Part shown: in pieces, positions 1 through 64,000 of the stretch
Layout of the letters: every line of letters begins with the position of its first letter
Numbering within the stretch: position 1 is the first letter of the stretch
Assembly (NCBI GenBank): GCA_934162615.1
Contig: CAKPJK010000001.1
Span: forward strand, 29,754-93,753
Reading direction: 5' to 3'
From: an uncultured Clostridia bacterium
GTDB taxonomy: Bacteria > Bacillota > Clostridia > TANB77 > CAG-508
DNA: 64,000 bases
Made by a program: the position numbers and the translations under genes
The notes under the pieces: generated by a model
Told to the model about the DNA's origin: nothing
The model's input: the letters and a program-made list of their open reading frames with translations, nothing else
Database searches by the model: none

Positions 1-641
1 CAATTGTTACGGAATATGAAGGTACAACAAGAGACACAATAGAGGAATTTGTTAATATAGAGGGCGTTCCTTTAAAATTAATAGACACCGCAGGCATAAG
101 GGACGCTAAAGACGAAGTTGAAAAAATAGGAATAAAGAAGTCTAAGGAAATTGCAAATGATGCAGATTTAGTTATAGCAATATTTGATAGTTCTAAGGAA
201 TTAACTGCAGAGGATGAAGAAATTTTAAATATTATAAAAAATAAAAAATCAATAATTTTGTTAAATAAAGCAGATTTGAATAGTGTTTTGACTGAAAATG
301 ATGCTAAATTTAAAAAAATTACCGAAAATGTTATAAAAATTTCTGCATTAAATGGAGAAGGATTGGAAAAATTGTACAATTTAATATCTAAAATGTTTAG
401 TTTGGAAGAAATAAATGTAGATAATGATGTTATAGTTACAAATTTAAGACATAAAAATTTAATTTCAAAAGCAATCGAAAATGTAAAAAAAGCAAAAAAT
501 ACTGTTCAAGAAAATATGCCAATTGATATAATTGCAATTTTTATAAAAGATATTTTGGAAGATTTAGGAAATATAACAGGAGAAGTTGTAACTGATGATA
601 TAATAAATGAAATTTTTTCTAAATTCTGTTTAGGAAAATAA
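1..641 (+). CDS. mnmE: tRNA modification GTPase MnmE (TrmE), C-terminal part; 5' end outside window
   Basis: Frame open from pos 3 to stop at 639-641. Translation IVTEYEGTTRDTIEEF..LIDTAGIR (G3), LNKAD (G4), C-terminal FCLGK tail typical of MnmE. Followed by mnmG, as in the conserved origin-region synteny. Confidence 0.9.
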   Translation, partial: IVTEYEGTTRDTIEEFVNIEGVPLKLIDTAGIRDAKDEVEKIGIKKSKEIANDADLVIAIFDSSKELTAEDEEILNIIKNKKSIILLNKADLNSVLTENDAKFKKITENVIKISALNGEGLEKLYNLISKMFSLEEINVDNDVIVTNLRHKNLISKAIENVKKAKNTVQENMPIDIIAIFIKDILEDLGNITGEVVTDDIINEIFSKFCLGK

Positions 642-1094
642 CACCATAAAATTATCACGAGAATCCAAAATAAACTAAATTTACACAAAAACCAGTATAA
701 TTTTATAGGTAAGACATTAAAATTGAAATAAAACGAAAATAAGAAAAATTTTGAAAAATAATATAAAAAATTTTAAAATTAAAATTGCTAATGTAATAAA
801 CAAAAATAAAAAATAAAAAATTGAATAAAAAATAATCAAATTATTAAATTTAAAAAATAAAAATATAAATAATGTAAATTAAGAAACAGAAAAGTAACTT
901 TATTAATAAAATAAAAACCAAAAATTTAAAATAAACAGAAAATGTATACAAATTGTGGAAAAAAATTGAGAAACAATTCAAAAAAATAGGCGAACAAATA
1001 TTGTGGTATACATAAGATATTTTGGTTAACCTATAGGATAAGCACTATATCGTAAAATTAAATTAAAACACGTTATCCTACGGGAATTGAGATG

Positions 1095-1111
1095 TTCGAC
1101 AAAATTCGACA
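1095..1111 (-). promoter_or_regulatory. Two perfect Spo0A-box heptamers (TGTCGAA) in tandem, 10-bp phasing, about 85 bp upstream of mnmG
   Basis: Plus strand reads TTCGACAaaaTTCGACA (1095-1101, 1105-1111), i.e. TGTCGAA twice on the minus strand. Intergenic position. Confidence 0.4.
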
Positions 1112-1194
1112 AAATATAACTTGCACTGATTAGTTAAAATGGTTTGGAATATTAAAAAAACAGTGTTTTCTGTTTCTCAGGGAAAGGAAAAAAC

Positions 1195-3075
1195 ATGAGT
1201 TATTACGCAGGAGACTACGATGTAGCAGTTATTGGAGCAGGACATGCAGGCTGTGAAGCAGGGCTTGCATCAGCAAGATTAGGAATGAAAACATTAGTGT
1301 TTTCTATCAGCCTAGAAGCAGTAGCAAACATGCCATGTAATCCACACATAGGAGGAAGTTCAAAAGGCCATCTAGTTAGAGAAATTGACGCACTAGGTGG
1401 AGAAATGGGTAAAAATATTGACAAAACAATGATTCAAATAAAAATGTTAAACACATCAAAAGGACCAGCGGTCCATTCTTTAAGAGCACAAGCAGACAGA
1501 AAAAAATATCATGCAGAAATGAAACATACTTTAGAAAAACAAGAAAACTTATTCTTAAAACAGGGAGAAATTGTGGATATTAAAGTAGAAAATGGCAAGG
1601 TAGTGGGGATAGAAACAGCAGTTGGAGCAATATATGGAGTAAAAGCAGTTATAGTTGCTACAGGAACGTATCTTAAAGGAAAAATATTTATGGGAGAATT
1701 TTCACAAGAAAGTGGACCAGATGGAGTTGCTGCCGCAAATAAGTTATCAGAATCATTAAAACGTATAGGTGTTGATTTAGTAAGGTTTAAAACGGGGACA
1801 CCTGCAAGAATAAATAAAAGAAGCATTGATTTCAGTAAAATGGAAGTTCAAAAAGGAGATGAAAATATTGTACCATTCTCTTTTGAAGATGAAATAAAAG
1901 ACCTAAAGCAAGTAGATTGCTATCTAACCTATACAAATGAGAAAACGCACCAAATAATAAGAGATAATTTGCATAGGTCACCATTATATGGCGGAGAAAT
2001 AAAGGGAACAGGGCCTAGATATTGCCCATCTATAGAAGATAAAGTTGTTAGATTTAGTGACAAGCCAAGACATCAGGCATTTGTTGAACCAGTTGGAATG
2101 GATACAGATGAAATGTATATACAAGGGTTAAGTTCTTCTTTACCAGAAGATGTACAAATTGCTTTATATCACACAATACCAGGACTTGAAAATGCCGAAT
2201 TTACAAGGTCTGCATATGCTATAGAATATGATTGTATAGATCCATCAAACTTAAAACTTTCACTAGAGTATAAAGGAATAGATGGTCTATTTATGGCAGG
2301 GCAAACAAATGGAACTTCTGGATATGAAGAAGCTGCATGTCAAGGATTAATTGCAGGAATAAATGCAGCACAAAAAATAAAAGGAAAAGAACCAGTGATT
2401 TTAGACAGAACTCAAGGATATATCGGTGTTTTAATTGATGATATCGTTACTAAAGGAACAAATGAACCATATAGAATGATGACTTCTAGGGCCGAATATA
2501 GACTACTTTTAAGACAAGACAATGCAGATTTAAGATTAACAGAGATTGGACATGATGTTGGCTTGATTTCTGAGGAAAGATATCAAAAATTCTTAACAAA
2601 AAAAGCAAATATTGAAAAAGAAATTGTAAGATTGAAAAATACTATTGTAAAACCAACTCAAGAAGTGAACGAATTGTTGATGAACTGTGGAACATCACCT
2701 CTTACAACAGGCACAAAGATGAATGAACTTTTAAAAAGAACAGAACTTAATTACGATAAATTGGCTTCAATTGATCCAGGAAGACCAGAATTAACTTTGC
2801 AAGAGAAAGAAGAAGTTGAAATTCAAGTTAAATATGAGGGATATATTAAAATGCAAGAAGAGCAAGTTGAAAAATTCAAAAAAATGGAGACTAAATTGTT
2901 GCCTGAGGATATTGATTACAGTTCAATTAATGGCTTATGTTTAGAGGCAAGACAAAAACTTGATAAACTTAGACCACGCTCAATTGGACAAGCATCAAGG
3001 ATTTCAGGAGTTTCTCCAGCTGATATATCTGTACTTTTAATATATTTACAAGTAAATAAAAAAGCTAATAAATAG
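1195..3075 (+). CDS. mnmG: tRNA uridine-5-carboxymethylaminomethyl modification enzyme MnmG (GidA)
   Basis: 626-aa ORF. N-terminal FAD motif [11 protein letters not shown], then typical GidA sequence ([11 protein letters not shown], QINGTxGYEEAA-like). SD GGAAAGGAAA upstream. Confidence 0.97.
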
Positions 3076-3146
3076 GAACTGAAAGAATTATAATAGAATA
3101 TTTATTAATATGAAATTATTAAAATAAATATTTTAAAGGAGATAGT

Positions 3147-3869
3147 ATGAATATAGAAGAATTTAAAGAAATAATGATATCATATGATTCAAAAATAGAA
3201 ATAAATTTTACCGAGGAACAAATAAATAAATTTTATAAATATATGAATTTGTTATTAGAATGGAATGAAAAAATTAATTTAACGGCAATAATAGAACCCA
3301 AAGAAGTAGTTTTAAAACATTTTATAGATTCACTAACAATAAATAAATATTTAAAACAGAATTCAACACTTGCAGATGTTGGTACAGGAGCAGGTTTTCC
3401 GGGAATACCATTAAAAATAGTAAGACCTGATTTAAAAATTACATTAGTTGATTCTCTAAATAAAAGAATTAATTTTTTAAATATTGTTATAGATGAATTG
3501 GAACTAAAAAATATAACGACTGTTCATAGTAGAATTGAGGATTTTGGAAAAAATAAACAGTATAGGGAAAAATTTGATTATGTTACGGCAAGAGCGGTTG
3601 CAAATTTAGCGGTTCTTTCTGAGTATTTGTTGCCAATTACAAAAGTTGGAGGACAGGCTATTGGTATGAAAGGTAGTAATGTTAAAGAGGAAATTGATGA
3701 CGGAAAGAAGGCAATTGAAATTTTGGGCGGAAAGTTAAATTGCGTTGATGAGTTTGTTTTGCCTGATTCTGATATTTTTAGAAATGTTGTTATAATTGAT
3801 AAAATTAAGAATACTCCTGGAAAGTTTCCTAGGAAAGCAGGGGTTCCTTCCAGGGAACCAATTAAATAA
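3147..3869 (+). CDS. rsmG: 16S rRNA (guanine527-N7)-methyltransferase RsmG (GidB)
   Basis: 240 aa. SAM motif DVGTGAGFPGIPLKI. SD AAAGGAG 8 nt upstream. Follows mnmG. Confidence 0.95.
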   Translation: MNIEEFKEIMISYDSKIEINFTEEQINKFYKYMNLLLEWNEKINLTAIIEPKEVVLKHFIDSLTINKYLKQNSTLADVGTGAGFPGIPLKIVRPDLKITLVDSLNKRINFLNIVIDELELKNITTVHSRIEDFGKNKQYREKFDYVTARAVANLAVLSEYLLPITKVGGQAIGMKGSNVKEEIDDGKKAIEILGGKLNCVDEFVLPDSDIFRNVVIIDKIKNTPGKFPRKAGVPSREPIK

Positions 3870-3870
3870 A

Positions 3871-3907
3871 AAACCATTATATTTTTATAGTGGTTTTATT
3901 TTTTTTT
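3871..3907 (+). terminator. Rho-independent terminator after rsmG
   Basis: aaaccattat / atagtggttt stem (one G-U pair) followed by a T-run. Confidence 0.7.
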
Positions 3908-4115
3908 AACGATTCCTCATTGAAAGATATATACCTCAAAGGGGGAGGCTTTGTATACAAAAAATTTTTTGGTGTTATGAACTGAAAAAAATACAAAAAA
4001 ATATGAAAAAATTAACAAAAATATTGACTTTTAATCAAAAATTGTATAAGATAAATATAGCAAAAAAACAAATTGACAAGTAAATATTTACATAAAAGAA
4101 ACGGGGGCAAAAAAA

Positions 4116-4880
4116 GTGGGAAAAATAGTATCAGTAGCAAACCAAAAAGGCGGAGTAGGAAAGACTACAACAACAATAAACTTAAGTACAATGCTAGCAA
4201 AAAAAGGAAAGAAAGTATTACTAATAGATGCAGATCCTCAAGGAAATGCAACAAGTGGAGTAGGAGCAGAAAAAGAAGTAGAATACTCAACATATGACAT
4301 ATTAGTATCAGATGTTGATATGGTACAAACAGTAGAAAAAACAATGATAAAAAATTTATTAGTATGCCCATCAAACATAAATCTAGCAGGAGCAGAAGTA
4401 GAATTAGTATCAATGATGTCAAGAGAACAAAGACTAAAAGAAAAATTAGACGAAGTAAGAGATAAATTTGACTACATATTAATAGATTGCCCACCATCAT
4501 TAGGACTAATAACATTAAATGCATTCACTGCTTCAGACAGTGTTTTGATACCAGTACAATGTGAATACTATGCATTAGAAGGACTTGGACAACTGCTAAA
4601 CACAATAAACTTAGTAAAAAAACACCTAAACAAGACACTAGAAATAGAAGGAGCACTTCTAACAATGTATGATGCAAGAACAAATCTATCAAACCAGGTA
4701 GTAAAGGAAGTAAAAAAATACTTTGGAGACAAAGTTTACAAAACTGTTATACCTAGAAATGTAAGGTTAAGTGAAGCACCAAGTTATGGAATGCCTATAA
4801 CAGAATATGACCCAAAATCTAAGGGAGCAAAGACATACGAGAAATTTACAAAAGAATTTTTAAAAATTAATAATGGATAA
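4116..4880 (+). CDS. parA: Chromosome partitioning ATPase ParA/Soj
   Basis: GTG start. Deviant Walker A NQKGGVGKTTT. 254 aa. Followed by parB. Confidence 0.93.
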   Translation: MGKIVSVANQKGGVGKTTTTINLSTMLAKKGKKVLLIDADPQGNATSGVGAEKEVEYSTYDILVSDVDMVQTVEKTMIKNLLVCPSNINLAGAEVELVSMMSREQRLKEKLDEVRDKFDYILIDCPPSLGLITLNAFTASDSVLIPVQCEYYALEGLGQLLNTINLVKKHLNKTLEIEGALLTMYDARTNLSNQVVKEVKKYFGDKVYKTVIPRNVRLSEAPSYGMPITEYDPKSKGAKTYEKFTKEFLKINNG

Positions 4881-4894
4881 AATAAGAGAGGAAA

Positions 4895-5755
4895 GTGATA
4901 AAAATGCCTAAAATGACTGGATTAGGAAAAGGGTTGGATGCTTTATTTGGACCAACACCAGAAGAAGAAAAAATAAAAGATGATGATGTACTTAAAAATT
5001 TAAAAATAACAGAAGTAGAGCCAAACAGAGAACAACCAAGAAAAAACTTTAATCAAGAAGCATTAGAAGAACTAGCAGATTCAATAAAAGAATATGGATT
5101 AATACAACCAATAGTTGTAACAGAAAAAGATGGATATTACTGTATAATCGCAGGTGAAAGAAGATGGAGAGCGTGTAAACTAGCAGGATTAGAAGAAATA
5201 CCAGCGATAGTAAGAGAAGACGACGAAAAAAAGAATAAAGAAATAGCATTAATAGAAAATATTCAAAGAGAGGATTTAAATCCATTTGAAAAAGCATTGG
5301 GAATCAAAAATTTAATGCAATCATACAACTTAACACAAGAAGAAGTTGCAAAAAAATTAGGAAAAAGCAGAAGTACAATAGCAAACTCAATAAGAGTTTT
5401 AAACTTAGAGCCACGTGTATTAGAACTAGCAAAACAAGGCAAAATATCCGAAGCACACTGTAAATTGTTGCTTGCAATAACAGATCCAGAAAAACAATAT
5501 TTAACAGCAATTGATATTATAGAGAGAGGAACAACAACAAGAGAATTAGAGCAAACAAATAAAGAAATAAACAAAAAGCAAGTATCAAAAGAGGAATTGA
5601 AAAAAATAAATATCTTATACAAAGATATAGAAAATACTTTCCAAGGATTTTTTGGAACAAAAGTAAAAATGGCTCCAGGAAAGAAAAAAGGAAAAATAAT
5701 AATAGAATATGCATCAAATGATGATTTAGAGAGAATTTTAAATATTATAAAATAG
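4895..5755 (+). CDS. parB: Chromosome partitioning protein ParB/Spo0J (start may be the ATG at 4904)
   Basis: GLGKGLDALF N-terminus, ParB box IIAGERRWRA, HTH region LTQEEVAKKLGKSRSTIANSIR. Confidence 0.93.
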   Translation: MIKMPKMTGLGKGLDALFGPTPEEEKIKDDDVLKNLKITEVEPNREQPRKNFNQEALEELADSIKEYGLIQPIVVTEKDGYYCIIAGERRWRACKLAGLEEIPAIVREDDEKKNKEIALIENIQREDLNPFEKALGIKNLMQSYNLTQEEVAKKLGKSRSTIANSIRVLNLEPRVLELAKQGKISEAHCKLLLAITDPEKQYLTAIDIIERGTTTRELEQTNKEINKKQVSKEELKKINILYKDIENTFQGFFGTKVKMAPGKKKGKIIIEYASNDDLERILNIIK

Positions 5756-5768
5756 AAAGGTTGATTAA

Positions 5769-6284
5769 ATGCAGGAAATAACTGAAATTTTAAAAACAGA
5801 TAATTATTTGTTAAGTTTAAGTGTATTAGTTTTAATATTATTTATTGGAGTCATAGTATTATTAATAAATAATGTTAATATGTCAAGAAAATACAAAAAC
5901 TTTATGAAAAAATTAGGAAATGGCAAGGATCTAGAAGAAGATTTAAGCAATTATATGTATAGAGTTGACAGAGTTGAAAAACAAAATGGTCAAATAATGG
6001 AATTTTGTAAAAGCCTAGATAATGATTTATCAAAATGTATACAAAAAGTTGGAGTTGTTAGATATAGCGCTTTTAAAGATACAGGAAGTGATTTAAGTTT
6101 TGCAGTAGCATTATTAGATGAGCAAAATTCAGGTGTTGTATTTAATGGCATTTATTCTAGAGAGATGTCTAATATTTATGCTAAACCGGTTGAAAAGGGT
6201 AATTCTTCTTATACATTGTCTGCGGAAGAGGCAGAGGCTATTAGAAGGGCTATTAATTCAAATAATGTATATAGGGAAAAATAA
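5769..6284 (+). CDS. DUF4446-family protein (conserved partner downstream of parB in Firmicutes)
   Basis: N-terminal TM, then VGVVRYSAFKDTGSDLSFAVALLD..GVVFNGIYSRE..YAKPV pattern as I recall for DUF4446. Synteny after parB. Confidence 0.75.
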   Translation: MQEITEILKTDNYLLSLSVLVLILFIGVIVLLINNVNMSRKYKNFMKKLGNGKDLEEDLSNYMYRVDRVEKQNGQIMEFCKSLDNDLSKCIQKVGVVRYSAFKDTGSDLSFAVALLDEQNSGVVFNGIYSREMSNIYAKPVEKGNSSYTLSAEEAEAIRRAINSNNVYREK

Positions 6285-6330
6285 ATTAGGGATAATTATA
6301 ATATATCAAAAAAAGAATAAAAAAGTCAAT

Positions 6331-7653
6331 TTAGGCTTTTTTATTCTTTTTTTCTATTGTACACACATTTTTCCATGCTATTAAAATACATATCATAAAG
6401 ATTAACATATGCCTGTATGTGAATCTCGTGTGAATAATGGTATGATTACTTAGTACTAAATACCATACGATAGGCATTAATGAAATTAATAATATTGGTA
6501 ATGTTATATTTAAATAATCTTTTTTATTTTGTAATTTAATTTTATATTTATTTATATTTAATAAAAAGATAAATATTCCAAAGTTTCCAATAATAGCACT
6601 ATAAATTATATTTGATAATGTAAAACTTCCTATTACTTCTGATATTTTTGTTGTTTTAAAGCTTACACTTGTTTCAGTTCTATAAATAACTTGCAAAATA
6701 GCACTTTTAATAATACCTTCATTATATAAAATATCATATATAAGCCATTTGCTAAACCAAGTTAATGCATAACCTAATAACCATATTAGACTTGATTTTA
6801 TTATGATTTCTATAAAATATTTATATTGTAAATCGCTATTTTCTTTTTGTTTATAAGTTATATATAAAATTAATGGAATAGCAAGTGTAATTAAAGGAAC
6901 TGTTAAATAATCTACGTAATTTGTTATACACGCAATTATAAAAATAAATAAATATAAATTTTTAATTTTATCAATTCTTTTAAGTAATATTATACTTGAT
7001 ATCATCATAACTAAAAATACAGGAGCACTTTCTAAAGAATAGGATACCAAAAAATATCCATATAATATTAATGAAACTGCAAATATTCCGGCATTTATTA
7101 TTCCTATTTTATTTTTAATTAATTTTATTAACCAAATAAATAAGAATATAAAAATAATTAATAAAAGAATGCGAATTTCACTAATATTAAAAAATATTAA
7201 CAATGTTCTAAGGATAGGTAAATATCCATGCCAATAACGAGCATATGTGACAGATGTATCAATATTTCCATCTAAAAATTCAGCTAATTCTCCAACAGTG
7301 TCATAATCTTCAATATTATTTAATGAAATTGAATCTCCATTTTGATCAGTAAGTGAATTTTTTGTGATATTTTTGTTATAGTTTTTTCTTACAGCCATGC
7401 ATGAATAAAGTGGATTTTTGTTGTCTATAGAGTAAGCTTCGTTTATCATTAATGCATCTGTATAATTATTATTTACAACGTGTGACCAATCAAAAAATTG
7501 ATACAAATTTCCTTCTTCTGTAAGTATTTTTGAGGATTTTTTTATATTTTTTTCTATTATATTTGAAGGAAATAAAGAACTTATAAATAATAAAAAAATA
7601 AATATTAATAATAATCCTAAAAAAATTAAAGGGTATTTAATTATTCTTTTCAT
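6331..7653 (-). CDS. Polytopic integral membrane protein, function unknown; operonic with the GT2 gene
   Basis: 440 aa, at least 9 hydrophobic segments. Start lies 2 nt from the stop of the upstream GT2 gene. Confidence 0.6.
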   Translation of the reverse strand: MKRIIKYPLIFLGLLLIFIFLLFISSLFPSNIIEKNIKKSSKILTEEGNLYQFFDWSHVVNNNYTDALMINEAYSIDNKNPLYSCMAVRKNYNKNITKNSLTDQNGDSISLNNIEDYDTVGELAEFLDGNIDTSVTYARYWHGYLPILRTLLIFFNISEIRILLLIIFIFLFIWLIKLIKNKIGIINAGIFAVSLILYGYFLVSYSLESAPVFLVMMISSIILLKRIDKIKNLYLFIFIIACITNYVDYLTVPLITLAIPLILYITYKQKENSDLQYKYFIEIIIKSSLIWLLGYALTWFSKWLIYDILYNEGIIKSAILQVIYRTETSVSFKTTKISEVIGSFTLSNIIYSAIIGNFGIFIFLLNINKYKIKLQNKKDYLNITLPILLISLMPIVWYLVLSNHTIIHTRFTYRHMLIFMICILIAWKNVCTIEKKNKKA

Positions 7654-7654
7654 T

Positions 7655-8377
7655 TTATTTTTCTCTTTTTCTTTCTATTTTATATTTTTTTCTATTTAAT
7701 GATAATTTACATATTAAATTTAAATGTCTAAAACCATCTTGTATAGTTTTTAAATGAGGTTTTTTATCTCGTAAGTCTTTTTTTAATATAGTTGGAACCT
7801 CAGTCATTTTTAAATTATTAATTTTTGCAATTATTATCATTTCACTTGCGTATTCCATTCCAAGATGAGATAAATTTAAATTAGTTATGCTTTGTGTTTT
7901 ATAAGCACGTAATCCACAATGGTAGTCCTTTATAGGTGTGTGAAATAATAAATTTGCAAAATCAGATAGAAATTTTACGCCTATTTTGTGAGATAAAGGC
8001 ATGGCACCTTTTTCAATACCACCTTTAAATCTGTTTCCAACTACTAAATCATAGTTGTTATGTAAATTTTTTAAAAATCCTTCTATATGATAAAAGTCAT
8101 AACTTCCATCAGAGTCACCCATTATGCAGTATTTGCCATATGCGTGTTTAGTACCGTTTATTAATGTGGCTCCATAACCTTTTTCTTTGCAAATAACAAC
8201 TCTTGCACCATTTTCTTTTGCTATTTTTACACTATTATCTGTGCTATTGTTGTCTGATACAAGTATTTCTGCATTTAAATTTTTGTCTTTAATGCATTTT
8301 TGTATTTCTTTTATGCAATATTCCAATGTTTTTTCTTCATTTAAACATGGTAATATAAATGTATATTCTTTTTCCAT
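7655..8377 (-). CDS. Family 2 glycosyltransferase (polyprenyl-phosphate sugar synthase-like)
   Basis: ILPCLNEE..., SDNNSTDNS, GYGATL and GDSDGSYD (DxD-like) motifs. 240 aa, no TM. Confidence 0.85.
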   Translation of the reverse strand: MEKEYTFILPCLNEEKTLEYCIKEIQKCIKDKNLNAEILVSDNNSTDNSVKIAKENGARVVICKEKGYGATLINGTKHAYGKYCIMGDSDGSYDFYHIEGFLKNLHNNYDLVVGNRFKGGIEKGAMPLSHKIGVKFLSDFANLLFHTPIKDYHCGLRAYKTQSITNLNLSHLGMEYASEMIIIAKINNLKMTEVPTILKKDLRDKKPHLKTIQDGFRHLNLICKLSLNRKKYKIERKREK

Positions 8378-8495
8378 TTTCCTTTTCCTATTTCTTTTTT
8401 TTGATTTATTTTTAAAAATAAATTTGTCTTATAGAAATTAGTATAAGGTATGAGAAAAATTTTGTCAACATATTAAAAAAATATGAAAAAATCTA

Positions 8496-8524
8496 TTGAC
8501 AAATGTTTTTTAAAATGGTAATAT
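8496..8524 (+). promoter_or_regulatory. Sigma-A type promoter for the tRNA-Ser pair
   Basis: TTGACA (8496-8501), 17-nt spacer, TAATAT (8519-8524), about 45 nt before the tRNA. Confidence 0.5.
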
Positions 8525-8567
8525 AAATACTGTCGTTAGGCAATTTCAAAATATTTGTCTAAAATAT

Positions 8568-8659
<92 letters not shown>

Positions 8660-8733
8660 AATATTTTAAAGATATAAGACCATAAATTTATAATTTTATA
8701 GATTTAAGATTTTATATCTTTATTTTTATATAT

Positions 8734-8823
8734 GGAGATGTACCCAAGTGGTGAAGGGGACTGTTTGCTAAACAGTTAGGTCCCGAAAGGGGCGCGGAGG
8801 TTCGAACCCTCTCATCTCCGCCA
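8734..8823 (+). tRNA. tRNA-Ser (anticodon GCU), CCA encoded
   Basis: GGAGATG acceptor stem, anticodon stem-loop ACTGT-TTGCTAA-ACAGT, long variable arm, GGTTCGAACCC T-loop, 3' GCCA. Confidence 0.9.
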
Positions 8824-8834
8824 ATAGGCTTAAG

Positions 8835-8866
8835 GTACTGGTATTGAAATATATCAGTACTTTTTT
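8835..8866 (+). terminator. Terminator after the tRNA pair
   Basis: GTACTG...CAGTAC stem followed by TTTTTT. Confidence 0.6.
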
Positions 8867-8937
8867 GATTATTTTTTTAAAAAGCATTGACTAAAATTAA
8901 AAAAATGTAGTAAAATTAAGAAAAAAGTGAAAAAAAG

Positions 8938-8966
8938 TTGAAAAATAAAAAAAAATAAGTTATAAT
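8938..8966 (+). promoter_or_regulatory. Sigma-A type promoter ahead of the pilin-like genes
   Basis: TTGAAA (8938-8943), 17-nt spacer, TATAAT (8961-8966). Confidence 0.45.
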
Positions 8967-8996
8967 TATTTTGTAGGCAAGAAAGTTGGTGATATA

Positions 8997-9350
8997 GTGC
9001 ATAAATTAAAAAAGATATTTTTTATAGTAATTACAAATATATTTATTATATCAAATATATTTAATGTAACTTTCGCATACATAAATCCGGGTGACTATAA
9101 GCCATCTGAAGTAACACAATCAGATTACCAAACTGCGTTTACCAAAGCAGGAGTTGTGTTGGGTGCAATTAGAAATGTAAGTGTAGTTGTATCAGTAATT
9201 GTTTTAATGGTAATAGGAGTTAAATATATAATTGGTAGTGTAGAAGAAAGAGCAGAATACAAAAAAACAATGATTCCATATATTATTGGATGTGTATTAG
9301 CTGTTTCCGGTACAACTCTAGTATCATTTATATATAATGCAGTAAAATAA
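8997..9350 (+). CDS. VirB2/TrbC-like T4SS pilin candidate, paralog 1
   Basis: GTG start. Signal peptide ending VTFA, then a two-TM hairpin with charged loop: VVSVIVLMVIGVKYIIGSVEERAEYKKTMIPYIIGCVLAV. Topology typical of VirB2. Confidence 0.6.
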   Translation: MHKLKKIFFIVITNIFIISNIFNVTFAYINPGDYKPSEVTQSDYQTAFTKAGVVLGAIRNVSVVVSVIVLMVIGVKYIIGSVEERAEYKKTMIPYIIGCVLAVSGTTLVSFIYNAVK

Positions 9351-9356
9351 AAGTAG

Positions 9357-9875
9357 GTGAAAATAGTGAGAAAGAAAGTATTTATAATATTTTTTTTGAT
9401 ATTTGTATTATTTCCAATAATATCTAATATAGATATAGTACAAGCACAATCATTTTCTACATCAGGACAGAGTCAATCATCTAACACCAATAATGGCAAG
9501 ACAAGTACTAATGGAAGTACTAATAAGGGGTCAAACTCATCAGCGGGATCAACGAGTACAGATTCTGGCACATCACTTTCAGATGTAATTTCTGGTGGAG
9601 ATTCATTTATTTCAGATGGTAAAGAGGGTTCTGCTCAAATAAACAAATGGCAATTGGAAGGAGTTTCTTCAAGTATATATAATATTTTATTAATATGTGG
9701 TGTTATAGTGGCGGTAATAATTGCTTCAGTTTTAGGAATAAAATTTATGTTAGGTTCGGTAGAAGAAAAAGCAGATATCAAGGCAGCTATGGTTCCATTT
9801 ATAATAGGATGTGTTGTTGTATTTGGAGCATTTGGAATATGGAAAATTGTAGTTACAATTGGAAATGATTTTTAA
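9357..9875 (+). CDS. VirB2/TrbC-like pilin candidate, paralog 2, with S/T/N/G-rich insert (start 9357 or GTG 9366)
   Basis: Signal peptide ending VQA. About 45 aa of low complexity (SGQSQSSNTNNGKTSTNGSTNKGSNSSAGSTSTDSGTS). Same hairpin motif GIKFMLGSVEEKADIKAAMVPFIIGCVVV. Confidence 0.6.
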   Translation: MKIVRKKVFIIFFLIFVLFPIISNIDIVQAQSFSTSGQSQSSNTNNGKTSTNGSTNKGSNSSAGSTSTDSGTSLSDVISGGDSFISDGKEGSAQINKWQLEGVSSSIYNILLICGVIVAVIIASVLGIKFMLGSVEEKADIKAAMVPFIIGCVVVFGAFGIWKIVVTIGNDF

Positions 9876-9949
9876 ATAAGTTTTTAAAGTTTACTTAGAA
9901 AACTAGGTAATTTTTTATATAAAATATAATAAAAAGGGAGGAAATCAAA

Positions 9950-10300
9950 ATGAAAAAAACAATGAAAATACTTGTAACAGTATTAATTGCACTTATATTA
10001 GTAACTTTTTGTAGTAGTGTATTTGCTGCTGAATTATCACCTTCTGATTTGGATTCAAAAATTAAATATGGTGAATCTGATGCTTTAGCAAATAAGGCAG
10101 GACAAATAATGGGTATGATAAGAAACATAGCAGTAATTGCTGCAGTTATTATATTAATGGTATTAGGTGTTAAATACATGTTAGGTTCTGTAGAAGAAAA
10201 AGCAGAATACAAAAAATCATTTATGCCATTAATAATAGGTATTATATTAGTTGTATCTGCAACAGCAATTGCATCATTTATATTTAACATGGCAAAATAA
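9950..10300 (+). CDS. VirB2/TrbC-like pilin candidate, paralog 3
   Basis: SD GGGAGG. Signal peptide ending VFA. Hairpin AAVIILMVLGVKYMLGSVEEKAEYKKSFMPLIIGIILVV. Confidence 0.65.
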   Translation: MKKTMKILVTVLIALILVTFCSSVFAAELSPSDLDSKIKYGESDALANKAGQIMGMIRNIAVIAAVIILMVLGVKYMLGSVEEKAEYKKSFMPLIIGIILVVSATAIASFIFNMAK

Positions 10301-10317
10301 TTAAAGAAAAATTTAAA

Positions 10318-10350
10318 AAGAATAATTCTTTCAAGAATTATTCTTTTTTT
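10318..10350 (+). terminator. Strong rho-independent terminator after the pilin genes
   Basis: Near-perfect palindrome AAGAATAATTCTT/AAGAATTATTCTT followed by a T-run. Confidence 0.7.
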
Positions 10351-10538
10351 GGTTTAAAACGCCAAAAGTAAACATCCCTATATAAAATATTTAAAATGCT
10401 TAAAAAACGATATTACAAAAATGTTACAAATATATTAAATTTCCACTTTTTTTGCTAAAAACTATACAATTATCCACAGGTTTATGTTATAATATATATT
10501 GTATAATTATAATAAGAAAGATACGGAGGAAAAAGAAA

Positions 10539-10892
10539 ATGCAAAGCTATGAAATTCCAAGAAATTATAAAGGAGAAGGAAGAATATTATATATATTTTC
10601 TACAAAAGGATTAATATATACATGTGCTGGAGCTGGAATAGGACTAATATTTTATTTTATATTAAAAATGCTTGGTTTTTCTATGGTTGGACTTATAATT
10701 ACTCTAATATTTGCAGTAATAGGATTTGTAATAGGGACATTAAAAATACCAGAATCTTCTTCAATGGAGTTAACAAGAAAAACGGGTGGAGAAAATATAG
10801 ATGATGTAATTATAAGATGGATTAAATTCAAGAAAAATGGCAACAAGATATATGTATATAAACCAGAGGAGGAAACAAAAGATGGAAAGTAA
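10539..10892 (+). CDS. PrgI/TcpE-like (VirB3-like) small T4SS membrane protein
   Basis: True start is ATG 10539 (SD GGAGG); the track ORF starts upstream at an alternative codon. Begins MQSYEIPRNYKGEGRILYIFSTKGLIY, then two TMs, as in PrgI-family proteins that precede VirB4. Confidence 0.55.
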   Translation: MQSYEIPRNYKGEGRILYIFSTKGLIYTCAGAGIGLIFYFILKMLGFSMVGLIITLIFAVIGFVIGTLKIPESSSMELTRKTGGENIDDVIIRWIKFKKNGNKIYVYKPEEETKDGK

Positions 10893-12117
10893 TCAATTAA
10901 TTAATTTATTAACAATAATATTAGGAATAATGATTGGAATTTTATGTATACTTTGTGTAACATTTTTAGTATTAAAATTAAAAAGCAGAGAACATAAAGA
11001 AAAAAAGGTTGTAAAACAACAAGAGGAAAATGCTAAAGTCAAAGCGAAAACACTTACACCACAAAATTATACAAAAGAATCAATATTTAAATTTATGGAA
11101 TTTGATAAAATTGATGATAATATGGTTATACAAAAAGGTGGAAAGAGATTTTTAATGGTTATAGAGTGTCAAGGTATTAATTATGACTTGATGTCTGGGC
11201 TAGAAAAAAATAGTGTAGAACAAGGATTTTTACAATTTTTAAATACTTTAAGATATCCAATACAAATTTATGTACAAACAAGAACAGTAAATTTAGGAAA
11301 CAGTATTAATACATATAAAGAAAGAGTTGATGATATTTCTAAGCAGTATGCTGAAAAACAAATGCAATACAATCAAAAAATTCGTTCTGGACAATATACA
11401 GATGAAGAGTTAAGTAAAGAAAAATATGAATTAATAAGACAAAGAAATTTGTATGAATATGGTATTGATATAATTAACAATACAGAAAGAATGAGCTTAA
11501 ATAAAAATATATTAAGTAAACACTATTATGTAATAATACCATATTATCCTGATGAAGCATCAAATGGAGCTTATCAACAAGATGAAATAACAAGTTTAGC
11601 ATTTTCTGAATTATATACAAAAGCACAATCAATTATAAGTTCACTTGCAGTTTGTGGAATAAATAGCAAAATATTAGATTCAACAGAACTTGCAGAATTA
11701 TTATATGTTGCATACAACAGGGATGAATCTGAAATGTTCAACTTAAGAAGAGCAATGAATGCTGGTTATGAAGATTTGTATTCTACAGCTCCAGATGTTT
11801 TAAATAAGAGAATGAAAGAACTTGACATAAAAATTGAACAAGATGCAATTAAGAAAGCAAATGAAACAATTTATGATGTAATTGAAGATAATGAAAAACA
11901 AAGAAAGATAAAACAAAAAGAAGCAGAATTAGATGAATTAATTGATCAAATGGCTAAAGCTCTAATTGAGGAAAATAAAAGATCTATAGGAGAAGATACT
12001 GCAGAGGCTGCTATAGAAAAGATAGATAAAGATAGCAAAAAGAAAACAAAAGAAGGAGGAGAAGAGGATGGCAAAAAAACAAAAACAACAAGAAGAAAAT
12101 CAACAAGAACAATTTAG
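10882..12117 (+). CDS. T4SS-associated membrane-anchored protein with coiled-coil/basic tail, function unknown
   Basis: ATG 10882 with SD GAGGAGG; overlaps the previous gene by 11 nt. N-terminal TM. The segment FLMVIECQGINYDLMSGLEKNSVEQGFLQFLNTLRYPIQIYVQTR resembles N-terminal regions of Gram-positive VirB4-type ATPases (from memory, unverified). No Walker A. Confidence 0.5.
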   Translation: MESNQLINLLTIILGIMIGILCILCVTFLVLKLKSREHKEKKVVKQQEENAKVKAKTLTPQNYTKESIFKFMEFDKIDDNMVIQKGGKRFLMVIECQGINYDLMSGLEKNSVEQGFLQFLNTLRYPIQIYVQTRTVNLGNSINTYKERVDDISKQYAEKQMQYNQKIRSGQYTDEELSKEKYELIRQRNLYEYGIDIINNTERMSLNKNILSKHYYVIIPYYPDEASNGAYQQDEITSLAFSELYTKAQSIISSLAVCGINSKILDSTELAELLYVAYNRDESEMFNLRRAMNAGYEDLYSTAPDVLNKRMKELDIKIEQDAIKKANETIYDVIEDNEKQRKIKQKEAELDELIDQMAKALIEENKRSIGEDTAEAAIEKIDKDSKKKTKEGGEEDGKKTKTTRRKSTRTI

Positions 12118-14029
12118 AGAATATAGAGAAGAAGATGTTTCAATATTAAAAAAGAAATCTATAAAAGAATTAATAGCTCCATCAGGAATAGATGCTTCAA
12201 ACATTGACCATTTAGAGATAATATCTAATACAAAAAGATATGCTCGTAGCTTTTTTGTATCATCTCTTCCTAGAATGTGTACATTCCCAGAATTATTTAG
12301 AGATTTATATATGTTTGGAGATACAAATACATCAATATATATAAATCCTATAAAAGAGGATAAATCTCAAAATGATTTAAATAGAGTCATAAATGAACTA
12401 GAAACAGAAAGAATTGTTGCAGCAGACAAAGGAAATATAAATAGGGAAAGTACAATTTCACAAAAAAGAATGGAGGCAGAGCAATTAAGAGATGAAATAG
12501 CAGCTGGATTTAATAAATTATTTGAAGCATCTATCATTTCTACACTTTTTGCATATAGTTTGGAGGATTTGGATAGATATACTAAGTTGTTATCTTCTGA
12601 AATGTCAAAAACATTAGTTGGAATTAAAACAGCATGGGGAATGCAAGAAGATGCTTTTAAATCTAACTTACCTTTTATGAATGACAGAATTAATAAAACA
12701 CATACATTTGACAGAAATTCAATGGGAACTGTATTTCCATTTACGACATCAGAAGTTGGACATCCTACAGGTGTTCCATTAGGGTTTAACAAACAAACAG
12801 GTACACCAATATTGTTTGATAATTTTCACTCATCACTTACAAACTATAATATGGTTATATTTGCAAAGTCTGGAGCTGGTAAATCTGTAACAATGAAAAC
12901 ATTGATTTCAAGGTCATCTGTTTTAATGGGAATTGAAAGTTTAGCACTTGATGCTGAAGGTGAGTATACAATTGTGGCAGAAAGTTTAGGTGGAATTAAT
13001 GTTGTAATAAGTCCAACATCAAAAACAGTTATAAATTTGTTTGATGTTGAAACTGAAATTATTAAAGATGAAATAACAGGTAAAGAAAGAGTAACTTTAA
13101 ATATAGAAAATAAGGTAGAGGATGTTACACAGGCTTTACTTACTATGGCTAGAGGTAGTACTCGTTCTGATGAAGTAAATGAATTGACAAAGCAAATTAT
13201 TGCAGAGTCTGTTGCAGAAGAATATGCGGCTTTAGGTATTAATAGTAATCCAGAAAGCTTGTATAAACAGTCTGCAGGAGTTATGAGAGGTAATATTTTC
13301 TCTAGGGAGAAAAAAGATATGCCTACAATTGGCTCTTGGTATAGAAGAATTCAAGGAAAGGCTAGGGAAAATACTAATTCAGACTATCAATATCATTACA
13401 GTTATTTATTAAAAGTTATGAAACAATACATAAGAGAATATGATGGACAAATGGCTTATTTTGATGGACAGTCAACTTTTGAGTTGTTAGAGGGTGCACC
13501 ATTTATAAACTTGGATATTTCTCAGTTGGAAGAAAGATTTGCAAGACCCCTTGCACAACAAATTTTACTTTCTTGGATTTGGGAAAAATTCGTTAAGAAA
13601 AATAGTGAAGACAGAAAAAAAGCTACACAAAAGAGAGTTTTAGTTGATGAGGCTTGGATGTTATTGCCATATCCTGAGGCTGTTGACTTTTTAAATAAGA
13701 TGGCTAGACGTGCGAGAAAAAGAAATGTTTCCTTGGCTATTGTTTCTCAAAGATTTCAAGATTTCTATGAGAAACCTGAGGCTCAAGCAGTTCTTACTTC
13801 TTCAGATACAAAACTATTTTTAGCACAAGATAAATCTGAAATACAATACTTAAAAGAGGTGTTTAAACTTTCAGAAGGTGAGGCTAACTTTTTGGTTACT
13901 TGCCAAAAGGGTGAGGGATTACTTAAAGTTGGTGCTGATTCGGCTATTTTAAAAATTATGCCGACTAAGAAAGAGTTTGAGTTTGTTGAGACAAACTTGA
14001 ATCAAATTGCAAAGAGAAATAATGCGTAA
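12068..14029 (+). CDS. virB4: VirB4-family T4SS ATPase (TrsE/TcpF/ConE-like)
   Basis: Walker A FAKSGAGKSVTMK, Walker B RVLVDEAWMLL (DEAW). 653 aa. Start overlaps the upstream gene by 50 nt; SD GGAGGAG. Confidence 0.9.
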   Translation: MAKKQKQQEENQQEQFREYREEDVSILKKKSIKELIAPSGIDASNIDHLEIISNTKRYARSFFVSSLPRMCTFPELFRDLYMFGDTNTSIYINPIKEDKSQNDLNRVINELETERIVAADKGNINRESTISQKRMEAEQLRDEIAAGFNKLFEASIISTLFAYSLEDLDRYTKLLSSEMSKTLVGIKTAWGMQEDAFKSNLPFMNDRINKTHTFDRNSMGTVFPFTTSEVGHPTGVPLGFNKQTGTPILFDNFHSSLTNYNMVIFAKSGAGKSVTMKTLISRSSVLMGIESLALDAEGEYTIVAESLGGINVVISPTSKTVINLFDVETEIIKDEITGKERVTLNIENKVEDVTQALLTMARGSTRSDEVNELTKQIIAESVAEEYAALGINSNPESLYKQSAGVMRGNIFSREKKDMPTIGSWYRRIQGKARENTNSDYQYHYSYLLKVMKQYIREYDGQMAYFDGQSTFELLEGAPFINLDISQLEERFARPLAQQILLSWIWEKFVKKNSEDRKKATQKRVLVDEAWMLLPYPEAVDFLNKMARRARKRNVSLAIVSQRFQDFYEKPEAQAVLTSSDTKLFLAQDKSEIQYLKEVFKLSEGEANFLVTCQKGEGLLKVGADSAILKIMPTKKEFEFVETNLNQIAKRNNA

Positions 14030-14053
14030 AGTATGTCAGGAGGTTTAAACTTT

Positions 14054-17000
14054 ATGAAGATTTTTCAAAATAAAAGTTTGTTTAAAAAGTTAATTATTAT
14101 ATTTTTGGTGATTACAATTTTTAGCTTTTGTATGCCTAAGGTTTCGAGGGCAGGTGATTTAGGAGGAAAGTTGCTAAACCCAATAATGTCATTTTTTGTT
14201 GCATTAGGTGATGGAACTATGACTATTATACAAAAAATGGTTTTACAAATTGATGAGAGTGTAATAAATATTGATTCTTCATCAAGTTTTTGGGCTAAAT
14301 TTATAGTTATAATTGCTGCGATAGCTGTTGTTTCCGTAATAGTAATTGCAACTGTAATGACTGCGGGTGCTGCCGATGCCGCCATGATTGGACTTGGCAC
14401 GGCGTTAAAAGGAATAACAGCAGCTGCAATAGTTATAGGGACAACGACTGTTACTTTTCCTATAACTACGCAAATAGTAGAGGGAATGCTGCCAGATAGT
14501 TTTATTTTACCACTGTATGAGGTAACACCTCAAGAAATTTTCTCTAATAAAATACCTTTGCTAGATGTCGATTTTTTTAATCCTATGGATGATCAAACGT
14601 ATACAAAAGCAGCAGAAACAAAAAAAGTTAAGGAAGATGATACAACAGAACATATACTTACTTATATAAAAGATGAATTAAAAAATAATTATGGTTATGA
14701 TGAGAAAAAAGCAGAGTCTATGAATATAGATGATAAAAATAGTGATCCTAGTAAATATGTACAAAAGAAATGGGATTATGATGGAAGAACATATGTGTTT
14801 GCATATTGTGAAGGAGAATCAGAGGACTATTTAGTTACTAGATATGAAAAGGACGGTAAGAATCCCCAATGGTTAAAAGACGAAGAGAATGATTCATCTA
14901 GCTATGGTAGAAAATTGACATGGAGTGATGGAAAAAACTCTGCATGGAGAAATGGAAATGCTGAGGTTAGTATAGAAGGTGAGGAAAAAACTGTAACAGT
15001 AAAAGATGAATCAAGTATTACAATTACGTCTACTGCTAAAGAGCTAAGAACAATTGTTGCAAATTGGTATAATATTTTAAGAGATATTGCATTAGTTACA
15101 TTATTATCTGTATTAGTTTTTATTGGTATAAAAATATTAATATCTAGTACTTCTGGAGAAAAAGCAAAATATAAACAAATGTTAGTAGACTGGTTAGTCG
15201 CAATGTGCTTGCTGTTTTTAATGCAGTATATTATGTCTTTTTCAAATATGTTAGTAAAAAAAGTTATTGAAGTTGTGGATACAACTAGCGTTTCAGCTAC
15301 TAAAGCTACAGAAATAAAAGAACCAAATATTTTTGTAATAACAGATAAAAATAAAGTTCAAAAAGCATATGAAGTTCTTATTGGAGATGGTGGAGAAGAA
15401 AATGCGTATTCTAAGTATTTCTTAGAAGCTGATTATTCAACTCCTGCTGTAAGTAAGAGCGATGCTGTAGCATTGGCATGGCCTGCAGAAAACTTTATGC
15501 AACAAGCTAGAATTAATGCGCAGTTAAGAGAAGTTAAACAAGATGCGGATGGTAATTATGACACTGATGACGTTAATGAAACATATGTTGCTATAGGATG
15601 GAAGCTGATTTATGTTGTTTTAGTAATATATACTGTAATATTTATTTTTACATATGTAAAAAGGGTATTATATATGGCATTTTTAACCATTATTGCTCCT
15701 TTAGTAGCTATGACATATCCAATTGATAAAATAAATGATGGAAAAGCACAGGCTTTTGACATGTGGTTTAAAGAATATATATTTAATTTATTAATACAAC
15801 CATTGCATTTAATTTTATATACGGTTTTAGTTGGCTCTGCAATGGAATTTGCAAGTAAAAACATTATTTATGTTGTAGTTGCCTTAGGCTTTTTAACACC
15901 AGCTGAAAAATTGATGCGTAGATTCTTTGGATTTGAAAAAGCACATACTCCTGGATTATTAGGGGGACCTGCTGGTGCAGCTATTATGATGAGTGGTATG
16001 AATAAATTATTAGGAAAAAGAAGTGATTCAAAATCTTCTGGTTCATCTTCAAATGGAGGTTCTGAAGATGGTGATGAGGATAAATCTAGTTTGAGGTTTA
16101 ATGATAATTTTGATAAAACAGGAGCATTTTTAGGCAAAGGACCTCAAGAACTTGAAAATAAATTGGAAAATAATAATGATGATCAAAAATTAATAGATTT
16201 ACAGAAACGAAAAGAAGAGGCAGAAAATGAAATTAAACAAAATGGTGCTGGAAAAAAGGAAGCAGAAAATGATTTAATTAGCATAAATAGTGAAATGAAA
16301 AAAATAAATGAATCTAAAAATGGTAAAGTAGAGCAAAGAGAAGGTGTTTCAAAAAAGGATGCTCTTCAGTTATCAAAATGGGATAATTTCAAAAGAACAA
16401 TAAAATTGGGTGGAAAATCATTGGCTAGAGCAGGAAGATATTATGGGCATAAGAAATTATCTAACGTTGGTAAAAAAATACAAAATTCTCATCCAGGTAG
16501 AACAATATTGAAATCGTATGGAGGACTTGCGGCTGGTACTGCTGGAGTTATTTTAGGAGGAATTGCTGGAGGAGATCCAACAAAGGCATTCCAATATGGG
16601 GTTGCTGGTGCTACAGGTGGATATAAGGCAATGGATGCTGTTTTACCAGAATTTGGATCAGACGAAGACTATAAACAGGCAAATGAATTAAGAAAAGAGA
16701 CTTTTTATGGTGATGAATATGATCAAAAGAAACTAGAGAAATATATAAAACATCAAAAACAAGACTATGATAATAGAGTACAAATAGAAACAGCTCTGGG
16801 AAGTAAAAAATCAGCAGATGAGTTTATAAAAAATGATATGGGCGAGTATATGAAGAATGGTGTTACTGATATAGACGAAATGATGACTTTAAATAGTATG
16901 GTACAAGATGGAACGTTTACAGATAGAAATATGGCTATTGCAACAAGAAAATATGCTAAGAGAGCTGGATCAAAAATTGGAAATATGAAACAAAAAGATC

Positions 17001-17137
17001 AAGATGAATGGCATAAGACATTTGCTAAAGAATTTAGTGAAAATCCTCGATTAAGAAAGGAAAATCTTGATGCTGATAAAGAAGCAGATAAAGTTATAAA
17101 ATTAACTAATACTTATTTTGATAGAATGAATGAATAA
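14054..17137 (+). CDS. VirB6/TrbL-like polytopic T4SS channel protein with long hydrophilic C-terminal domain (alternative start 14033)
   Basis: SD AGGAGG before ATG 14054. Signal peptide ending VSRA. At least 6 TM segments in the central region; coiled-coil Lys/Glu-rich C-terminus. Immediately downstream of virB4, as in Tn916 orf15 and ICEBs1 conG. Confidence 0.6.
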   Translation: MKIFQNKSLFKKLIIIFLVITIFSFCMPKVSRAGDLGGKLLNPIMSFFVALGDGTMTIIQKMVLQIDESVINIDSSSSFWAKFIVIIAAIAVVSVIVIATVMTAGAADAAMIGLGTALKGITAAAIVIGTTTVTFPITTQIVEGMLPDSFILPLYEVTPQEIFSNKIPLLDVDFFNPMDDQTYTKAAETKKVKEDDTTEHILTYIKDELKNNYGYDEKKAESMNIDDKNSDPSKYVQKKWDYDGRTYVFAYCEGESEDYLVTRYEKDGKNPQWLKDEENDSSSYGRKLTWSDGKNSAWRNGNAEVSIEGEEKTVTVKDESSITITSTAKELRTIVANWYNILRDIALVTLLSVLVFIGIKILISSTSGEKAKYKQMLVDWLVAMCLLFLMQYIMSFSNMLVKKVIEVVDTTSVSATKATEIKEPNIFVITDKNKVQKAYEVLIGDGGEENAYSKYFLEADYSTPAVSKSDAVALAWPAENFMQQARINAQLREVKQDADGNYDTDDVNETYVAIGWKLIYVVLVIYTVIFIFTYVKRVLYMAFLTIIAPLVAMTYPIDKINDGKAQAFDMWFKEYIFNLLIQPLHLILYTVLVGSAMEFASKNIIYVVVALGFLTPAEKLMRRFFGFEKAHTPGLLGGPAGAAIMMSGMNKLLGKRSDSKSSGSSSNGGSEDGDEDKSSLRFNDNFDKTGAFLGKGPQELENKLENNNDDQKLIDLQKRKEEAENEIKQNGAGKKEAENDLISINSEMKKINESKNGKVEQREGVSKKDALQLSKWDNFKRTIKLGGKSLARAGRYYGHKKLSNVGKKIQNSHPGRTILKSYGGLAAGTAGVILGGIAGGDPTKAFQYGVAGATGGYKAMDAVLPEFGSDEDYKQANELRKETFYGDEYDQKKLEKYIKHQKQDYDNRVQIETALGSKKSADEFIKNDMGEYMKNGVTDIDEMMTLNSMVQDGTFTDRNMAIATRKYAKRAGSKIGNMKQKDQDEWHKTFAKEFSENPRLRKENLDADKEADKVIKLTNTYFDRMNE

Positions 17138-17157
17138 AAATTAGGAGGACTATAATT

Positions 17158-18108
17158 ATGTATAATTTAATTAGATTTTTTAATCAAAACAGAAAGAAAA
17201 TTATAAAGATTATACTGATTATAGTCTTTATAATTGGAGTAATACAGGTATTGAATTTTATATCAAAAAGACAAAATACTTCAAATGTGGAAAATATTAT
17301 GACACAAAATATAAATTATGGGGATGAGGTTATTTCTTCTAAATCACCAGTAACAGGTAAATCAGTTTCAAAAACTGATTTAAAGAATGCATCTAATATA
17401 ATAAAACAATTTATTGATTACTGTAATAATGGTGATTTGGAATCGGCATATAATCTTTTAACTGATGAATGCAAAGAAGAAATGTATCCAACATTAAATG
17501 ATTTTAAAAATATTTATTTTAACTATACATTTGGAGGAGAAAAGAAAACATATACAATTGAAAACTGGCTAGATAATGTTTATCAAGTAAGAATTACTGG
17601 AGATATATTATCTACGGGAAAAATAGATAATACCGTAACAAAACAGGATTATGTAACGATAGTTGAACAAGATGATGGATATAAATTAAATATTAATAGT
17701 TATGTTGGAAGAAGTAAACCTAACAAAGTTACAAAAATAGATGATATAAAAGTAACAGTGACTCAAGTTGATTCTTATATGGATCATAAAGAGTACAATT
17801 TAATTGTAGAAAATAATTCATCTAATGATATTTTATTAGATACAGGTGATGATACAAAATCAATATTTCTATTAGATACAAATGATAAAAAGACATATTT
17901 TTTAAGTAATGAAATAATCTCAAACCAACTTATAGTACAAAGTAAATATAAAACAAGTTTAAAAATTAAGTTTGCAAATGCATATGCTTCAAGTAATTCA
18001 CTAAAAAATATCGTATTTACAAAAGTAGTGTTGAATTATGATGAATACAAAAATTTAGATAATAAAAAGCAATTTAAAGATTTTGAAGAATTAAAAATAA
18101 AAATATAA
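17158..18108 (+). CDS. Membrane-anchored T4SS accessory protein, possible NTF2-like/VirB8-like fold
   Basis: SD AGGAGG. N-terminal TM. IKQFIDYCNNGDLESAYNLLTDECKEEMY segment, typical of NTF2-like domain N-termini. Confidence 0.45.
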   Translation: MYNLIRFFNQNRKKIIKIILIIVFIIGVIQVLNFISKRQNTSNVENIMTQNINYGDEVISSKSPVTGKSVSKTDLKNASNIIKQFIDYCNNGDLESAYNLLTDECKEEMYPTLNDFKNIYFNYTFGGEKKTYTIENWLDNVYQVRITGDILSTGKIDNTVTKQDYVTIVEQDDGYKLNINSYVGRSKPNKVTKIDDIKVTVTQVDSYMDHKEYNLIVENNSSNDILLDTGDDTKSIFLLDTNDKKTYFLSNEIISNQLIVQSKYKTSLKIKFANAYASSNSLKNIVFTKVVLNYDEYKNLDNKKQFKDFEELKIKI

Positions 18109-18130
18109 AATTGATAAGGAGGGTAATATA

Positions 18131-21100
18131 TTGGAAAAATTTAAAAAGATATTAAAATCAATTTTTTCTTTTAAGTTAATAATTTTAGTAATAGTTATTG
18201 TATTAATTATATTTATTATATTATCTTCTGGTTTTTATTTTATAACTATAGATGATGGTGAATGGGAAGATGCAGAATTTGGAAATCCATCAAGTTATAC
18301 AGAACATGTTAGTGTTAGTGGAGAGACTGGATTAGCTGTTAGTAAGAGTGATTTGAAGACAACCGCATTAAAGGGGTTAAAATATACTGATGAACAAATT
18401 GCAAGTATGTCTGATGAAGAGGTTATAGAGAAACTTCAAATTAATCGAAAATTAAAGAAAAGTCCAAAAGTTAAAAGTTTAGATGAAGTTACACAAGCAG
18501 AATTATTATGGTGTATGAATGATGTTTATTCTAAATATTTAGATAAACCTGAAGAATTAGAAAAATTGTTGAATGCAGAAATAATAACTCAATATCCTGA
18601 TTTAGGTGATGCTGAGGGAAAACTGAATGGTATTATAAAATTTGAAAGACATAAAGAAGATGGTTCATCTGAATTTCTTACATATGTTGATTCAGGAACT
18701 TTTGACAAATATGTTAATGATGGAGATAGTAAGGCTTTAGATTATTTTACTTTAGACGATACGGGAAATGTTGTAATTGCTTCGATAAATACAACAACAG
18801 AAACTTTAGGTTTAAATGATAGCGAAGCGAAGATAAGTGATTTTACTGCAAATTTAAGTGAAGAAAATAAAAATGGTGATGGTAGTTATAAAAAAGTAAC
18901 TAAAAATGTTTCAAAACAGACAATATATTATAAAAACTATGTTCAGGATTATACATTACCGTTTAACTATTTATGGTCATTGTTAATTATTGGAGAAGAT
19001 AAAGAATTTGTAATGGAATTGGCTGAGTTAGCAGAAAATAGTGAAATTACAATTTCTATTTATGATAATATAACAACGAATACTAATACTGATGTTTATA
19101 CATATAAAAAAGAGACAAGAACGGATACATATGTAAGAGTTACTCCATCAACAACGTATGGAATAAAAAATGTTCCAACAAAAGGATATTGGTGGCCAGC
19201 AGATAAACTTACTGATGCTGGAGCTACAATTGGTGTTGATGATTGGAAAAATGATGCTGATTATGAGACAGATGAAACAGAATATAAGATTACCCATACT
19301 GTGAAGTCTGATATTAATGCGCCAACAATTGCTTTAACTAAGGCTAATGTATGGATTGTTGATTATAGTGTTGAGTATACGTATAAAGAGGCAGAAGTCG
19401 TATCAGATGATACAAATTCAAAGGAAGAAGAGGATACAGATTTTGTATTGGATTCAGATGCATCTGGAGATTCTGATAGTAATAGTGCTTTATTAAATTG
19501 TGAACATGCACAAGAAATGACAAGAAAAACAAGAAAATATATTGAAGATCATAAGCCAGATACGACAACTAGTAGATCATCTTTTTCAATAACTGGGACA
19601 AGTTCTGGAACGAATAGTAAAAAAGATAATTCGGTTTTTGATTCTGTAATTAAAGAAGATGTGAAAACAGATACAAATTCAAATTTATTACATCCTTCTA
19701 AAAAGGATGATACAACAAAAAGTGATTCAAGTAGTAGTAAAGAGGATGTACCGACTACTGTTCCGGAACCTCTTCTTACAGTACTACCTAGTTATGTAAG
19801 ATGCGATAAATATAAACATAAAATCGATAGAAAACAAACTACGACTTCAACAACAACACAACAAAGTTATGTTGCTCAAACACCTGTAAGTAATCCTAAG
19901 GATGATAAGGATGCAGATACTGATAATTTTGTTAAAATTTTATGTAACAAAAAACATAAAAAAGCAAAAAATTATCTAACAGATGGAACTACAACATCTT
20001 GGCTTTGGGAGATTATGAGTGTGAACTGTTCTGATAAGCTTATTGATTTAACAAAATATTTATTTTATAAAGCAACTGGTACTAATTTTGGAAAAAAAGA
20101 GTATGAATATACTGGATTGGAACCACCTGTTTCTGTTGATTATTCAAAATTTGTTGGTGATTATATAGTAAAAACAAACGATCCAAATGCTGCACCTGTT
20201 GTGAATGATAAATTAAAATTAAAAGCGGGGTTAGAGGTATGGCTTAGAGATGCAAGTACTCAAAAGGCTAATGCACTTTCTATTGTAGATAAGGTTTTTG
20301 AATGCCAAGAAAAATATAATGTTAATGCTATTTTCATTTATGCCTTTTTAAGAGACGAATCAGGAATTGGATCTGCAAACTCAACGGCAGTAAAACAAAA
20401 TAACTGGGGAAGTTGGAATGTTGGAGCATCATATCCATCACCACAAGAAAATATAGAAACAATAGCAAAAGGTATTTCGACAGGAAGTTTTTATTTTACA
20501 AAAGGAAATATATCTGTTGCATCTATAGGAAAAATTTATTGTCCTAATGAGCCGGCTCATCCTGCTCAAGGGGATTTATGGATTGAAACAGTTCAAAAGT
20601 TTATGACACAATTATATGGAGCAATGGGAATAAGTGTATCTACAGAAACTAGTGGAGGAACTGTTGCAGAAGGTGGAGTTGGAACAATAGGTGTTTACCA
20701 GTCTGGAAGTGGATCTAAGTTTAACTTATATTTGCAAGGAAGTGGAGCACCTTGGGCAAATGAGGATTATGGTAATGACCATAGTATGGCTAAAGCAGGA
20801 TGTGGGCCAACTGCTGCTTCAATAATATCAAGTGGATATAATGCAAGTATTAATCCTAGTACATTTAGAGCTAAAATGATTCAATTATATGGAACGGGAA
20901 ATCATTCATCAGCAACATTAATTGAAAAAGCATTTAATCAATTGGTTCCTGGAGTTAAGACAGAAACTACGACTTCATTTGACGAGAATAAAATAAGAAA
21001 TTGTTTAAAATCTGGAGGTCAAGTTTGGCTTGTAGTATCTCATTGTAAATATACATCGGGGGCACATTGTATTGCACTTATTGATTATAATTCAAGTAAT

Positions 21101-21220
21101 GATCAGGTTTATGTGGCACATGGAACTGCTAAGTCAAGACCATATGGATGGGATTCATTAAGTTATATAAAATCTTATTTTAAATCAGGAGATGGAGTAT
21201 TGTATATAGGAGGAAAATAA
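18131..21220 (+). CDS. Large T4SS-associated cell-wall hydrolase (glucosaminidase-like plus C-terminal Cys-peptidase C39-like/CHAP-like domain)
   Basis: TTG start with SD AGGAGGG. N-terminal TM. FIYAFLRDESGIGS..NNWGSWN resembles the FlgJ/LytD glucosaminidase motif. The C-terminus has AKAGCGPTAASIISSGY (catalytic Cys) and SGAHCIALIDY (His). Confidence 0.7.
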   Translation: MEKFKKILKSIFSFKLIILVIVIVLIIFIILSSGFYFITIDDGEWEDAEFGNPSSYTEHVSVSGETGLAVSKSDLKTTALKGLKYTDEQIASMSDEEVIEKLQINRKLKKSPKVKSLDEVTQAELLWCMNDVYSKYLDKPEELEKLLNAEIITQYPDLGDAEGKLNGIIKFERHKEDGSSEFLTYVDSGTFDKYVNDGDSKALDYFTLDDTGNVVIASINTTTETLGLNDSEAKISDFTANLSEENKNGDGSYKKVTKNVSKQTIYYKNYVQDYTLPFNYLWSLLIIGEDKEFVMELAELAENSEITISIYDNITTNTNTDVYTYKKETRTDTYVRVTPSTTYGIKNVPTKGYWWPADKLTDAGATIGVDDWKNDADYETDETEYKITHTVKSDINAPTIALTKANVWIVDYSVEYTYKEAEVVSDDTNSKEEEDTDFVLDSDASGDSDSNSALLNCEHAQEMTRKTRKYIEDHKPDTTTSRSSFSITGTSSGTNSKKDNSVFDSVIKEDVKTDTNSNLLHPSKKDDTTKSDSSSSKEDVPTTVPEPLLTVLPSYVRCDKYKHKIDRKQTTTSTTTQQSYVAQTPVSNPKDDKDADTDNFVKILCNKKHKKAKNYLTDGTTTSWLWEIMSVNCSDKLIDLTKYLFYKATGTNFGKKEYEYTGLEPPVSVDYSKFVGDYIVKTNDPNAAPVVNDKLKLKAGLEVWLRDASTQKANALSIVDKVFECQEKYNVNAIFIYAFLRDESGIGSANSTAVKQNNWGSWNVGASYPSPQENIETIAKGISTGSFYFTKGNISVASIGKIYCPNEPAHPAQGDLWIETVQKFMTQLYGAMGISVSTETSGGTVAEGGVGTIGVYQSGSGSKFNLYLQGSGAPWANEDYGNDHSMAKAGCGPTAASIISSGYNASINPSTFRAKMIQLYGTGNHSSATLIEKAFNQLVPGVKTETTTSFDENKIRNCLKSGGQVWLVVSHCKYTSGAHCIALIDYNSSNDQVYVAHGTAKSRPYGWDSLSYIKSYFKSGDGVLYIGGK

Positions 21221-22482
21221 TGATTAACAAATTAAAGAAAATTATTATAATTTTATGTTTTATTATTGCCATTATAGTATTGATATTATTATGTTATTTA
21301 AAAATGAATGAAAATTATGATTCCAATATAACTAATAATATTGATGAAAATAGTTTTGATGTAGAAGTAGATGAAGAAATAATGGATACTTTGACAGAGG
21401 ATGAATTATTTAATGCAAAAAATTGTATTCAGTTATATGTGAATTATATAGCAGATAAAAACTATGACGCTGTTATGAGTGTATTAGATGAAAATTATAT
21501 AAAAGAGAATAATATTTCAGTAGATAATATAGAAAATAAAATAAAAAAATATAATGATAATAATTATTTTATTATTAGTAAAGCATATAAAAAAGAATTA
21601 ACATTAGATATTGTAAAATATTATATTAGTGGAAGTATATTTGATAATAAATTTTCTACTTCTGAACAGATTGATTGTACGGTTTTAATGGATAATGCAA
21701 ATAATGTATTTTCAATAGTTCCTGAGGATTTAAGAAATAATAGTAAATTTGAATTTAATGAATATATAAAATTAGATGCTAATAATTATTATAATAAAGT
21801 TGTATATAAAGCATATTCAAATGGAGATGTAATAAGTGAATATTTTAATTTATATAAAGATTTAGCAATTAATAATCCTAATTTGGCATTTCAATTGTTA
21901 GATTCTACATATAAAGAAAAAAGATTTAATAATTCTATAGATGAATATAAAAAATACTTGAAAGATATAGATGTTGAAAATATTTATTTATCTAAATTTT
22001 CTTGTAATATTTATAAAAATTATAATGAATATGTTGGAGTGGACAAAAATGGACTATATTATTTCTTTAGAGAAAAAACACCAATGAATTTTTCTGTAAT
22101 TTTGGATACATATACAATTTTATCAGATGATTTTAAAGAAACATATGATAAAGCAGATAATGAAAAGAAAATTCAAATGAATATAGATAGATTTGTTCAT
22201 ATGATAAATAATAAGGACTATAGAACAGCATATGGTTATATAGCAGATGGATTTAAAAACAATTATTTGGACACACAAGATAAATTTGAGAATTATATCA
22301 AAAATGAATTTTTTGAATATAATAATTTTGAATTTGATAGTATTGAGCAAAAGGGAAGTAACTTGTATACGTGTACGTTAACGCTTACAGATGCGACAGG
22401 AAATAGTAAAGATTTTAAAAAAATAACAATTATAATGCAATTAAATGATAATTACGATTTCAAAATGTCATTTAGTGTATAA
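21220..22482 (+). CDS. Membrane-anchored protein with two NTF2-like repeats (TcpC/VirB8-like candidate)
   Basis: ATG shares one nt with the upstream stop (TAATG). N-terminal TM. Two similar segments: NCIQLYVNYIADKNYDAVMSVLDENY and IDRFVHMINNKDYRTAYGYIADGFKNNY. Confidence 0.4.
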   Translation: MINKLKKIIIILCFIIAIIVLILLCYLKMNENYDSNITNNIDENSFDVEVDEEIMDTLTEDELFNAKNCIQLYVNYIADKNYDAVMSVLDENYIKENNISVDNIENKIKKYNDNNYFIISKAYKKELTLDIVKYYISGSIFDNKFSTSEQIDCTVLMDNANNVFSIVPEDLRNNSKFEFNEYIKLDANNYYNKVVYKAYSNGDVISEYFNLYKDLAINNPNLAFQLLDSTYKEKRFNNSIDEYKKYLKDIDVENIYLSKFSCNIYKNYNEYVGVDKNGLYYFFREKTPMNFSVILDTYTILSDDFKETYDKADNEKKIQMNIDRFVHMINNKDYRTAYGYIADGFKNNYLDTQDKFENYIKNEFFEYNNFEFDSIEQKGSNLYTCTLTLTDATGNSKDFKKITIIMQLNDNYDFKMSFSV

Positions 22483-22495
22483 AAAATTCTAATAA

Positions 22496-22535
22496 AAATA
22501 CAATAAATTTTATGATTTATTGTATTTTTATTTTT
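22496..22535 (+). terminator. Terminator ending the T4SS-like operon
   Basis: AAATACAATAAAT / ATTTATTGTATTT 13-bp stem followed by a T-run. Confidence 0.7.
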
Positions 22536-22559
22536 GCTATGTTAGAATAGGGATAGGGA

Positions 22560-23294
22560 GTGATGCCAATGATAGAAATAAAAAACATATCAAAAGAATA
22601 CAAAAAAAATAAAAAAGTAATAAATAATATTAGTTTAGAAATTAAAGATGGAGAAATATTTGGCTTTTTAGGACCCAATGGAGCCGGAAAAACAACTACA
22701 ATAAAAATGATGACAGGAATATTAGAAATAGATGAAGGTGATATTTTTATAGATGGAAAAAGTATAAAAGCAAATCCAATAGAAGCCAAAAGGCTAATTG
22801 GTTTGGTTCCAGATAATCCAGATGCATTTTTAAAACTAAGAGGTATAGAATATTTGAACTTTATGGCGGATATATATGAAGTTTCAACGGAAGATAGAAT
22901 TAAGAGAATAAAAGAATTTTCAGAAAAATTTGAAATAAATAATGTATTAAATAATAAAGTGGAAAGTTATTCTCATGGAATGAGGCAGAAATTAATAATA
23001 ATAGGTGTATTATTGCATAATCCTAAAAACTGGATATTAGATGAACCAATGACAGGGCTTGATCCAAAAGCTTCATTTGAATTAAAAAATATGATGAGAG
23101 AACATGCTAAAAAAAATAACACAGTATTTTTCTCAACACATATTTTGGATGTTGCAGAAAGATTGTGTGATAGAATTGGAATTATAGATAAAGGAAAATT
23201 ATTATTCGTAGGAACATATGAGGATTTGAAAAAAGAATTAAAAGAAAATAAATCATTGGAAGAATTATTTATGGAGATTGTAGAAAATGAATAA
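22560..23294 (+). CDS. ABC transporter ATP-binding protein
   Basis: Walker A GPNGAGKTTT, signature YSHGMRQK, Walker B ILDEP. Confidence 0.9.
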   Translation: MMPMIEIKNISKEYKKNKKVINNISLEIKDGEIFGFLGPNGAGKTTTIKMMTGILEIDEGDIFIDGKSIKANPIEAKRLIGLVPDNPDAFLKLRGIEYLNFMADIYEVSTEDRIKRIKEFSEKFEINNVLNNKVESYSHGMRQKLIIIGVLLHNPKNWILDEPMTGLDPKASFELKNMMREHAKKNNTVFFSTHILDVAERLCDRIGIIDKGKLLFVGTYEDLKKELKENKSLEELFMEIVENE

Positions 23295-24981
23295 AAAAAT
23301 AAAAAATATATTTAATTTAACAAAAATTCTTTTTTTAAATTCTTTTCAAAATCCGTATATAATTGACCCAAAAACAAATAAAATTAATAAAAAATCAATT
23401 TTTGTTTGGTTTTTGGTAATTGTTATGGTAGCATTATCATATTTTAGTTATATGATAGTGGATGAGTTAGTGAAAATTGGACAACCAACATTATTTTTAA
23501 ATTTTTTCTTTTTAATAATAATGATAATACTGATTTTTCAAGTTATTTTGGCAAGTACAAATGTATATTTCTTTTCACGAGATTTAGAAATATTGCTGCC
23601 TTTGCCATTAAAACCAGAAGAATTATTAATTTCAAAATTTAATACATTAGTAATTAATTTATATTTTTCGGAATTTATTTTTGCACTATTTCCATTAATT
23701 ATTTATGGAATTTGTACATATGCTGGAATAATATATTATTTATATTTAATTTTAGTTTTATTAATTTTTCCGATTTTGCCTGTATTATTTGTAAGCATTA
23801 TAACAATGTTATTTATGAGATTATCTAAATTAATAAAAAATAAAGACATTTTTCAAATAATTATTACATTAATATTTATTGCATTCGTAATTTTAATGGA
23901 ATTTAAAATTGGAAGTGCATTTATTAATAAAACACAAAATAATGAAAATTTAAGTAAAGAAGAATTAGTACAAATATTTAATGGATTTTATGATAAATTA
24001 AAAAATATTTATAATTATTTTTTAGAATTAAATCCGTCAATTGAATTTTTAAATAATTATAATAAAATAAATTCTATTTTAAATTTATTTAAAATTATTT
24101 TTATTGATTTTTTATTTTTAATTTTATTTATTTTTGTTGGAAAAAAACATTATTTAAAAAATGTTTTAAAAAATAATAATAATTATTACTTAAATAAAAA
24201 TGAAAAAAATATAATAGAAAAAAAATCAAAAAAATTAAATATTAGAAAATCATATATAAAAAAAGAATTTGAATTATTATTTAAAAATCCAATATTTTTT
24301 ACGCAATGTATTTTACCTATTTTTATTTTGATAATTTCTCTTACAATTATAGTAATAACTACATTGCCTAATTTACAATTAATTTTAAATTCTGATTTTA
24401 TTGGGAGGAAAATAGAATTTTCTGTTGATTTAAGTGTGGTATGTGTGGTAATTGCGGTTGTTCAGTTAATATTTTCAATATCAAATATTTCTATAACTGC
24501 AATATCTAGAGAAGGGAAAAATGCTAATTATCTAAAATTTATACCAGTGGACTTTTATATACAATTTATTTATAAAAGTGTGCCACAAATAATTATTAAT
24601 AATATTTTAATTTTATTTATTTTAATTTTAATAAAAATTATTTTACCTAAATTTGATTTAATTTATTTATTTTTAATTTTTATTATTTCTAATTTATTTA
24701 ATATTATTAATAGTGAATTAATGGTTTTGGTTGATTTATGGCGTCCTAATATAAATTGGAAGGCAGATTATGAGGCAACTAAGAGTAATAATAAAATTTT
24801 TCAATATGGTCTTAGTGTTATTAGTATTTTAGTTTTGGTGTATTTTTATAAAGTATTAAAAGATATTAAATTAATTTATTCTTGTTTATTAATTATTTTA
24901 ATTTTATTTATTTTTATTTTATTAATTAATAAAATTATTAAAATTAATATTAATAAATTTTTTAAAAAAATAAATAATTAA
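23287..24981 (+). CDS. Polytopic ABC-exporter-type permease
   Basis: 564 aa, many TM segments. Overlaps the ATPase gene by 8 nt. Confidence 0.7.
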   Translation: MNKKIKNIFNLTKILFLNSFQNPYIIDPKTNKINKKSIFVWFLVIVMVALSYFSYMIVDELVKIGQPTLFLNFFFLIIMIILIFQVILASTNVYFFSRDLEILLPLPLKPEELLISKFNTLVINLYFSEFIFALFPLIIYGICTYAGIIYYLYLILVLLIFPILPVLFVSIITMLFMRLSKLIKNKDIFQIIITLIFIAFVILMEFKIGSAFINKTQNNENLSKEELVQIFNGFYDKLKNIYNYFLELNPSIEFLNNYNKINSILNLFKIIFIDFLFLILFIFVGKKHYLKNVLKNNNNYYLNKNEKNIIEKKSKKLNIRKSYIKKEFELLFKNPIFFTQCILPIFILIISLTIIVITTLPNLQLILNSDFIGRKIEFSVDLSVVCVVIAVVQLIFSISNISITAISREGKNANYLKFIPVDFYIQFIYKSVPQIIINNILILFILILIKIILPKFDLIYLFLIFIISNLFNIINSELMVLVDLWRPNINWKADYEATKSNNKIFQYGLSVISILVLVYFYKVLKDIKLIYSCLLIILILFIFILLINKIIKININKFFKKINN

Positions 24982-25358
24982 TAAAAATATTATTTTAATT
25001 AATTAAAAGTTAATAAATAAAATACGAAATAATTAAATTTATTATTTAAATATTAAATAAATTAATTTTTATTTAAATAAATAGTTTTAATTTAATAAAT
25101 CAAAAAATAAAAATAATATTTATTTATTATTTTTATTTTTTTGAATTTTATAAAATAATAAATAATTAATTAATTTATTATTTTTTTATTTTATTTTTAA
25201 AATGTAATTGCAACAGAAAATAAAAAATAGAAAAATATTATAATATCTATTGCATAAATTAACTTTTTATGTTAATATATTTGTATTATATTTCAAACAA
25301 AATTTTATTAATTCGAATTAAGGCAAATCTGCCAAATTTTCAAGAAAAAGTTAAATAA

Positions 25359-26253
25359 AGAAAGAAGGAATGTGGCATAGTAAAATTATTAAATCCCAAA
25401 AATGATTATGTTTTCAAAAGAATATTTGGACAAATTGGAAACGAAGATATAACTGCTTCATTAATAAGTTCAATAGTTGGCAAAGAAATAACGAATGTCG
25501 AATTAGACAATAATACAATACTTGAAAAAGATTTATTTGATGACAAAGTAGGAATTTTAGATATAAAAGCAAAAATAGACAGTAATATTAATTGTGATAT
25601 AGAGATGCAAGTGGTGGATAAAAATGATATAGAAAGAAGATTATTATTTTATTGGAGTAGATTATTTAGTAAAAGTATAAAAGCAGGAAAAGATTATTCA
25701 GAATTAGAAAAAACAATAGCAATATTAATAACAGATTATGAATTAGAATCATTAAAACAAATCCCCAAATATCAAACAAAATGGCAAATAAGAGAGGAAG
25801 AATACTACCAAGCAATATTGACAGATGTCATGGAATTGTATATAATTGAATTACCAAAGTTCATAAAGAACAAAGAAAACAAGAAAAAACAGGTGGACCC
25901 ATGGTTAAAATTTATAGAAAATCCAGAGGTGGTAAATATGGATGAAAATGCAGCAATAAAAAAAGCCCAAAAAGAATTAGAAAAAATAAGCAATGATGAG
26001 CATGAAAGATATTTGGCAGAATTAAGAGAAAAATATATAATGGATCAAAAAGCAACAGAAGATGCAGGATATTATAAGGGGATAAAAGAAGGAAGAGAAG
26101 AAGGAATTAAAGAAGGAGAAATTAAACGGAAGAGAAAAAGGAAAAAAAGAAGAGAAAGAAAATGTGGCAAGAAAATTATTACAACGAAAAATAGATATTG
26201 ATGTGATAATTCAAGCAACAGGACTTACAAAAGAAGAAATAGAAAAATTGTAA
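25359..26253 (+). pseudogene. Rpn-family recombination-promoting nuclease / PD-(D/E)XK putative transposase, disrupted by two frameshifts
   Basis: Family-typical KLLNPKNDYVFKRIFG N-terminus and DIEMQV core lie in a frame with no ATG/GTG/TTG before 25605; the nearby ATG (25370) is in another frame. The typical C-terminus NVARKLLQRKIDIDVIIQATGLTKEEIEKL is read in the +1 frame, ending at 26253. Confidence 0.7.
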
Positions 26254-26353
26254 AATTATAAAATTGTTTGAAATAAAAAAAATATTATATATTTGAAAAA
26301 ATTATAAATTTTTCAATATATAATATTTTTTTAAATTAATTATTTAATTTATT

Positions 26354-27067
26354 TTAATGTCTAAAAAATAAATTAATAAAAAATTGTAAAATACTATTTT
26401 CATTATATAATTTAATTAAATAATTTCTAGTAAATGGAATATGCCATAAAATAAAGAAAATAAAAATAATAATTAAAATAGTAATAAATAAAGCAAATAA
26501 ATCTTTAAATTTATTTTTTATATTTATAAAAAAATTAGAAAAATAATTATTGTAATTAATATTATTATAATTATTTTTATTATTATTTTTAGAATAATTC
26601 TCATTATTTTTTAAATTAGAATTATTAACATTTTCTCTATAATAATTATCATTATATTCTGAATTAATATTATTTTTTTCATAATTATTTTTATTATTTT
26701 CTAAATTATCATAGTTTAAATTATTTTCACTATAATTGTTTTGAATATTATTTAAATAATTTAATTTTTCTTTTAATATATTTAAATTATTTTTTAAATT
26801 AATATTTTCTTGATATAATGAATTATAATCATTAATTGAAATTTCTGTATTTTTTAAATTTAAATCATATTTTTTTCTTTTTTCTGGATCTGATAAAATA
26901 TTATAGGCTTCATTTATTTTTTTTATTTTTTCTTCATATTTATTTTTGTCTTCGTCTTTTTGTAAATCTGGATGGTATTTTTTTACTAATGTTTTATAGG
27001 CTTTTTCAATTATCTCTGGTGATGCATTTTTACTTACTTCTAATATATCATAATAATTATTTTCCAA
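26354..27067 (-). CDS. J-domain (DnaJ-like) protein with Asn-rich linker and C-terminal TM anchor
   Basis: [30 protein letters not shown] (HPD motif), a long N/Y-rich low-complexity region, and C-terminal [19 protein letters not shown]. Confidence 0.8.
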
Positions 27068-27258
27068 TTAAATCAATCCCTTCTTTATTAATATAACATA
27101 AAAATAAAAAAAAATAAATTATATTTATTAAAAATAATATAAATTAAAATTAATTAATTTATATTATTTTTAATTATTTAAATTTAATTTATAAAAATAT
27201 TAAAAAATTAACGTAACAAATAAAATTAAAATTAATAAAATAGTATAAGGTGATTATT

Positions 27259-28107
27259 ATGAATTTAGGTTTAGCATTATCTGGCGGTGGTGCAAAAGGA
27301 GCTGCACATATTGGAGTATTAAAGGCATTTGAAGAAGAAAAAATAAAAATAAATTATATAGGAGGAACATCGTCGGGAAGTATAGTAGCAACTTTATATG
27401 CAGCTGGATATAAAGCAGATGATATTTATTTTATTTTTAAAAAATATTGTAAAAAAATAAAATATGTAGAATTAAAAAATATATTTAAATTATTTTTTGG
27501 AATTACTTTAACAGGGACGATAATAATTGACGGTTTAAATTCTGGTAAATCAATTAAAAAATTAATTAATAAAATTTGTAGAGAAAAAAATATTAACAAT
27601 ATTTCTGATATTAAAATGCCACTTGCAATTCCAAGTGTTGATATGAATACAGGTGATGTAATTTGTTTTACATCTTCTAAAATAAGAGCTTTTTCGGATA
27701 ATACAATTTTTGTAAATGATGCAAATATTGGAAATTGTGTTCAGGCTAGTTGCAGTTTTCCATCTGTTTTTTCACCATGTGATTTTAATAATAGAAAATT
27801 AGTTGATGGTGGAATTAGGGAAAATGTGCCTTGGAGAGAACTTAGATTTTTGGGTGCTGATAAAGTTGTAAGTGTAGTGTTTGAAAATGAAGTTGATGAT
27901 AATTGTTGTAAAAACTTAGTTGATGTTGCTGTTCGTTCTTTTGCATTAATGGGTAAGGAACTTTCGAAACATGAGCTTAGTGGTGCTGATTATTTAATTA
28001 AAATAAAAAGTAAAAAGATTTCTCTTTTGGATATGAGTAAAATGGATTATTTTTATGAGTTGGGGTATAGGGAAGCGAAGAAATTTATTCTTCAAAACTT
28101 AAAATAA
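27259..28107 (+). CDS. Patatin-like phospholipase
   Basis: SGGGAKGAAHIGV oxyanion motif, GTSSGS (GxSxG), DGG catalytic Asp. SD AAGGTGA before ATG 27259. Confidence 0.85.
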   Translation: MNLGLALSGGGAKGAAHIGVLKAFEEEKIKINYIGGTSSGSIVATLYAAGYKADDIYFIFKKYCKKIKYVELKNIFKLFFGITLTGTIIIDGLNSGKSIKKLINKICREKNINNISDIKMPLAIPSVDMNTGDVICFTSSKIRAFSDNTIFVNDANIGNCVQASCSFPSVFSPCDFNNRKLVDGGIRENVPWRELRFLGADKVVSVVFENEVDDNCCKNLVDVAVRSFALMGKELSKHELSGADYLIKIKSKKISLLDMSKMDYFYELGYREAKKFILQNLK

Positions 28108-28110
28108 TAA

Positions 28111-28139
28111 TTGCAATAAGTAAATATTTATTATATAAT
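28111..28139 (+). promoter_or_regulatory. Sigma-A type promoter of small peptide gene 1
   Basis: TTGCAA (28111-16), 17-nt spacer, TATAAT (28134-39). Confidence 0.45.
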
Positions 28140-28169
28140 TACTTTGCCTTCAAAAAGGAGGTGAAGTGA

Positions 28170-28241
28170 ATGAATGAATTGAAAAACATGTTGAAAATCA
28201 TTTTAATATTAAAACTTTTAGAGTTTTTGGAAAGTGATTGA
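28170..28241 (+). CDS. 23-aa peptide MNELKNMLKIILILKLLEFLESD; type I toxin candidate
   Basis: SD AGGAGGTG 6 nt upstream. Own promoter and terminator. Paralog of the 22-aa ORF at 33661-33729. Not in the ORF track because it is too short. Confidence 0.5.
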   Translation: MNELKNMLKIILILKLLEFLESD

Positions 28242-28247
28242 AATTTA

Positions 28248-28326
28248 AAAAGAACAGGACTGGCATCCTGTTCTTTTATAAGTTCATGAAAGAACTGAAA
28301 AACATTTTTGTTATTTGCTTAAGCTA
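28248..28326 (-). ncRNA. Convergent small RNA (antitoxin-like) of module 1
   Basis: Minus-strand promoter TTGACA (28360-28355), 17-nt spacer, TATACT (28337-28332). Ends at the shared terminator. Its 5' part is complementary to 28170-28192, the start codon and first codons of the peptide gene. Confidence 0.45.
28251..28278. terminator. Bidirectional terminator shared by peptide gene 1 and the convergent sRNA
   Basis: AGAACAGGA...TCCTGTTCT stem, flanked by an A-run upstream and a T-run downstream. Confidence 0.7.
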
Positions 28327-28439
28327 TTTGTAGTATACTACATATTTTATTATATGTCAATATTTACGAAAAAATTCATATTAACTATAAATATATTTTA
28401 TATTAGAAATTTAATTATAAAATAAAATTTAGTACAATT

Positions 28440-31400
28440 TTAAACTTTTTCAGTAGTTTCAATATTTTTTTCTACATCTTTATTTTCAATCTCCAAAGAC
28501 TTTTTCTCATTTTCCTGACGTTGCAAATTATCCTTAGCAACAGTCATCAACAATTTAATTCTATTAGCCTGGTTAGTCTCACTAGCACCTGGGTCATAAT
28601 CAACAGGAGAAATATTAGCCTCCGGATATTTTTCTCTAATTGTTTTGATAACACCTTTACCAACAACGTGATTTGGTAGACAAGCAAAAGGTTGAACACA
28701 TATGATATTTGGAATATCATGTTCCATATATTCAATCATTTCTGCAGTTAAGAACCAACCTTCACCAGTTTGATTTCCAATAGATAAAACGTCTTTTACT
28801 TTATCTTCTAAGTGCCAAATATCACAAGGTTGTAAATATCCTTTTTTAGAATTTGCCAATGCAATCTTTTCATCTTTTTCTAATATATCGATTAATTTTA
28901 TTGCTATTTTACTTATTTTTGCAGATGTTTTATTTATATTTAATAAACTATTAAATGTAATTTTATGTGTTGCCATAAATTTAACAAATCCCATAAAGTC
29001 TGGTAAAATAACTTCTGCTCCTTCTTTTTCAAGCATTTCTGCTGCGTAGTTATTTCCAAATGGATGGTATTTAATTAATACTTCTCCAACGATTCCTACT
29101 TTAGGCTTTTTAATAGATGTATCTAATTCAATTTTTTCAAAATCATTTACAATATCATAAATACTTTGCTTAAATTGTTTATTTGTTGACTTTTTAACCA
29201 TTTGTTTACATTTAGCCATCCACTCGTCATATAGTTTTTGAGTTTCACCTTTGTTTACTTCATATGCTCTGTTTTTTGTAAGCATTTTTTGTAATAAATC
29301 ACCATAAACAACAGATTTTATTAATCCTTCAATTAATTTTGGTGTTATTTTAAATCCTGGCATTTTTTCCATACCAACAACATTGAATGATATTACTGGT
29401 ACATTGCTAAATCCTGCGTCTTTAAGAGCTTTTCTTATGAATCCTATATAGTTTGTTGCTCTACATCCACCACCTGTTTGTGACATGATTAATGCAGTTT
29501 TATTTAAATCATATTTTCCAGATTCAAGAGCTTCAATCATTTGTCCTGTTACTAAAATTGATGGGTAACAAGCATCGTTATTTACATATTTTAAACCTGT
29601 TTCTACGGTATGTTGAGTGCATTCTCTTAGTAATACAGCATTATAACCTGCGGCTTGTACGGCAGATTCCAATAAATCAAAATGTACTGGTGCCATTTGA
29701 GGGATTAAAATTGTGTAATCTTTTTTCATTTCTTTTGTAAAGATTTTTTTCTTTAATCCGTAGTCACCATCGGCTTTTTCTTCTTGTTTTTTTGCTATAC
29801 GTTTATTCATACTTGCTAGAAGTGAACGAATACGAATTCTTACAGCGCCTAGGTTATTAACTTCATCTATTTTTATTAGTGTGTACATTTTATCATAACT
29901 TGACAAAATTTCTTCAACTTGGTCTGTTGTTACTGCGTCAACACCGCATCCAAATGAATTTAATTGTACTAATTCTAAGTTATCATGTTTACCAACAAAG
30001 TCTGCTGCTGCGTAAAGTCTTGCGTGGAATACCCATTGGTCCACAACTCTTATTGGACGTTTTGCTTCTGTTTTGTCAGATACGCTGTCTTCTGTTAGAA
30101 CACATAATCCTAATGATGTAATTAAAGTATCTATACCATGGTTTATTTCTGGGTCGATGTGATAAGGTCTTCCTGCTAAAACAATTCCTCTTAGGTTGTT
30201 TTCTTCAATATATCTTACGGTTTCTGTACCTTTGTCTCGTATGTCTTTTTTACATTTTTGATATTCTGCCTCTGCTTTTTCTGCAGCTTCTAATAATTCT
30301 TTTTTAGTAAAGTTATATTCTTTGAATTCATCTAATTCCATTATTTTTTTAACTAGATTTTTAGTTTCAAATGGTAAGAATGGATTCATAAATTTTATAT
30401 TATGTGTTTTTAAATTTTCAACATTATTTTTTAGTACTTCTGAATATGAGATTACTATTGGACAATTGTAGTGGTTGTCTGCTTTTTTATATTCTTTTCT
30501 TGAATAAGGCATACAAGGGTAGAAAATAGTTTTTATTCCTTTTTCAATTAAGTTTTCAATATGTCCATGAGAGATTTTTGCTGGATAACATACGGATTCA
30601 GATGGCATAGATTCCATTCCTTTTTCATATGTTTTTCTTGTACTTTTATCTGATATAATTACCCTAAAGCCTAGACTTGTGAGGAATGTGAACCAGAATG
30701 GATAATCTTCATACATATTTAAAACTCTTGGAATTCCTATAGTTCCTCTAGTTGCATATTGTTCTTCAAGTGGTTTATAATCAAATATTCTTTGATATTT
30801 GTATTGTACTAAGTTTGGTAAATTCTTTTTATTTGTTGTAATACCTGCACCTTTTTCACAACGGTTACCAGATACGTGTATTGCACCATTGCTAAATTTA
30901 TTTATTGTTAATTTACAATGATTTTCACAATTGTTACATCTTGCATGAGTTACTTTAATTTCTAATTTATCTAATTCATCTGCTTTTAAAATAGTTGATT
31001 TGTATTCCATATCTAGGTTTGATTCATATTGTTCTTTTGAAAGTAAAGCCATTCCATATGCACCCATTAGACCTGCAATGTCTGGTCTTACAACATCTTT
31101 TCCAACTATTTTTTCAAATGCTCTTAATACTGCATCATTGTAGAATGTTCCACCTTGTACTACAATGTGGTCTCCCAAAGTGGCCGTATCCCTAACTTTC
31201 ATAACTTTTTGAATAGCATTTTTTATAACTGAATATGAAAGCCCACTTGAAATATCTCCTACTGTATAGCCTTCTTTTTGAGCTTGTTTTATTTTAGAGT
31301 TCATAAATACTGTACATCTTGAACCTAAATCAACTGGTCTTTTTGCTTCAATTGCTTCTTTAACAAATTGTGAAATTTCTAAGTTTAGACTCTTTGCAAA

Positions 31401-32765
31401 TGTTTCTATAAATGAACCACATCCAGATGAACATGCTTCATTTAGCATGATATTGTCTATTGCTCCATTTTTCATTTTGATATATTTCATATCTTGTCCA
31501 CCAATATCGATTATTGCAGTTACATCAGGTTCAAATTGTTTTGCAGCAGTGTAATGTGCAATTGTCTCTATTTCATTTAAATCAACATTTAGTGCTGTTT
31601 GAATTAGTTTTTCACCATATCCTGTAACACCGCTATACCTAAGGATTGCTTTCTCTGGTAGGACTTCGTATAATTTTTTTAGCATATTCATAACACTTTT
31701 TAGTGGGTTACCTTCATTGCTACCATATAATGAATATAGCAAGTTTCCATCTTTATCAATTAATACTAATTTTGTAGTTGTTGAACCTGCGTCAATTCCA
31801 ATGTAACAGTCACCTTCATATGTAGAAAGTTCAGTTCTTGCAACTTTTGCTTTGTCATGTCTTTCTTTGAAATTTTCGTAATCTTCTTTATTTTTGAATA
31901 ATGGTTCAATTGGATGTGTTGTATTATCTTGTGAATTTCTTAAATTTTCTATTTTTTGTTTCAATTCCTCAACAGTTATTGGTTTTTTATTTAGGGAATC
32001 AAGGGCTGCCCCTTTAGCTACTAATAGATGGGCTTCTTCAGGCACAATTACTTCTTCAGGTGTTAAATTAAGTGTTTCTATAAATCTTTTTCTTAATTCT
32101 GGTAAGTAACTTAATGGACCACCTAAAAATGCTACATTTCCTCTAATTGGTCTTCCGCAAGCAAGTCCACTAATTGTTTGATTAACAACTGCTTGGAAAA
32201 TTGATGCTGCAATATCTTCTTTTGCTGCACCTTCATTTATTAAAGGTTGTATATCTGTTTTTGCGAAAACACCGCATCTTGATGCAATTGGGTATATCGT
32301 TTTGTAATCTTTTGCTAATTCATTTAGACCTGCAGTATCTGTGTGTAAAAGTGATGCCATTTGGTCTAAGAAAGCACCAGTTCCACCAGCACAAGTTCCG
32401 TTCATTCTTTGTTCAATTGATTTTCCAAAATATATGATTTTTGCATCTTCTCCACCAAGTTCGATTACTACATCAGTTTGTGGAATATATTTTTCAACAG
32501 ACCTTTTGCATGATACAACTTCTTGTATGAATTCTACGCCTAAAAATTTACTTGCAGACATTGCACCAGAACCTGTTAGTGCTATTGTAAATGCGTTTTC
32601 TGGATACATTTTTGCTAAGTTTTCTAGTACATTGCATACTGTGTTTTTCGTGTCTGAAAAGTGTCTTTGATAGTCTTTATATATTGTGTTTTGATTTTCA
32701 TCCATCACTATTATTTTTACGGTTGTTGAGCCTACGTCTAATCCTACATGTAAAACTTTTTCCAT
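28440..32765 (-). CDS. Fused BadF/BadG/BcrA/BcrD-type activase (two ATPase repeats) plus 2-hydroxyacyl-CoA dehydratase-like domains
   Basis: 1441 aa. Two GLDVGSTTVK / GIDAGSTTTK acetate/sugar-kinase-fold N-terminal motifs. Cys cluster CNNCENHCKL. Large dehydratase-like C-terminal half. Confidence 0.85.
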   Translation of the reverse strand: MEKVLHVGLDVGSTTVKIIVMDENQNTIYKDYQRHFSDTKNTVCNVLENLAKMYPENAFTIALTGSGAMSASKFLGVEFIQEVVSCKRSVEKYIPQTDVVIELGGEDAKIIYFGKSIEQRMNGTCAGGTGAFLDQMASLLHTDTAGLNELAKDYKTIYPIASRCGVFAKTDIQPLINEGAAKEDIAASIFQAVVNQTISGLACGRPIRGNVAFLGGPLSYLPELRKRFIETLNLTPEEVIVPEEAHLLVAKGAALDSLNKKPITVEELKQKIENLRNSQDNTTHPIEPLFKNKEDYENFKERHDKAKVARTELSTYEGDCYIGIDAGSTTTKLVLIDKDGNLLYSLYGSNEGNPLKSVMNMLKKLYEVLPEKAILRYSGVTGYGEKLIQTALNVDLNEIETIAHYTAAKQFEPDVTAIIDIGGQDMKYIKMKNGAIDNIMLNEACSSGCGSFIETFAKSLNLEISQFVKEAIEAKRPVDLGSRCTVFMNSKIKQAQKEGYTVGDISSGLSYSVIKNAIQKVMKVRDTATLGDHIVVQGGTFYNDAVLRAFEKIVGKDVVRPDIAGLMGAYGMALLSKEQYESNLDMEYKSTILKADELDKLEIKVTHARCNNCENHCKLTINKFSNGAIHVSGNRCEKGAGITTNKKNLPNLVQYKYQRIFDYKPLEEQYATRGTIGIPRVLNMYEDYPFWFTFLTSLGFRVIISDKSTRKTYEKGMESMPSESVCYPAKISHGHIENLIEKGIKTIFYPCMPYSRKEYKKADNHYNCPIVISYSEVLKNNVENLKTHNIKFMNPFLPFETKNLVKKIMELDEFKEYNFTKKELLEAAEKAEAEYQKCKKDIRDKGTETVRYIEENNLRGIVLAGRPYHIDPEINHGIDTLITSLGLCVLTEDSVSDKTEAKRPIRVVDQWVFHARLYAAADFVGKHDNLELVQLNSFGCGVDAVTTDQVEEILSSYDKMYTLIKIDEVNNLGAVRIRIRSLLASMNKRIAKKQEEKADGDYGLKKKIFTKEMKKDYTILIPQMAPVHFDLLESAVQAAGYNAVLLRECTQHTVETGLKYVNNDACYPSILVTGQMIEALESGKYDLNKTALIMSQTGGGCRATNYIGFIRKALKDAGFSNVPVISFNVVGMEKMPGFKITPKLIEGLIKSVVYGDLLQKMLTKNRAYEVNKGETQKLYDEWMAKCKQMVKKSTNKQFKQSIYDIVNDFEKIELDTSIKKPKVGIVGEVLIKYHPFGNNYAAEMLEKEGAEVILPDFMGFVKFMATHKITFNSLLNINKTSAKISKIAIKLIDILEKDEKIALANSKKGYLQPCDIWHLEDKVKDVLSIGNQTGEGWFLTAEMIEYMEHDIPNIICVQPFACLPNHVVGKGVIKTIREKYPEANISPVDYDPGASETNQANRIKLLMTVAKDNLQRQENEKKSLEIENKDVEKNIETTEKV

Positions 32766-32986
32766 AATTTATTTCTCCTCTCGCTCGTTTAAACATCCCA
32801 TGTATAAATTACTGTTTTTTTGTTAGGGCTATGAGGTTTTTTAAATAATTTATACACCCTAATTTTATACGGAAAATGACCATTTGTCAAATGTAAAAAA
32901 ATGGAAATAGCCACTAAATTTTTGCATATTTTGGACAAACAAATAATACTATTGAATATAAAAATAAGTGAAATGGGGAGGACGCT

Positions 32987-33526
32987 ATGAAAAATAAAAA
33001 AATTTTAATTTTATTTATAATTTCAGTAATTTTAATTGTAGTTATAGGATATTTTGCAATTAAATTTGTTAAACAAAAGAAGAGCAATGAAATTCAAAAC
33101 GAATATGTTCCACAAGAGGAAATATCTGATGAGCAGTCAAGAGAAACAATTGTGAGTTTATATTTTGCAGATAAAGAAACCGGTCTTTTAAAGCCAGAGG
33201 CAAGACTTGTAAATGTAAAAGATTTAATAAAATCACCTTATAATACTTTGGTTGAGCTTTTAATTTCTGGTCCTAAAAATGATAAATTAAAAGTTGTTAT
33301 CCCTGAAAATACTAAACTTTTAAATGCTTCATTAGATAAAGAATGTTTAACTTTGGATTTTTCTTCTGAGATTTTGAATTATAATAAAGATGATAGTATG
33401 CTTAAAAATAATTTAATTTATTCAATTGTTAATACTGTTACTGAGTTAAATGAGGTTAATAAGGTTAAATTCTTGGTTAATGGTCAGGCATCTAGTGATT
33501 TTGAGGAGTTTTATGTGAGAAAATAG
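32987..33526 (+). CDS. GerM-domain (germination/sporulation) lipoprotein-like protein
   Basis: N-terminal TM, then VSLYFADKETGLLKPEARLV...LISGPKN...LDKECLTLDFSSE, a GerMN-like pattern. Confidence 0.75.
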   Translation: MKNKKILILFIISVILIVVIGYFAIKFVKQKKSNEIQNEYVPQEEISDEQSRETIVSLYFADKETGLLKPEARLVNVKDLIKSPYNTLVELLISGPKNDKLKVVIPENTKLLNASLDKECLTLDFSSEILNYNKDDSMLKNNLIYSIVNTVTELNEVNKVKFLVNGQASSDFEEFYVRK

Positions 33527-33571
33527 TTTGAAAAATTTGACATATGGTAAAGTATGTGTTAATATATATTT

Positions 33572-33659
33572 AGCAATTGCAAAACAAGTTTTTCAAAAAG
33601 AAATAAACAAAAAAGGACTGGGAATGTCTCTCAAAACATTTTTCCCAGTCTTTCTTTTT
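33572..33659 (+). ncRNA. Convergent small RNA (antitoxin-like) of module 2
   Basis: Promoter TTGACA (33537-42), 17-nt spacer, TAATAT (33560-65). Terminator stem 33616-33650 plus T-run. The 5' 45 nt are complementary in three blocks to the SD-proximal/start-codon region of the minus-strand peptide mRNA (33703-33742). Confidence 0.5.
33616..33650. terminator. Bidirectional terminator shared by module 2 transcripts
   Basis: GACTGGGAATG...CATTTTTCCCAGTC stem with U-runs on both strands. Confidence 0.7.
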
Positions 33660-33660
33660 G

Positions 33661-33729
33661 CTATTTGCTTAGATATTTTATTATGTAATAAATTAGTATA
33701 AGCTTTAGCAAATCTAACAAGTCTTTCAT
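33661..33729 (-). CDS. 22-aa peptide MKDLLDLLKLILIYYIIKYLSK; type I toxin candidate
   Basis: Minus-strand promoter TTGACA (33804-33799), 17-nt spacer, TAATAT (33781-33776). SD GGAAGGAGG. Paralog of the 28170 peptide. Confidence 0.5.
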   Translation of the reverse strand: MKDLLDLLKLILIYYIIKYLSK

Positions 33730-33837
33730 TTAAGAAATAAACCTCCTTCCTGCCACTAAGCAAGTCGGCGATTTAATATTAATATAAAATCTGTTTATTG
33801 TCAATAGTAAATTAATATATACTAATTTGTAAATATT

Positions 33838-34125
33838 TTAATGATTCTTTCTATTAAAAATATTTGAAACATTTTTATATAATTTAACATAATCCCAGAA
33901 ACCTTGAAAATCATTTAAAAAATGTTCAACTTCATTTAAAGAATTAATTGTATTTTTTTTGCAAGTTTTAAAATTAAGCTTTTTCTTTTTAGGAGGAGAA
34001 GGTTTTTTTGGTGGTGGCTTTGGTTTTGGAGGAGGAGGTGGTGGTGGTACTAAATTTTTGGGTGGAGGAGGTAGAGGACATTTGCAATTATTTTTATTTT
34101 TTTCACATCTATATAAAGTTGGCAT
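33838..34125 (-). CDS. Hypothetical 95-aa protein with Cys-rich N-terminus and long poly-proline/lysine tract
   Basis: ORF only. CEKNKNNCKCPLPPPPKNLVPPPPPPPKPKPPPKKPSPPKKKK, followed by a non-repetitive C-terminal 45 aa. Weak SD. The antisense ORF (Gly-rich) is shorter. Confidence 0.4.
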   Translation of the reverse strand: MPTLYRCEKNKNNCKCPLPPPPKNLVPPPPPPPKPKPPPKKPSPPKKKKLNFKTCKKNTINSLNEVEHFLNDFQGFWDYVKLYKNVSNIFNRKNH

Positions 34126-34255
34126 AGAAACACTTCTTTCTTTTATTAAAATATTTATAATATAGTATTAAATTGATGTGAAAATTGTTAATATGTAGTT
34201 AGATGAATAAATTGAAAAATTTGACATATAATAAATTATGTGCTAATATGTATTT

Positions 34256-34330
34256 AGCAATTGCAATAAATGGTTTCAAAGATAAATAAAAAAGACTAGG
34301 TGTCGCTAAACAAATCCTAGTCTTTTTTTA
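34256..34330 (+). ncRNA. Third, orphan copy of the antitoxin-like sRNA
   Basis: Promoter TTGACA (34221-26), 17-nt spacer, TAATAT (34244-49). The 5' sequence TATTTAGCAATTGCAA is shared with the sRNA at 33572. Terminator AGACTAGG...CCTAGTCT plus T-run. No adjacent peptide ORF. Confidence 0.45.
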
Positions 34331-34381
34331 TCCAAAATTGTTGTAACATTTTAATATAAAATAAAGAAGAAAGAGAAAAAC

Positions 34382-35140
34382 ATGGAAATAGAATTAAAAG
34401 AAAATGAAAGAATAGACGACTTAGAATTCAAAAACCTAAAAATAATCCAAAACACAAAAGGGTTCTGTTTTGGAATTGATGCAGTATTATTATCAGACTT
34501 TGCAAAAAATATAAAGAAAAATGCAAAAGTATTAGATTTAGGAACAGGTACAGGAATAATATCAATTTTATTATGTGGAAAAACAAACTTAGAAAAAATA
34601 GTAGGTGTAGAGGTTCAAAAAGAAGTTGCAGATATGGCAAAAAGAAGTTCAAAATTAAATAATCTAGAAAATAAATTTGAAATAATAAATGAAAATATAA
34701 TAAATTTGGACAATATATATGAAAGAAATTCTTTTGATGCTATAGTAACAAATCCACCATATAAAAAAGAAAATACAGGAATAGTAAACGAAGAAGAAAA
34801 AAAGTTAATTTCAAGACATGAGGTATTAGCAAAGTTAGAAGATTATATAAAAATATCTAATAAATTGTTAAAAGATAAAGGCGAATTTTATATGGTTCAC
34901 AGGCCAGAAAGATTAGTTGATATCATTGCATATATGAGACAATATAAAATTGAGCCAAAAGAAATAAGATTTGTATGTTCACATAAAAAAGAGCCACCAA
35001 AATTAGTATTAATTAAAGGAGTAAAAAATGCAAAACCATTTTTGAAATTTAAAGAAGATTTGTACATATATAACGATGATGGAAGTTATACTGATGAAAT
35101 TTTTGAGATATATAACAAAAGAAAAAATGTTGAAAATTAA
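34382..35140 (+). CDS. tRNA (adenine37-N6)-methyltransferase TrmN6/YfiC-like (B. subtilis yabB position)
   Basis: SAM motif VLDLGTGTGI and catalytic VTNPPYKK. Synteny with rsmI and abrB. Confidence 0.8.
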   Translation: MEIELKENERIDDLEFKNLKIIQNTKGFCFGIDAVLLSDFAKNIKKNAKVLDLGTGTGIISILLCGKTNLEKIVGVEVQKEVADMAKRSSKLNNLENKFEIINENIINLDNIYERNSFDAIVTNPPYKKENTGIVNEEEKKLISRHEVLAKLEDYIKISNKLLKDKGEFYMVHRPERLVDIIAYMRQYKIEPKEIRFVCSHKKEPPKLVLIKGVKNAKPFLKFKEDLYIYNDDGSYTDEIFEIYNKRKNVEN

Positions 35141-35227
35141 TAAAAAAATACTAAAAAAATGTAATTATTAAAAATAAAATTTTCAATTTTTTAGCAAACT
35201 TTACATGAGGAAGGAAAGAAAAAAATA

Positions 35228-36052
35228 ATGGAAAAAGGAACTTTATATATAGTGGCAACACCAATAGGAAATTTAGATGATATAACATTAAGAGCAATAA
35301 AAACATTACAAGAAGCAGATTTGATAGCAGCAGAGGATACAAGACATACGCTAAAATTACTAAATCATTTAGAAATATCAAAACCAATGATAAGTTACCA
35401 CAGACACAACGAAGAAACAAAATCAGATGTGTTAATTGAAAAATTGCAAGAAGGTCAAAACATTGCACTAGTATCAGACGCTGGAACACCAGGAATTTGT
35501 GACCCTGGAGAAGAAGTTATAAAAAAATGTATAGAATTAGGAATAAATATTGTTCCAATTCCAGGAGCATGTGCAATGATAAATTCCTTGATTTGTTCAG
35601 GAATAGACACAAAAGAATTCACATTTTTAGGATTTTTACCATTAAATAAAAAATTAAGAAAAAAGAAATTAGAAGAAATAGAAAAAGCGAATAAAACAAT
35701 AATAATTTATGAAGCACCACATAAATTAGAAACAACTTTAAAAGACCTTCAAAAAGTATTGATACAAGATAGAAAAGTCACTTTGGCTAGGGAAATAACA
35801 AAAATACATGAAGAATTTATTAGGGGAAATATAGATGAAATAATTCAAAAGGCAGAAAATTTAAAAGGTGAAATTGTATTGATTATAGAGGAAAATAAAG
35901 AAGTTGAAGAAGAAAATTCTCTAAATAACCTTACTATAGAAGAACATTATAAATTTTATGAAAAGCAAGGATTATCAAAAAAAGATATTATAAAGAAAGT
36001 TGCAAAAGATAGAAATATGAATAAAAATGATGTATATCAACAATTTATATAA
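35228..36052 (+). CDS. rsmI: 16S rRNA (cytidine1402-2'-O)-methyltransferase RsmI
   Basis: GTLYIVATPIGNLDDITLRAIKTLQEADLIAAEDTRHT N-terminus, typical of RsmI. Confidence 0.93.
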   Translation: MEKGTLYIVATPIGNLDDITLRAIKTLQEADLIAAEDTRHTLKLLNHLEISKPMISYHRHNEETKSDVLIEKLQEGQNIALVSDAGTPGICDPGEEVIKKCIELGINIVPIPGACAMINSLICSGIDTKEFTFLGFLPLNKKLRKKKLEEIEKANKTIIIYEAPHKLETTLKDLQKVLIQDRKVTLAREITKIHEEFIRGNIDEIIQKAENLKGEIVLIIEENKEVEEENSLNNLTIEEHYKFYEKQGLSKKDIIKKVAKDRNMNKNDVYQQFI

Positions 36053-36083
36053 AAATAGATATATAGGGAGCCTTCCTATATAT

Positions 36084-36335
36084 CTATTTTTTTTGTAATA
36101 TATTTAATTCATCAGAGCAATTTTTGCATACAAGTTTCCCTTTGTATTCAATTAAATCCTCTGTATTTCCACAAAAAATACAATCTGGTTCGTATTTTTT
36201 TAATATGATAGAAGAATCATCAACGTATATTTCAATAGGGTCTTTTTCAATTATATTAAACTGGTTTCTAATTTCTATTGGTATAACTACTCTTCCAAGT
36301 TCGTCAACTCTTCTTATAATTCCTGTAGCTTTCAT
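36084..36335 (-). CDS. abrB: AbrB/SpoVT-family transition-state regulator with CxxC...CxxC C-terminal tail
   Basis: Start at MKATG (SD GAGGAGG); the track start is an upstream TTG artefact. MKATGIIRRVDELGRVVIPIEIR is the AbrB swapped-hairpin motif. The C-terminus has CIFCG...CKNCS. Confidence 0.85.
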   Translation of the reverse strand: MKATGIIRRVDELGRVVIPIEIRNQFNIIEKDPIEIYVDDSSIILKKYEPDCIFCGNTEDLIEYKGKLVCKNCSDELNILQKK

Positions 36336-36388
36336 GTTTTTCCTCCTCAATGATACTTTTTAATAAATCCATTATTGATTTCATATTA

Positions 36389-36417
36389 ACTATAGCACAA
36401 ATATTTCGATTGGTCAA
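36389..36417 (-). promoter_or_regulatory. Candidate abrB promoter
   Basis: Minus strand: TTGACC (36417-36412), 17-nt spacer, TATAGT (36394-36389). Confidence 0.4.
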
Positions 36418-36561
36418 TTAAAAAATGACAAAAAATGTCAAAAATGACATAAAGGTGTTACAATTTATGGAATATGTGTAGTAACAATAAATGTGAAACC
36501 GAACTACAATTAATAAGTAATAAACAGAAAAAAAACTAATAAAATTATATAGGTGATTTGA

Positions 36562-37140
36562 ATGTTAAATATATTATGGCCATCATTTTTAATAATATCA
36601 ATAATATATGCAATTTTATCAGGAAATTTAAAAAATATAAATAATTCAATATTTGAAAGTGCAAATTCAGCGGTGAATTTATGTATCACTTTACTTGGAA
36701 CAATGTGTTTATGGAACGGAATAATGCAGATAGCCAGTAAAACAACGGCAATGAAGAAAATCACAAAGTTTCTAAAACCAATAATAAAAGTCTTATTTCC
36801 AAAAATAGAAAAAAATACTGACATATACGAAAAAATATCTATGAACATGGTAGCAAACATATTAGGATTAGGAAATGCTGCAACACCACTAGGCATTAAG
36901 GCAATGCAAACAATGCAAGATAGAAATAATAATAAAAAAGTATTAACAAATGATATGGCAATGTTTATTGTATTAAACACGGCTTCGATTCAACTTATAC
37001 CAACCACGGTAATAGCTATACGAAACTCACTAGGGTCAAATAATCCAACAGCAATTATTGTTCCGGTGTGGATTGCAACAATATGTGCAGCAATTGCGGG
37101 AATTACTGCTACAAAAATTTTTATAAAATTAGGTAAATAA
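36562..37140 (+). CDS. spmA: Spore maturation protein A (nucleoside-recognition Gate-domain membrane protein)
   Basis: 192 aa, polytopic. MLNILWPSFLII..LCITLLGTMCLWNGIMQIA resembles SpmA. Paired with spmB. Confidence 0.8.
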   Translation: MLNILWPSFLIISIIYAILSGNLKNINNSIFESANSAVNLCITLLGTMCLWNGIMQIASKTTAMKKITKFLKPIIKVLFPKIEKNTDIYEKISMNMVANILGLGNAATPLGIKAMQTMQDRNNNKKVLTNDMAMFIVLNTASIQLIPTTVIAIRNSLGSNNPTAIIVPVWIATICAAIAGITATKIFIKLGK

Positions 37141-37207
37141 AATTTATAAGCAAAATATAAAATCAAAATTATACAATATATTTTTGCAAAAAAGAGGTGG
37201 TTTTACA

Positions 37208-37735
37208 TTGAAATTTATAGAATATTTTTCTAATTTAGCAATGCCATTAATGATAATAATTATAATATTATATGGAATATTAGAAAGAAAAAAAGTATTT
37301 GATATTTTTTTAGAAGGCGCAAAAGATGGAATAAAAATTATTTACAACATTTTTCCTACATTAGTTGGATTGTTTGTAGCAATTGGAGTGCTAAGAAGTT
37401 CAGGGATAATTGATGCTGTTGTGAAATTTTTAAATCCACTTTTAAACATTGTTAATTTTCCTACAGAAATTTTGCCGCTTGCATTGATAAGACCAATTTC
37501 AGGTAGTGCTTCTGTCGCTGTAGCAACAGATATTATGAAAAATTTTGGCGTTGATTCAAATATTGGTTTAATTGCATCTGTAATAATGGGTTCAACTGAG
37601 ACTACTGTTTATACGATTGCTGTTTATACAAGTAGTGTTGGAATAAAAAAGACGAGATTTGTTTTATGGGCTGCTTTGATAGCAGATTTTGTTGGTATTG
37701 TAACAAGTATTATTGTATGTAAAATACTATTTTAA
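37208..37735 (+). CDS. spmB: Spore maturation protein B (start TTG 37208 preferred over track start 37184)
   Basis: SD AGAGGTGG 7 nt before TTG 37208. LIRPISGSASVAVATDIM motif. Polytopic. Confidence 0.8.
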   Translation: MKFIEYFSNLAMPLMIIIIILYGILERKKVFDIFLEGAKDGIKIIYNIFPTLVGLFVAIGVLRSSGIIDAVVKFLNPLLNIVNFPTEILPLALIRPISGSASVAVATDIMKNFGVDSNIGLIASVIMGSTETTVYTIAVYTSSVGIKKTRFVLWAALIADFVGIVTSIIVCKILF

Positions 37736-37778
37736 TAATAAGAATTTTATGGTCCATAAACTGCAATCTTTTTGTTTA

Positions 37779-37795
37779 TTGTCGATTTTTGTCGA
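37779..37795 (+). promoter_or_regulatory. Tandem Spo0A-box-like heptamers TGTCGAT / TGTCGAA, 10-bp phasing, just upstream of a -35 element
   Basis: TGTCGAT at 37779-85 and TGTCGAA at 37789-95. The -35 TTGACT starts at 37806. Confidence 0.4.
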
Positions 37796-37805
37796 AATCT
37801 TTTTG

Positions 37806-37834
37806 TTGACTTTTTATGAAAACTGATATATAAT
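37806..37834 (+). promoter_or_regulatory. Near-consensus sigma-A promoter
   Basis: TTGACT (37806-11), 17-nt spacer, TATAAT (37829-34). Confidence 0.5.
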
Positions 37835-37916
37835 ATGCCCATAAAAAGTTTAAAATAAAAATCTTAAAGGCTAATAAAATTTAAAGTAATAAAGAAATCA
37901 ACATACAGGAGGTCTT

Positions 37917-38024
37917 ATGATTTTTAAAATCATATTATTTATAATCAATTTTTTAATAGTCAAAAAAATGATTACTAAAATACTAGCAATCATAATCTTA
38001 AAAAAAATCAAAAAAAAAATTTAA
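37917..38024 (+). CDS. Candidate 35-aa hydrophobic/basic peptide MIFKIILFIINFLIVKKMITKILAIIILKKIKKKI
   Basis: AGGAGG 4 nt upstream of the ATG; consensus promoter about 85 nt upstream. The composition could also arise by chance in AT-rich DNA. Confidence 0.35.
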   Translation: MIFKIILFIINFLIVKKMITKILAIIILKKIKKKI

Positions 38025-38158
38025 TAATGTTTTTAATTTTGTAGGGAAGATAAGTCTATCATGATATCCCCCAATATTTTGATATTTTATTTTTAATTTT
38101 TTTTGTGTCCCACTTTTTACACAATCAATAAAAGTTATTTTCCCTACAATTATATAAA

Positions 38159-38638
38159 TTATCTATGGTAAGTTTCACCATTAGAAATTTTAAAAGCTCT
38201 GAAAATTTGCTCTAGTAAAAATACACGAATTAATTGATGTGGAAAAGTCATTTTCGAAAAGCATATTTTTTGGTTAGATAAACCTAAAAGTTTTTCGGTT
38301 AGACCTAAAGAGCCACCAATTATAAATGTGATTTGACTAGACTGCATAGATATATTTTCAATGTTTTTAGAGAATTCTTCAGAAGAAAGTTCCTTACCTT
38401 TTAAATCTAAACAAATAACATAAGAATCTTTTTTTATATGATTAATAATATTATTGCATTCTTTTGTTTTAATTTCATTTTCAATATTTAAGTTAGTTTT
38501 GTCCGGAATTTTTTCGTCTGGAAGTTCTAAAATATTTAATTTGCAATATTTTGAGAGCCTTTTTGAGTATTCATCAATTGCATCTCTAAAAAATTTTTCT
38601 TTTACTTTTCCGATACATATTATATTTATTGTTAACAT
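38159..38638 (-). CDS. rlmH: 23S rRNA (pseudouridine1915-N3)-methyltransferase RlmH
   Basis: 159 aa SPOUT protein. IICIGKVKEKFFRDAIDEYSKRL...IIGGSLGL...LSFSKMTFPHQL-like motifs. Confidence 0.93.
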   Translation of the reverse strand: MLTINIICIGKVKEKFFRDAIDEYSKRLSKYCKLNILELPDEKIPDKTNLNIENEIKTKECNNIINHIKKDSYVICLDLKGKELSSEEFSKNIENISMQSSQITFIIGGSLGLTEKLLGLSNQKICFSKMTFPHQLIRVFLLEQIFRAFKISNGETYHR

Positions 38639-38732
38639 TTTAAATCCTTAAATTAAATATTTAGGTTTTTTAGATGGAATACCTATAACCAAATAAAATG
38701 TCATTTTGGGAACTGATGACCACAAAAGAACA

Positions 38733-39524
38733 TTAAAAAGAAAAACGTGTTCCTGGAACATCGCGACTTGCAACATTTAATTTTAATGAATTTTCATTAT
38801 AATTGCTATTAGAAATAATCTCATCAATAACTGTTTTATATGCCAATTCCGGAAAATTACTTTCTTTACTTAAATGTCCAAGAGTTGCTTGTTTAAGACC
38901 AGATTGTAATAAATGTGCAATTGTTTTTCCCGCTGTTTCGTTAGGCAAATGACCATTTGGACCTGCAATTCGTGATTTTAATATGTAAGGGTATCTAGAA
39001 AATTTAAGTACTTCGGGATCATAATTTGATTCTAATAAAACAAAAATACTATCTTCCAAATTTTTTAAAATACCATTTGTCATATGGCCAATATCTGTTG
39101 CAATACTTATTTTTTGGTCTCCCTTAAAGATATTAAAACCGCAGGGATTTGCTGCATCATGTGGAATTGCAAAAGGCTTTATTTGTAAATCACCAATTTC
39201 GAATTTTTCTTCTATTTTAATATTATTTATATTTTCTTCTTTTATCTTATCTCTCTGTTTAGGCATTGCATCTAAAGTTTTTTGATTTACATATATAGGT
39301 AAATTAAATTTTTTTGCAAATGTTCCTAAACCTTGAACATGGTCTGAATGTTCATGTGTTATTAATATACCATTTATAGAAGCAGGGTCAACATCAAGGT
39401 TTGTTAAAGCAGATTCAATTTTTTTACTACTAACTCCTGCATCTATTAATAGTCTAGTATTTTCTGTTTCAACATATAAACTGTTTCCACTGCTTCCACT
39501 ATATAAACTACAAAAATTAAACAT
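38733..39524 (-). CDS. MBL-fold metallo-hydrolase, YycJ/WalJ-like
   Basis: GSSGNSLYVETENTRLLIDAGVS and ILITHEHSDHVQGLG (HxHxDH). Confidence 0.85.
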   Translation of the reverse strand: MFNFCSLYSGSSGNSLYVETENTRLLIDAGVSSKKIESALTNLDVDPASINGILITHEHSDHVQGLGTFAKKFNLPIYVNQKTLDAMPKQRDKIKEENINNIKIEEKFEIGDLQIKPFAIPHDAANPCGFNIFKGDQKISIATDIGHMTNGILKNLEDSIFVLLESNYDPEVLKFSRYPYILKSRIAGPNGHLPNETAGKTIAHLLQSGLKQATLGHLSKESNFPELAYKTVIDEIISNSNYNENSLKLNVASRDVPGTRFSF

Positions 39525-39611
39525 AATGTGTACTTCTTTCTATTTCTTTTACTATAGTTAGAAATAAAATGGACACTATAAAACTATATATCCACTTTAT
39601 TTTATCAAAAA

Positions 39612-40871
39612 TTATTCATTTACTCTTTTTATATTTGCTCCAATTTTTCTAAACTTCTCTTCAATGTTTTCATAACCTCTATCTATGTGACTAAGGTTGT
39701 AAACTTCTGTTATACCATTTGCAGATATACCTGCAACAATTAAGGCAGCGCCTGCACGTAAATCTGTAGAATAAACTGGTGCTCCAAATAATTCGTCTAC
39801 ACCTTCAAATATGGCAGTTTTTCCTTGTGCTGTAATATTTGCACCCATCTTATTTAATTCGGCAGTATATTGGAATCTTGATTCCCAAATACTTTCGTTT
39901 ATAATGCTTGTACCATTTGCGGTTGCTAAAACAACACCCATTTGAGGTTGTAAATCTGTTGGAAAACCTGGATAAGGTAATGTTTTAATATTTGCTTTAT
40001 TAGGACGTTTACTATACCAAACTCTAATACTATCACCATTATCTTCAACATTTCCACCAATTTCCACAATTTTTGCAGTTAAAGGTTCCAAATGTTTTGT
40101 AATACAATTTTTTATAAGCAAATCACCTTTAGATGCAATGGCTGCAAGCATAAATGTACCTGCTTCTATTTGATCTGGAACAACAGAATATGTAGCATTT
40201 CCATGTAATTTTTCAACACCATTTATTTTTATAACATCTGTTCCAGCACCTCTAATATCTGCACCCATTGTATTTAAAAAGTTAGCAACATCAACAATAT
40301 GAGGCTCTTTAGCAGCATTGTCAATTGTAGTTGTACCTTTTGCTAAAACACTGGCAAGCATAATATTTATTGTTGCTCCAACTGAAACAACGTCCATATA
40401 TATGTGTGCACCTTTTAGACAAGAGGCTTTTGCACTAATTGTTCCTTTGCCAACTTCAACATTTGCCCCTAATAGTTCAAATCCTTTAATATGTTGGTCA
40501 ATTGGTCTTGCACCTAAGTTGCATCCTCCTGGCATACCAACTTCAATTTCTCCAGTTCTACCAAGCATTGCTCCAATAAGATAATAAGAAGCTCTAAATT
40601 TACTTGTTAAATCAAGAGGGGCTTGAGTTGTTGTTATATTTGTTGTATCGATTGTTAATTCATTTTTTCCTGTCCAATTAATTTTAGCACCCATTTTTTT
40701 TAAAATTTTGCATAAAATTTGAACATCACTTATATTTGGCACATTTGTTATTGTGCAAACTCCATCTATTAATAATGTGGCTGGTAGCAGTGCTACTGCC
40801 GCATTTTTTGCTCCGCTTATTTCTACTTCACCTTTTAAAGGTGTTGGTCCTGTTATTACTAATTTTTCCAA
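39612..40871 (-). CDS. murA: UDP-N-acetylglucosamine 1-carboxyvinyltransferase MurA
   Basis: Start reassigned to TTG 40871 (SD AGGGGGA), giving 419 aa beginning (M)EKLVITGPTPLKGEVEISGAKNAA. The longer track ORF would overlap spoIIR. Confidence 0.95.
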   Translation of the reverse strand: MEKLVITGPTPLKGEVEISGAKNAAVALLPATLLIDGVCTITNVPNISDVQILCKILKKMGAKINWTGKNELTIDTTNITTTQAPLDLTSKFRASYYLIGAMLGRTGEIEVGMPGGCNLGARPIDQHIKGFELLGANVEVGKGTISAKASCLKGAHIYMDVVSVGATINIMLASVLAKGTTTIDNAAKEPHIVDVANFLNTMGADIRGAGTDVIKINGVEKLHGNATYSVVPDQIEAGTFMLAAIASKGDLLIKNCITKHLEPLTAKIVEIGGNVEDNGDSIRVWYSKRPNKANIKTLPYPGFPTDLQPQMGVVLATANGTSIINESIWESRFQYTAELNKMGANITAQGKTAIFEGVDELFGAPVYSTDLRAGAALIVAGISANGITEVYNLSHIDRGYENIEEKFRKIGANIKRVNE

Positions 40872-40944
40872 ATTGATTCCCCCTGAATTTAATATAACTT
40901 CGTATGCATAATATACCATAAAGAGTGACGTATTGCAAGTATAA

Positions 40945-41613
40945 TTAGAAATTTTTAGCAGTAAGGAGGCTATTATTTGCAAACAATTCAAGTAATTTAA
41001 ATTTAAACTTTATACTAGAATTTGAACTGTCAGAAATTAATGAATATTCCTCATCAGATAAAACTTTTTGTAACTCCTCTTTGGACTCTTCTGGAACAAA
41101 CCCTGACGAAACATCAATAAAACATAAAGAAGGGAACATCACACACCACCAATTACGACCTTTTGCTTCACCAATTTCAACTCTTAGAGCATCATAATAA
41201 CCTGCAGGGAGCGAAATATCACCATATTGTTTTGTTGGAAATTCAAAATTTCCAATATTTATTTTTACATCATATGAATATCCTTCGTTGTGAATGGTAT
41301 CTAAAGCAACCTGTTTAAATTCATCTTGATGCTCTGTTACAATTTTTATTGCTTCATTTTTAGAAGTACAATTTGAGCAAAGACCATTCATATATTTAAG
41401 TAAATTATCTCTTACTTTGTATTTTAAGGCTTGATCCTTATCACTGTTGCTATTTGCCAAAACGTGTAATCTAAAAACACTGTTACTTATATCTGTTGAT
41501 ACTGCTTGAACATAAGAAAAAGCACAGATTATTGTATATATAATTAATAATAAAATTAAAGTTAGGATAATTCCTAATTTGGAATTTTTTTTGTTGTTTA
41601 ATAATTTTTTCAT
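40945..41613 (-). CDS. spoIIR: Stage II sporulation protein R
   Basis: N-terminal TM, then VFRLHVLANSNSDKDQALKYKVRDNLL, the SpoIIR signature. Confidence 0.85.
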   Translation of the reverse strand: MKKLLNNKKNSKLGIILTLILLLIIYTIICAFSYVQAVSTDISNSVFRLHVLANSNSDKDQALKYKVRDNLLKYMNGLCSNCTSKNEAIKIVTEHQDEFKQVALDTIHNEGYSYDVKINIGNFEFPTKQYGDISLPAGYYDALRVEIGEAKGRNWWCVMFPSLCFIDVSSGFVPEESKEELQKVLSDEEYSLISDSSNSSIKFKFKLLELFANNSLLTAKNF

Positions 41614-41881
41614 ATGTTACCTCCAATAAACTTTTTTTCTAAAAAATTCTTTAATTTAATTATTTACAATTTAGATAAAATTATACAAATAAAAAAATAA
41701 AGGTGATTTTTAATTATAGAGCAATTTTTGAAATATAATTGAAATATTTCTGAAATAAATTTGAAATATTTTCCAATTTTTTCTTGACACACAAAAAAAT
41801 AAATGGTAAAATTTACCAGTAATCAAAAATAAGATTACACTAAAGAAAAAAACTTTGTAAAGTGAAAGGGTTGATATTCTT

Positions 41882-42352
41882 ATGATGAGAAAAAACAAAA
41901 GAAAAGAAAAAATATGCTTGTTTTTTGCAAGTGATTATCATTTTGAAATGATGAGTTTACCTTATATTAATGAAAATTTAAAAAAGAATAAAAATGTAAT
42001 AATAATGACAGAAAATAATTTAGATAATACAGTAAATAAAGTTTTAGAAAATGTAAATTTGGCAAAAGAAGACAAAGAAAGAATAACAAAAATAGACTGG
42101 AAAAACAATGATTTGGATAAATTTAAAGAAGTAAAAAATGCAAATAAGGAAGGAAAAGAAACATTAATCTTTATAAAAGGAAAAGAAAATTATATAGAAA
42201 ATATGAATAGAAATATAGAAAATTGGATAAACAATACTGATGTAAAAGTTGTAGATTGTTATGATATAAACGAAATTAAAGAAGATGCAAGCAATATAGA
42301 AAAAAATTATACTCGAATATTATCAATGTCAGGTGTAGAAAAATTATTATAA
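41882..42352 (+). CDS. Hypothetical protein (156 aa)
   Basis: ORF preceded by promoter TTGACA-17-TAAAAT (about 41783-41811). No family recognised with confidence. Confidence 0.5.
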   Translation: MMRKNKRKEKICLFFASDYHFEMMSLPYINENLKKNKNVIIMTENNLDNTVNKVLENVNLAKEDKERITKIDWKNNDLDKFKEVKNANKEGKETLIFIKGKENYIENMNRNIENWINNTDVKVVDCYDINEIKEDASNIEKNYTRILSMSGVEKLL

Positions 42353-42453
42353 AAATTTTAAAAAATACTTGATAAATTTCAATAAATAGTATAAAGTAGA
42401 AAGTACATAATAAAAATGTAGCAGTTAAAGTGCTAACGAAAGGAAGAATGAAT

Positions 42454-43704
42454 ATGGATAATACAGTAGAAGAAGCAAAAGCTATATTAAAAAAATACAA
42501 TCAAGAACATTTATTGAATGGTTATGAAAATTTGGATGAAAGAAAACAAAAGCAGTTATTAGATCAAATAATGAATATAAATTTTGAATTGATAAAAAGT
42601 TTATATGATAACACAAAAAGTGAAAAATTATCTAATGATGATAAAATAGAACCAATGGATTATTTGGATAAAAACAAATTATATGATGATTATAAATATT
42701 ATGAAAATATTGGAAAACATGCAATACAAGAAGGAAAACTTGCTGCAGTTACTATGGCTGGAGGACAAGGAACAAGACTTGGACATAGCGGACCAAAAGG
42801 AACTTATGATATAGGTTTAGATTCGCACAAATCTTTATTTGAATTATTAAGTGAGGGGCTAAAAGAAGCAGGAAAAAAATATGATGTTACTATACCATGG
42901 TTTATAATGACAAGTAGAGAAAATAATGAAGAAACAGTAAATTTCTTTGAAAAAAATAAATATTTTGGATATCAAAAAGACAAGAATATATTTTTCTTTA
43001 TTCAAGGTGAATTACCAATGGTAGATACAGAAGGAAAAATATTAATAGGTGAAGATGGATTAATAAAACAAGCTGCTGATGGACATGGTGGAATTTATGA
43101 ATCATTAGTAAAAAGTGGTATGACTGAAAAAATGAGACAACTTGGTGTAGAATGGGTATTTATAGGTGGTGTTGATAACTGCCTTGTAAAAATGGTAGAC
43201 CCAGTACTTATGGGAGTTGCTATTGATAAAGGTGTTACAGTTGCTTGTAAATCAATTGTTAAAGCAAATCCACATGAAAAAGTTGGTGTTTTCTGCAAAA
43301 GAAATGGAAAACCAGGTGTTATAGAATATTCAGAAATTACTGATGAAATGGCAGAGGCAACAGATAAAAATGGTGAACTTTTATATGGTGAATCACATAT
43401 ACTTTGCAATTTGTTTAGTATTGATGCAGTAGAAAGAATGGGTCAAACACCATTACCATACCACAGTGCTTTTAAAAAAGCTAAATATATTGATAAAGAT
43501 GGAAACTTAGTAGTTCCAGATTCTCCAAATGCATATAAATTTGAGGCTTTCTTGTTTGATGCTTTTGGTGAGGTTGATGATATGGCAATTCTTAGAGTTA
43601 AGAGAGAAGAAGAATTTGCACCTGTAAAGAATGCTGATAGTGCTGGAGTTGATTGTCCAAGTACTGCTAGAAAATTATATGAGGATTTCCATCATTTAAA
43701 ATAA
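42454..43704 (+). CDS. UDPGP-family UDP-sugar / UDP-N-acetylhexosamine pyrophosphorylase (eukaryotic UAP1-like type)
   Basis: TMAGGQGTRLGHSGPKGTYDIGL nucleotide-binding loop, typical of the UDPGP family. ATG 42454 preferred (SD AAAGGAAG). Confidence 0.8.
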   Translation: MDNTVEEAKAILKKYNQEHLLNGYENLDERKQKQLLDQIMNINFELIKSLYDNTKSEKLSNDDKIEPMDYLDKNKLYDDYKYYENIGKHAIQEGKLAAVTMAGGQGTRLGHSGPKGTYDIGLDSHKSLFELLSEGLKEAGKKYDVTIPWFIMTSRENNEETVNFFEKNKYFGYQKDKNIFFFIQGELPMVDTEGKILIGEDGLIKQAADGHGGIYESLVKSGMTEKMRQLGVEWVFIGGVDNCLVKMVDPVLMGVAIDKGVTVACKSIVKANPHEKVGVFCKRNGKPGVIEYSEITDEMAEATDKNGELLYGESHILCNLFSIDAVERMGQTPLPYHSAFKKAKYIDKDGNLVVPDSPNAYKFEAFLFDAFGEVDDMAILRVKREEEFAPVKNADSAGVDCPSTARKLYEDFHHLK

Positions 43705-43908
43705 AATAAAAGAGTAGGTTAGTAAAATATGAGTTAGCCTACTCTATTTTTAACTTCTCAAATAATTTTCCAAAAACTCTTTATTTATTTTTCAAATAAT
43801 GATATTATAATCATATCAAAAATTATTGTCAAAAACGCAAGTCTAATGACATAATAAAAATTGTCAAAAAAGGGCGTCCTTAATGACAGAAAAGAAAGGA
43901 TTGATAAA

Positions 43909-45645
43909 ATGAAAAATTATTTAGAAGAATACAAAAAATGGTGTGAAAGTCCAGACTTTGACGAAGAAACAAAAAAAGAATTGTTAGAAATAAAAGATGA
44001 CGAAAAAGAAATAGAAGACAGATTTTACAAAGAACTAGAATTTGGAACAGCAGGATTAAGAGGTGTAATTGGAGCTGGAACAAACAGAATGAACAAATAC
44101 ACAGTAGGAAAAGCAACACAGGGGTTAGCAAATTACATAAAAGAACAAGGAACACAAGATAAAGGTGTAGCAATAAGTTATGACTCAAGAAGAATGTCAA
44201 AAGAATTCAGTTTACAAACTGCTTTAATATTAAATGCAAATGGAATAAAAACATACTTATTCGAAAACTTAAGACCAGTACCAGAACTATCATTTGCAGT
44301 TAGAGAATTAAAATGCACAGCAGGTGTTATGATTACAGCAAGTCATAATCCACCAAAATACAATGGATACAAAGTTTACTGGGATGATGGTGCACAAATA
44401 GTTGCTCCAAGAGATAAGGATATAATTGCAAAAGTAAGAGCAGTTGTAGAATATAGTGAAATTAAAGAAATCTCAAAAGAAGAAGCAATTGAAAAAGGAT
44501 TATTTAATATTGTTGGAACAGAAATGGACGACAAATATATTAACACTTTAAAATCTTTAATATTAAATCCTGAAATTGTAAAAGAACAAGGTAAAGACTT
44601 AAAAGTTGTTTATACACCATTACATGGAACAGGAAATACAGTTGCAGAAAGACTTTTAAAAGAAATAGGAATACAAAATTTATATGTTGTTCCAGAACAA
44701 AAAGAACCAGATGGAAACTTCCCAACAGTTGATTATCCAAATCCAGAAGATAAAAAAGCATTTAAATTAGCACTTGAATTGGCTAAAAAAGTAGATGCAG
44801 ATGTGGTTTTAGCAACAGACCCTGATGCAGATAGATTAGGAATTTATGCTAAAGACACAAAAACTGGTGAATATATGACATATACAGGAAATATGTCTGC
44901 ATTATTAATTGCAGAATATAGAATTTCTCAAATGAAAGAAAAAGGAATTTTACCTAAAAAAGGAATGTTTATTACAACAATAGTTTCTTCAGACTTAGCA
45001 AAAGCAATTGCTTCAAACTACGGATTAGAATGTTTTGAAGTTTTAACAGGATTTAAAAACATTGGAGCTATCATGAAAAGAGAAGAAGAAAAAACAGATG
45101 GCGATAAATACGTATTTGGATTTGAGGAAAGTTATGGATGCTTAATAGGCGACTATGCAAGAGACAAAGATGGTATTGCCGCAGTAATGGCACTATGCGA
45201 AGCTGCATGTTACTATAGAGCAAACAACGAAACATTATGGGATCAAATGAATAACATTTATAAAAAATATGGATTCTATAAAGAAGATCAAGTTTCAATT
45301 GTTTTAGAAGGTGCTGAAGGTGCTGAAAAAATAAAAGAAATGATGACAGAAATGAGAAATAGAGATGTTGAAAATATTGGAGACTACAAAGTTTTAACAT
45401 TTAAAGATGTTGAAAAAGATTACATAAAAGATATGGCTACAGGTGCAGAAAGTAAAACGGGATTACCTAAATCAAATGTTTTATATTATCAATTGGAAAA
45501 TAACGCATGGTGTTGTGTTCGTCCATCTGGAACAGAGCCAAAAATCAAATTGTATTTTGGTGTTAAAGGAAAAGATGAAGAAGATGCAACAAATAGTTTG
45601 GAAACATTAAAAGATGCAATGGTAAAATTAGTTAGAGGAAATTAA
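43909..45645 (+). CDS. pgcA: Phosphoglucomutase / phosphomannomutase (PgcA-like)
   Basis: Active-site TASHNPPKYNGYKV; metal loop ATDPDADRLG. ATG 43909 preferred over the upstream TTG. Confidence 0.9.
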   Translation: MKNYLEEYKKWCESPDFDEETKKELLEIKDDEKEIEDRFYKELEFGTAGLRGVIGAGTNRMNKYTVGKATQGLANYIKEQGTQDKGVAISYDSRRMSKEFSLQTALILNANGIKTYLFENLRPVPELSFAVRELKCTAGVMITASHNPPKYNGYKVYWDDGAQIVAPRDKDIIAKVRAVVEYSEIKEISKEEAIEKGLFNIVGTEMDDKYINTLKSLILNPEIVKEQGKDLKVVYTPLHGTGNTVAERLLKEIGIQNLYVVPEQKEPDGNFPTVDYPNPEDKKAFKLALELAKKVDADVVLATDPDADRLGIYAKDTKTGEYMTYTGNMSALLIAEYRISQMKEKGILPKKGMFITTIVSSDLAKAIASNYGLECFEVLTGFKNIGAIMKREEEKTDGDKYVFGFEESYGCLIGDYARDKDGIAAVMALCEAACYYRANNETLWDQMNNIYKKYGFYKEDQVSIVLEGAEGAEKIKEMMTEMRNRDVENIGDYKVLTFKDVEKDYIKDMATGAESKTGLPKSNVLYYQLENNAWCCVRPSGTEPKIKLYFGVKGKDEEDATNSLETLKDAMVKLVRGN

Positions 45646-45650
45646 AAAAT

Positions 45651-45694
45651 AATCGAGATTGAGTGGCTTAGTTTCCACGAAAATCTCGATTTTT
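45651..45694 (+). terminator. Terminator after pgcA
   Basis: AATCGAGATT...AATCTCGATT stem followed by a T-run. Confidence 0.7.
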
Positions 45695-45723
45695 AAAAGT
45701 TTACATATTTAGGAGGAAAAACA

Positions 45724-46428
45724 ATGCAAAGAATACTAAGTCATATGAGAAAAGCAATAGAAGACTATAAAATGATAGAAGAAAATGACAAAATAGCAAT
45801 ATGTCTATCAGGAGGGAAAGACTCAATAACTATGTTATATGCCTTCAAAGCATTACAACGATTCTATCCAAAAAAATTTGACATAATAGCAATAAGTATA
45901 AATCCAGGATTTGAACATTTTGATACAAATTTATTACAAGAAATGTGTGATAAATTAGAAATAACATTATTTATAGAAAACAGTCACGCACAAGAAATAG
46001 TATTTGACATAAGAAAAGAAAAAAATCCATGCTCATTATGTGCAAATTTACGTAGAGGAGTAATAAATTCAATAGCGGTACGTGAAGGATGCAATAAGAT
46101 TGCATTAGGGCATAATGAAGATGACGTATTAGAAACCTTTTTACTTAATTTGTTTTATACAGGAAGTATTGGAACATTTTCTCCAGTTAGTTATATGGAT
46201 AGAACAGGAATAACATTAATAAGGCCATTAATATATACTCCAGAAAAAGAAACAAGAAGATTTGTGAAAAAGAACAATTTGAATGTTATGTCTAAAGTAT
46301 GCCCAATGGATGGAACTTCTAAAAGAGAAGATATGAAACAAATGATTTTTTCTCTTCAAAAAGATATTCCTATGATAAGAGCAAATTTATTTGGAGCAAT
46401 AAGAAGAAATTTACCAGATTGGAAATAA
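45724..46428 (+). CDS. PP-loop ATPase, tRNA 2-thiocytidine synthase TtcA-like
   Basis: SGGKDS PP-loop; CSLCANLRRG Cys motif. Confidence 0.8.
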   Translation: MQRILSHMRKAIEDYKMIEENDKIAICLSGGKDSITMLYAFKALQRFYPKKFDIIAISINPGFEHFDTNLLQEMCDKLEITLFIENSHAQEIVFDIRKEKNPCSLCANLRRGVINSIAVREGCNKIALGHNEDDVLETFLLNLFYTGSIGTFSPVSYMDRTGITLIRPLIYTPEKETRRFVKKNNLNVMSKVCPMDGTSKREDMKQMIFSLQKDIPMIRANLFGAIRRNLPDWK

Positions 46429-46506
46429 CTTCTGTATAATTTTAACTATATTTTTGATAAAAATTGTCGAATTTTTACAGTGTACTGAACAAAATTAATA
46501 AAAAAT

Positions 46507-46749
46507 AACGTTTGTAACAAAAATGTAATATAAATTTAAAAAACTAAATAAAAAATCTTATAAAAGTGCTTCCCTAGTAAGGTGGAAGCACTTTTTTGTA
46601 ATATAAATAAAAATAAAAAAATTACTTATTGAATAAGAAAATAAAATTGTATACAATTATAATAAGGTAAATTATTGAAAAATATAGTTAGAAAAGAAAA
46701 AATGAGAAAAGAAAAATAAAGATGTGAACCTTAAGGGGGATGAAATCAA
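46507..46749 (+). repeat. Duplicated control region, copy A, upstream of giant gene A
   Basis: Shares with 56101-56305: GTAAY-AAAAAT-GTAATATAAA, the hairpin GCTTCCCTAGTAAGGTGGAAGCAC plus T6 plus GTAATATAAA, promoter TTGAAT-17-TACAAT, and a similar SD region. Confidence 0.8.
46629..46657 (+). promoter_or_regulatory. Candidate promoter of giant gene A
   Basis: TTGAAT (46629-34), 17-nt spacer, TACAAT (46652-57). Conserved in copy B. Confidence 0.5.
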
Positions 46750-56305: not shown

Positions 56306-59300
56306 ATGAAAAATCAAGTAACGAATTTAATTACAAAAATAATTTCAATTCTAGTCATAATGCTAATGATGGTAAACAGTTCATTAATGTTAGTAATATC
56401 AGTAGCAGTAGACGCAGTACAAAAAATAATAGACGAATCAAAAATAAATGCTGTATACGAATTGAATATGGAGAAGTATGTAAATTATAAAATGGGAGAC
56501 AAGCAAGGAATGCTTGTACAAACATGCTTAAAAACAGGAATTGAATATCAAGAAGGGCAAGAATATGTACCTATAGATACATCAAATGTAATTATAAACG
56601 CTCCAAAGGTAAATGATAAATATCCAGAAAGTGTAGAAGTTGTAACAAAATCAACAAAAGCAACAAATGGGGATGGAAATGGTAAAGATGTTAATTATAC
56701 TTACAACAAAGATAATGGTGAGTTAACAATAACTACAGAAAATAAAGCAGATGGAAAAGGAAACTTCTATGCAGAAAATGTTGCAGGAGCAAGAGATGAA
56801 TATCAATTAGATTTTTATTATGATGAGAATTGTTATAATGGAGAAAATGCAAAAAGAACTTTAGATTTTTCAGGGAAAGTAGAGTTAAAATTAAAAGATG
56901 ATAGAGACATTAGAAGAACACAAGATATTTCTCAAAAATTTGAAGTAGCAGAAAATGTTTCTGGCTTAGTGTCTGCAGATGTAACAACAAGTGATATTTA
57001 TAATGGATATATTAATGCAAATATTCAAAATAATTCTACATATAGAACAGAATATACGGAGAATGTAAAAATTCAAACAAGTTATAAGGAAATTGCAGAT
57101 GAGATAACAGTAAATTCAAAAAATTTATTTGTAAATAATAAAGGTAAAGAAAGTGAAACACAAGATATAATTTATAAAAGCACAAATGTAAATAAAAACG
57201 AAATACTTGATAAATTGGGACAAGATGGATATTTACAAATTTTAGATAAAGACGGAAGTGTGTTGGCAACAATTAATAAAGATACAAAAGCAGATGATAA
57301 TGGAAATGTTCAAGTTGGATATGAGGGAGAGAAAACAGAACTTAATTTTAAATTTAGTAAACCTGTAAAATTAGGTGATATTAATATTCAAAACACAAAA
57401 GAAATTAAAGAAACAATGAAAGATGCAAATGTTGCAAAAGTTGAAACAAGAAATACTGTTTCTTGTGTTAATAATGTAACAGAGAAAACTAAAGTTGTGG
57501 ATGAGGAGACTAAAGAAGAGAAAGAAGTAGAGAATACTAAACAGGTAGAAGTTTATAATTATGTTGGTACAAGTGCAACAGAAATAAAAGAGGCTAAGAC
57601 TGATGTTAAGGTTACTGCTAATAATACTAATTGGACAAATAATGTTCAAAATGATGTTACTTTTACAGCTACATTGATTACAAGTGGACCTGAGTATAAT
57701 TTGTTTAAAAATCCAGTTATTGACATAAAATTGCCTAAAGAGGTTGAGAAAGTAATTTTAGGTAATATATCAGTGTTATATGATAATAATTTAAAAATTA
57801 AAAATGCTGAAATTAAGGAAACTAATGATGGAAAAGTAATAAAAATTAGTATAGAAGGATTACAAAGTAGTTATTTATTAAATTCTATGACAGATGGTGC
57901 AAACATTATTATACCGGCTACCGTAATATTAAATAAGAGTATAAATTCAATAGATACTTCTATTGATATAGATTGTTATAATGAAAATAATAAACAAAGT
58001 ATTAATCAGTCAATTCAGGTTAAATTAGATTCGATTTTTGCTGAAACAAAAACAAATGAGGTTGTAACAGAGAGTGCTAAGGATGTTAAGAGTATTAATG
58101 CAGAGGATTTAACAATTACTTCTACGGCACAAGTTGGAGATAATTTCTTGAATGAGGGGGATACAGTATATGAAGATCAAATAATAAAATATAATGTAAA
58201 AATAAAAAATAATACAGAAAAAGAAATAACAGGAATAAATGTAGTAGGAAAAATTCCTGATGGAATGAGCTATACTACTATCTCTAGAGGAAATGGAGAT
58301 GATTTTGATGCTTTATATGAATATGTTCCCAATAATGATATAAAAGAATATACTCAAAATATAGAAAAAATAGATGCAAATTCTACAATAGATATATCAT
58401 ACGAAGTTGTTGTAAATAAACTTGCTGATGGCGAAAATAAGAAAAGTAGTTTGTGTACTATAAATGTACAAAATATTAATGGAAAAATTTTAAATACATA
58501 CAAAATCAATAATAATATAGAGAAAGCAGAACTAAAGTTAAGATTGAAATCTGGAAATAGTGGAAGATTAGAAGAAGAAAATGAGTGGCAATATTATTTA
58601 GAGATTGATAATCTTACAGATAAGGATTATGAAAATTTAAATGTTAGCTTTTATTTCCCAGGTAATTTGAAAGTAGCAAGGGCTTTTTTACAAATAGGTG
58701 ATTATAATTTAGATGTTAGCGATTTAAAAAATAAAGAATTAAATATGAAACTAGAAAAGATTGCTGCTGGTGAAAAATTAATAGTAGCGGTATATACTTT
58801 AGGATGCGATTTTGATGATAATAAGTATGAATACGATTTAAGGATGACAGCCAAAGTTTCAGGAGAAAATATTAATACATATTGGTCAAATGAAAATCTT
58901 CAAACAATGTATGTTGAAGGATTAGAGGTCGTACAAACATCAGAAAAAGAAGGACAAGAAATTAAGTATGATGAAAAAGTTGAATATAATGTAACAATAA
59001 AAAATGTTGGAAAATCTTTAAATAGAAAACAAACTTATGCATATATTATAGATAATTTACCTGAAGATTTAATTCCTGAGACTATGGAATATGATAAGTA
59101 TACTTATGATGAAAAAAATGATACTTTTTCAAAAAATAGAGAAACGGTTGATATTTCTGAATTAAAAGGAACAGGAATAAATACAGGTATCATGATTCCA
59201 ATGGGAGAGCAGATTAATGTTAAAATAATTGCAAAGGCAAATATTGTTTATGAAAAAACAGAAATTAGCAATACTATAATTGTAAAAGGAAATAATATTA

Positions 59301-62300
59301 ATACTAAGATTTCTAATACAATAAAAAATATAATTTTACCATATAATTATGTTGAACCAGATCCCGATAATCCGGATCCAGACAATCCAAATCCCGATAA
59401 TCCGGACCCAGATAATCCAAATCCTGACAATCCAGATCCAGATAACCCAAATCCGGACAATCCGGATAATCCAAATACAAATAAACATAGTATATCAGGT
59501 TTGGTATGGAATGATGAAAATAAAAATGGTTCAAGGGAAGATACGGAAAGTTTATTGTCAAATATTACTGTAAAACTATTTAATATAGATACAAATGAAA
59601 TTGCTATGAATAATAGTAATAAACAAATAGTTGTAACAGATAATGAAGGAAAATATAAATTTGATGGAGTTGAAAATGGAAATTATATTGTGCTATTCGA
59701 ATATGATACAGATAATTATGTATTAACCAATTATCAGGTAAAGGGAATAGGTGAGGACAAAAATTCAGATGCTATTTTGAAAGAAGTTTCTATAGATGGA
59801 ATTGAGAAAAAGGTAGGTTTGACTGATACTTTGAAAGTTACAAATTCTAATATAGAACATATTGATATGGGGCTCATCAAAAATAAAAAATTTGATTTAA
59901 GTTTAAAAAAATTCATTACTGATGTAAAAGTAACCAATAAAGCAAAAAACAAAACTCAAAATTATGAATACAATAATACGCAATTGGCAAAAGTTGAGGT
60001 ACCATCAAAAGAATTATCAAATACTACATTGGAAATAAAATATAAGATAATAGTAACTAATGAGGGCGAAAGTTCAGGATATGTTAATGAGATTTTAGAT
60101 TATTTACCAGATGGACTAAGTTTTAGTGAATTGACAAATGAGAATTGGACAAAAAATGCAAATGGAGATTTGGTTTCTTCTGAATTGGCTGGAAAGGAGA
60201 TTAAGCCTGGAGAAAGCAAGGAAGTGACATTAATATTAACTAAAGAGCTAAACTCTAATTCTTTGGGAACTATAGTAAACTCTGCAGAGTTATCTAAAGT
60301 TGTTAATGGAGATAATGTAAAGGATATAGATTCTGTTCCAGCTAATAAAAATGTAAGTGAAGATGACTATTCAGAGGCTAAGATAATAGTATCAATTAAG
60401 ACAGGTATAGTAATGTATACAATATTAATAATATTTATTTTATCAATTGTGTTATTAATAGTTTTAATGAAGAAAAATATAATATCATTAAAAAATGTAT
60501 TTAAGGTTGTGGCAATTATATTTGTTGGTGGTGTTACTTTATACCAAACAGTTAGTTATGCAACGAAAACAGATACAGACTGGGATAATGGAGCGATTGG
60601 ATATATAAAAGGACATTTGTCAGAAAGTGGGGGATCATCAACTACTGTAATTGGGGATATTAATACTAATTCGTCTAATTTCGCAACACATTCAACACCA
60701 TATAAAGATTATGTAAATACAGGTAAAATACATTGTGCCGATAACTCTGGAACTTATTCGATGTGTGGAAGTAAATGGCATAAATTTGAATTAGAGAGTG
60801 TAAGTGTAAAAATTACAGATAGACAGACTTATCCACAAGTAGCTTCAAATAATACATACGAATCTGCTGGAAGTACAGAAGTAAATATGGTTAATATAGA
60901 TGGCTATAATATAGTTGGACCATATAGAATTAATAAAAAAGGAAGTTGTGCTGATACAACTCCTTCATTGCAGGTATATACTGATAGTAGTAATAATGCA
61001 AAGCATATGATTACTGATAGTAAAGGCAATGAAAAAGATTTGAAATATAATGAGGATTTCTATATAAAAGTCTATTCAAGTGTTAAAAAGATTTTAAAAG
61101 TAGAAGCTACAATTTATGTTGATGTTTCTTATTCTAGAATTATGAAGTATGATATTTATGAAAGATGGAAATGTACTGATGTTGAAAGTGAAGGGCATGG
61201 TCATGGATGTTCAGATCCTGAAAAGGTTCAACCGGGAGAAGTTCCATGGATAGATATATATAAAACTTTCTATTTGACAGACAGGGCCAAACGTACAGTA
61301 GTTTTGCCTGGATCAAAAGAAATGGTTGGGAATTTAACAATAAAAAAGAAAGATAGTTCAACGGGAAATGCGTTAGCTGGAGTAAAATTTCAAATAAAGG
61401 GACCAAGTGGAACTTTTAATGGAACTACAGACAAAGATGGAAAAATAAAATTAGAAAATCTTAAGCCAGGTAAATATACTGTTACAGAGACAGCAACAGC
61501 GTCAGGATATTATCTTGGTTGGCAGGCAGAGGGAGATAAAAAGACAAATGTGACTGTGACAGCAGGAAACACAAAGAACGTTGAAATTAAAAATAAAAAA
61601 TATGGAAGTCTTCAAATAATAAAAATGGATGCAGACACAGGAGAAAAATTATCGGGAGCAACTTTCAAAATATCGGGACCTAAGGGATATTTAACACTAA
61701 AAACAACTACAGATGGTGTAATTACCTTAGAAAAACTAGAGCTAGGAGAATATACGATAAAAGAAATGAAAGCTCCAGAAGATTATGATATAACTCTACA
61801 AGAAAATGATGAAGTTAAAGTAACAGTTACAGCAAGTTCAGATGGAAAACCGACGTATGTATGCACAAGGACAAACAAACAATATGGAAATTTAAAAGTT
61901 GTTAAAAAAGATAAAGATTCAAACAGTACATCATTAGGAAATATAAAATTATCAGGAGTACAATTTAAATTGTATGTAATAAAAGATGGACAAAAGAGAT
62001 ATTTGAGTAATGTAAATAAAACAAAATATAGTTATGGCGACTTTAGTGTAACAGAGTCAAATAAGGCATCTGCAAAAACATTTACAACAGATGACAATGC
62101 ACAATTTACAGTAAATAATTTACCAGTATATAATGGCTCAAGTAAGATAACATATTATGTTCAAGAATATGCGTTACCAGATAGTTTAGCAGAATTCTAT
62201 GATGTTAAAACAACAGGAGAAGGTGTAACAATATCAAATGGACAAACACAAGGTAAAGATTTCTTAAATGAACAAAAATATGTTAATTTATCAGGATATG

Positions 62301-64000
62301 TATGGGAAGATGTTGCGGCAAGTAAGCAAACGACGAGAAATGATGTGTATGATAATGGAGAAAAACGAATACCAGGAATAACGGTTAGATTAAAGAAAAA
62401 TGATACTGTAATTAAAACAACAACAACAGACCAAAGTGGAAAATATAAATTCCAAAAAGTAGATAAAACAGAATTGAAAAACTACTATGTAGAATTTGAA
62501 TATAATGGTTTGAAATACCAAAGTGTAGCATACAAGAACCAAGATAATGGTTCAAGAGCAATTGAAGGAAGTACAGCAAGAACAAGCTTTAATAATTCAT
62601 TTGCAAGTATAACAGGAGGAAACGAAAAAGGTAACTCAACAACAGGATATTCAAGAAATACAAGTGGAACAGTAACAAATCAATTAACTTATAGTAATGG
62701 ACAATATAAATCAGCATTAGTAGGAAATACTGGTTATACTGCATCAAGTGCAACAAACTCAGTATCTTCACGTAATGGATCATCAGGGGCTACAATAAAG
62801 GCAAGTACACATGAATCAGGATATTCATTAGCACATTGGAGTGCAGGAGTTACTGAAATAGGAAACATCAATTTAGGAATTTATTTAAGAGATCAACCTG
62901 ATATGGCGATTGCAACTGACTTAGATGCAATAGATCTTGAAATGAATGGATATAATCATACATATAAATATAACAGAAGATTTGCAAATACAGGATTGGA
63001 TATATTCTCAGAAATACAAAAATGGAATAATAGTCAGGATGATTTAAAATATCCAAGAACATATACTAGAAAAATTTATAAAGATTATATTTATGCATCT
63101 GCTGTAGATGGTGACGGAAAATTAAATGAAAAAGATAAGTTACAAGTTTACTTAACATATAAAATTGTTATTAAAAACGAATCATCATTATATATGTCAG
63201 CAAATGAAGTATCAAATTATTTTGATAAAACATTAGATTACAGTTCATCATATTATGTTGATAGCAATGGAAACAAGGTAAATGTGAACTGGACATCAAA
63301 TGGCGATAAAAATGGATACAGTCAAAGAAGAACAACAGGATTAAAAGATGTAAGAATAGCACCTGGTTCTAGTTTAACAGTTTATTTAAAAATGAAGAAA
63401 AATACAGTATTAAGTTGGGCTGATAAAGATGCTATAGAGGAGAATGCATATAGTATTTCAGAAATTACATCATATTCAACATATACAAAGAGTCAAAATA
63501 ATTATGTACATTATGCTGGTATAGATAAAGATTCAGCACCAGATAATATAAGACTTGGATCACAAAATACATATGAAGATGACACGGATTCAGCGCCAGT
63601 TGTAAAAATAACATTTGATGAACCAAGAACAATTTCAGGATATGTATTTGAGGACAAGACTGCATCAGATTCATTACAAACAAATAACGAAAGAAAAGGT
63701 AATGGCAAATATGAATCTAATACAGATGGATATGTTGAAAATGTTAAAGTAGAGTTAGTAAAAAAAGACGGCGGAAAGGCATATATATATCCACAGGCTG
63801 TTAAGAATTCAAGCTTTAATGCGAAGGTTGCAGAGTATACAACGACAAAAGATGGAAAAGGATATTATGAATTTGTTGGTGTAATTCCGGGAGAGTACTA
63901 CATTAAGTATACTTATCCAAATGGAACTACAAAGATATACACACCACAAGGACAAGAAAAGGCTACAGTAACAACACAAGATTATAAATCTACAATAGTA
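56306..64000 (+). CDS. Second giant two-module surface protein, paralog of 46750-55386; 3' end beyond the window
   Basis: ATG 56306 with SD AGGAGGG. Absent from the ORF track because no stop occurs before the window end. I spot-checked the frame at 59357 (PD repeat), 60392 (SIKTG) and 63962 (ATVTTQDYKSTIV, matching paralog A). The N-terminal 200 aa look highly similar to paralog A by eye. Confidence 0.85.
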   Translation, partial: MKNQVTNLITKIISILVIMLMMVNSSLMLVISVAVDAVQKIIDESKINAVYELNMEKYVNYKMGDKQGMLVQTCLKTGIEYQEGQEYVPIDTSNVIINAPKVNDKYPESVEVVTKSTKATNGDGNGKDVNYTYNKDNGELTITTENKADGKGNFYAENVAGARDEYQLDFYYDENCYNGENAKRTLDFSGKVELKLKDDRDIRRTQDISQKFEVAENVSGLVSADVTTSDIYNGYINANIQNNSTYRTEYTENVKIQTSYKEIADEITVNSKNLFVNNKGKESETQDIIYKSTNVNKNEILDKLGQDGYLQILDKDGSVLATINKDTKADDNGNVQVGYEGEKTELNFKFSKPVKLGDINIQNTKEIKETMKDANVAKVETRNTVSCVNNVTEKTKVVDEETKEEKEVENTKQVEVYNYVGTSATEIKEAKTDVKVTANNTNWTNNVQNDVTFTATLITSGPEYNLFKNPVIDIKLPKEVEKVILGNISVLYDNNLKIKNAEIKETNDGKVIKISIEGLQSSYLLNSMTDGANIIIPATVILNKSINSIDTSIDIDCYNENNKQSINQSIQVKLDSIFAETKTNEVVTESAKDVKSINAEDLTITSTAQVGDNFLNEGDTVYEDQIIKYNVKIKNNTEKEITGINVVGKIPDGMSYTTISRGNGDDFDALYEYVPNNDIKEYTQNIEKIDANSTIDISYEVVVNKLADGENKKSSLCTINVQNINGKILNTYKINNNIEKAELKLRLKSGNSGRLEEENEWQYYLEIDNLTDKDYENLNVSFYFPGNLKVARAFLQIGDYNLDVSDLKNKELNMKLEKIAAGEKLIVAVYTLGCDFDDNKYEYDLRMTAKVSGENINTYWSNENLQTMYVEGLEVVQTSEKEGQEIKYDEKVEYNVTIKNVGKSLNRKQTYAYIIDNLPEDLIPETMEYDKYTYDEKNDTFSKNRETVDISELKGTGINTGIMIPMGEQINVKIIAKANIVYEKTEISNTIIVKGNNINTKISNTIKNIILPYNYVEPDPDNPDPDNPNPDNPDPDNPNPDNPDPDNPNPDNPDNPNTNKHSISGLVWNDENKNGSREDTESLLSNITVKLFNIDTNEIAMNNSNKQIVVTDNEGKYKFDGVENGNYIVLFEYDTDNYVLTNYQVKGIGEDKNSDAILKEVSIDGIEKKVGLTDTLKVTNSNIEHIDMGLIKNKKFDLSLKKFITDVKVTNKAKNKTQNYEYNNTQLAKVEVPSKELSNTTLEIKYKIIVTNEGESSGYVNEILDYLPDGLSFSELTNENWTKNANGDLVSSELAGKEIKPGESKEVTLILTKELNSNSLGTIVNSAELSKVVNGDNVKDIDSVPANKNVSEDDYSEAKIIVSIKTGIVMYTILIIFILSIVLLIVLMKKNIISLKNVFKVVAIIFVGGVTLYQTVSYATKTDTDWDNGAIGYIKGHLSESGGSSTTVIGDINTNSSNFATHSTPYKDYVNTGKIHCADNSGTYSMCGSKWHKFELESVSVKITDRQTYPQVASNNTYESAGSTEVNMVNIDGYNIVGPYRINKKGSCADTTPSLQVYTDSSNNAKHMITDSKGNEKDLKYNEDFYIKVYSSVKKILKVEATIYVDVSYSRIMKYDIYERWKCTDVESEGHGHGCSDPEKVQPGEVPWIDIYKTFYLTDRAKRTVVLPGSKEMVGNLTIKKKDSSTGNALAGVKFQIKGPSGTFNGTTDKDGKIKLENLKPGKYTVTETATASGYYLGWQAEGDKKTNVTVTAGNTKNVEIKNKKYGSLQIIKMDADTGEKLSGATFKISGPKGYLTLKTTTDGVITLEKLELGEYTIKEMKAPEDYDITLQENDEVKVTVTASSDGKPTYVCTRTNKQYGNLKVVKKDKDSNSTSLGNIKLSGVQFKLYVIKDGQKRYLSNVNKTKYSYGDFSVTESNKASAKTFTTDDNAQFTVNNLPVYNGSSKITYYVQEYALPDSLAEFYDVKTTGEGVTISNGQTQGKDFLNEQKYVNLSGYVWEDVAASKQTTRNDVYDNGEKRIPGITVRLKKNDTVIKTTTTDQSGKYKFQKVDKTELKNYYVEFEYNGLKYQSVAYKNQDNGSRAIEGSTARTSFNNSFASITGGNEKGNSTTGYSRNTSGTVTNQLTYSNGQYKSALVGNTGYTASSATNSVSSRNGSSGATIKASTHESGYSLAHWSAGVTEIGNINLGIYLRDQPDMAIATDLDAIDLEMNGYNHTYKYNRRFANTGLDIFSEIQKWNNSQDDLKYPRTYTRKIYKDYIYASAVDGDGKLNEKDKLQVYLTYKIVIKNESSLYMSANEVSNYFDKTLDYSSSYYVDSNGNKVNVNWTSNGDKNGYSQRRTTGLKDVRIAPGSSLTVYLKMKKNTVLSWADKDAIEENAYSISEITSYSTYTKSQNNYVHYAGIDKDSAPDNIRLGSQNTYEDDTDSAPVVKITFDEPRTISGYVFEDKTASDSLQTNNERKGNGKYESNTDGYVENVKVELVKKDGGKAYIYPQAVKNSSFNAKVAEYTTTKDGKGYYEFVGVIPGEYYIKYTYPNGTTKIYTPQGQEKATVTTQDYKSTIV
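59357..59476 (+). repeat. In-frame (P-D/N-N-P) repeat linker in giant gene B
   Basis: PDPDNPDPDNPNPDNPDPDNPNPDNPDPDNPNPDNPDNPN. Longer than in paralog A. Confidence 0.9.

Follow-up and report, generated by a model that had tools for sequence, protein, structure and literature searches.

A block of T4SS genes lying beside a pair of tRNA-Ser genes raises the question of whether it is the remnant of an integrated conjugative element (ICE) or a machine that its host has domesticated, the two interpretations proposed in a previous sequence-only reading of this DNA. In the window (the whole stretch of DNA analysed, 64 kb) that reading was confirmed as far as the operon as a whole is concerned: all the ORFs of the block are present, although they make up ten co-oriented genes (positions 8997-22482, + strand) and not the eleven proteins counted before. 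The junctions between these genes range from -50 to +22 nt, with two exceptions of 74 and 238 nt around the third pilin gene. The features of the locus are the following:

8568-8659 and 8734-8823, + strand: tRNA-Ser(tga) and tRNA-Ser(gct), found with ARAGORN and Rfam, conserved neighbours upstream of the operon
8832..8863, + strand: terminator-like hairpin followed by a T-run, from a consensus scan and sequence reading, pattern match only
8938..8966, + strand: promoter-like site TTGAAA-17-TATAAT, 11/12 matches, 31 nt 5' of the first pilin start
8997..9350, + strand: VirB2-like pilin 1 (pil1), 117 aa; PF18895 at 38.3 bits, above the Pfam cut-off
9357..9875, + strand: VirB2-like pilin 2 (pil2), 172 aa; PF04956 at 21 bits, below the cut-off
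9950..10300, + strand: VirB2-like pilin 3 (pil3), 116 aa; PF04956 at 46 bits, above the cut-off, and PF18895 at 44.9 bits
10315..10348, + strand: perfect 16-bp inverted repeat followed by a T-run, directly 3' of pil3
10539..10892, + strand: PrgI/VirB3-like two-helix membrane protein, 117 aa; PF12666 at 25.7 bits (cut-off 27)
10882..12117, + strand: TrsD/TraC-like protein (split VirB4 N-domain), 411 aa; hhalign, and PF26593 on its orthologues
12068..14029, + strand: VirB4 ATPase, the motor, 653 aa; CD1110 family, with Pfam P-loop_TraG, AAA_10 and DUF87
14033..17137, + strand: VirB6-like polytopic protein, 1034 aa; weak matches to pLS20_p028 and MMCAP2_0566, and a PF18895 segment
17158..18108, + strand: membrane-anchored NTF2-plus-beta-sandwich protein, 316 aa; AlphaFold models (pLDDT 81.9 and 78.3) and Foldseek
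18131..21220, + strand: anchored VirB1-like cell-wall hydrolase, 1029 aa; Peptidase_C39_2 at 35 bits, above the cut-off
21220..22482, + strand: second membrane-anchored NTF2-like protein, 420 aa; the NTF2-type motif seen in the 316-aa protein recurs at its C-end

The hairpin at 8832..8863 could separate the operon from tRNA transcription, as judged from the pattern match only. The promoter-like site is also a pattern match only, in an AT-rich region in which such matches are not enriched over shuffled sequence, and the inverted repeat after pil3 may function as an attenuating terminator between the pilin and the machinery genes.

The three proposed VirB2-like pilins were all recovered, pil1 and pil3 above the Pfam cut-offs and pil2 below its own, although pil2 shares with the others the GSVEEKA(E/D) loop and the two-helix hairpin. 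In pil1 the hydrophobic segments form a signal/anchor segment followed by this hairpin, pil2 has an N-terminal extension rich in Ser/Thr/Asn, and an 80-nt hairpin-loop repeat (family D3) is common to the three genes. The upstream sequence was long enough in 66 loci, of which 65 have arrays of three to four pilin genes and one has six. The PrgI/VirB3-like assignment also held, since the window match falls just below the PF12666 cut-off but all 27 orthologues (27/27) match this family; the true start is probably the ATG at 10539 (the mechanical ORF begins at 10452), and one orthologue is annotated with the same length of 117 aa. The following gene had been described as encoding a membrane coiled-coil protein, which is correct, but its identity is more specific. 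A membrane helix at the N-terminus is followed by the N-terminal domain of VirB4, here encoded as a gene of its own, and by a charged, coiled tail; hhalign places the protein on residues 6-203 of an 829-aa VirB4 of the fused type (probability 97.4%, E 1.3e-11). Furthermore, its orthologues carry a precomputed PF26593 TraC-like match and the protein itself weakly matches the N-terminal part of the Mbov_0397 VirB4. Because orthologues have a stop codon upstream, its start is probably the ATG at 10882 (mechanical ORF from 10837). VirB4 scores 208 bits against the NCBIfam CD1110 family, below the model cut-off of 325, and contains AKSGAGKS at residue 266 and DEAW; both motifs, as well as its being the sole Walker-A protein of the block, agree with what had been reported.

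For the VirB6-like protein the polytopic character stands, while the family support consists of the pLS20_p028 and MMCAP2_0566 matches, which are far below the curated cut-offs. It has a pilin-like hairpin embedded at residues 335-401 and large variable hydrophilic domains. Two NTF2/VirB8-like anchored proteins had also been proposed. In the 316-aa protein a membrane helix precedes an NTF2-like domain (approximately residues 72-186) and a beta-sandwich (190-315), and a Foldseek search with its AlphaFold model retrieved NTF2-like folds and YjhA-type beta-sandwiches and no VirB8. The NTF2 fold is therefore upheld for this protein and the VirB8 kinship is not, and it is best described as a candidate VirB8 analogue on the basis of the model. 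The 420-aa protein is related to it by hhalign (probability 85.6%, E 5.6e-6), had no match among families or the PDB, and probably repeats the NTF2-type domain, the number of repeats being estimated from the consensus. The hydrolase consists of a conserved N-module (approximately residues 120-654) and an exchangeable enzymatic C-end, and its description as a glucosaminidase plus Cys-peptidase is borne out: Peptidase_C39_2 is above the cut-off, and the glucosaminidase domain, solid in orthologues, gives a weak match of 15 bits (E 0.038) in the window. Because the three distal genes are absent from the locus in the L036, L038 and L060 lineages, the hydrolase and the NTF2 proteins would be dispensable or encoded elsewhere in them.

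Relatives of this VirB4 are present in at least 551 species-representative genomes (GTDB). In the best 80 of these, which are 81-98% identical, VirB4 is an intact ORF with the KSGAGKS and DEAW motifs (Walker A and B) at every locus (80/80). Median identities are 84.4% for VirB4, 82.9% for MnmG, 84.5% for ParA, 71% for ParB and 62% for RsmG, and dN/dS values are 0.02-0.05 for VirB4, 0.013-0.07 for MnmG and 0.017-0.08 for ParA, so VirB4 is under housekeeping-grade purifying selection, on par with MnmG and ParA. The gene order mnmG-rsmG-parA-parB-DUF4446-tRNA-Ser x2-operon-ABC recurs across species, and VirB4 identity tracks that of ParB (rho 0.78) and AbcA (rho 0.81). Moreover, all of the 15 relatives selected by ParB (at least 73% identical, with 10 kb of downstream sequence available), whose loci were compared solely with the window's own proteins, contain the operon, and there is thus no presence/absence polymorphism among them; in the same ParB comparison none of the distant lineages has it. 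An exhaustive search retrieved one VirB4 representative at 65% identity, the next being at 41% or less. The 41% relative, the nearest VirB4 from outside, lies beside a T4CP and an integrase, and those at 36-40% are in element-like contexts (DUF6094-SNF2-dnaN or RadC/helicase-dnaN).

A relaxase, coupling ATPase (T4CP) or integrase, reported before as lacking from the block, is found nowhere in the 64 kb window, nor is any att repeat, and the tRNA 3' end is not repeated in it. These three kinds of mobility genes are also missing within ∼10 kb of the operon in the 80 VirB4-selected species, so that the description of the operon as having only mating-pair-formation genes holds for this locus with its flanks. 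Other parts of these genomes may contain a T4CP or relaxase gene, as distal T4CP genes are common, Patescibacteria included (PMC12102498). A scan of 20 related loci showed the tRNA-Ser pair 5' of the operon in 11 of them, and in a second subclade the operon follows M16 peptidase genes with no tRNA. We therefore rejected this pair as an integration or att site and consider it a conserved neighbour.

In contrast to the motor, the pilins, the hydrophilic VirB6 domains and the enzymatic end of the hydrolase are hypervariable, even among near-conspecific strains. Identities across loci are 32-70% for the pilins and 29-64% for VirB6, uncoupled from VirB4 identity (rho -0.15 to 0.33), and dN/dS is 0.17-0.37 for pil1 and 0.27-0.69 for pil3. 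Between contigs with 98-100% identical MnmG, VirB6 is 41-91% and the pilins 57-83% identical, and the VirB6-like protein of the window aligns to such near-conspecific contigs only in patches of the membrane core. Among 24 hydrolase orthologues, the C-end is swapped between NlpC/P60, phage tail lysozyme, C39_2, glucosaminidase, CHAP, M23, M15_4, GDSL and other domains. An invariant motor with strain-swapped surface modules suggests that the structure faces a partner outside the cell that is itself variable; candidates are other bacteria, phages, and the mucosa or antibodies of the host. The variability could equally result from phage or antibody pressure, with no role in cell-to-cell exchange.

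All these data favour, with reasonable probability, a domesticated, chromosomally fixed MPF_FATA machine for the assembly of a variable VirB2 pilus or contact apparatus. Domestication had been suggested before and is strongly supported by the synteny, the selection, the lack of polymorphism and the clean flanks. The other possibility then considered, a decaying remnant of an ICE integrated at the tRNA-Ser gene, now has almost no probability. It would account for an operon adjoining tRNA genes and devoid of mobility genes, but all the genes are intact, which had already been used as an argument against decay and is reinforced by the integrity of VirB4 in 80/80 species and its dN/dS of 0.02-0.05; synteny is conserved, there is neither polymorphism nor att repeat, and the second subclade carries the operon at a tRNA-less site. 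Integrity, selection, synteny and fixation thus effectively refute it. A working conjugation or DNA-transfer machine is unlikely, though it has more to recommend it. The fixed operon would be a shared mating channel for chromosomal DNA or integrative mobilisable elements, its T4CP and relaxase being supplied from other chromosomal sites or by mobilisable elements. The operon has the full channel component set of Gram-positive conjugation systems, its nearest VirB4 relatives are element-borne, T4CP genes are often far from virB4 (PMC12102498), and DNA exchange would occur in the clade because synonymous divergence patterns suggest that the segment recombines between species. Against this, neither T4CP nor relaxase is found in the window or around the 80 loci, universal presence with housekeeping-level constraint is unusual for a transfer function, and in the analogous Patescibacteria system, which is essential, the distal T4CP is not (PMC12102498).

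The swapping of enzymatic ends with different bond specificity on a conserved N-module among close relatives would also be expected of a contact-dependent weapon or feeding device, modelled on bacteria-killing T4SSs or phage tail lysins, which delivers the variable hydrolase domains or other cargo into neighbouring bacteria. In fact, the peptidase/lysozyme genes adjoining virB4 in Southlakia epibionticum are essential for epibiotic growth (PMC12102498). However, the hydrolase is membrane-anchored, no immunity gene or toxin-like cargo was found in the operon, and known killing T4SSs require a T4CP. Multi-domain VirB1-like hydrolases are, moreover, normal in Gram-positive T4SSs (PrgK, TcpG, TraG), where their target is the producer's own wall, and we consider such a weapon distinctly unlikely. 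A DNA-uptake (competence) system of the ComB type is still more improbable. ComB is a T4SS that imports DNA without coupling protein or relaxase, and the operon likewise has neither; small-genome organisms may scavenge DNA, and the signs of inter-species recombination would fit. Systems lacking VirD4 are also described in PMC12857230. But ComB carries DNA through an outer membrane, which monoderms do not have, none of the loci has competence genes linked to the operon, and the essentiality of the Southlakia T4SS is independent of ComEC (PMC12857230).

The domesticated machine would be a vertically inherited derivative of a monoderm MPF_FATA-type conjugative T4SS. In an ancestor of these uncultured gut Clostridia, a large clade with small, low-GC genomes, the envelope-spanning machine alone would have been retained, the DNA-processing and mobility genes being lost at this locus. 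To judge from the established roles of such components in other T4SSs, the anchored hydrolase would open the cell wall; PrgI/VirB3, the TrsD-like protein, VirB4, the VirB6-like protein and the NTF2-type anchored proteins would form the membrane channel; and VirB4 would pull the VirB2-like pilins out of the membrane and polymerise them to form a surface filament or a structure for contact, the pilins being kept in excess by a strong pilin promoter and the hairpin after pil3. To the best of our knowledge, pilus formation by VirB2-like proteins has been demonstrated in no monoderm. The machine most likely mediates cell contact, possibly exchanges molecules and probably transfers no element of its own.

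That a VirB4-driven channel without VirD4 or relaxase can be non-conjugative is illustrated by Bordetella Ptl, Brucella VirB and Helicobacter ComB, with roles in toxin export, effector delivery and DNA uptake. These systems are diderm, with a VirB7/9/10 outer-membrane core, none is core to a whole order, and their sequence affinity to the operon is limited to VirB4. The Tad (type IVc) pilus cluster conserved in the order TANB77 (PMC11680825) is likewise a conserved surface-filament locus with a divergent pilin-like array in uncultured small-genome gut Clostridia, and if the window is from TANB77, the two loci may coexist in the same organisms. The Tad machine is unrelated (CpaB, TadZ/CpaE, CpaF/TadA ATPase, TadB/C and Flp/TadE-type pilins), and no Tad family is found among the proteins of the operon. 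Among the conjugative MPF_FATA T4SSs of Firmicutes and Mollicutes (the CTn2/CD1110 family, pGO1 Trs, pCF10 Prg/Pcf, pCW3 Tcp and the Mycoplasma ICE) are the best family matches of VirB4 (CD1110, 208 bits; Mbov_0397, 192 bits), and the pilin-like proteins match Mbov_0395 and the VirB6-like protein pLS20_p028 and MMCAP2_0566. PrgI, the bifunctional hydrolase (TcpG, PrgK) and the TrsD-type split (pGO1) are shared with them. However, this locus lacks a T4CP, a relaxase, an integrase, an att site and any replication gene, and no element-borne relative is more than 41% identical to its VirB4. Whereas those systems are patchy and mobile, the operon is a fixed and syntenic part of the chromosome in hundreds of species, with constraint at the level of housekeeping genes.

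A close parallel, which the sequence-only reading missed together with the split VirB4 N-domain and the surface hypervariability, is the chromosomal T4SS of Patescibacteria/CPR (Saccharibacteria TM7x, Southlakia epibionticum; PMC7427843, PMC12102498, PMC12857230), likewise monoderm and MPF_FATA-derived. It comprises TrsD and VirB4, VirB3, VirB6 and divergent VirB2 arrays, has no relaxase, is origin-proximal and is essential for epibiotic growth (PMC12102498, PMC12857230). In both systems the VirB4 N-domain is a TrsD-like protein of its own, accompanied by VirB4, PrgI/VirB3, VirB6, a divergent VirB2-like array and peptidoglycan hydrolases adjoining virB4, with no relaxase at the locus. Both are vertically inherited and chromosomally fixed, close to the gene cluster of the replication origin, and their hosts have reduced genomes and are difficult to cultivate. 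The host here belongs to a spore-forming Clostridia lineage of ∼1.4-1.7 Mb and is not an ultrasmall CPR bacterium; the neighbours are mnmG-parAB-tRNA-Ser and not dnaA/dnaN, and there are two NTF2-type anchored proteins, whereas VirB8-like proteins are mostly undetected in CPR. A fixed T4SS, putatively a pilus machine, with a motor conserved like housekeeping genes, is thus present in hundreds of species of uncultured small-genome gut Clostridia, and its combination of a conserved motor with variable surface parts is a design previously described only in Patescibacteria.

The operon stands in an uncultured gut Clostridia lineage, in a window with a GC content of about 27%. The MAGs closest to this window in public databases go by the names 'Clostridia bacterium', 'Clostridium sp. 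CAG:575', 'CAG:343' and '26_22'; complete MAG chromosomes of relatives measure 1.57-1.70 Mb. The window starts with mnmG, rsmG, parA, parB and a DUF4446 gene (mnmE lies immediately upstream in relatives), followed by a minus-strand glycosyltransferase and 440-aa ORF, tRNA-Ser(tga) and tRNA-Ser(gct), a terminator-like hairpin and a promoter-like site, the ten-gene operon and a downstream ABC transporter. Housekeeping and sporulation genes are found in the remainder, together with genes for two giant surface proteins. The features discussed below are:

1195-3075: mnmG
6331-8377, minus strand: GT2 glycosyltransferase and 440-aa ORF without a family, between the DUF4446 gene and the tRNA-Ser pair
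8997-22482, plus strand: the ten-gene operon
10882-12117, plus strand: 411-aa TrsD-like protein
12068-14029, plus strand: virB4
14033-17137, plus strand: VirB6-like protein
17158-18108, plus strand: 316-aa anchored protein
21220-22482, plus strand: 420-aa anchored protein
22560-27100: segment of extreme AT richness (GC 17-19%), with an ABC ATPase/permease pair inside
25605-26201: PD-(D/E)XK transposase-family fragment, N-terminally truncated
26354-27067, minus strand: DnaJ-domain membrane protein with an Asn-rich low-complexity tail
28440-32765, minus strand: 1441-aa fusion of two BadF/BcrA-type activase ATPase domains and DUF2229 (CoA-enzyme activase)
46750-55386, plus strand: 2878-aa giant surface protein with SdrD_B, SpaA, DUF11 and CarboxypepD_reg repeats and a C-terminal membrane anchor
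56291-64000, plus strand: second giant surface protein, >2570 aa, continuing past the window end

The mnmE-mnmG-rsmG-parAB cluster usually flanks the origin in Firmicutes, and the GC skew is positive across the entire region, with the operon co-oriented. The operon is therefore probably origin-proximal and transcribed in the direction of replication, a placement derived from Firmicutes gene order, dnaA itself lying outside the window. Several neighbours deserve mention in their own right. The glycosyltransferase/440-aa pair was found in 0/80 species-representative loci, is present in two near-conspecific metagenome contigs (L092, L095) and absent from two others (L093, L127), and resembles an indel between strains that involves a surface-glycan module adjoining the T4SS. 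Downstream of the operon, the ABC pair is conserved in many species, the 1441-aa activase fusion is conserved at 81% identity in two related loci (L038, L060), and the two giant surface proteins are further candidate adhesins in a small genome.

Three of the operon genes encode VirB2/TrbC-type pilins (PF18895, PF04956; two above the cut-off and one below), all with a signal/anchor segment, a two-helix hairpin and a GSVEEKA(E/D) loop. The array has 3-4 genes in 65 of the 66 loci with enough upstream sequence and 6 in the other one. A perfect 16-bp hairpin with a T-run stands directly after the third pilin gene. The possibility of an invertible promoter or of silent pilin cassettes was discarded, as the inverted-repeat scan returned AT-rich chance repeats and a terminator-like hairpin only. 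The PrgI/VirB3-like protein encoded next to virB4 scores 25.7 bits against PF12666 in the window (cut-off 27), and 27/27 of its orthologues match this family (best E 8e-8). The product of 10882-12117, called a membrane coiled-coil protein in the sequence-only reading, can be described more exactly. It has no Pfam match of its own; its profile aligns with residues 6-203 of a fused 829-aa VirB4 (hhalign, probability 97.4%, E 1.3e-11) and its orthologues carry the precomputed TraC-like family PF26593, and on these two lines of evidence it is identified as a separately encoded VirB4 N-terminal domain, placed upstream of virB4. Such a protein corresponds to TrsD of pGO1 (PMC12102498). VirB4 itself reaches 208 bits with the NCBIfam model CD1110, under that model's cut-off of 325, and 192 bits with VirB4_plasma; the Pfam families P-loop_TraG, AAA_10 and DUF87 are above their cut-offs. 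With its AKSGAGKS and DEAW motifs it is, as had been read from the sequence, the sole Walker-A protein of the operon.

The 1034-aa protein encoded after virB4 is polytopic (7-9 hydrophobic segments), and we call it VirB6-like from this position and topology together with weak matches to pLS20_p028 (26.9 bits, cut-off 150) and MMCAP2_0566 (24 bits). Its residues 335-401 form a pilin-hairpin segment (PF18895, 20 bits) with a (S)GEKAKYK loop as in the pilins, and the VirB6-like proteins of two distant relatives (L088, L090) also match PF18895 weakly, so that a pilin-like module could be built into this putative channel protein. Regarding the two anchored proteins, described earlier as NTF2/VirB8-like, the first half of the name is supported by prediction. 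In the model of the 316-aa protein (pLDDT 81.9), a membrane helix is followed by an NTF2-like domain and then by a beta-sandwich, and the 420-aa protein has an NTF2-type domain motif in common with it. Foldseek matches to the whole 316-aa model were dominated by the beta-sandwich; a model of the NTF2 domain on its own matched the PBP domain MecA_N, 3b7c and 3kzt (TMq 0.45-0.58), VirB8, TcpC and PrgL were absent from its top 50 matches, and profiles of both proteins found no matches in the PDB. These searches thus gave generic NTF2 folds, and a VirB8 assignment would be tentative.

The hydrolase (1029 aa) is membrane-anchored and has a conserved N-module; its enzymatic end in the window matches Peptidase_C39_2 (35 bits) and gives a weak glucosaminidase signal; a sequence search against the PDB yielded nothing useful. 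It is a VirB1-like peptidoglycan hydrolase, with an enzymatic end that differs widely among orthologues. VirB4, the PrgI/VirB3-like protein and this hydrolase agree with a T4SS of the monoderm MPF_FATA class.

Domains at the C-end of the hydrolase in 24 orthologues (one protein may have several domains)
NlpC/P60: 13/24
Phage tail lysozyme: 8/24
Peptidase_C39_2: 7/24
Glucosaminidase: 6/24
CHAP: 4/24
M23: 3/24
M15_4: 3/24
Phage lysozyme: 3/24
Hydrolase_2: 2/24
GDSL: 2/24
Amidase_5: 2/24

In three ruminant/rabbit-gut lineages (loci L036, L038 and L060; goat omasum, rabbit 'Lapin' and one further MAG), the ABC transporter directly follows the VirB6-like gene, and the hydrolase and NTF2-type proteins are missing at this site (about 12000-15000 in each).

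The sequence-only reading had found no relaxase, coupling ATPase, integrase or replication gene with the operon, and this holds throughout the 64 kb window. The search was extended to the best 80 VirB4 relatives, one genome per GTDB species, which are 81-98% identical to the window protein and belong to a set spanning at least 551 species. Their ORFs without a counterpart in the window were clustered into 64 groups before the Pfam search, and those in the flanks proved to be housekeeping genes and a few IS elements, among the families listed. No relaxase was detected by Pfam in the non-syntenic ORFs within ~10 kb (among the 25 families listed out of 69), the flanks of the 80 loci, searched for a VirD4- or TcpA-type coupling protein (T4CP), hold no Walker-A ORF longer than 460 aa, and T4SS-DNA_transf and FtsK had no matches in the window or in these flanks among the families listed; an integrase was likewise not found in the window or, among the families listed, in the 80 loci. 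The tRNA-Ser 3' end occurs a single time in the window, even with up to 3 mismatches allowed, again in agreement with the earlier reading, and no long direct repeats bracket the operon. On these grounds an ICE inserted at the tRNA was rejected. Furthermore, in a second subclade the operon follows an M16 peptidase gene pair and no tRNA is there, so that the tRNA is not an integration site. In a complete MAG chromosome of this subclade (L077), the operon is immediately preceded by an inserted element of IS21 type (IstA with rve and Mu-transposase C domains, and IstB; 4331-6364, minus strand), which its relative L064 lacks.

The gene order around the operon recurs across species. As a test independent of the selection by VirB4, we took contigs by their ParB (at least 73% identical, with 10 kb downstream): the operon is present in 15/15 of them and in none of the distant lineages. 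No presence/absence polymorphism, for which the sequence-only reading suggested checking this site, was thus seen. VirB4 is intact, with KSGAGKS and DEAW, in 80/80 loci, and its identity co-varies with that of ParB (rho 0.78), AbcA (0.81) and TrsD (0.81), as expected under vertical co-inheritance. Its conservation and constraint are listed below beside those of proteins encoded at the window start, to which RsmG adds a median identity of 62%.

Median identity to the window and dN/dS
VirB4: 84.4%; 0.02-0.05
MnmG: 82.9%; 0.013-0.07
ParA: 84.5%; 0.017-0.08
ParB: 71%; 0.02-0.12

Because VirB4 is intact, constrained and co-inherited, the decaying ICE that the sequence-only reading had kept as one of its two options is excluded, and we give it a negligible probability. 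The importance of the operon to its host is seen as strong purifying selection only. As a separate observation, the synonymous divergence of virB4 from the four near-conspecific contigs (L092, L093, L095, L127) is 0.33-0.41 and that of mnmG 0.10-0.12, and from the next species (L001) the values are 0.37 and 0.85, respectively. This suggests that the T4SS segment may have a history different from that of its flanks, and homologous recombination across species would fit.

The surface parts of the machine are hypervariable. Median identities to the window are 41-47% for the pilins, 40% for VirB6, and 32% for both the hydrolase and the 420-aa protein, and pilin and VirB6 identities do not follow the divergence of VirB4 (rho -0.15 to 0.33). 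The variation is already visible among the four near-conspecific contigs, in which MnmG is 98-100% identical in amino acids and housekeeping DNA 94-96%: VirB4 is 96-98% identical, the pilins 57-83% and VirB6 91, 41, 64 and 53%, and in 2/4 of them the VirB6 DNA alignment is limited to membrane-core patches. Pilin dN/dS is 0.17-0.69. In comparison with a strain whose VirB4 is 92% identical, the N-module of the hydrolase is 39% identical and the C-ends are unalignable. Such strain-level cassette variation in pilins, VirB6 and hydrolase domains can directly serve as a marker for specificity towards partners, phages or antibodies.

In T4SSs, VirB1-like enzymes open the wall, the membrane translocon consists of VirB3, VirB4, VirB6 and VirB8, and VirB4 also serves as pilin dislocase; the Agrobacterium T-pilus forms without VirD4. 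Given these established roles, the operon would be sufficient for a VirB4-driven channel and a VirB2 filament, for which it appears to encode a complete set, with nothing for DNA recruitment or processing. An invariant motor combined with exchangeable exposed modules would suit an organelle that contacts a variable partner. We therefore favour, with reasonable though limited confidence, a domesticated pilus or contact apparatus, in which pilus formation, cargo and partner are what we infer. Conjugation would call for a T4CP and a relaxase encoded away from the operon, and we consider it unlikely. To a contact-dependent weapon or a feeding device we assign a slightly lower probability still, and a ComB-like role in DNA uptake seems improbable to us. 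If the favoured contact apparatus is taken further, the operon might represent a second independent case, in Firmicutes, of a T4SS turned into an indispensable, pilus-forming contact organelle with dependence on a partner; alternatively, the Clostridial lineage might be the sister or donor of the Patescibacteria T4SS. Taken jointly we hold this extension to be doubtful. In the first of these cases the carriers, uncultured small-genome gut Clostridia, would, like Saccharibacteria, need physical attachment to partner cells or exchange with them, and this would explain their resistance to cultivation.

The origin of the operon was approached through an exhaustive VirB4 search over 1.84 billion cluster representatives, which returned one relative at 65% identity and other full-length ones at no more than 41%. 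In the 41% relative, too, a TraC-like protein and VirB4 are encoded separately, and on one contig a T4CP (PF02534) and a phage-type integrase lie upstream. Relatives at 36-40% are preceded by DUF6094-SNF2-dnaN or RadC/methylase-helicase-dnaN modules of the type usual in conjugative elements, and those at 34% keep the gene order pilin, PrgI, TraC-like, VirB4, VirB6-like, peptidase. Where a source name is given, the nearest VirB4 relatives come from Clostridia MAGs, a Peptostreptococcaceae MAG and Heliorestis. A Patescibacteria origin of the 36-40% relatives, whose upstream dnaN resembles CPR, was rejected: their DUF6094, SNF2, RadC and large methylase-helicase context and the 'Clostridia bacterium' names of their own nearest named relatives, which are Clostridia MAGs, point to Clostridia mobile elements. 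In three related, element-like loci (L086, L087, L089), a dnaN of their own (DNA polymerase III beta clamp) immediately precedes pilin-, PrgI- and TraC-like-size genes and virB4, adjoining DUF6094/SNF2 or RadC/methylase-helicase genes; it is unusual for a putative conjugative element to carry a sliding-clamp gene. Since the relatives share this gene order, the architecture, including the VirB2-like pilin, is a trait of a monoderm T4SS sub-branch, and it was most likely an element from this sub-branch that the Clostridial clade domesticated. With its clear mobile-element outgroup, the locus lends itself to comparative work that dates and dissects the domestication, and it gives a tangible molecular starting point for understanding how an abundant, uncultured gut lineage lives.

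In the literature searched we found no description of the operon locus. The published 'conserved pilin' locus of TANB77 is a different system, a Tad pilus cluster (PMC11680825), and unlike that Tad/type IVc pilus the operon proteins match no CpaF/TadA, TadB/C, CpaB or TadZ/CpaE family. TANB77 has been linked to cancer immunotherapy response via this other surface filament (PMC11680825), which is relevant if our lineage is TANB77; in the literature searched, no paper assigns CAG:343 or CAG:575 to this order. The closest described system to the operon is the Patescibacteria T4SS, with TrsD plus VirB4, VirB3, VirB6, divergent VirB2 arrays and adjacent hydrolases, no relaxase, an origin-proximal position and an essential role in epibiotic growth (PMC7427843, PMC12102498, PMC12857230). 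Like it, the operon has a separate TrsD-like VirB4 N-domain protein upstream of virB4, a divergent array of VirB2-like pilins (three in the window), and a fixed chromosomal site after mnmE-mnmG-rsmG-parA-parB, presumably near the origin, with no relaxase nearby. According to a December 2025 review, Gram-positive T4SSs lack VirB2 pilins, with Patescibacteria as the exception, and the Patescibacteria systems stand alone among monoderms in that they probably form pili and are needed for growth (PMC12857230). In view of this exception and of the absence of an earlier description, we therefore rate the operon as a Patescibacteria-type T4SS in a new host clade. The comparison shows this design as a core and strongly constrained locus of a large Firmicutes clade, in hundreds of gut Clostridia species; as a co-opted system it widens the class of non-conjugative monoderm T4SSs.

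Follow-up and report, generated by a model that had tools for sequence, protein, structure and literature searches.

Three small genes lie in tandem on the forward strand of the window analysed here, a 64-kb stretch of DNA from an uncultured clostridial bacterium; all features described below are on this (+) strand. Paralog 1 (8997-9350; array position -3) starts with GTG and encodes a predicted prepilin of 117 aa. Paralog 2 (9357-9875; position -2) encodes 172 aa from the GTG at 9357 or 169 aa from the GTG at 9366; the latter start is better placed, with an AGGTGA ribosome-binding site. Paralog 3 (9950-10300; position -1) starts with ATG, is preceded by a GGGAGG ribosome-binding site and encodes a predicted prepilin of 116 aa. 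The three ORFs are found at the coordinates and on the strand given in the initial annotation, and the ends of their predicted signal peptides, VTFA, VQA and VFA respectively, read as it had claimed; cleavage is predicted after each of these motifs.

The paralogs share a common plan, in which a signal peptide is followed by a variable segment and a two-helix hairpin with an invariant GSVEE loop. The hydropathy profile agrees with a signal peptide and two hydrophobic helices with a short charged loop between them, and an AlphaFold2 model of paralog 3 (pLDDT 79) has a signal helix and a hairpin (H43-78/H81-115). The longer loop motif proposed earlier, G(V/I)K(Y/F)(M/I)(L/I)GSVEE(K/R)A(E/D)(Y/I)K, is borne out by the alignment of the paralogs. 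A signal-like N-terminus is present in 262 of the 264 pilins of the clade. Among orthologues, V24 is invariant and A26 is found in at least 90%; V/T-x-A motifs are present, which points to cleavage. Paralogs 1 and 3 are 43% identical over 117 aa (E=7e-33), and paralogs 2 and 3 are 49% identical over 81 aa (E=5e-15). At the sequence level, chance resemblance is ruled out and the three are genuine homologues.

Paralog 3 matches the TrbC/VirB2 family (PF04956) over its full length (positions 2-98 of 98) with 46.0 bits and the T4SS_pilin family (PF18895) with 44.9 bits; the Pfam gathering thresholds are 27.9 bits for PF04956 and 26.6 bits for PF18895. Paralog 1 is above threshold for PF18895 (38.3 bits) and just under it for PF04956 (27.0 bits). 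The initial annotation read all three genes as VirB2/TrbC-like pilins and named an HMM search as the check; paralogs 1 and 3 each pass at least one of the two thresholds in support of this reading, but paralog 2 is below both (PF04956 21.2 bits, PF18895 16.9 bits). Paralog 2 is placed in the family because it is homologous to paralogs 1 and 3 despite its sub-threshold scores. On profile matches and homology, all three ORFs encode prepilins that belong to the VirB2/TrbC superfamily (Pfam T4SS_pilin). Paralog 3 has 576 homologues, and the 120 listed all have both PF18895 and PF04956. Some of these relatives are already labelled 'TrbC/VirB2 family protein' in databases; the annotation is thus not new in itself.

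Structure comparison of the paralog 3 model with the PDB using Foldseek returned solely generic helical hairpins (ATP synthase c subunit, EsxB) with E>1; this output is uninformative because the two-helix fold is so simple. When the PDB was searched by sequence, both with paralog 3 itself and with its profile, the sole match was the R388 VirB2 pilin TrwL (8s6h), at a marginal E=0.07-0.08. The small size of the proteins, their hydrophobic helices and the generic Foldseek matches would also suit holin-like, bacteriocin-immunity or other unrelated small membrane proteins. Such an identity is extremely improbable given the above-threshold scores for two pilin families and the predicted cleavable signal peptides. 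In addition, the neighbouring genes include no lysin or bacteriocin, and VirB3-, VirB4- and VirB6-like genes are always linked to the array, both in 80 species and in plasmid relatives.

The array was also claimed to have its own promoter and terminator. A putative sigma-A-type promoter, TTGAAA-17-TATAAT (8938-8966), lies upstream of paralog 1 and matches 11 of 12 consensus positions. By scan alone this promoter is unconvincing, since 25 promoter-like sites are observed in the AT-rich region vs 19.8 expected. Across 39 species, however, the two hexamers show 80-99% conservation within an otherwise variable spacer. The pilin unit ends in an intrinsic terminator (10315-10352), which consists of a 15-bp stem (10315-10348) followed by a T-run and has a predicted fold of -16 kcal/mol (z=-4.77). 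A hairpin with a T-run follows the last pilin gene in 75 of 78 species; none follows the internal pilin genes in 77 species. There is therefore comparative support, at the promoter and at the terminator, for the array as its own, separately terminated transcription unit.

Within this unit, the last pilin gene is preceded by a 74-nt leader (9876-9949) with conserved sequence blocks and the GGGAGG ribosome-binding site. Across 77 species, the median distance from position -2 to position -1 is 72 nt (IQR 67-81), and a Shine-Dalgarno sequence of at least five bases lies ahead of the last pilin gene in 69 of 78 species. In the array region, Rfam models detected two tRNAs only.

Paralog 2 has a lineage-specific insert (9450-9587) in the segment before helix 1. 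This insert was reported earlier as a Ser/Thr/Asn/Gly-rich stretch of 45 aa; it is real and measures 46 aa, 78% of which are Ser, Thr, Asn or Gly. Its columns are almost unoccupied across 77 orthologues, and it is present neither in paralogs 1 and 3 nor in the closest genome (L008). Low-complexity inserts in the pilins are confined to the termini. The overall dN/dS ratios of 0.18-0.26 (paralog 1, 0.26; paralog 2, 0.18) are approximate, as dS is near saturation for many species pairs; all array positions are under purifying selection. Within paralog 3 the ratio is 0.14 for the hairpin vs 0.97 for the N-terminal segment, which is hypervariable and near-neutral; the loop is 80-99% conserved. When near-identical genomes are compared, the pilin array is a sharply bounded divergence hotspot.

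The pilin genes are directly upstream of PrgI/VirB3-like, VirB4 and VirB6-like genes. The first gene of this machine operon (10539-10892) encodes a PrgI/VirB3-like small membrane protein (PF12666 PrgI 25.7 bits, threshold 27) with 53-85% identity between species; it overlaps the next gene by 56 nt. That gene (10837-12117) encodes a TrsD/TraC-like protein with one TM helix, a stand-alone homologue of the VirB4 N-terminal domain. It aligns with positions 48-245 of the 894-position Mollicutes VirB4 model (E=1.9e-4), and its orthologues have PF26593 TraC-like. The third gene (12068-14029) encodes a short-form VirB4 ATPase of 653 aa with P-loop_TraG, AAA_10 and DUF87 domains. Its Walker A (AKSGAGKS) and Walker B (VLVDE) motifs are both intact; it scores 208 bits against the NF045971 CD1110-family VirB4 model (cut-off 325). 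The ATPase is 81-98% identical in 80 species (dN/dS 0.10), a level of conservation equal to that of ParA; the pilins, by contrast, diverge fast. A frameshifted VirB4 pseudogene was rejected as an explanation of the TrsD-like/virB4 pair because the split and the 50-nt overlap between the two genes are conserved in relatives.

The next gene (14033-17137) encodes an extended VirB6-like polytopic protein of 1034 aa, which weakly matches two families of conjugation membrane proteins, pLS20_p028 and MMCAP2_0566. A pilin-like hairpin is embedded in this protein (nt 15035-15244; about residues 335-404). Residues 335-401 match PF18895 with 20.1 bits, and an hhalign comparison with the pilin profile covers 68 columns at E=8.5e-6. 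The module is seen again in the plasmid relatives and, where the large gene after virB4 is present, in its product at almost every locus.

Three further genes complete the cluster. The first, o316 (17158-18108), encodes a bitopic extracytoplasmic protein with a TM helix, an NTF2-like domain and an Ig-like sandwich (AlphaFold2 pLDDT 83, pTM 0.71). It has no Pfam or PDB sequence match, including with its ortholog profile against the PDB; Foldseek returned YjhA, the PBP2a N-terminal region and SnoaL-like proteins, and no match to VirB8, TraM or TcpC. The label 'VirB8-like' was not adopted because AlphaFold2 and Foldseek found no VirB8 structure; judged from its modelled architecture, o316 is possibly a VirB8 analogue. 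The second gene (18131-21220) encodes a membrane-anchored cell-wall hydrolase of 1029 aa, a putative VirB1 analogue, with a Peptidase_C39_2 domain at residues 887-996; its orthologues bear NLPC_P60, Amidase_5, Glucosaminidase or Phage_lysozyme2 domains. The last gene of the cluster, o420 (21220-22482), encodes a second bitopic extracytoplasmic protein, with one N-terminal TM segment. It is found in most species at 27-41% identity and has no family or PDB sequence match, including with its ortholog profile against the PDB. Profile searches of the locus identified no VirB5-like tip protein.

The lack of a VirB5-like protein at the locus is in keeping with pilin homologues that act only as membrane- or wall-embedded channel subunits required for substrate passage, with no extracellular pilus; VirB2 has such a role in some Gram-negative systems that lack pili. 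The fusion of a pilin-like hairpin into the VirB6-like protein suggests assembly at membrane level, and a review describes VirB2 as required in most Gram-negative T4SSs whether pili are made or not. We consider a channel without a pilus doubtful for this locus. The hypervariable segment before helix 1 with its constrained core, the inserts at the termini only and the divergence hotspot all speak against it; these features fit parts that are exposed to outside selection. The terminator-bounded unit and strong ribosome-binding site also suggest a high subunit stoichiometry.

The left flank of the cluster is gidA-gidB-parA-parB-DUF4446-tRNA-Ser, and the right flank contains an ABC transporter, DnaJ and patatin; the remainder of the window contains housekeeping and sporulation genes. 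The array lies directly 3' of tRNA-Ser(tga) and tRNA-Ser(gct) (8568-8823; ARAGORN, Rfam), which form part of a conserved left flank; the same pair is found ahead of the array in 24 of 45 species loci, and adjacency to parB and gidA is likewise seen in 24 of 45 loci. Such a position could indicate an integrated conjugative element, or the remnant of one, at tRNA-Ser, with pilins for mating-pair formation. The nearest relatives outside the clade belong to mobile elements and plasmids that also encode integrases and a coupling protein, and a PD-(D/E)XK transposase fragment lies 15 kb downstream. However, no relaxase, coupling protein or integrase is encoded among the ORFs scanned over the 64-kb window. 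The tRNA 3' end is not repeated anywhere in the window, hence there is no att-like repeat, and the GC content of the cluster equals that of its flanks.

Conservation across the clade also argues against a mobile origin of this kind. A tblastn search of species-representative genomes confirmed 551 relatives, the top 80 of which have 81-98% ATPase identity. The 10-kb flanks of relatives were read, and in 80 loci only homologues of window genes were mapped; on this basis, synteny of the cluster holds in each of the 80 species examined. Position and gene order are constant in species with housekeeping proteins diverged to 80%, and in a second subclade the cluster occupies another fixed site, adjoining M16 peptidases. 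The ATPase co-diverges with ParA and ParB (rho 0.63-0.71), and both its identity and its dN/dS match those of ParA. An integrated element at tRNA-Ser is very unlikely and was rejected on the absence of an att-like repeat and on the conserved synteny.

The array itself is similarly stable. It has three genes in 50 loci and four genes in 29 loci, and position-specific orthologues are recovered in 71 of 82 comparisons for paralog 1, 74 of 82 for paralog 2 and 83 of 83 for paralog 3. From gene content and synteny, the T4SS is chromosomally fixed and has no relaxase in its locus, a point that the initial annotation missed. A literature search for a link between TANB77/CAG-508 and T4SSs returned nothing relevant.

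Related clusters of the TrsD type occur in Firmicutes, on Clostridium botulinum pINGR16-02E1, on a 169-kb plasmid of C. beijerinckii and on the Heliorestis convoluta chromosome. They share with the window, and in the same gene order, a pilin-like protein, a VirB3-like protein, a TrsD-like protein, a short VirB4 (36-42% identical), a VirB6-like protein with the pilin module and a hydrolase. In contrast to the window, they have one pilin gene each and no array, and their pilin matches are below the Pfam threshold (19-25 bits). They lie amid integrase, partition and coupling-protein genes and are annotated only as hypothetical or DUF87. Five mobile or plasmid relatives, C. botulinum plasmids among them, have a single pilin each. 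A tblastn search of 72,556 plasmids with paralog 3 gave no match; the plasmid pilins were found only through the ATPase and an HMM.

Mollicutes ICE models (NF045849 Mbov_0395 pilin-like, Mbov_0397 VirB4 and MMCAP2_0566 membrane protein) are matched by all three window pilins, by both ATPase halves and by the VirB6-like protein, respectively. All of these scores are under the curated cut-offs (pilin 29.5 vs 40 bits), and the Mollicutes genes are mobile with a single pilin. A 'pilin-like conjugal transfer protein' has thus already been recognised in a monoderm ICE.

The Gram-negative VirB2/TrbC pilins (Agrobacterium tumefaciens VirB2, RP4 TrbC, R388 TrwL) resemble the window pilins in having a long signal peptide, two hydrophobic helices and a short charged loop, and in the linkage of their genes to virB3 and virB4. 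Sequence similarity of the window pilins to any solved pilin is marginal. Unlike the Gram-negative systems, the window belongs to a thick-walled monoderm; the mature N-terminus is about 20-25 aa longer and is hypervariable, there are three to four paralogs, and there is neither a VirB5 partner nor a transferable element. Tandem amplification and diversification of pilins in a T4SS that no longer serves conjugation is also seen in Bartonella Trw and in the T4SSs of Anaplasma and Rickettsia, where the VirB2 arrays are interpreted as surface variation or host-specific adhesion. Those organisms are diderm alphaproteobacterial pathogens with arrays of independent origin, whereas the arrays described here consist of ancient, position-stable orthogroups.

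The system most like this one is the T4SS of Patescibacteria (CPR), which has a pilin array and no relaxase. The chromosomal T4SS of this group, for example in Ca. Southlakia epibionticum ML1 and TM7x, has tandem divergent VirB2-like pilins (PMC12102498; PMC12857230). Both systems have a monoderm MPF-FATA-type core of a PrgI/VirB3-like protein, TrsD (a VirB4 N-domain homologue), a short VirB4 and a VirB6-like protein, with peptidase or lysozyme genes downstream. Both are chromosomal, have clusters without a relaxase and are often near the replication origin. In both, the pilin arrays are detected with PF04956 and PF18895; the resemblance is one of architecture. Two name look-ups on 20 ATPase relatives gave names for Heliorestis and a Peptostreptococcaceae MAG and no Patescibacteria label; the nearest named relatives are Firmicutes. 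Patescibacteria are ultrasmall epibionts with arrays of 2-11 genes, whereas the lineage described here is spore-forming and clostridial, with genomes of about 1.6 Mb and arrays of 3-4 genes in stable positional orthology.

A locus with VirB2-like pilins, a VirB4-type ATPase and a VirB6-like protein, and with neither relaxase nor coupling protein, also has the published composition of the archaeal Ced/Ted systems. The machine might accordingly import or exchange DNA, as Ced/Ted or Helicobacter ComB do, with the pilins as the import conduit. There is a faint match to the CedD ATPase model (23.7 bits), but this is far under the cut-off of 600 bits and there is no specific homology to Ced components. 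The window contains nothing that bears on DNA processing, and in Southlakia, the one parallel that has been tested, the T4SS is essential independently of ComEC-mediated transformation. A role in DNA uptake is unlikely.

We consider it likely that the prepilins form the first unit of a T4SS-like machine, and that this machine is a chromosomal organelle inherited vertically in a large clade of spore-forming gut Clostridia with small genomes, and not a conjugative element. Self-transfer of a mobile element by this machine is unlikely. The prepilins would be exported through Sec and cleaved by signal peptidase I after V/T-x-A; the mature products, two-helix pilins of about 90 aa or, for paralog 2, about 140 aa, would stay in the membrane. 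A VirB4 hexamer, acting with its detached N-domain (the TrsD-like protein) and the VirB3-like anchor, would pull the pilins from the membrane and stack them on the VirB6-like platform; the pilin-like hairpin of the latter may be the nucleus. The resulting filament or conduit would cross the wall through a gap that the dedicated hydrolase opens. If it resembles the solved pili of the VirB2 family, the conserved GSVEE(K/R)A loop would line the lumen, and both variable termini, the sites of all inserts, would face outward.

Within this organelle, paralog 3 is probably the major subunit; this is suggested by its strongest ribosome-binding site, its own conserved leader, its best fit to the family and its highest conservation. 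The other two pilins probably serve as minor or specialised subunits. Owing to the terminator, transcripts of the pilin unit are probably more abundant than those of the machine operon.

According to a nomenclature review of December 2025, VirB2 is absent from Gram-positive T4SSs except in Patescibacteria, whose systems are the only ones among monoderms that possibly make conjugative pili. The study of Patescibacteria does not decide whether their VirB2-like pilins were co-opted from diderms, as MPF-FATA systems supposedly lack them. The locus described here bears on both published statements: ordinary Firmicutes do have VirB2-like pilins, singly on Clostridium plasmids and other elements, and as arrays of 3-4 genes in a fixed chromosomal machine in hundreds of gut species. 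Since such pilins are present in ordinary Firmicutes, inheritance with the TrsD-type machine becomes a testable alternative to co-option. Cultivable relatives, such as the bearer of the C. beijerinckii plasmid, are available for asking if a Gram-positive T4SS makes a VirB2 filament.

We tentatively suggest, as a possibility and not as the expected outcome, that a Firmicutes clade turned a plasmid-type T4SS into a core, origin-proximal organelle which builds a VirB2 pilus through the Gram-positive wall, with a 3-4-member array under diversifying pressure from outside. If so, this would be a second case beside Patescibacteria, and possibly one related to it. It would then follow that VirB2-like pilins, together with a VirB6 to which a pilin hairpin is fused, are ancestral to TrsD-type monoderm T4SSs and not borrowed from diderms. 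The organelle might serve an obligate interaction between cells, for example the exchange of nutrients or signals, or attachment to partner bacteria or to the host. The locus flags a conserved, fast-evolving putative surface structure in abundant, uncultured members of the gut microbiota.

Three tandem genes on the + strand encode the pilins: paralog 1 at 8997-9350 (117 aa), paralog 2 at 9357-9875 (172 aa) and paralog 3 at 9950-10300 (116 aa), exactly the positions given in the initial annotation. The features read there from the sequence are found in all three. The N-termini are basic and hydrophobic, ending VTFA, VQA or VFA in the manner of signal peptides; a hydrophilic segment follows, then two hydrophobic stretches around the conserved loop G(V/I)K(Y/F)..GSVEE(K/R)A..K. 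Paralogs 1 and 3 share 43% identity (E=7e-33) and paralog 2 matches paralog 3 with E=5e-15; judged by sequence similarity, the three ORFs are true paralogs. The Ser/Thr/Asn/Gly-rich insert claimed for paralog 2 is present, at 46 rather than 45 aa, and is composed 78% of these residues.

The proposed TrbC/VirB2 membership was checked against PF04956 (TrbC/VirB2; threshold 27.9 bits) and PF18895 (T4SS_pilin; threshold 26.6 bits). Paralog 3 exceeds both, with 46.0 bits over the full PF04956 model and 44.9 bits for PF18895. Paralog 1 exceeds PF18895 (38.3 bits) and scores 27.0 bits with PF04956; paralog 2 is below both (21.2 bits for PF04956, 16.9 bits for PF18895) and is homologous to paralog 3. 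In NCBIfam, the 'pilin-like conjugal transfer protein' of Mollicutes ICEs is matched below threshold. Paralog 3 has 576 homologues in a database search; both Pfam domains occur in all 120 of those listed, and a few are already labelled 'TrbC/VirB2 family protein' or 'VirB2 component (pilin)'. The AlphaFold2 model of paralog 3 (pLDDT 79) consists of a signal helix and a hairpin, H43-78/H81-115. Foldseek does not distinguish this model from generic hairpins and the sole PDB sequence match, the R388 VirB2 pilin TrwL, is marginal (E about 0.07); HMM scores, architecture and gene context, not a specific fold match, are therefore the basis of the pilin assignment. On these grounds, the VirB2/TrbC-type family assignment holds for the pilin genes.

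Comparative data support the proposal that the array is a separate transcription unit with its own promoter and terminator. The promoter, TTGAAA-17-TATAAT (8938-8966, + strand), is identified by promoter scan and conservation; in AT-rich DNA such as this the scan alone falls short of significance, but both hexamers are 80-99% conserved in 39 species, with a variable surrounding spacer. The terminator 3' of paralog 3 is a 15-bp hairpin with a T-run (-16 kcal/mol, z=-4.8); an equivalent follows the last pilin gene in 75 of 78 species and internal pilin genes in 0 of 77. A conserved leader of about 72 nt precedes the last pilin gene; a strong Shine-Dalgarno sequence lies ahead of this gene in 69 of 78 species, compared with roughly half at other positions. 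About 70 species conserve the leader blocks at 9880-9895 and about 9916-9921. The distance between these blocks does not match a standard -35/-10 pair; an internal promoter, a site of processing and a binding site for a regulator are possible identities. An Rfam scan of the array region found no known RNA family other than tRNAs.

A T4SS-like operon begins about 190 nt past the pilin terminator and is tightly packed (junctions of -56, -50, +3, +20, +22 and -1 nt). It encodes a PrgI/VirB3-like protein; a TrsD/TraC-like protein of 426 aa, matching the N-terminal part of full-length VirB4 models, and a VirB4 ATPase of 653 aa with intact Walker motifs (both within 10837-14029); a VirB6-like polytopic protein of 1034 aa (14033-17137); two extracytoplasmic proteins anchored at the N-terminus, o316 and o420; and a wall hydrolase of 1029 aa. 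The TrsD/TraC-like and VirB4 ORFs overlap by 50 nt, which could be taken for a frameshifted virB4. This is ruled out, since the two-ORF arrangement is kept across the clade and in plasmid relatives; the split is natural. The model of o316 is confident and comprises a TM helix, an NTF2-like domain and an Ig-like sandwich; it is not given a VirB8 label because no VirB8-family structure is among its Foldseek matches.

A complete pilin-like hairpin is also embedded in the VirB6-like protein (nt 15035-15244; IGIKILISSTSGEKAKYKQ...); it scores 20.1 bits with PF18895 and aligns to the pilin profile over 68 columns (hhalign E=8.5e-6). The C-terminal half of the VirB6-like protein is long, hydrophilic and Lys/Glu-rich. 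The pilin module is also found in the VirB6-like homologues of a C. botulinum plasmid and of the metagenomic element L091. In some species (related loci L023, L066 and L069), the large VirB6-like protein that bears the module is itself present in two or three tandem copies.

Pilin arrays contain three genes in 50 loci, four in 29 and six in one. With positions counted back from the last pilin, the best cross-species match is at the same position in 83/83 cases (-1), 74/82 (-2), 71/82 (-3) and 24/31 (-4), which shows the paralogs to be old and each to be maintained in its own right. Purifying selection is seen at all positions (dN/dS 0.18-0.26). The helix-loop-helix core is 80-99% conserved (dN/dS 0.14) and the mature N-terminal segment is hypervariable (dN/dS 0.97, 25 species pairs). 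Low-complexity extensions occur before helix 1 (the window and locus L010) and after helix 2 (GNN repeats in L068 and L085); the loop is free of long extensions in all of those examined.

The ATPase diverges several times more slowly than the surface-facing parts of the system (pilins, o316, VirB6-like protein, hydrolase and o420). Compared with L008, its closest genome, the window shows 98% identity in the ATPase and 97% in GidA, against only 37-39% in the pilins; the DNA of the tRNAs and prgI beside the array is about 90% identical. The array is thus a sharply bounded divergence hotspot. In L008 the outermost pilins of the array (7070-8278), first and last, are far more alike than those of the window, with about 70% core identity, which points to gene conversion or the replacement of cassettes inside arrays; pilins of one array reach at most 83% identity in the clade.

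The left flank contains gidA, gidB, parA, parB, DUF4446, a GT2 gene pair and two tRNA-Ser genes; the right flank contains an ABC transporter, DnaJ and patatin genes, then housekeeping and sporulation genes (SpoIIR, a GerM-type protein). The GT2 pair (6331-8377, - strand), between the DUF4446 and tRNA-Ser genes, consists of an enzyme of the polyprenyl-phosphate-sugar synthase type (AglJ/PpgS/PgfS-like) and an adjoining 440-aa protein with about eight TM segments and no family match. It could be an extracytoplasmic glycosylation pair. By tblastn, neither gene has a homologue in the 87 related loci; the window species has both the pair and the Ser/Thr-rich insert in pilin 2, a single co-occurrence.

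An ATPase scan of species-representative genomes confirmed 551 relatives. The best 80 of these (ATPase 81-98% identical) are all from uncultured gut Clostridia (human, mouse, rabbit, chicken, ruminant), and cluster order is kept in 80/80; two complete chromosomes of relatives measure 1.57 and 1.70 Mb. A mobile element is rejected as an explanation of the cluster: no relaxase, coupling protein or integrase was found within the 64-kb window, nor any att-like repeat of the tRNA end, GC content equals that of the flanks, and gene order from yidC-jag-trmE-gidA to the hydrolase is identical in relatives with pilins only about 70% identical. The parB/tRNA-Ser flank is present in 24 of the 45 loci checked for tRNAs and missing from the other 21; in the full set, a conserved M16 peptidase pair lies upstream in 24 loci and marks a second fixed chromosomal site. 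ATPase identity correlates with ParA and ParB identity (rho 0.63-0.71), and ATPase dN/dS (0.10) equals that of ParA; this co-divergence marks the machine as a core function passed on vertically.

Other features of these chromosomes lie outside the cluster. GC content is very low over 24000-28000 (17-19% vs about 28% elsewhere), a region holding a truncated PD-(D/E)XK transposase (25605-26201), the DnaJ-domain gene and the patatin-like phospholipase gene. Two consecutive giant ORFs, at 46750-55386 (2878 aa) and 56291-64000 (>2570 aa, running past the window end), carry SdrD_B, SpaA/prealbumin-like, DUF11 and CarboxypepD_reg repeats and look like surface adhesins. In L084, a complete MAG chromosome, an IS21-family element (IstA, IstB; 4331-6364) is inserted just upstream of the pilin array; this is unique among the examined loci.

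In a 50%-clustered library, a single representative at 65% stands for the whole clade's ATPase, and identity falls to about 40% for the relatives that come next; named relatives outside the clade are Firmicutes. Five outgroup contexts were compared: the Heliorestis convoluta chromosome, three metagenomic elements and the Clostridium botulinum plasmid pINGR16-02E1. The neighbours of several of these clusters are genes for integrases, partition or coupling proteins, or other genes typical of mobile elements. The core order (pilin-like, VirB3-like, TrsD-like, short VirB4, VirB6-like, hydrolase) is common to all five, and each has one pilin-like gene (clade-HMM E 7e-15 to 2e-7; PF18895 19-25 bits); among Firmicutes, a single VirB2-like pilin therefore looks like the ancestral state of the TrsD-type branch, and arrays of 3-4 genes are particular to its chromosomal version. 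The pilin module is present in the VirB6-like proteins of two of the five outgroups. In Heliorestis (locus L088, 16535-21724) and the metagenomic elements L091 (from 20604) and L092 (from 18897), the TrsD-type T4SS is followed immediately downstream by Tad-type pilus genes (T2SSE, T2SSF), which in L088 include an A24 prepilin peptidase.

Beyond the observed family, architecture, gene linkage, conservation, selection pattern and regulatory elements, an assembly route may be proposed. Prepilins would be exported by Sec, cut by signal peptidase I and gathered in the membrane. The VirB4/TrsD/VirB3 motor would then pull pilins out and build them onto the VirB6-like platform, whose own hairpin may seed assembly; the hydrolase would open the wall. 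Established structures of F, T and R388 pili show how loop and termini are oriented; by analogy, the conserved loop would line the lumen and the variable termini face outward. Paralog 3 is the probable major subunit, with paralogs 1 and 2 minor or specialised, and the terminator may keep pilin transcripts in excess over machine transcripts. Adhesion, contact-dependent exchange and DNA uptake are candidate roles.

The T4SS of Patescibacteria is chromosomal, relaxase-less, of MPF-FATA ancestry and often near the origin; it comprises TrsD, VirB4, PrgI/VirB3 and VirB6 with tandem arrays of 2-11 divergent VirB2-like pilins (PMC12102498; PMC12857230). According to the Patescibacteria study, Gram-positive classes have no virB2, so the Patescibacteria pilins may have been co-opted from other systems. 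A December 2025 review describes VirB2 as absent from Gram-positive T4SSs except those of Patescibacteria, and the six-pilin array of Southlakia as essential. The window locus has the same architecture, here in a Clostridial clade; a literature search found no paper describing a Clostridial pilin-array T4SS. Gene content and order mark it as a T4SS that true Firmicutes have domesticated and that carries a pilin array, and this context is a more important point than the identity of the pilins itself.

Follow-up and report, generated by a model that had tools for sequence, protein, structure and literature searches.

We describe a chromosomal module of an uncultured gut Clostridia bacterium that is real, conserved and restricted to one lineage, and that represents a candidate toxin-antitoxin system of type I in which par-type regulation is combined with a new family of peptides, its two transcripts being predicted and the toxicity of its peptide presumed. 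The module, which we call module 1, occupies positions 28111-28360 of the stretch of DNA that we analyzed (the window; 64,000 nucleotides of contig CAKPJK010000001.1, with a GC content of 27%). A chromosomal type I toxin-antitoxin locus, controlled in the manner of par (Fst/RNA II), is in our assessment the likely identity of this module, and every architectural hallmark of par-like systems that can be tested on sequence is recognizable in its predicted elements. The sequence-only reading that preceded this work had proposed a par/fst-style type I organization, and that proposal is borne out: all four par-like features are present, and they are conserved or co-vary in 8-10 related genomes. The proposal concerned organization and not membership in the Fst family, and the peptide, judged by its sequence, is not an Fst-family member.

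Architecture of module 1

Module 1 lies between two convergent genes, one encoding a patatin-like protein and the other a 1441-aa protein that resembles 2-hydroxyacyl-CoA dehydratases; an exact-protein look-up of the latter returned no record. On the plus strand, a promoter match (-35 TTGCAA at 28111-28116, a 17-nt spacer, and -10 TATAAT at 28134-28139) that is conserved in orthologues precedes a Shine-Dalgarno (SD) sequence, AGGAGGTG, at 28157-28164. Seven nucleotides separate its GGAGG from the ATG of a 23-codon ORF, MNELKNMLKIILILKLLEFLESD, at 28170-28241, the candidate toxin gene, whose frame is open and shows coding-type substitutions in orthologues. In the minimum-free-energy fold of the mRNA 5' end the SD is paired with GCCUUC, and both this fold and RNAalifold place a hairpin at 28145-28164 in which the anti-SD, (U)GCCUUC, pairs with GGAGGU(G) of the SD across a loop of 4-5 nt.

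Downstream of the ORF, a bidirectional intrinsic terminator at 28247-28277 would be common to the RNAs of both strands and constitutes one of two regions in which they are complementary. Its hairpin arms, AGAACAGGA and TCCTGTTCT, at 28251-28259 and 28266-28274, form 9 bp around a 6-nt loop, with an A-run before and a T-run after. This hairpin has no entry in our terminator scan, yet it is plain in the sequence, in the folds and in the repeat analysis. Apart from the terminator, we found no terminal inverted repeats or other sign of a MITE flanking the module.

The convergent promoter on the minus strand (-35 TTGACA at 28360-28355, a 17-nt spacer, and -10 TATACT at 28337-28332) matches the consensus at 11 of 12 positions. 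It would drive an antisense sRNA of about 80 nt, the candidate antitoxin, whose ends we place at 28325 and 28246 from the promoter and the terminator. The second region of complementarity arises from a direct repeat. Its first copy, DR1 (28164-28192), covers the end of the SD, the start codon and the first seven codons, and would be the target site of the sRNA in the mRNA; its second copy, DR2 (28280-28308), lies in the sRNA gene, and its minus-strand transcript is the sRNA segment complementary to DR1. The two copies are 83% identical over 29 nt. At their core, 28286-28308 repeats 28170-28192 on the plus strand with 3 mismatches, a match reproduced in none of 100 shuffles of the window, and because this is a direct repeat on the plus strand, the start-codon region of the peptide mRNA is complementary to the minus-strand RNA.

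The earlier reading had drawn a sense promoter at 28111-28139, an SD-led 23-aa ORF at 28170-28241, a hairpin at 28251-28274 with U-runs for both strands, and a minus-strand TTGACA-17-TATACT promoter at 28360-28332, and had put the complementarity of 28286-28308 with 28170-28192 at about 20 of 23 positions; we recovered each of these. It had also named a duplex no better than shuffled controls as an outcome that would count against it. The duplex predicted between the mRNA initiation region and the 5' part of the sRNA has an energy of -26.3 kcal/mol, as against -15.5 +/- 2.9 kcal/mol in dinucleotide shuffles, none of which (0/500) reached so low a value.

Two readings of this layout were set aside. 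A 15-codon ORF with an ATG at 28286-28333 might make DR2 a duplicated peptide gene; we do not regard it as one, since this plus-strand ATG has no SD and is lost in two of the orthologues (L008 and L009). A leader peptide or attenuator was likewise rejected because the module lies at the 3' ends of two genes that converge on it.

Single sequences of this composition say little about transcription: the window holds 5 promoter-like matches, and 4.8 are expected from shuffles, a chance level for DNA of 27% GC. We therefore count promoter matches as evidence only where they are conserved across species.

Conservation and co-variation of the two RNAs

Eighty related loci were retrieved through the neighboring 1441-aa gene (protein identity 78-99%), all from metagenome-assembled genomes of uncultured gut Clostridia that include uncultured Clostridium sp., Candidatus Merdicola and Clostridium sp. 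CAG:245, and orthologues of module 1 were sought among them by nhmmer and motif scans. Nine related species genomes carry the module at the site between the patatin-like and 1441-aa genes, intact in eight (L001, L008, L009, L010, L011, L015, L018 and L060) and degenerate in one (L002), and one further orthologue was found on a metagenome contig (L084).

Conservation of each element, expressed as mean column identity over 8 non-redundant orthologues, is uneven across the module. The -35 and -10 hexamers of the antisense promoter are invariant (1.00) while their flanks are 42-73% identical; the SD (0.97) and anti-SD (0.95) follow, and then the sense -10 (0.92) and -35 (0.88). The least conserved stretch is the 5' region of the sRNA together with DR2 (0.42-0.58). 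The orthologues share the motif CACCTTC-N4/5-AGGAGGTG, that is, anti-SD followed by SD, and the helix between the two is kept in 10 of 10 sequences in the RNAalifold analysis of the mRNA alignment (pairs 7-13 with 20-26). The terminator is present in every orthologue, and its stem shows compensatory changes by RNAalifold.

The RNAalifold model of the 5' helix also extends into the four bases immediately after the sense -10, where compensatory changes are seen. A transcription start 7 nt downstream of the -10 is hard to reconcile with this extension, which points either to a start site nearer the -10 or to a role for read-through transcription of the patatin-like gene.

DR2 drifts between genomes yet tracks DR1 inside each of them. 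Across 13 modules, the predicted duplexes between cognate mRNAs and sRNAs have a mean energy of -29.3 kcal/mol, compared with -14.9 +/- 1.6 kcal/mol for permuted partners (0 of 100,000 permutations), and the cognate sRNA is the best partner in 12 of the 13 rows of the duplex matrix. We examined the intermolecular helix directly in an ungapped composite alignment of 8 orthologues, covering 27 bp, with shuffles and slid registers as controls. In this alignment 79.6% of cells are paired (66.9 +/- 2.0 in shuffles), 15 of 27 pairs have changed on both sides (9.0 +/- 1.8 in shuffles), and the score for covariation is 0.40 (0.18 in shuffles, 0.07-0.16 in slid registers). Each sRNA thus fits its own mRNA best through co-evolution of the repeats. 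In principle, the co-variation of DR1 and DR2 could reflect gene conversion instead of selection on pairing.

A small ORF with a coding signature and an atypical peptide

In the 8 intact orthologues the frame of the small ORF is open at 22-25 codons, and the +1 frame holds 5-6 stops. Pairs of orthologues differ by 0.45, 0.12 and 0.44 per site at the first, second and third codon positions, respectively, and the ORF shows the substitution pattern of a protein-coding gene.

The peptide of the window is 23 aa long and rich in Leu, Ile and Lys, and the members of its family span 22-25 aa with the consensus MKDLIxxLKLIxILEILQYLxKE, several orthologues ending in KEKK. In the peptide alignment M1 and K9 never vary, and K2 and L14 hardly do. 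A Tyr or Phe is conserved at position 19 and is followed by a charged tail, KEKK, EKE or ESD. Two charged residues at the N-terminus, a feature of Fst/Ldr peptides, are found here as well: most orthologues begin with MK[DE], the peptide of L011 with MKR and that of the window with MNE. None of the 10 aligned peptides contains a Pro, and none has a Gly in its hydrophobic region. No module peptide has a Trp at the position that it occupies in Fst; a single peptide, from L045, has one at all, at residue 4.

By the operational criterion of Fozo et al. 2010, which calls for at least 10 hydrophobic residues in 15, these qualify as membrane peptides, and their C-termini are polar or aromatic, as Fozo et al. 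2010 noted for such peptides. Stretches free of K, R, D and E reach at most 5-6 residues in the peptides of module 1 and 8-11 residues in the module-2 types described below, compared with 15 in Fst, and the hydrophobic moment is low (0.05-0.27). With charged residues every few positions, the peptides of both kinds are not expected to form classical transmembrane helices. A 'charge-zipper' pairing of K9 with E15 and similar residues was considered and dropped, since both of these positions are K in the peptide of the window.

Searches with the peptide gave no match in Pfam or NCBIfam at E <= 10, and BLASTP produced no alignment with Fst-pAD1. The 25-aa peptide of L015 found no match by tblastn in phage and plasmid collections, in a search where the low-complexity filter may have masked it. 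Around both modules of the window, Rfam returned no relevant sRNA match at gathering score or at E <= 10. As far as these libraries (Pfam, NCBIfam and Rfam) tell, both the peptide and the sRNA families are undescribed.

A second module and an orphan sRNA gene in the same window

A scan of the window for small ORFs led by an SD uncovered a paralogous module at 33537-33804, with its peptide gene on the minus strand, which has the same design as module 1 and a different sequence. Its sense promoter (TTGACA at 33804-33799 and TAATAT at 33781-33776) is followed by an SD at 33750-33742, an ORF, MKDLLDLLKLILIYYIIKYLSK, at 33729-33661, a bidirectional terminator at 33653-33609, and a downstream repeat of the start-codon region, its DR2, at 33595-33569. 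A convergent plus-strand promoter, TTGACA-17-TAATAT at 33537-33565, would produce an sRNA from about 33572 to about 33658. The 5' leader of the predicted mRNA is again structured, and the cognate duplex has an energy of -25.9 kcal/mol, as against -12.5 +/- 2.5 kcal/mol in shuffles (0/500 as low). Module 2 is flanked by a GerM-domain gene and a 95-aa ORF of unknown function, and relatives of its type occur in L001, L045 and L025.

The motif of the antisense promoter occurs three times in the window, where 0.07 copies are expected. The third copy belongs to an orphan sRNA gene of the module-2 type on the plus strand at 34221-34335, with TTGACA-17-TAATAT and a terminator and with no peptide gene. 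Within the rest of the window we found no target for this RNA, and its predicted pairing with the module-2 mRNA is weak (-12.4 kcal/mol). A custom scan of the window for further modules of this design returned modules 1 and 2 only; the top-scoring hits in GC-rich loci were rejected as composition artefacts.

Distribution and fate at one chromosomal site

The patatin-like and 1441-aa genes are adjacent in 26 loci, and the gaps between them fall into three groups. Gaps of about 257-335 nt hold the module, gaps of 43-96 nt hold the terminator alone, and gaps of other sizes have different content. Three loci illustrate how the site changes. In the degenerate copy of L002 the ORF is cut short by a premature stop and the antisense -10 is gone. 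In L003 the hairpin of module 1 is all that remains. In L054 the sense promoter and the anti-SD are kept, and the rest is replaced by a 240-aa ORF of the RNase H plus RepL-like kind. Such patchy presence, decay, loss and replacement at one site would fit a dispensable module of the selfish type. Since L003 keeps the lone hairpin, the terminator probably also serves both of the flanking convergent genes.

Beyond the retrieved loci, a scan of metagenome contigs for the anti-SD/SD/start pattern gave 6 loci, of which L084 is the sole true module; the others were rejected as chance matches inside genes on contigs of 42-50% GC. Three pattern scans of viral contigs gave no match, and thus we see no sign of a phage origin there. 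As far as the libraries searched tell, neither the peptide family nor the sRNA family extends beyond one lineage of uncultured gut Clostridia, with one additional hit in metagenomes and none in viral contigs. One of the loci, L069, has a similarly designed module whose peptide, MDNNQLIILLVMLVIVLSKGKGGHKS, is of the classical hydrophobic, toxin-like kind.

Comparison with known type I systems

Type I systems are described as pairing a protein of 20-60 aa, encoded by an mRNA of 150-400 nt, with an antisense RNA of 60-200 nt (PMC8594479). The modules conform in their peptides of 22-25 aa, predicted sRNAs of about 80-87 nt and in-silico pairing, and their predicted mRNAs, at about 135-165 nt between ends placed from sequence features, fall at or below the lower end of the described range. 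An overlap at the 3' ends in combination with an interaction outside that overlap is found only in the Fst/RNA II and SprA1/SprA1AS families (PMC8594479), and the predicted RNAs of module 1 share this arrangement.

Four features are conserved among par-like loci: the promoters converge, both RNAs use one bidirectional intrinsic terminator, direct repeats read in opposite directions span the site of toxin initiation, and the SD is sequestered by an intramolecular 5' stem-loop (PMC7472228). All have counterparts in module 1: conserved promoter matches on both strands, from which convergent transcription would start; the terminator at 28251-28274, in every orthologue; a repeat over the initiation site that is one long repeat and not two short ones; and the SD-sequestering stem-loop, in 10 of 10 sequences. 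In addition, the terminator loop of par-like toxin RNAs carries a YUNR U-turn that is absent from some homologues (PMC7472228). The loop in the window, CUGGCA, contains such a motif (CUGG), and that of the group around L018, CUGCAA, is without it.

Par of pAD1 from Enterococcus faecalis (Fst RNA I/RNA II), parEF0409, and Fst-Sm/srSm of Streptococcus mutans have in common with our module the convergent promoters and the shared terminator. With these loci it also shares a second, repeat-based complementary region over the initiation site and an SD-occluding 5' stem-loop, and like the chromosomal relatives of par it lies in the chromosome between unrelated genes. The differences concern the repeats, the mRNA and above all the peptide. 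Par has two repeats, DRa and DRb, whereas the module has one of about 25-29 nt, with a short second patch in some orthologues; the predicted mRNA of module 1 is about 135 nt long, compared with about 230 nt for par.

Three elements make up the Fst/Ldr signature, namely a transmembrane helix, a motif of the PXXXG(C) type, and a Trp that is conserved ahead of the charged C-terminus (PMC7472228). The module peptides gave no match to the family model and have no uninterrupted transmembrane helix, no P/D/S/T-XXX-G(C) motif and no Trp before the charged tail. They are shorter than Fst (22-25 aa versus 33 aa), they lack PXXXG(C) and Trp, and unlike in Fst their hydrophobic core is interrupted, by Lys9 and Glu/Lys15; what the two have in common is only a charged N-terminus (here MKD or MKE) and a charged C-terminus.

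In SprA1/SprA1AS (PepA1) of Staphylococcus aureus, as is predicted for the module, the sRNA lies 3' of the mRNA and overlaps it at the 3' end only, not in the ORF, and the functional interaction takes place at the initiation region, outside the overlap (PMC8594479). We detected no sequence or Rfam similarity between SprA1/SprA1AS and the module. PepA1 differs from the module peptides in being a hydrophobic helix of 30 aa that is uninterrupted and belongs to the Fst group. TisB of the E. coli tisB/istR-1 locus resembles the module peptides in type only, as a short Leu/Ile-rich peptide of the helix type with Lys, Asp and Gln inside its hydrophobic region; its end is ...KYLK-like, and that of module 2 is ...IKYLSK. 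The hydrophobic moment of TisB is much higher, at 0.35 versus 0.05-0.27 in the module peptides. The genes are also organized differently, since tisB has a divergent IstR-1 located 5' of it and the locus is under SOS control.

A model for par-type control and the alternatives to it

We propose that a sigma-A-type promoter would give rise to an mRNA of about 135 nt that begins with an anti-SD:SD hairpin, encodes the 23-aa peptide and ends at the bidirectional terminator, while a stronger, near-consensus convergent promoter would give rise to an sRNA of about 80 nt that ends at the same terminator; the model assumes that both RNAs are transcribed with these ends. The two RNAs would be complementary in the terminator stem-loop, by overlap, and over about 25-30 nt that include the spacer between SD and AUG, the start codon and the first codons, by virtue of the direct repeat. 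Contact may begin at the terminator loops, and pairing over the initiation region would then block the access of ribosomes. Synthesis of the peptide would require a drop in the sRNA relative to the mRNA, which supposes suitable relative stabilities of the two RNAs, and once made the peptide may be harmful, presumably through activity at the membrane.

The most serious alternative is that the module encodes a non-toxic micropeptide with a benign role, for example in modulating a membrane or sporulation protein, whose level the sRNA tunes. We consider this improbable. In its favor, the peptide is atypical: it has no uninterrupted hydrophobic helix, no Fst motifs and no family match. Consistent with a benign role, the modules are found among core genes, including sporulation-related ones (GerM and SpmA/B-like). 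However, the control of the locus is of the complete par type, with an occluded SD, an invariant antisense promoter and two pairing regions, as is typical of products that are kept off. Sporadic presence, pseudogenization (L002), loss (L003) and replacement (L054) also speak against a housekeeping function, and in L069 the peptide of a similarly designed module looks like a classical hydrophobic toxin.

A second alternative makes the sRNA the functional product, as a trans-acting regulator or as an RNA derived from the 3'-UTR of the 1441-aa gene, with the ORF incidental or a decoy. It could draw on the orphan sRNA copy at 34221-34335, which has no ORF, on the antisense promoter being the most conserved element, and on the fact that read-through of the 1441-aa gene would include the sRNA sequence. 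The ORF, however, is under coding-type constraint and has a strong, conserved SD at the right spacing. Moreover, the 5' part of the sRNA is the least conserved stretch (0.42-0.58) and yet follows its own mRNA, where a trans-acting regulator of a conserved target would show the opposite, and for this reason we regard an sRNA-centered function as very unlikely.

That there is no functional module here at all, but an ordinary bidirectional terminator of two convergent genes, accompanied by hexamers that arose by chance in DNA rich in AT and by a tandem duplication in decay, is scarcely credible: promoter-like sites are indeed as frequent as in shuffles and the same terminator stands alone in L003, but the antisense hexamers are invariant and the SD and anti-SD nearly so (0.97 and 0.95) in species with diverged flanks, the ORF has stayed open and its substitutions follow a period of 3, the repeat copies co-vary, the same design recurs in a paralogous module whose sequence is different, and the 40-60% divergence of the orthologues excludes recent horizontal copies of one sequence.

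Implications

Type I systems are known mainly from cultured Proteobacteria and Bacilli. Module 1 documents a complete par-type module in uncultured, low-GC gut Clostridia by comparative evidence: co-evolution of an sRNA with its target, invariant promoters and a coding signature. Its regulatory logic is the known logic of par, and nothing in it is overturned. The 13 cognate pairs, which are largely orthogonal, provide a compact and testable case of RNA-RNA co-evolution, and the short peptides, such as MKDLIKLLKLLILLEIIQYIKKEKK, are candidates for tests of membrane activity. The neighborhood of module 1 also offers a natural series at a single chromosomal site, in which the module is found intact, decayed, replaced or lost.

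We tentatively suggest, as a possibility less probable than the par-type control itself, that these peptides form a new class of type I toxins that are not simple transmembrane helices. They would be Leu/Ile-rich peptides of 22-25 residues with internal charges conserved at Lys9 and Glu/Lys15, acting as oligomers or on a non-bilayer target, and their par-type RNA control may have arisen, or been kept, independently of Fst, in uncultured gut Clostridia of a lineage with reduced genomes. If this is true, the series of intact, decayed, replaced and terminator-only sites would show how a type I module was gained or lost at an intergenic terminator that was there before it.

Conflicting and ambiguous features of the module 1 RNAs

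The consensus fold of the mRNA of module 1, the par-style peptide/antisense-sRNA toxin-antitoxin candidate at window positions 28111-28360, contains a 5' helix in which the anti-SD, the mRNA segment that pairs with the Shine-Dalgarno sequence, takes part. This helix extends, with compensatory changes, to the bases directly 3' of the -10 element (28140-28143 with 28166-28169; columns 2-5 with 28-31 of A3, the alignment of orthologous mRNAs), and the extension conflicts with transcription starting 7 nt downstream of the -10. A second ambiguity concerns the direct-repeat copy DR2, which gives the sRNA segment complementary to the start-codon region: its positions 28287-28302 form an inverted match of 16 nt (88%) with 28446-28461, the last codons of the convergent 1441-aa gene. 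On this complementarity, the sRNA could pair with a read-through transcript of that gene; the match may also have arisen by chance in AT-rich DNA.

Related modules

Also in the window, module 2 (33537-33804) is complete and shares the design of module 1; its peptide gene, on the minus strand, encodes MKDLLDLLKLILIYYIIKYLSK. Its cognate RNA duplex is predicted at -25.9 kcal/mol, against -12.5 +/- 2.5 for shuffled sequences, and its relatives are found at L001, L045 and L025, loci of related gut Clostridia genomes. An orphan copy of the module 2-type sRNA gene lies at 34221-34335 on the plus strand, with a TTGACA-17-TAATAT promoter and a terminator and without a peptide ORF; a methyltransferase gene starts 45 nt downstream, and no complementary target was found in the rest of the window. 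In another related genome, L069, positions 1090-1345 (minus orientation) hold a par-like module that shares the module 1 design and encodes a peptide of the classical hydrophobic type, MDNNQLIILLVMLVIVLSKGKGGHKS; its cognate duplex is -41 kcal/mol.

Other features of the window

At 37806-38024 on the plus strand, an SD-led 35-codon ORF downstream of a TTGACT-17-TATAAT match encodes a hydrophobic and basic product, MIFKIILFIINFLIVKKMITKILAIIILKKIKKKI, that has no match in Pfam or NCBIfam; its locus lacks a par-like repeat and an obvious terminator. About 2 kb from module 1, a 198-aa ORF (25605-26201, plus strand) matches only the C-terminal two-thirds of the PDDEXK_2 (PD-(D/E)XK transposase family) model, and is probably a truncated Rpn-like gene. 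A skipping-rope RNA (Rfam; 55439-55515, minus strand; 46.9 bits against a gathering score of 36.7) lies directly downstream of a 2878-aa ORF (46750-55386), whose C-terminal PPTGE motif, hydrophobic segment and basic tail look like a sortase anchor.

Turnover at the module 1 site

At the orthologous site in L054 (10407-11257, minus orientation), the module 1 sense promoter and anti-SD are retained, and the peptide gene and sRNA have given way to an ORF of 240 aa that carries RNase H and RepL-like domains and has a terminator unlike that of module 1 behind it. L002 (10348-10599) carries a decayed module 1 in which the ORF stops early, after 14 codons, and the antisense -10 is deleted; in L003 (10317-10380), the terminator hairpin is the sole remnant between the convergent genes. 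These two loci, from sister species, show stages in the loss of the module.

Follow-up and report, generated by a model that had tools for sequence, protein, structure and literature searches.

The locus considered here raises the question of whether a 22-codon reading frame and a small RNA (sRNA), encoded convergently in an uncultured Clostridia bacterium, form a type I toxin-antitoxin-like module, as a sequence-only reading had proposed. The window, by which we mean the whole stretch of DNA that was analyzed, is 64,000 nucleotides long and has a G+C content of 27%. The gene pair, referred to below as module 2, consists of the following elements:

33537..33565, plus strand: sRNA (antitoxin) promoter, TTGACA-17-TAATAT, with a TGn extended -10 element
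33572..33659, plus strand: predicted sRNA2, about 88 nt; its 5' targeting region is single-stranded and precedes a terminator hairpin (R1 covariance model and fold)
33572..33609, plus strand: sRNA2 5' targeting region, with direct-repeat blocks at 33583-33595 and 33598-33608
33609..33657, both strands: bidirectional intrinsic terminator common to both RNAs, 17-nt loop (inverted repeat and fold)
33606..33769, minus strand: predicted toxin mRNA, about 160 nt, deduced from promoter and terminator
33661..33729, minus strand: candidate toxin ORF, 22 codons, MKDLLDLLKLILIYYIIKYLSK, with its ATG at 33729
33703..33745, minus strand: mRNA translation-initiation region pairing with the sRNA, from just 3' of the SD sequence to codon 8-9
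33742..33750, minus strand: SD sequence GGAAGGAGG, 12 nt upstream of the ATG
33749..33769, minus strand: mRNA 5' leader with a short hairpin, CUUGCU/GGCAGG, adjoining the SD sequence (weakly supported)
33776..33804, minus strand: toxin mRNA promoter, TTGACA-17-TAATAT, without an extended -10 element

Both promoters, the SD sequence, and the 22-codon ORF were each located where the sequence-only reading had put them, and its claim that the hairpin between the two genes ends both RNAs was borne out by arms at 33609-33624 and 33642-33657 (G+C core, 33615-33651), each followed by a T-run on its own strand. A simple terminator scan missed this hairpin because its loop is 17 nt long. Transcription and its start sites are predicted by analogy with known systems; the start of sRNA2 was deduced from the position of the -10 element, and its 3' end, at about 33659, precedes the toxin stop codon (33661-33663), so that the overlap between the RNAs stays outside the ORF. 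In the mRNA leader, RNAalifold gave a consensus of only 3 pairs, and the single co-varying pair in the hairpin (G-C to A-U in 4 sequences) is weak evidence, for which reason we make no claim that a 5' stem-loop masks the SD sequence in module 2. Two other functions were rejected: (i) a leader peptide or attenuator, since the mRNA terminates directly after the ORF and no gene lies downstream on that strand, and (ii) a bacteriocin or quorum peptide, as there is no leader, transporter, or modification gene close by.

Direct repeats in the two genes (33583-33595 versus 33716-33728, 92%; 33598-33608 versus 33732-33742, 100%) make the 5' end of the sRNA complementary to the mRNA from just after the SD sequence into codon 8, and a third complementary block matches AGCAA to TTGCT. 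The duplex predicted by RNAduplex between the 5' parts of sRNA2 and mRNA2 has an energy of -30.7 kcal/mol (z = -7.5), compared with -12.4 +/- 2.4 kcal/mol for dinucleotide-shuffled controls, 0 of 300 of which were as low. The three-block match of about 31 bp to the initiation region, as originally read from the sequence, holds for the repeats and the duplex, but the third block is shorter than claimed: with a start site 7 nt past the -10 element, only the AGCAA of TTTAGCAA would be present in the RNA and the match would amount to 28-31 nt, the length of this block (5-8 nt) being set by the true start site.

The module is not confined to this genome. The closest relatives of the window come from uncultured gut Clostridia: 'Clostridium sp. 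28_17', whose counterpart of the flanking methyltransferase is 98% identical, is followed by CAG:389 and, at a greater distance, by Candidatus Scatovivens. A synteny scan queried with the flanking methyltransferase yielded 67 species-level loci, among which intact units of the module-2/3 type were found in L001, L003 (two), L005 (two), L009 (two), and L028, and module-1-type units in seven loci. Together with a metagenome scan whose pattern comprised the SD sequence and central codons, these loci gave 60 distinct module segments encoding 31 distinct peptides. The family, whose existence elsewhere had been one of the proposed checks, extends to at least 8 genomes at species level and to numerous metagenome contigs. 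Many of the modules occupy non-syntenic intergenic sites adjoining housekeeping genes, which by inspection include those for an RpoD-type sigma factor, a Tex-like protein, an ABC-F protein, and aspartyl-tRNA synthetase, and some contigs carry two modules. A blastn search for plasmid matches to the module returned none, and the five Enterococcus phage matches that blastn did return were dismissed as short AT-rich chance matches. When viral contigs were scanned with the leader pattern, the sole match was an unrelated phage gene; with the promoter pattern, a phage protein gene was found to be driven by a nearly identical promoter (L088, L091), which indicates that the conserved promoter spacer is not specific to the family. 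In these searches, then, neither plasmids nor phages nor viral contigs yielded a relative of the module. On these comparative grounds, we take module 2 to be a real, conserved gene pair of uncultured gut Clostridia.

Sequence comparisons also indicate that the pairing of the two RNAs is functional. In five diverged lineages, the sequences from the SD to codon 6 are almost wholly different, and each sRNA carries the matching complement; cognate duplexes range from -21.5 to -30.7 kcal/mol, versus -7 to -15 kcal/mol for non-cognate ones. In a set of 34 distinct sRNA/mRNA pairs, duplex energies average -27.8 kcal/mol for cognate and -13.6 kcal/mol (sd, 5.4) for non-cognate combinations; the cognate mRNA is the single best partner for 23 of the 34 sRNAs and ranks fourth or better for all 34. 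Without exception, the predicted duplexes cover 2-3 nt of the start codon, with 17-34 nt paired, and their median span (-10 to +23 relative to the start codon) falls inside the ribosome-binding window. All module-2/3 sRNAs share the 5' seed AGCAA, which pairs with the conserved Leu-Leu codons UUGCU and is followed by a lineage-specific 'barcode'. Lineage by lineage, the sRNA targeting region thus co-varies with the translation-initiation region of its own mRNA, as judged from predicted duplexes, although the direct repeats could in principle be held alike by gene conversion and not by selection on RNA pairing.

The same data bear on the suggestion that the locus is a chance or selfish intergenic miniature repeat with no regulatory function, which could account for the copies at several unrelated intergenic sites, some in tandem. 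Comparison of filled with empty sites shows neither terminal inverted repeats nor target duplications, and the promoters, SD sequence, ORF, and terminator have been kept across about 25-40% DNA divergence, with compensatory change; we therefore regard this explanation as scarcely credible.

Whether the frame is translated is a separate matter. The locus could be a pure convergent sRNA pair, in which the 22-codon frame is untranslated and the SD-like sequence serves as an RNA structural element. This possibility draws on three facts: (i) an exact look-up of 10 of the peptides in a collection of 15 billion proteins found none present, (ii) the pN/pS value is not very low, and (iii) RNA pairing constrains the first 10 codons anyway. 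It has to be set against the finding that all 60 modules contain a GGAGG core followed 5-13 nt on by ATG, TTG, or GTG, and that 27 of the 31 peptide variants are exactly 22 aa long, whereas at 27% GC about 8% of random codons would be stops and an open 22-codon frame would be expected with a P of ~0.14 (an estimate from base composition). ORF length and stop position are conserved, and at conserved residues the changes are synonymous: the codons for L7, L8, and L10 vary among TTG, CTG, TTA, CTA, CTT, and CTC, and those for K9 are divided between AAA and AAG 10:10. There is also a clear effect of frame, with a pN/pS of 0.56 in frame compared with 0.79 and 2.03 in the other two (0.61 versus 0.76 and 3.79 for codons 2-12); codons 13-18 of the metagenome matches were fixed by the search pattern, and the synteny-derived set, which is free of this bias, has the same YxI[IV]K core. 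The constraint on the ORF appears only modest at a pN/pS of 0.56, and we consider an untranslated frame very improbable. The sequence-only reading had left room for conservation of the RNA alone; the peptide ORF proves to be conserved as well, by its length, its SD sequence, its synonymous Leu/Lys codons, and its pN/pS. As a side observation, TAG ends 27 of the 29 ORFs, though the genome is AT-rich.

As to what the peptide might be, position 2 is K in 25 of the 29 ORFs, position 3 is D or E in 21, and positions 21-22 are S, D, E, or K. Between Lys9 and Lys18 there are 8 consecutive residues without charge. The hydrophobic moment is no more than 0.09-0.25, and this low value led to the rejection of an amphipathic PSM-like helix. 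With 22 aa, an uncharged run of this length, and such a moment, the predicted peptide is atypical for a membrane toxin. None of the 31 variants matched a toxin family in Pfam at E <= 10, searches of NCBIfam and PADLOC with the peptides gave no match, a PDB profile search with the peptide family matched no chain, and five motif strings taken from the peptides were absent from the searchable literature.

The window holds two further members of the family, which we describe here since the argument from module loss depends on them:

28111..28360: module 1, the mirror-orientation paralogue of module 2 (duplex, repeats, folds, and orthologues)
28111-28139, plus strand: module 1 toxin promoter
28170-28241, plus strand: module 1 ORF, MNELKNMLKIILILKLLEFLESD
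28239-28286: module 1 terminator, common to both RNAs
28325-28243, minus strand: sRNA1
28360-28332, minus strand: sRNA1 promoter, convergent
34221..34331, plus strand: orphan sRNA3, with its promoter at 34221-34249 and the RNA at 34256-34331 (R1, 71.4 bits)

A covariance model built from the sRNAs (R1), a check that the sequence-only reading had itself suggested, was run on the 64 kb and found sRNA2 (76.9 bits; E = 5e-13), sRNA3 (71.4 bits), and sRNA1 (30.2 bits) as the only family copies; weak matches at 6308-6379 and 43703-43778 were rejected as generic A-rich sequence plus terminator. Correspondingly, a peptide profile search of the window returned two ORFs only, those of modules 1 and 2. 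The peptide motif that these two had been said to have in common stands except at its end, where module 1 has FL in place of the YL given. Module 1 possesses a 29-nt direct repeat (83%) spanning the start codon and a predicted duplex of -27.0 kcal/mol (z = -3.9). Its SD sequence sits within a 5' hairpin, and in module 1 and the 'GCCUUUC' leader variants an anti-SD arm is able to pair with the SD sequence. A short palindrome, GCAATTGC or GCTTAAGC, opens both sRNA types.

Of sRNA3, it had been assumed that it was one more copy of the sRNA, and it does belong to the family, but not as part of a complete module, its toxin half having been deleted. Its promoter and 5' end share 91% identity with those of sRNA2; a partner ORF is missing, and there is no complementarity to mRNA2 (z = -0.1). 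In L009, L003, and L005, an sRNA with 98% identity to sRNA3 forms part of an intact module, the ORF of which has a TTG start codon and specifies MKPFIKLLALYIVYLIVKHFDD. The window has lost about 200 bp between two TTTTTTAT microhomologies, and with them the ORF, SD sequence, leader, and toxin promoter. This comparison identifies sRNA3 as the candidate antitoxin of a third module that lost its toxin half in this genome.

Similar decay is seen elsewhere. There are four orphan sRNAs, namely sRNA3 of the window, L002_a, L005_b, and L008_a; in L005_b and L008_a the sRNA stands alone, with the toxin half gone, and L002_a has undergone an independent loss that left only C-terminal codons. At least 3 independent deletions took the toxin half, while the sRNA with an intact promoter and terminator stayed. 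L001_b lost its middle between repeats, and module 1 of L006 has a premature stop together with a damaged sRNA promoter. No toxin ORF without its sRNA was found among the 60 distinct segments: a convergent sRNA promoter and common terminator were matched by pattern in 57 and recognized by eye in 2, and in the remaining one the contig ends inside the expected -35 region, so that the promoter is uncheckable there. The occurrence of sRNA without toxin, and not of toxin without sRNA, is the pattern expected if the peptide is harmful without its sRNA. This asymmetry is observed in the sequences, and as evidence for toxin-antitoxin logic it is indirect.

Two regulatory trends of the family point in the same direction. 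The sRNA promoters are near-perfect (5.9 of 6 matches in the -35 element; 17-bp spacer), and the TGn motif occurs in 23 of 26 distinct sRNA promoters versus 1 of 32 toxin promoters; since these extended -10 promoters are the stronger ones, an excess of sRNA is predicted. The translation signals combine a strong SD sequence with poor start codons or spacing. Nearly all of the 44 distinct leaders contain GAAGGAGG preceded by A or G, or else GAAAGGAGG; TTG or GTG is the start codon in 36 of the 60 segments, and among the distinct ATG leaders 5 of 7 have an off-optimal spacing of 5 or 11-13 nt. Initiation of translation thus looks deliberately weak across the family. In the terminator, the stem GACTRGG/CCYAGTC is nearly invariant, and the AU-rich loops are unusually large (11-17 nt).

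The remaining alternative is that the ORF encodes no toxin but a small membrane or regulatory peptide with a physiological role, for example in modulating a membrane protein, and that the antisense sRNA tunes its level. That typical type I toxins are longer and more uniformly hydrophobic than this peptide, that the modules adjoin housekeeping genes and are not on mobile elements, and that the scans gave no plasmid or phage matches would all suit such a role. Against it, initiation is attenuated by TTG or GTG starts and, in most ATG leaders, by suboptimal spacing; the antisense promoter is consistently the stronger of the two; several paralogues with private sRNA specificities coexist in one genome; and the peptide half has repeatedly been deleted with the sRNA kept. 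In combination, such traits characterize toxin-antitoxin loci and would be out of the ordinary for a usual small protein gene, and we consider a non-toxin peptide unlikely, while giving the idea some weight.

On balance, module 2 is probably a chromosomal type I toxin-antitoxin-like module with par (Fst/RNA II)-type wiring, in which the peptide is the candidate toxin. The original proposal of such a module is supported by the family, the co-variation, and the conservation of the ORF; the main residual doubt about the par-like type I reading concerns the status of the candidate peptide as a toxin.

The workings of such a module can be outlined by analogy with par. A minus-strand sigma-A promoter would give rise to the mRNA of about 160 nt, carrying the strong SD sequence and the 22-codon ORF for a small, hydrophobic, helical peptide, and the stronger extended -10 promoter on the plus strand would produce the convergent sRNA of about 88 nt. 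Because both RNAs would end at the common bidirectional terminator, their 3' ends would match each other perfectly for about 54 nt, an overlap that would halt at the stop codon without entering the ORF. The RNAs might meet first through their complementary terminator stem-loops, in a kissing interaction of the kind known from par of pAD1 (PMC7472228), after which pairing would spread to the 5' repeats, from about -10 to about +23, occluding the SD sequence and start codon and blocking ribosome binding. The long 3' duplex may, in addition, offer the mRNA to a double-strand RNase; we infer both this involvement and the order of pairing. With ribosome binding blocked, peptide synthesis would be off for as long as the sRNA is in excess, and the peptide would be made only once the sRNA falls. 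If made, it would be expected to insert in the membrane and arrest growth, the toxicity and the membrane target, like the translational block, again being suggested by the analogy.

A more elaborate possibility arises from the sRNAs of module 1. These have a conserved 5' end, AGCUUAAGCAAA, that does not match their own mRNA and is complementary to codons 7-11 of module-2-type mRNAs. The duplex predicted between sRNA1 and mRNA2 reaches -27.8 kcal/mol (z = -3.2), and orthologues of sRNA1 give -22 to -27 kcal/mol; at -22 to -28 kcal/mol overall, these predicted duplexes are as strong as cognate ones. The match may have been left over from common ancestry, or it may reflect real cross-talk. If the latter, the common seed and lineage-specific barcode, the cross-complementarity of AGCUUAAGCAAA, and the orphan sRNAs that keep intact promoters would be in keeping with a cross-protecting antitoxin network, for anti-addiction or hierarchical control, built around what would then rank as the smallest Gram-positive type I toxin; as only 8 uncharged residues occur in a row, the peptide would perhaps lie at the membrane interface and not form a transmembrane helix. 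We find such a network doubtful and offer it as speculation.

If the par-like reading of module 2 is correct, par-type wiring would be extended to a candidate toxin without a detectable Fst signature, and, at 22 aa, the peptide would be among the shortest candidate toxins available for structure-function work. The mechanism itself would be conceptually unsurprising, since it follows known par logic. The source of the family, which is unannotated, is an abundant group of uncultured Clostridia of the human and animal gut, and it would provide a compact subject for comparative study, offering 31 variants of the peptide and, for the RNA pairing, 34 natural 'compensatory mutants'. This natural co-variation set could be used as a specificity map of antisense recognition.

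Among known systems, the closest in architecture is par of plasmid pAD1 (Enterococcus faecalis; Fst RNA I/RNA II), together with its chromosomal relatives; the sequence-only reading had likewise drawn a comparison with the Fst family. Loci of the par type are defined by convergent promoters, a bidirectional terminator, and an initiation region covered by direct repeats (PMC7472228), and an overlap outside the ORF and an interaction outside the overlap distinguish Fst/RNAII and SprA1 from the remaining Gram-positive families (PMC8594479); the architecture of module 2 fits the features given in both sources. Like par, module 2 has (i) convergent promoters, (ii) a common bidirectional terminator, with an overlap of the RNAs that is limited to their 3' ends and spares the ORF, and (iii) oppositely transcribed direct repeats (DRa/DRb in par) that provide a second, 5' complementarity over the initiation region; as with Fst, the peptide starts with MKD(L) and ends in charged residues, and the host is a Firmicute. 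In par, a U-turn (YUNR) loop motif starts the kissing complex, although it is not found in every par homologue (PMC7472228). The SD-masking 5' stem-loop of par is not clearly present in module 2. The candidate toxin itself differs from Fst, as had also been anticipated from its shortness and the lack of the usual Pro: it is 22 aa long versus about 27-35 aa, PXXXG occurs in 0 of the 31 variants, Pfam Fst_toxin is not matched, and hhalign aligns MKDLxxL only, a stretch of 7 N-terminal residues at 4.6% probability. At the RNA level, the window gave no match in Rfam at the gathering threshold, the sRNA fits no Rfam antitoxin family, and at E <= 10 both modules yielded noise only (E >= 0.9 in 33400-34400).

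SprA1/SprA1AS (PepA1) of Staphylococcus aureus, itself related to Fst/RNA II, resembles module 2 in its 3' overlap and in a functional interaction located at the 5' translation-initiation region (PMC8594479). PepA1, on the other hand, is a 30-aa member of the Fst family, to which the module 2 peptide shows no sequence or profile similarity. The Ibs/Sib pairs of Escherichia coli share with the present family a very short hydrophobic toxin and several paralogues per genome with cognate-specific sRNAs, but differ in host phylum and in that Sib RNA is antisense to the whole ORF, whereas sRNA2 is encoded downstream of the ORF and would pair through repeats. The Ibs toxins are 18-19 aa long. ORFs of this type are usually overlooked by gene callers (PMC2887945).

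Within the class Clostridia, the type I modules described are essentially those of Clostridioides difficile, plus a few Fst/TxpA-like matches (PMC6563280). CD2517.1-RCd8 and its relatives resemble module 2 in host class and in their convergent genes (PMC6563280); in contrast to module 2, their toxins are 34-59 aa long with a lysine-rich tail, their antitoxins overlap the toxin mRNA at length, and many of the modules lie in prophages or beside CRISPR arrays. Since the par architecture is present and the peptide falls short in the Fst sequence comparisons, module 2 is best filed as par-like in its working and not as a demonstrable member of the Fst family. Taken together, these comparisons argue that it represents a new candidate-toxin/sRNA family under par-type control.

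To judge from the leaders of the family, translation initiation looks attenuated throughout: in the 60 distinct module segments collected family-wide (loci L001-L225), the peptide ORF starts with TTG in 28, with GTG in 8 and with ATG in 24, and the distance from the SD sequence to the start codon is 6 to 8 nt in TTG leaders and often 5 or 11 to 13 nt in ATG leaders. Module 2 of the window carries an ATG leader with a spacing of 12 nt (33727-33750). Of 29 distinct family ORFs, 27 end in TAG (33661-33663 in the window), despite a G+C content of 27%, and the stem of the family terminator, GACTAGG/CCTAGTC, is almost invariant around a variable loop of 11 to 17 nt.

At its conserved 5' end, AGCUUAAGCAAA, the module-1 sRNA (28243-28325, minus strand) is complementary to codons 7 to 11 of the module-2 mRNA (33690-33730, minus strand) rather than to module 1's own mRNA. 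The duplex predicted between the two has an energy of -27.8 kcal/mol (z = -3.2), with similar values from orthologues, and this complementarity could represent either cross-talk or an ancestral relic.

The spacers of the sRNA promoters in the window contain an inverted repeat, ACATA-N8-TATGT (28338-28354, 33543-33559 and 34227-34243). Since two viral contigs (L088 and L091) carry a near-identical promoter, TTGACATATAATAAAATATGTAGTACAAT, ahead of a protein gene, this motif is not specific to the toxin/sRNA family.

Loss of one half of a module is seen in the window itself:

34221-34331, plus strand: orphan antitoxin-like sRNA3, with a deletion junction near 34325-34335

Its cognate toxin half, MKPFIKLLALYIVYLIVKHFDD, is present in L009, L003 and L005 and was taken away here by a deletion of ~200 bp between TTTTTTAT microhomologies, leaving intact the promoter and terminator of sRNA3, which shares 98% identity with the sRNA of intact modules. 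A module-1 copy in decay was also observed at L006 (3949-4165), where a premature stop leaves 14 codons of the ORF and the sRNA promoter has lost its -10 region by deletion. Some single metagenome contigs hold two family modules, in tandem or several kb apart (L161, ~5800-6110; L193, ~2200 and 7320; L215, ~1230 and 2610), with differing peptides and differing 'barcodes', the lineage-specific part of the sRNA targeting region.

Other elements lie in the window:

33838-34125, minus strand: 95-aa ORF, proline- and lysine-rich (…CPLPPPPKNLVPPPPPPPKPKPPPKKPSPPKKKK…), between modules 2 and 3
43705-43835, minus strand: candidate small RNA, consensus promoter TTGACAATAATTTTTGATATGATTATAAT, predicted transcript of ~95 nt
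55439-55515, minus strand: skipping-rope RNA

Related contigs show conservation of the 95-aa ORF (tblastn, 73-100%), which belongs to no Pfam or NCBIfam family. The candidate small RNA, with its 3' hairpin AGAGTAGG…CCTACTCT followed by a T-run, gives only a weak match to R1, the covariance model built from the family sRNAs, and is separate from, and unrelated to, the toxin/sRNA family. The skipping-rope RNA matches its Rfam model (RF02924) with 46.9 bits, exceeding the gathering score.
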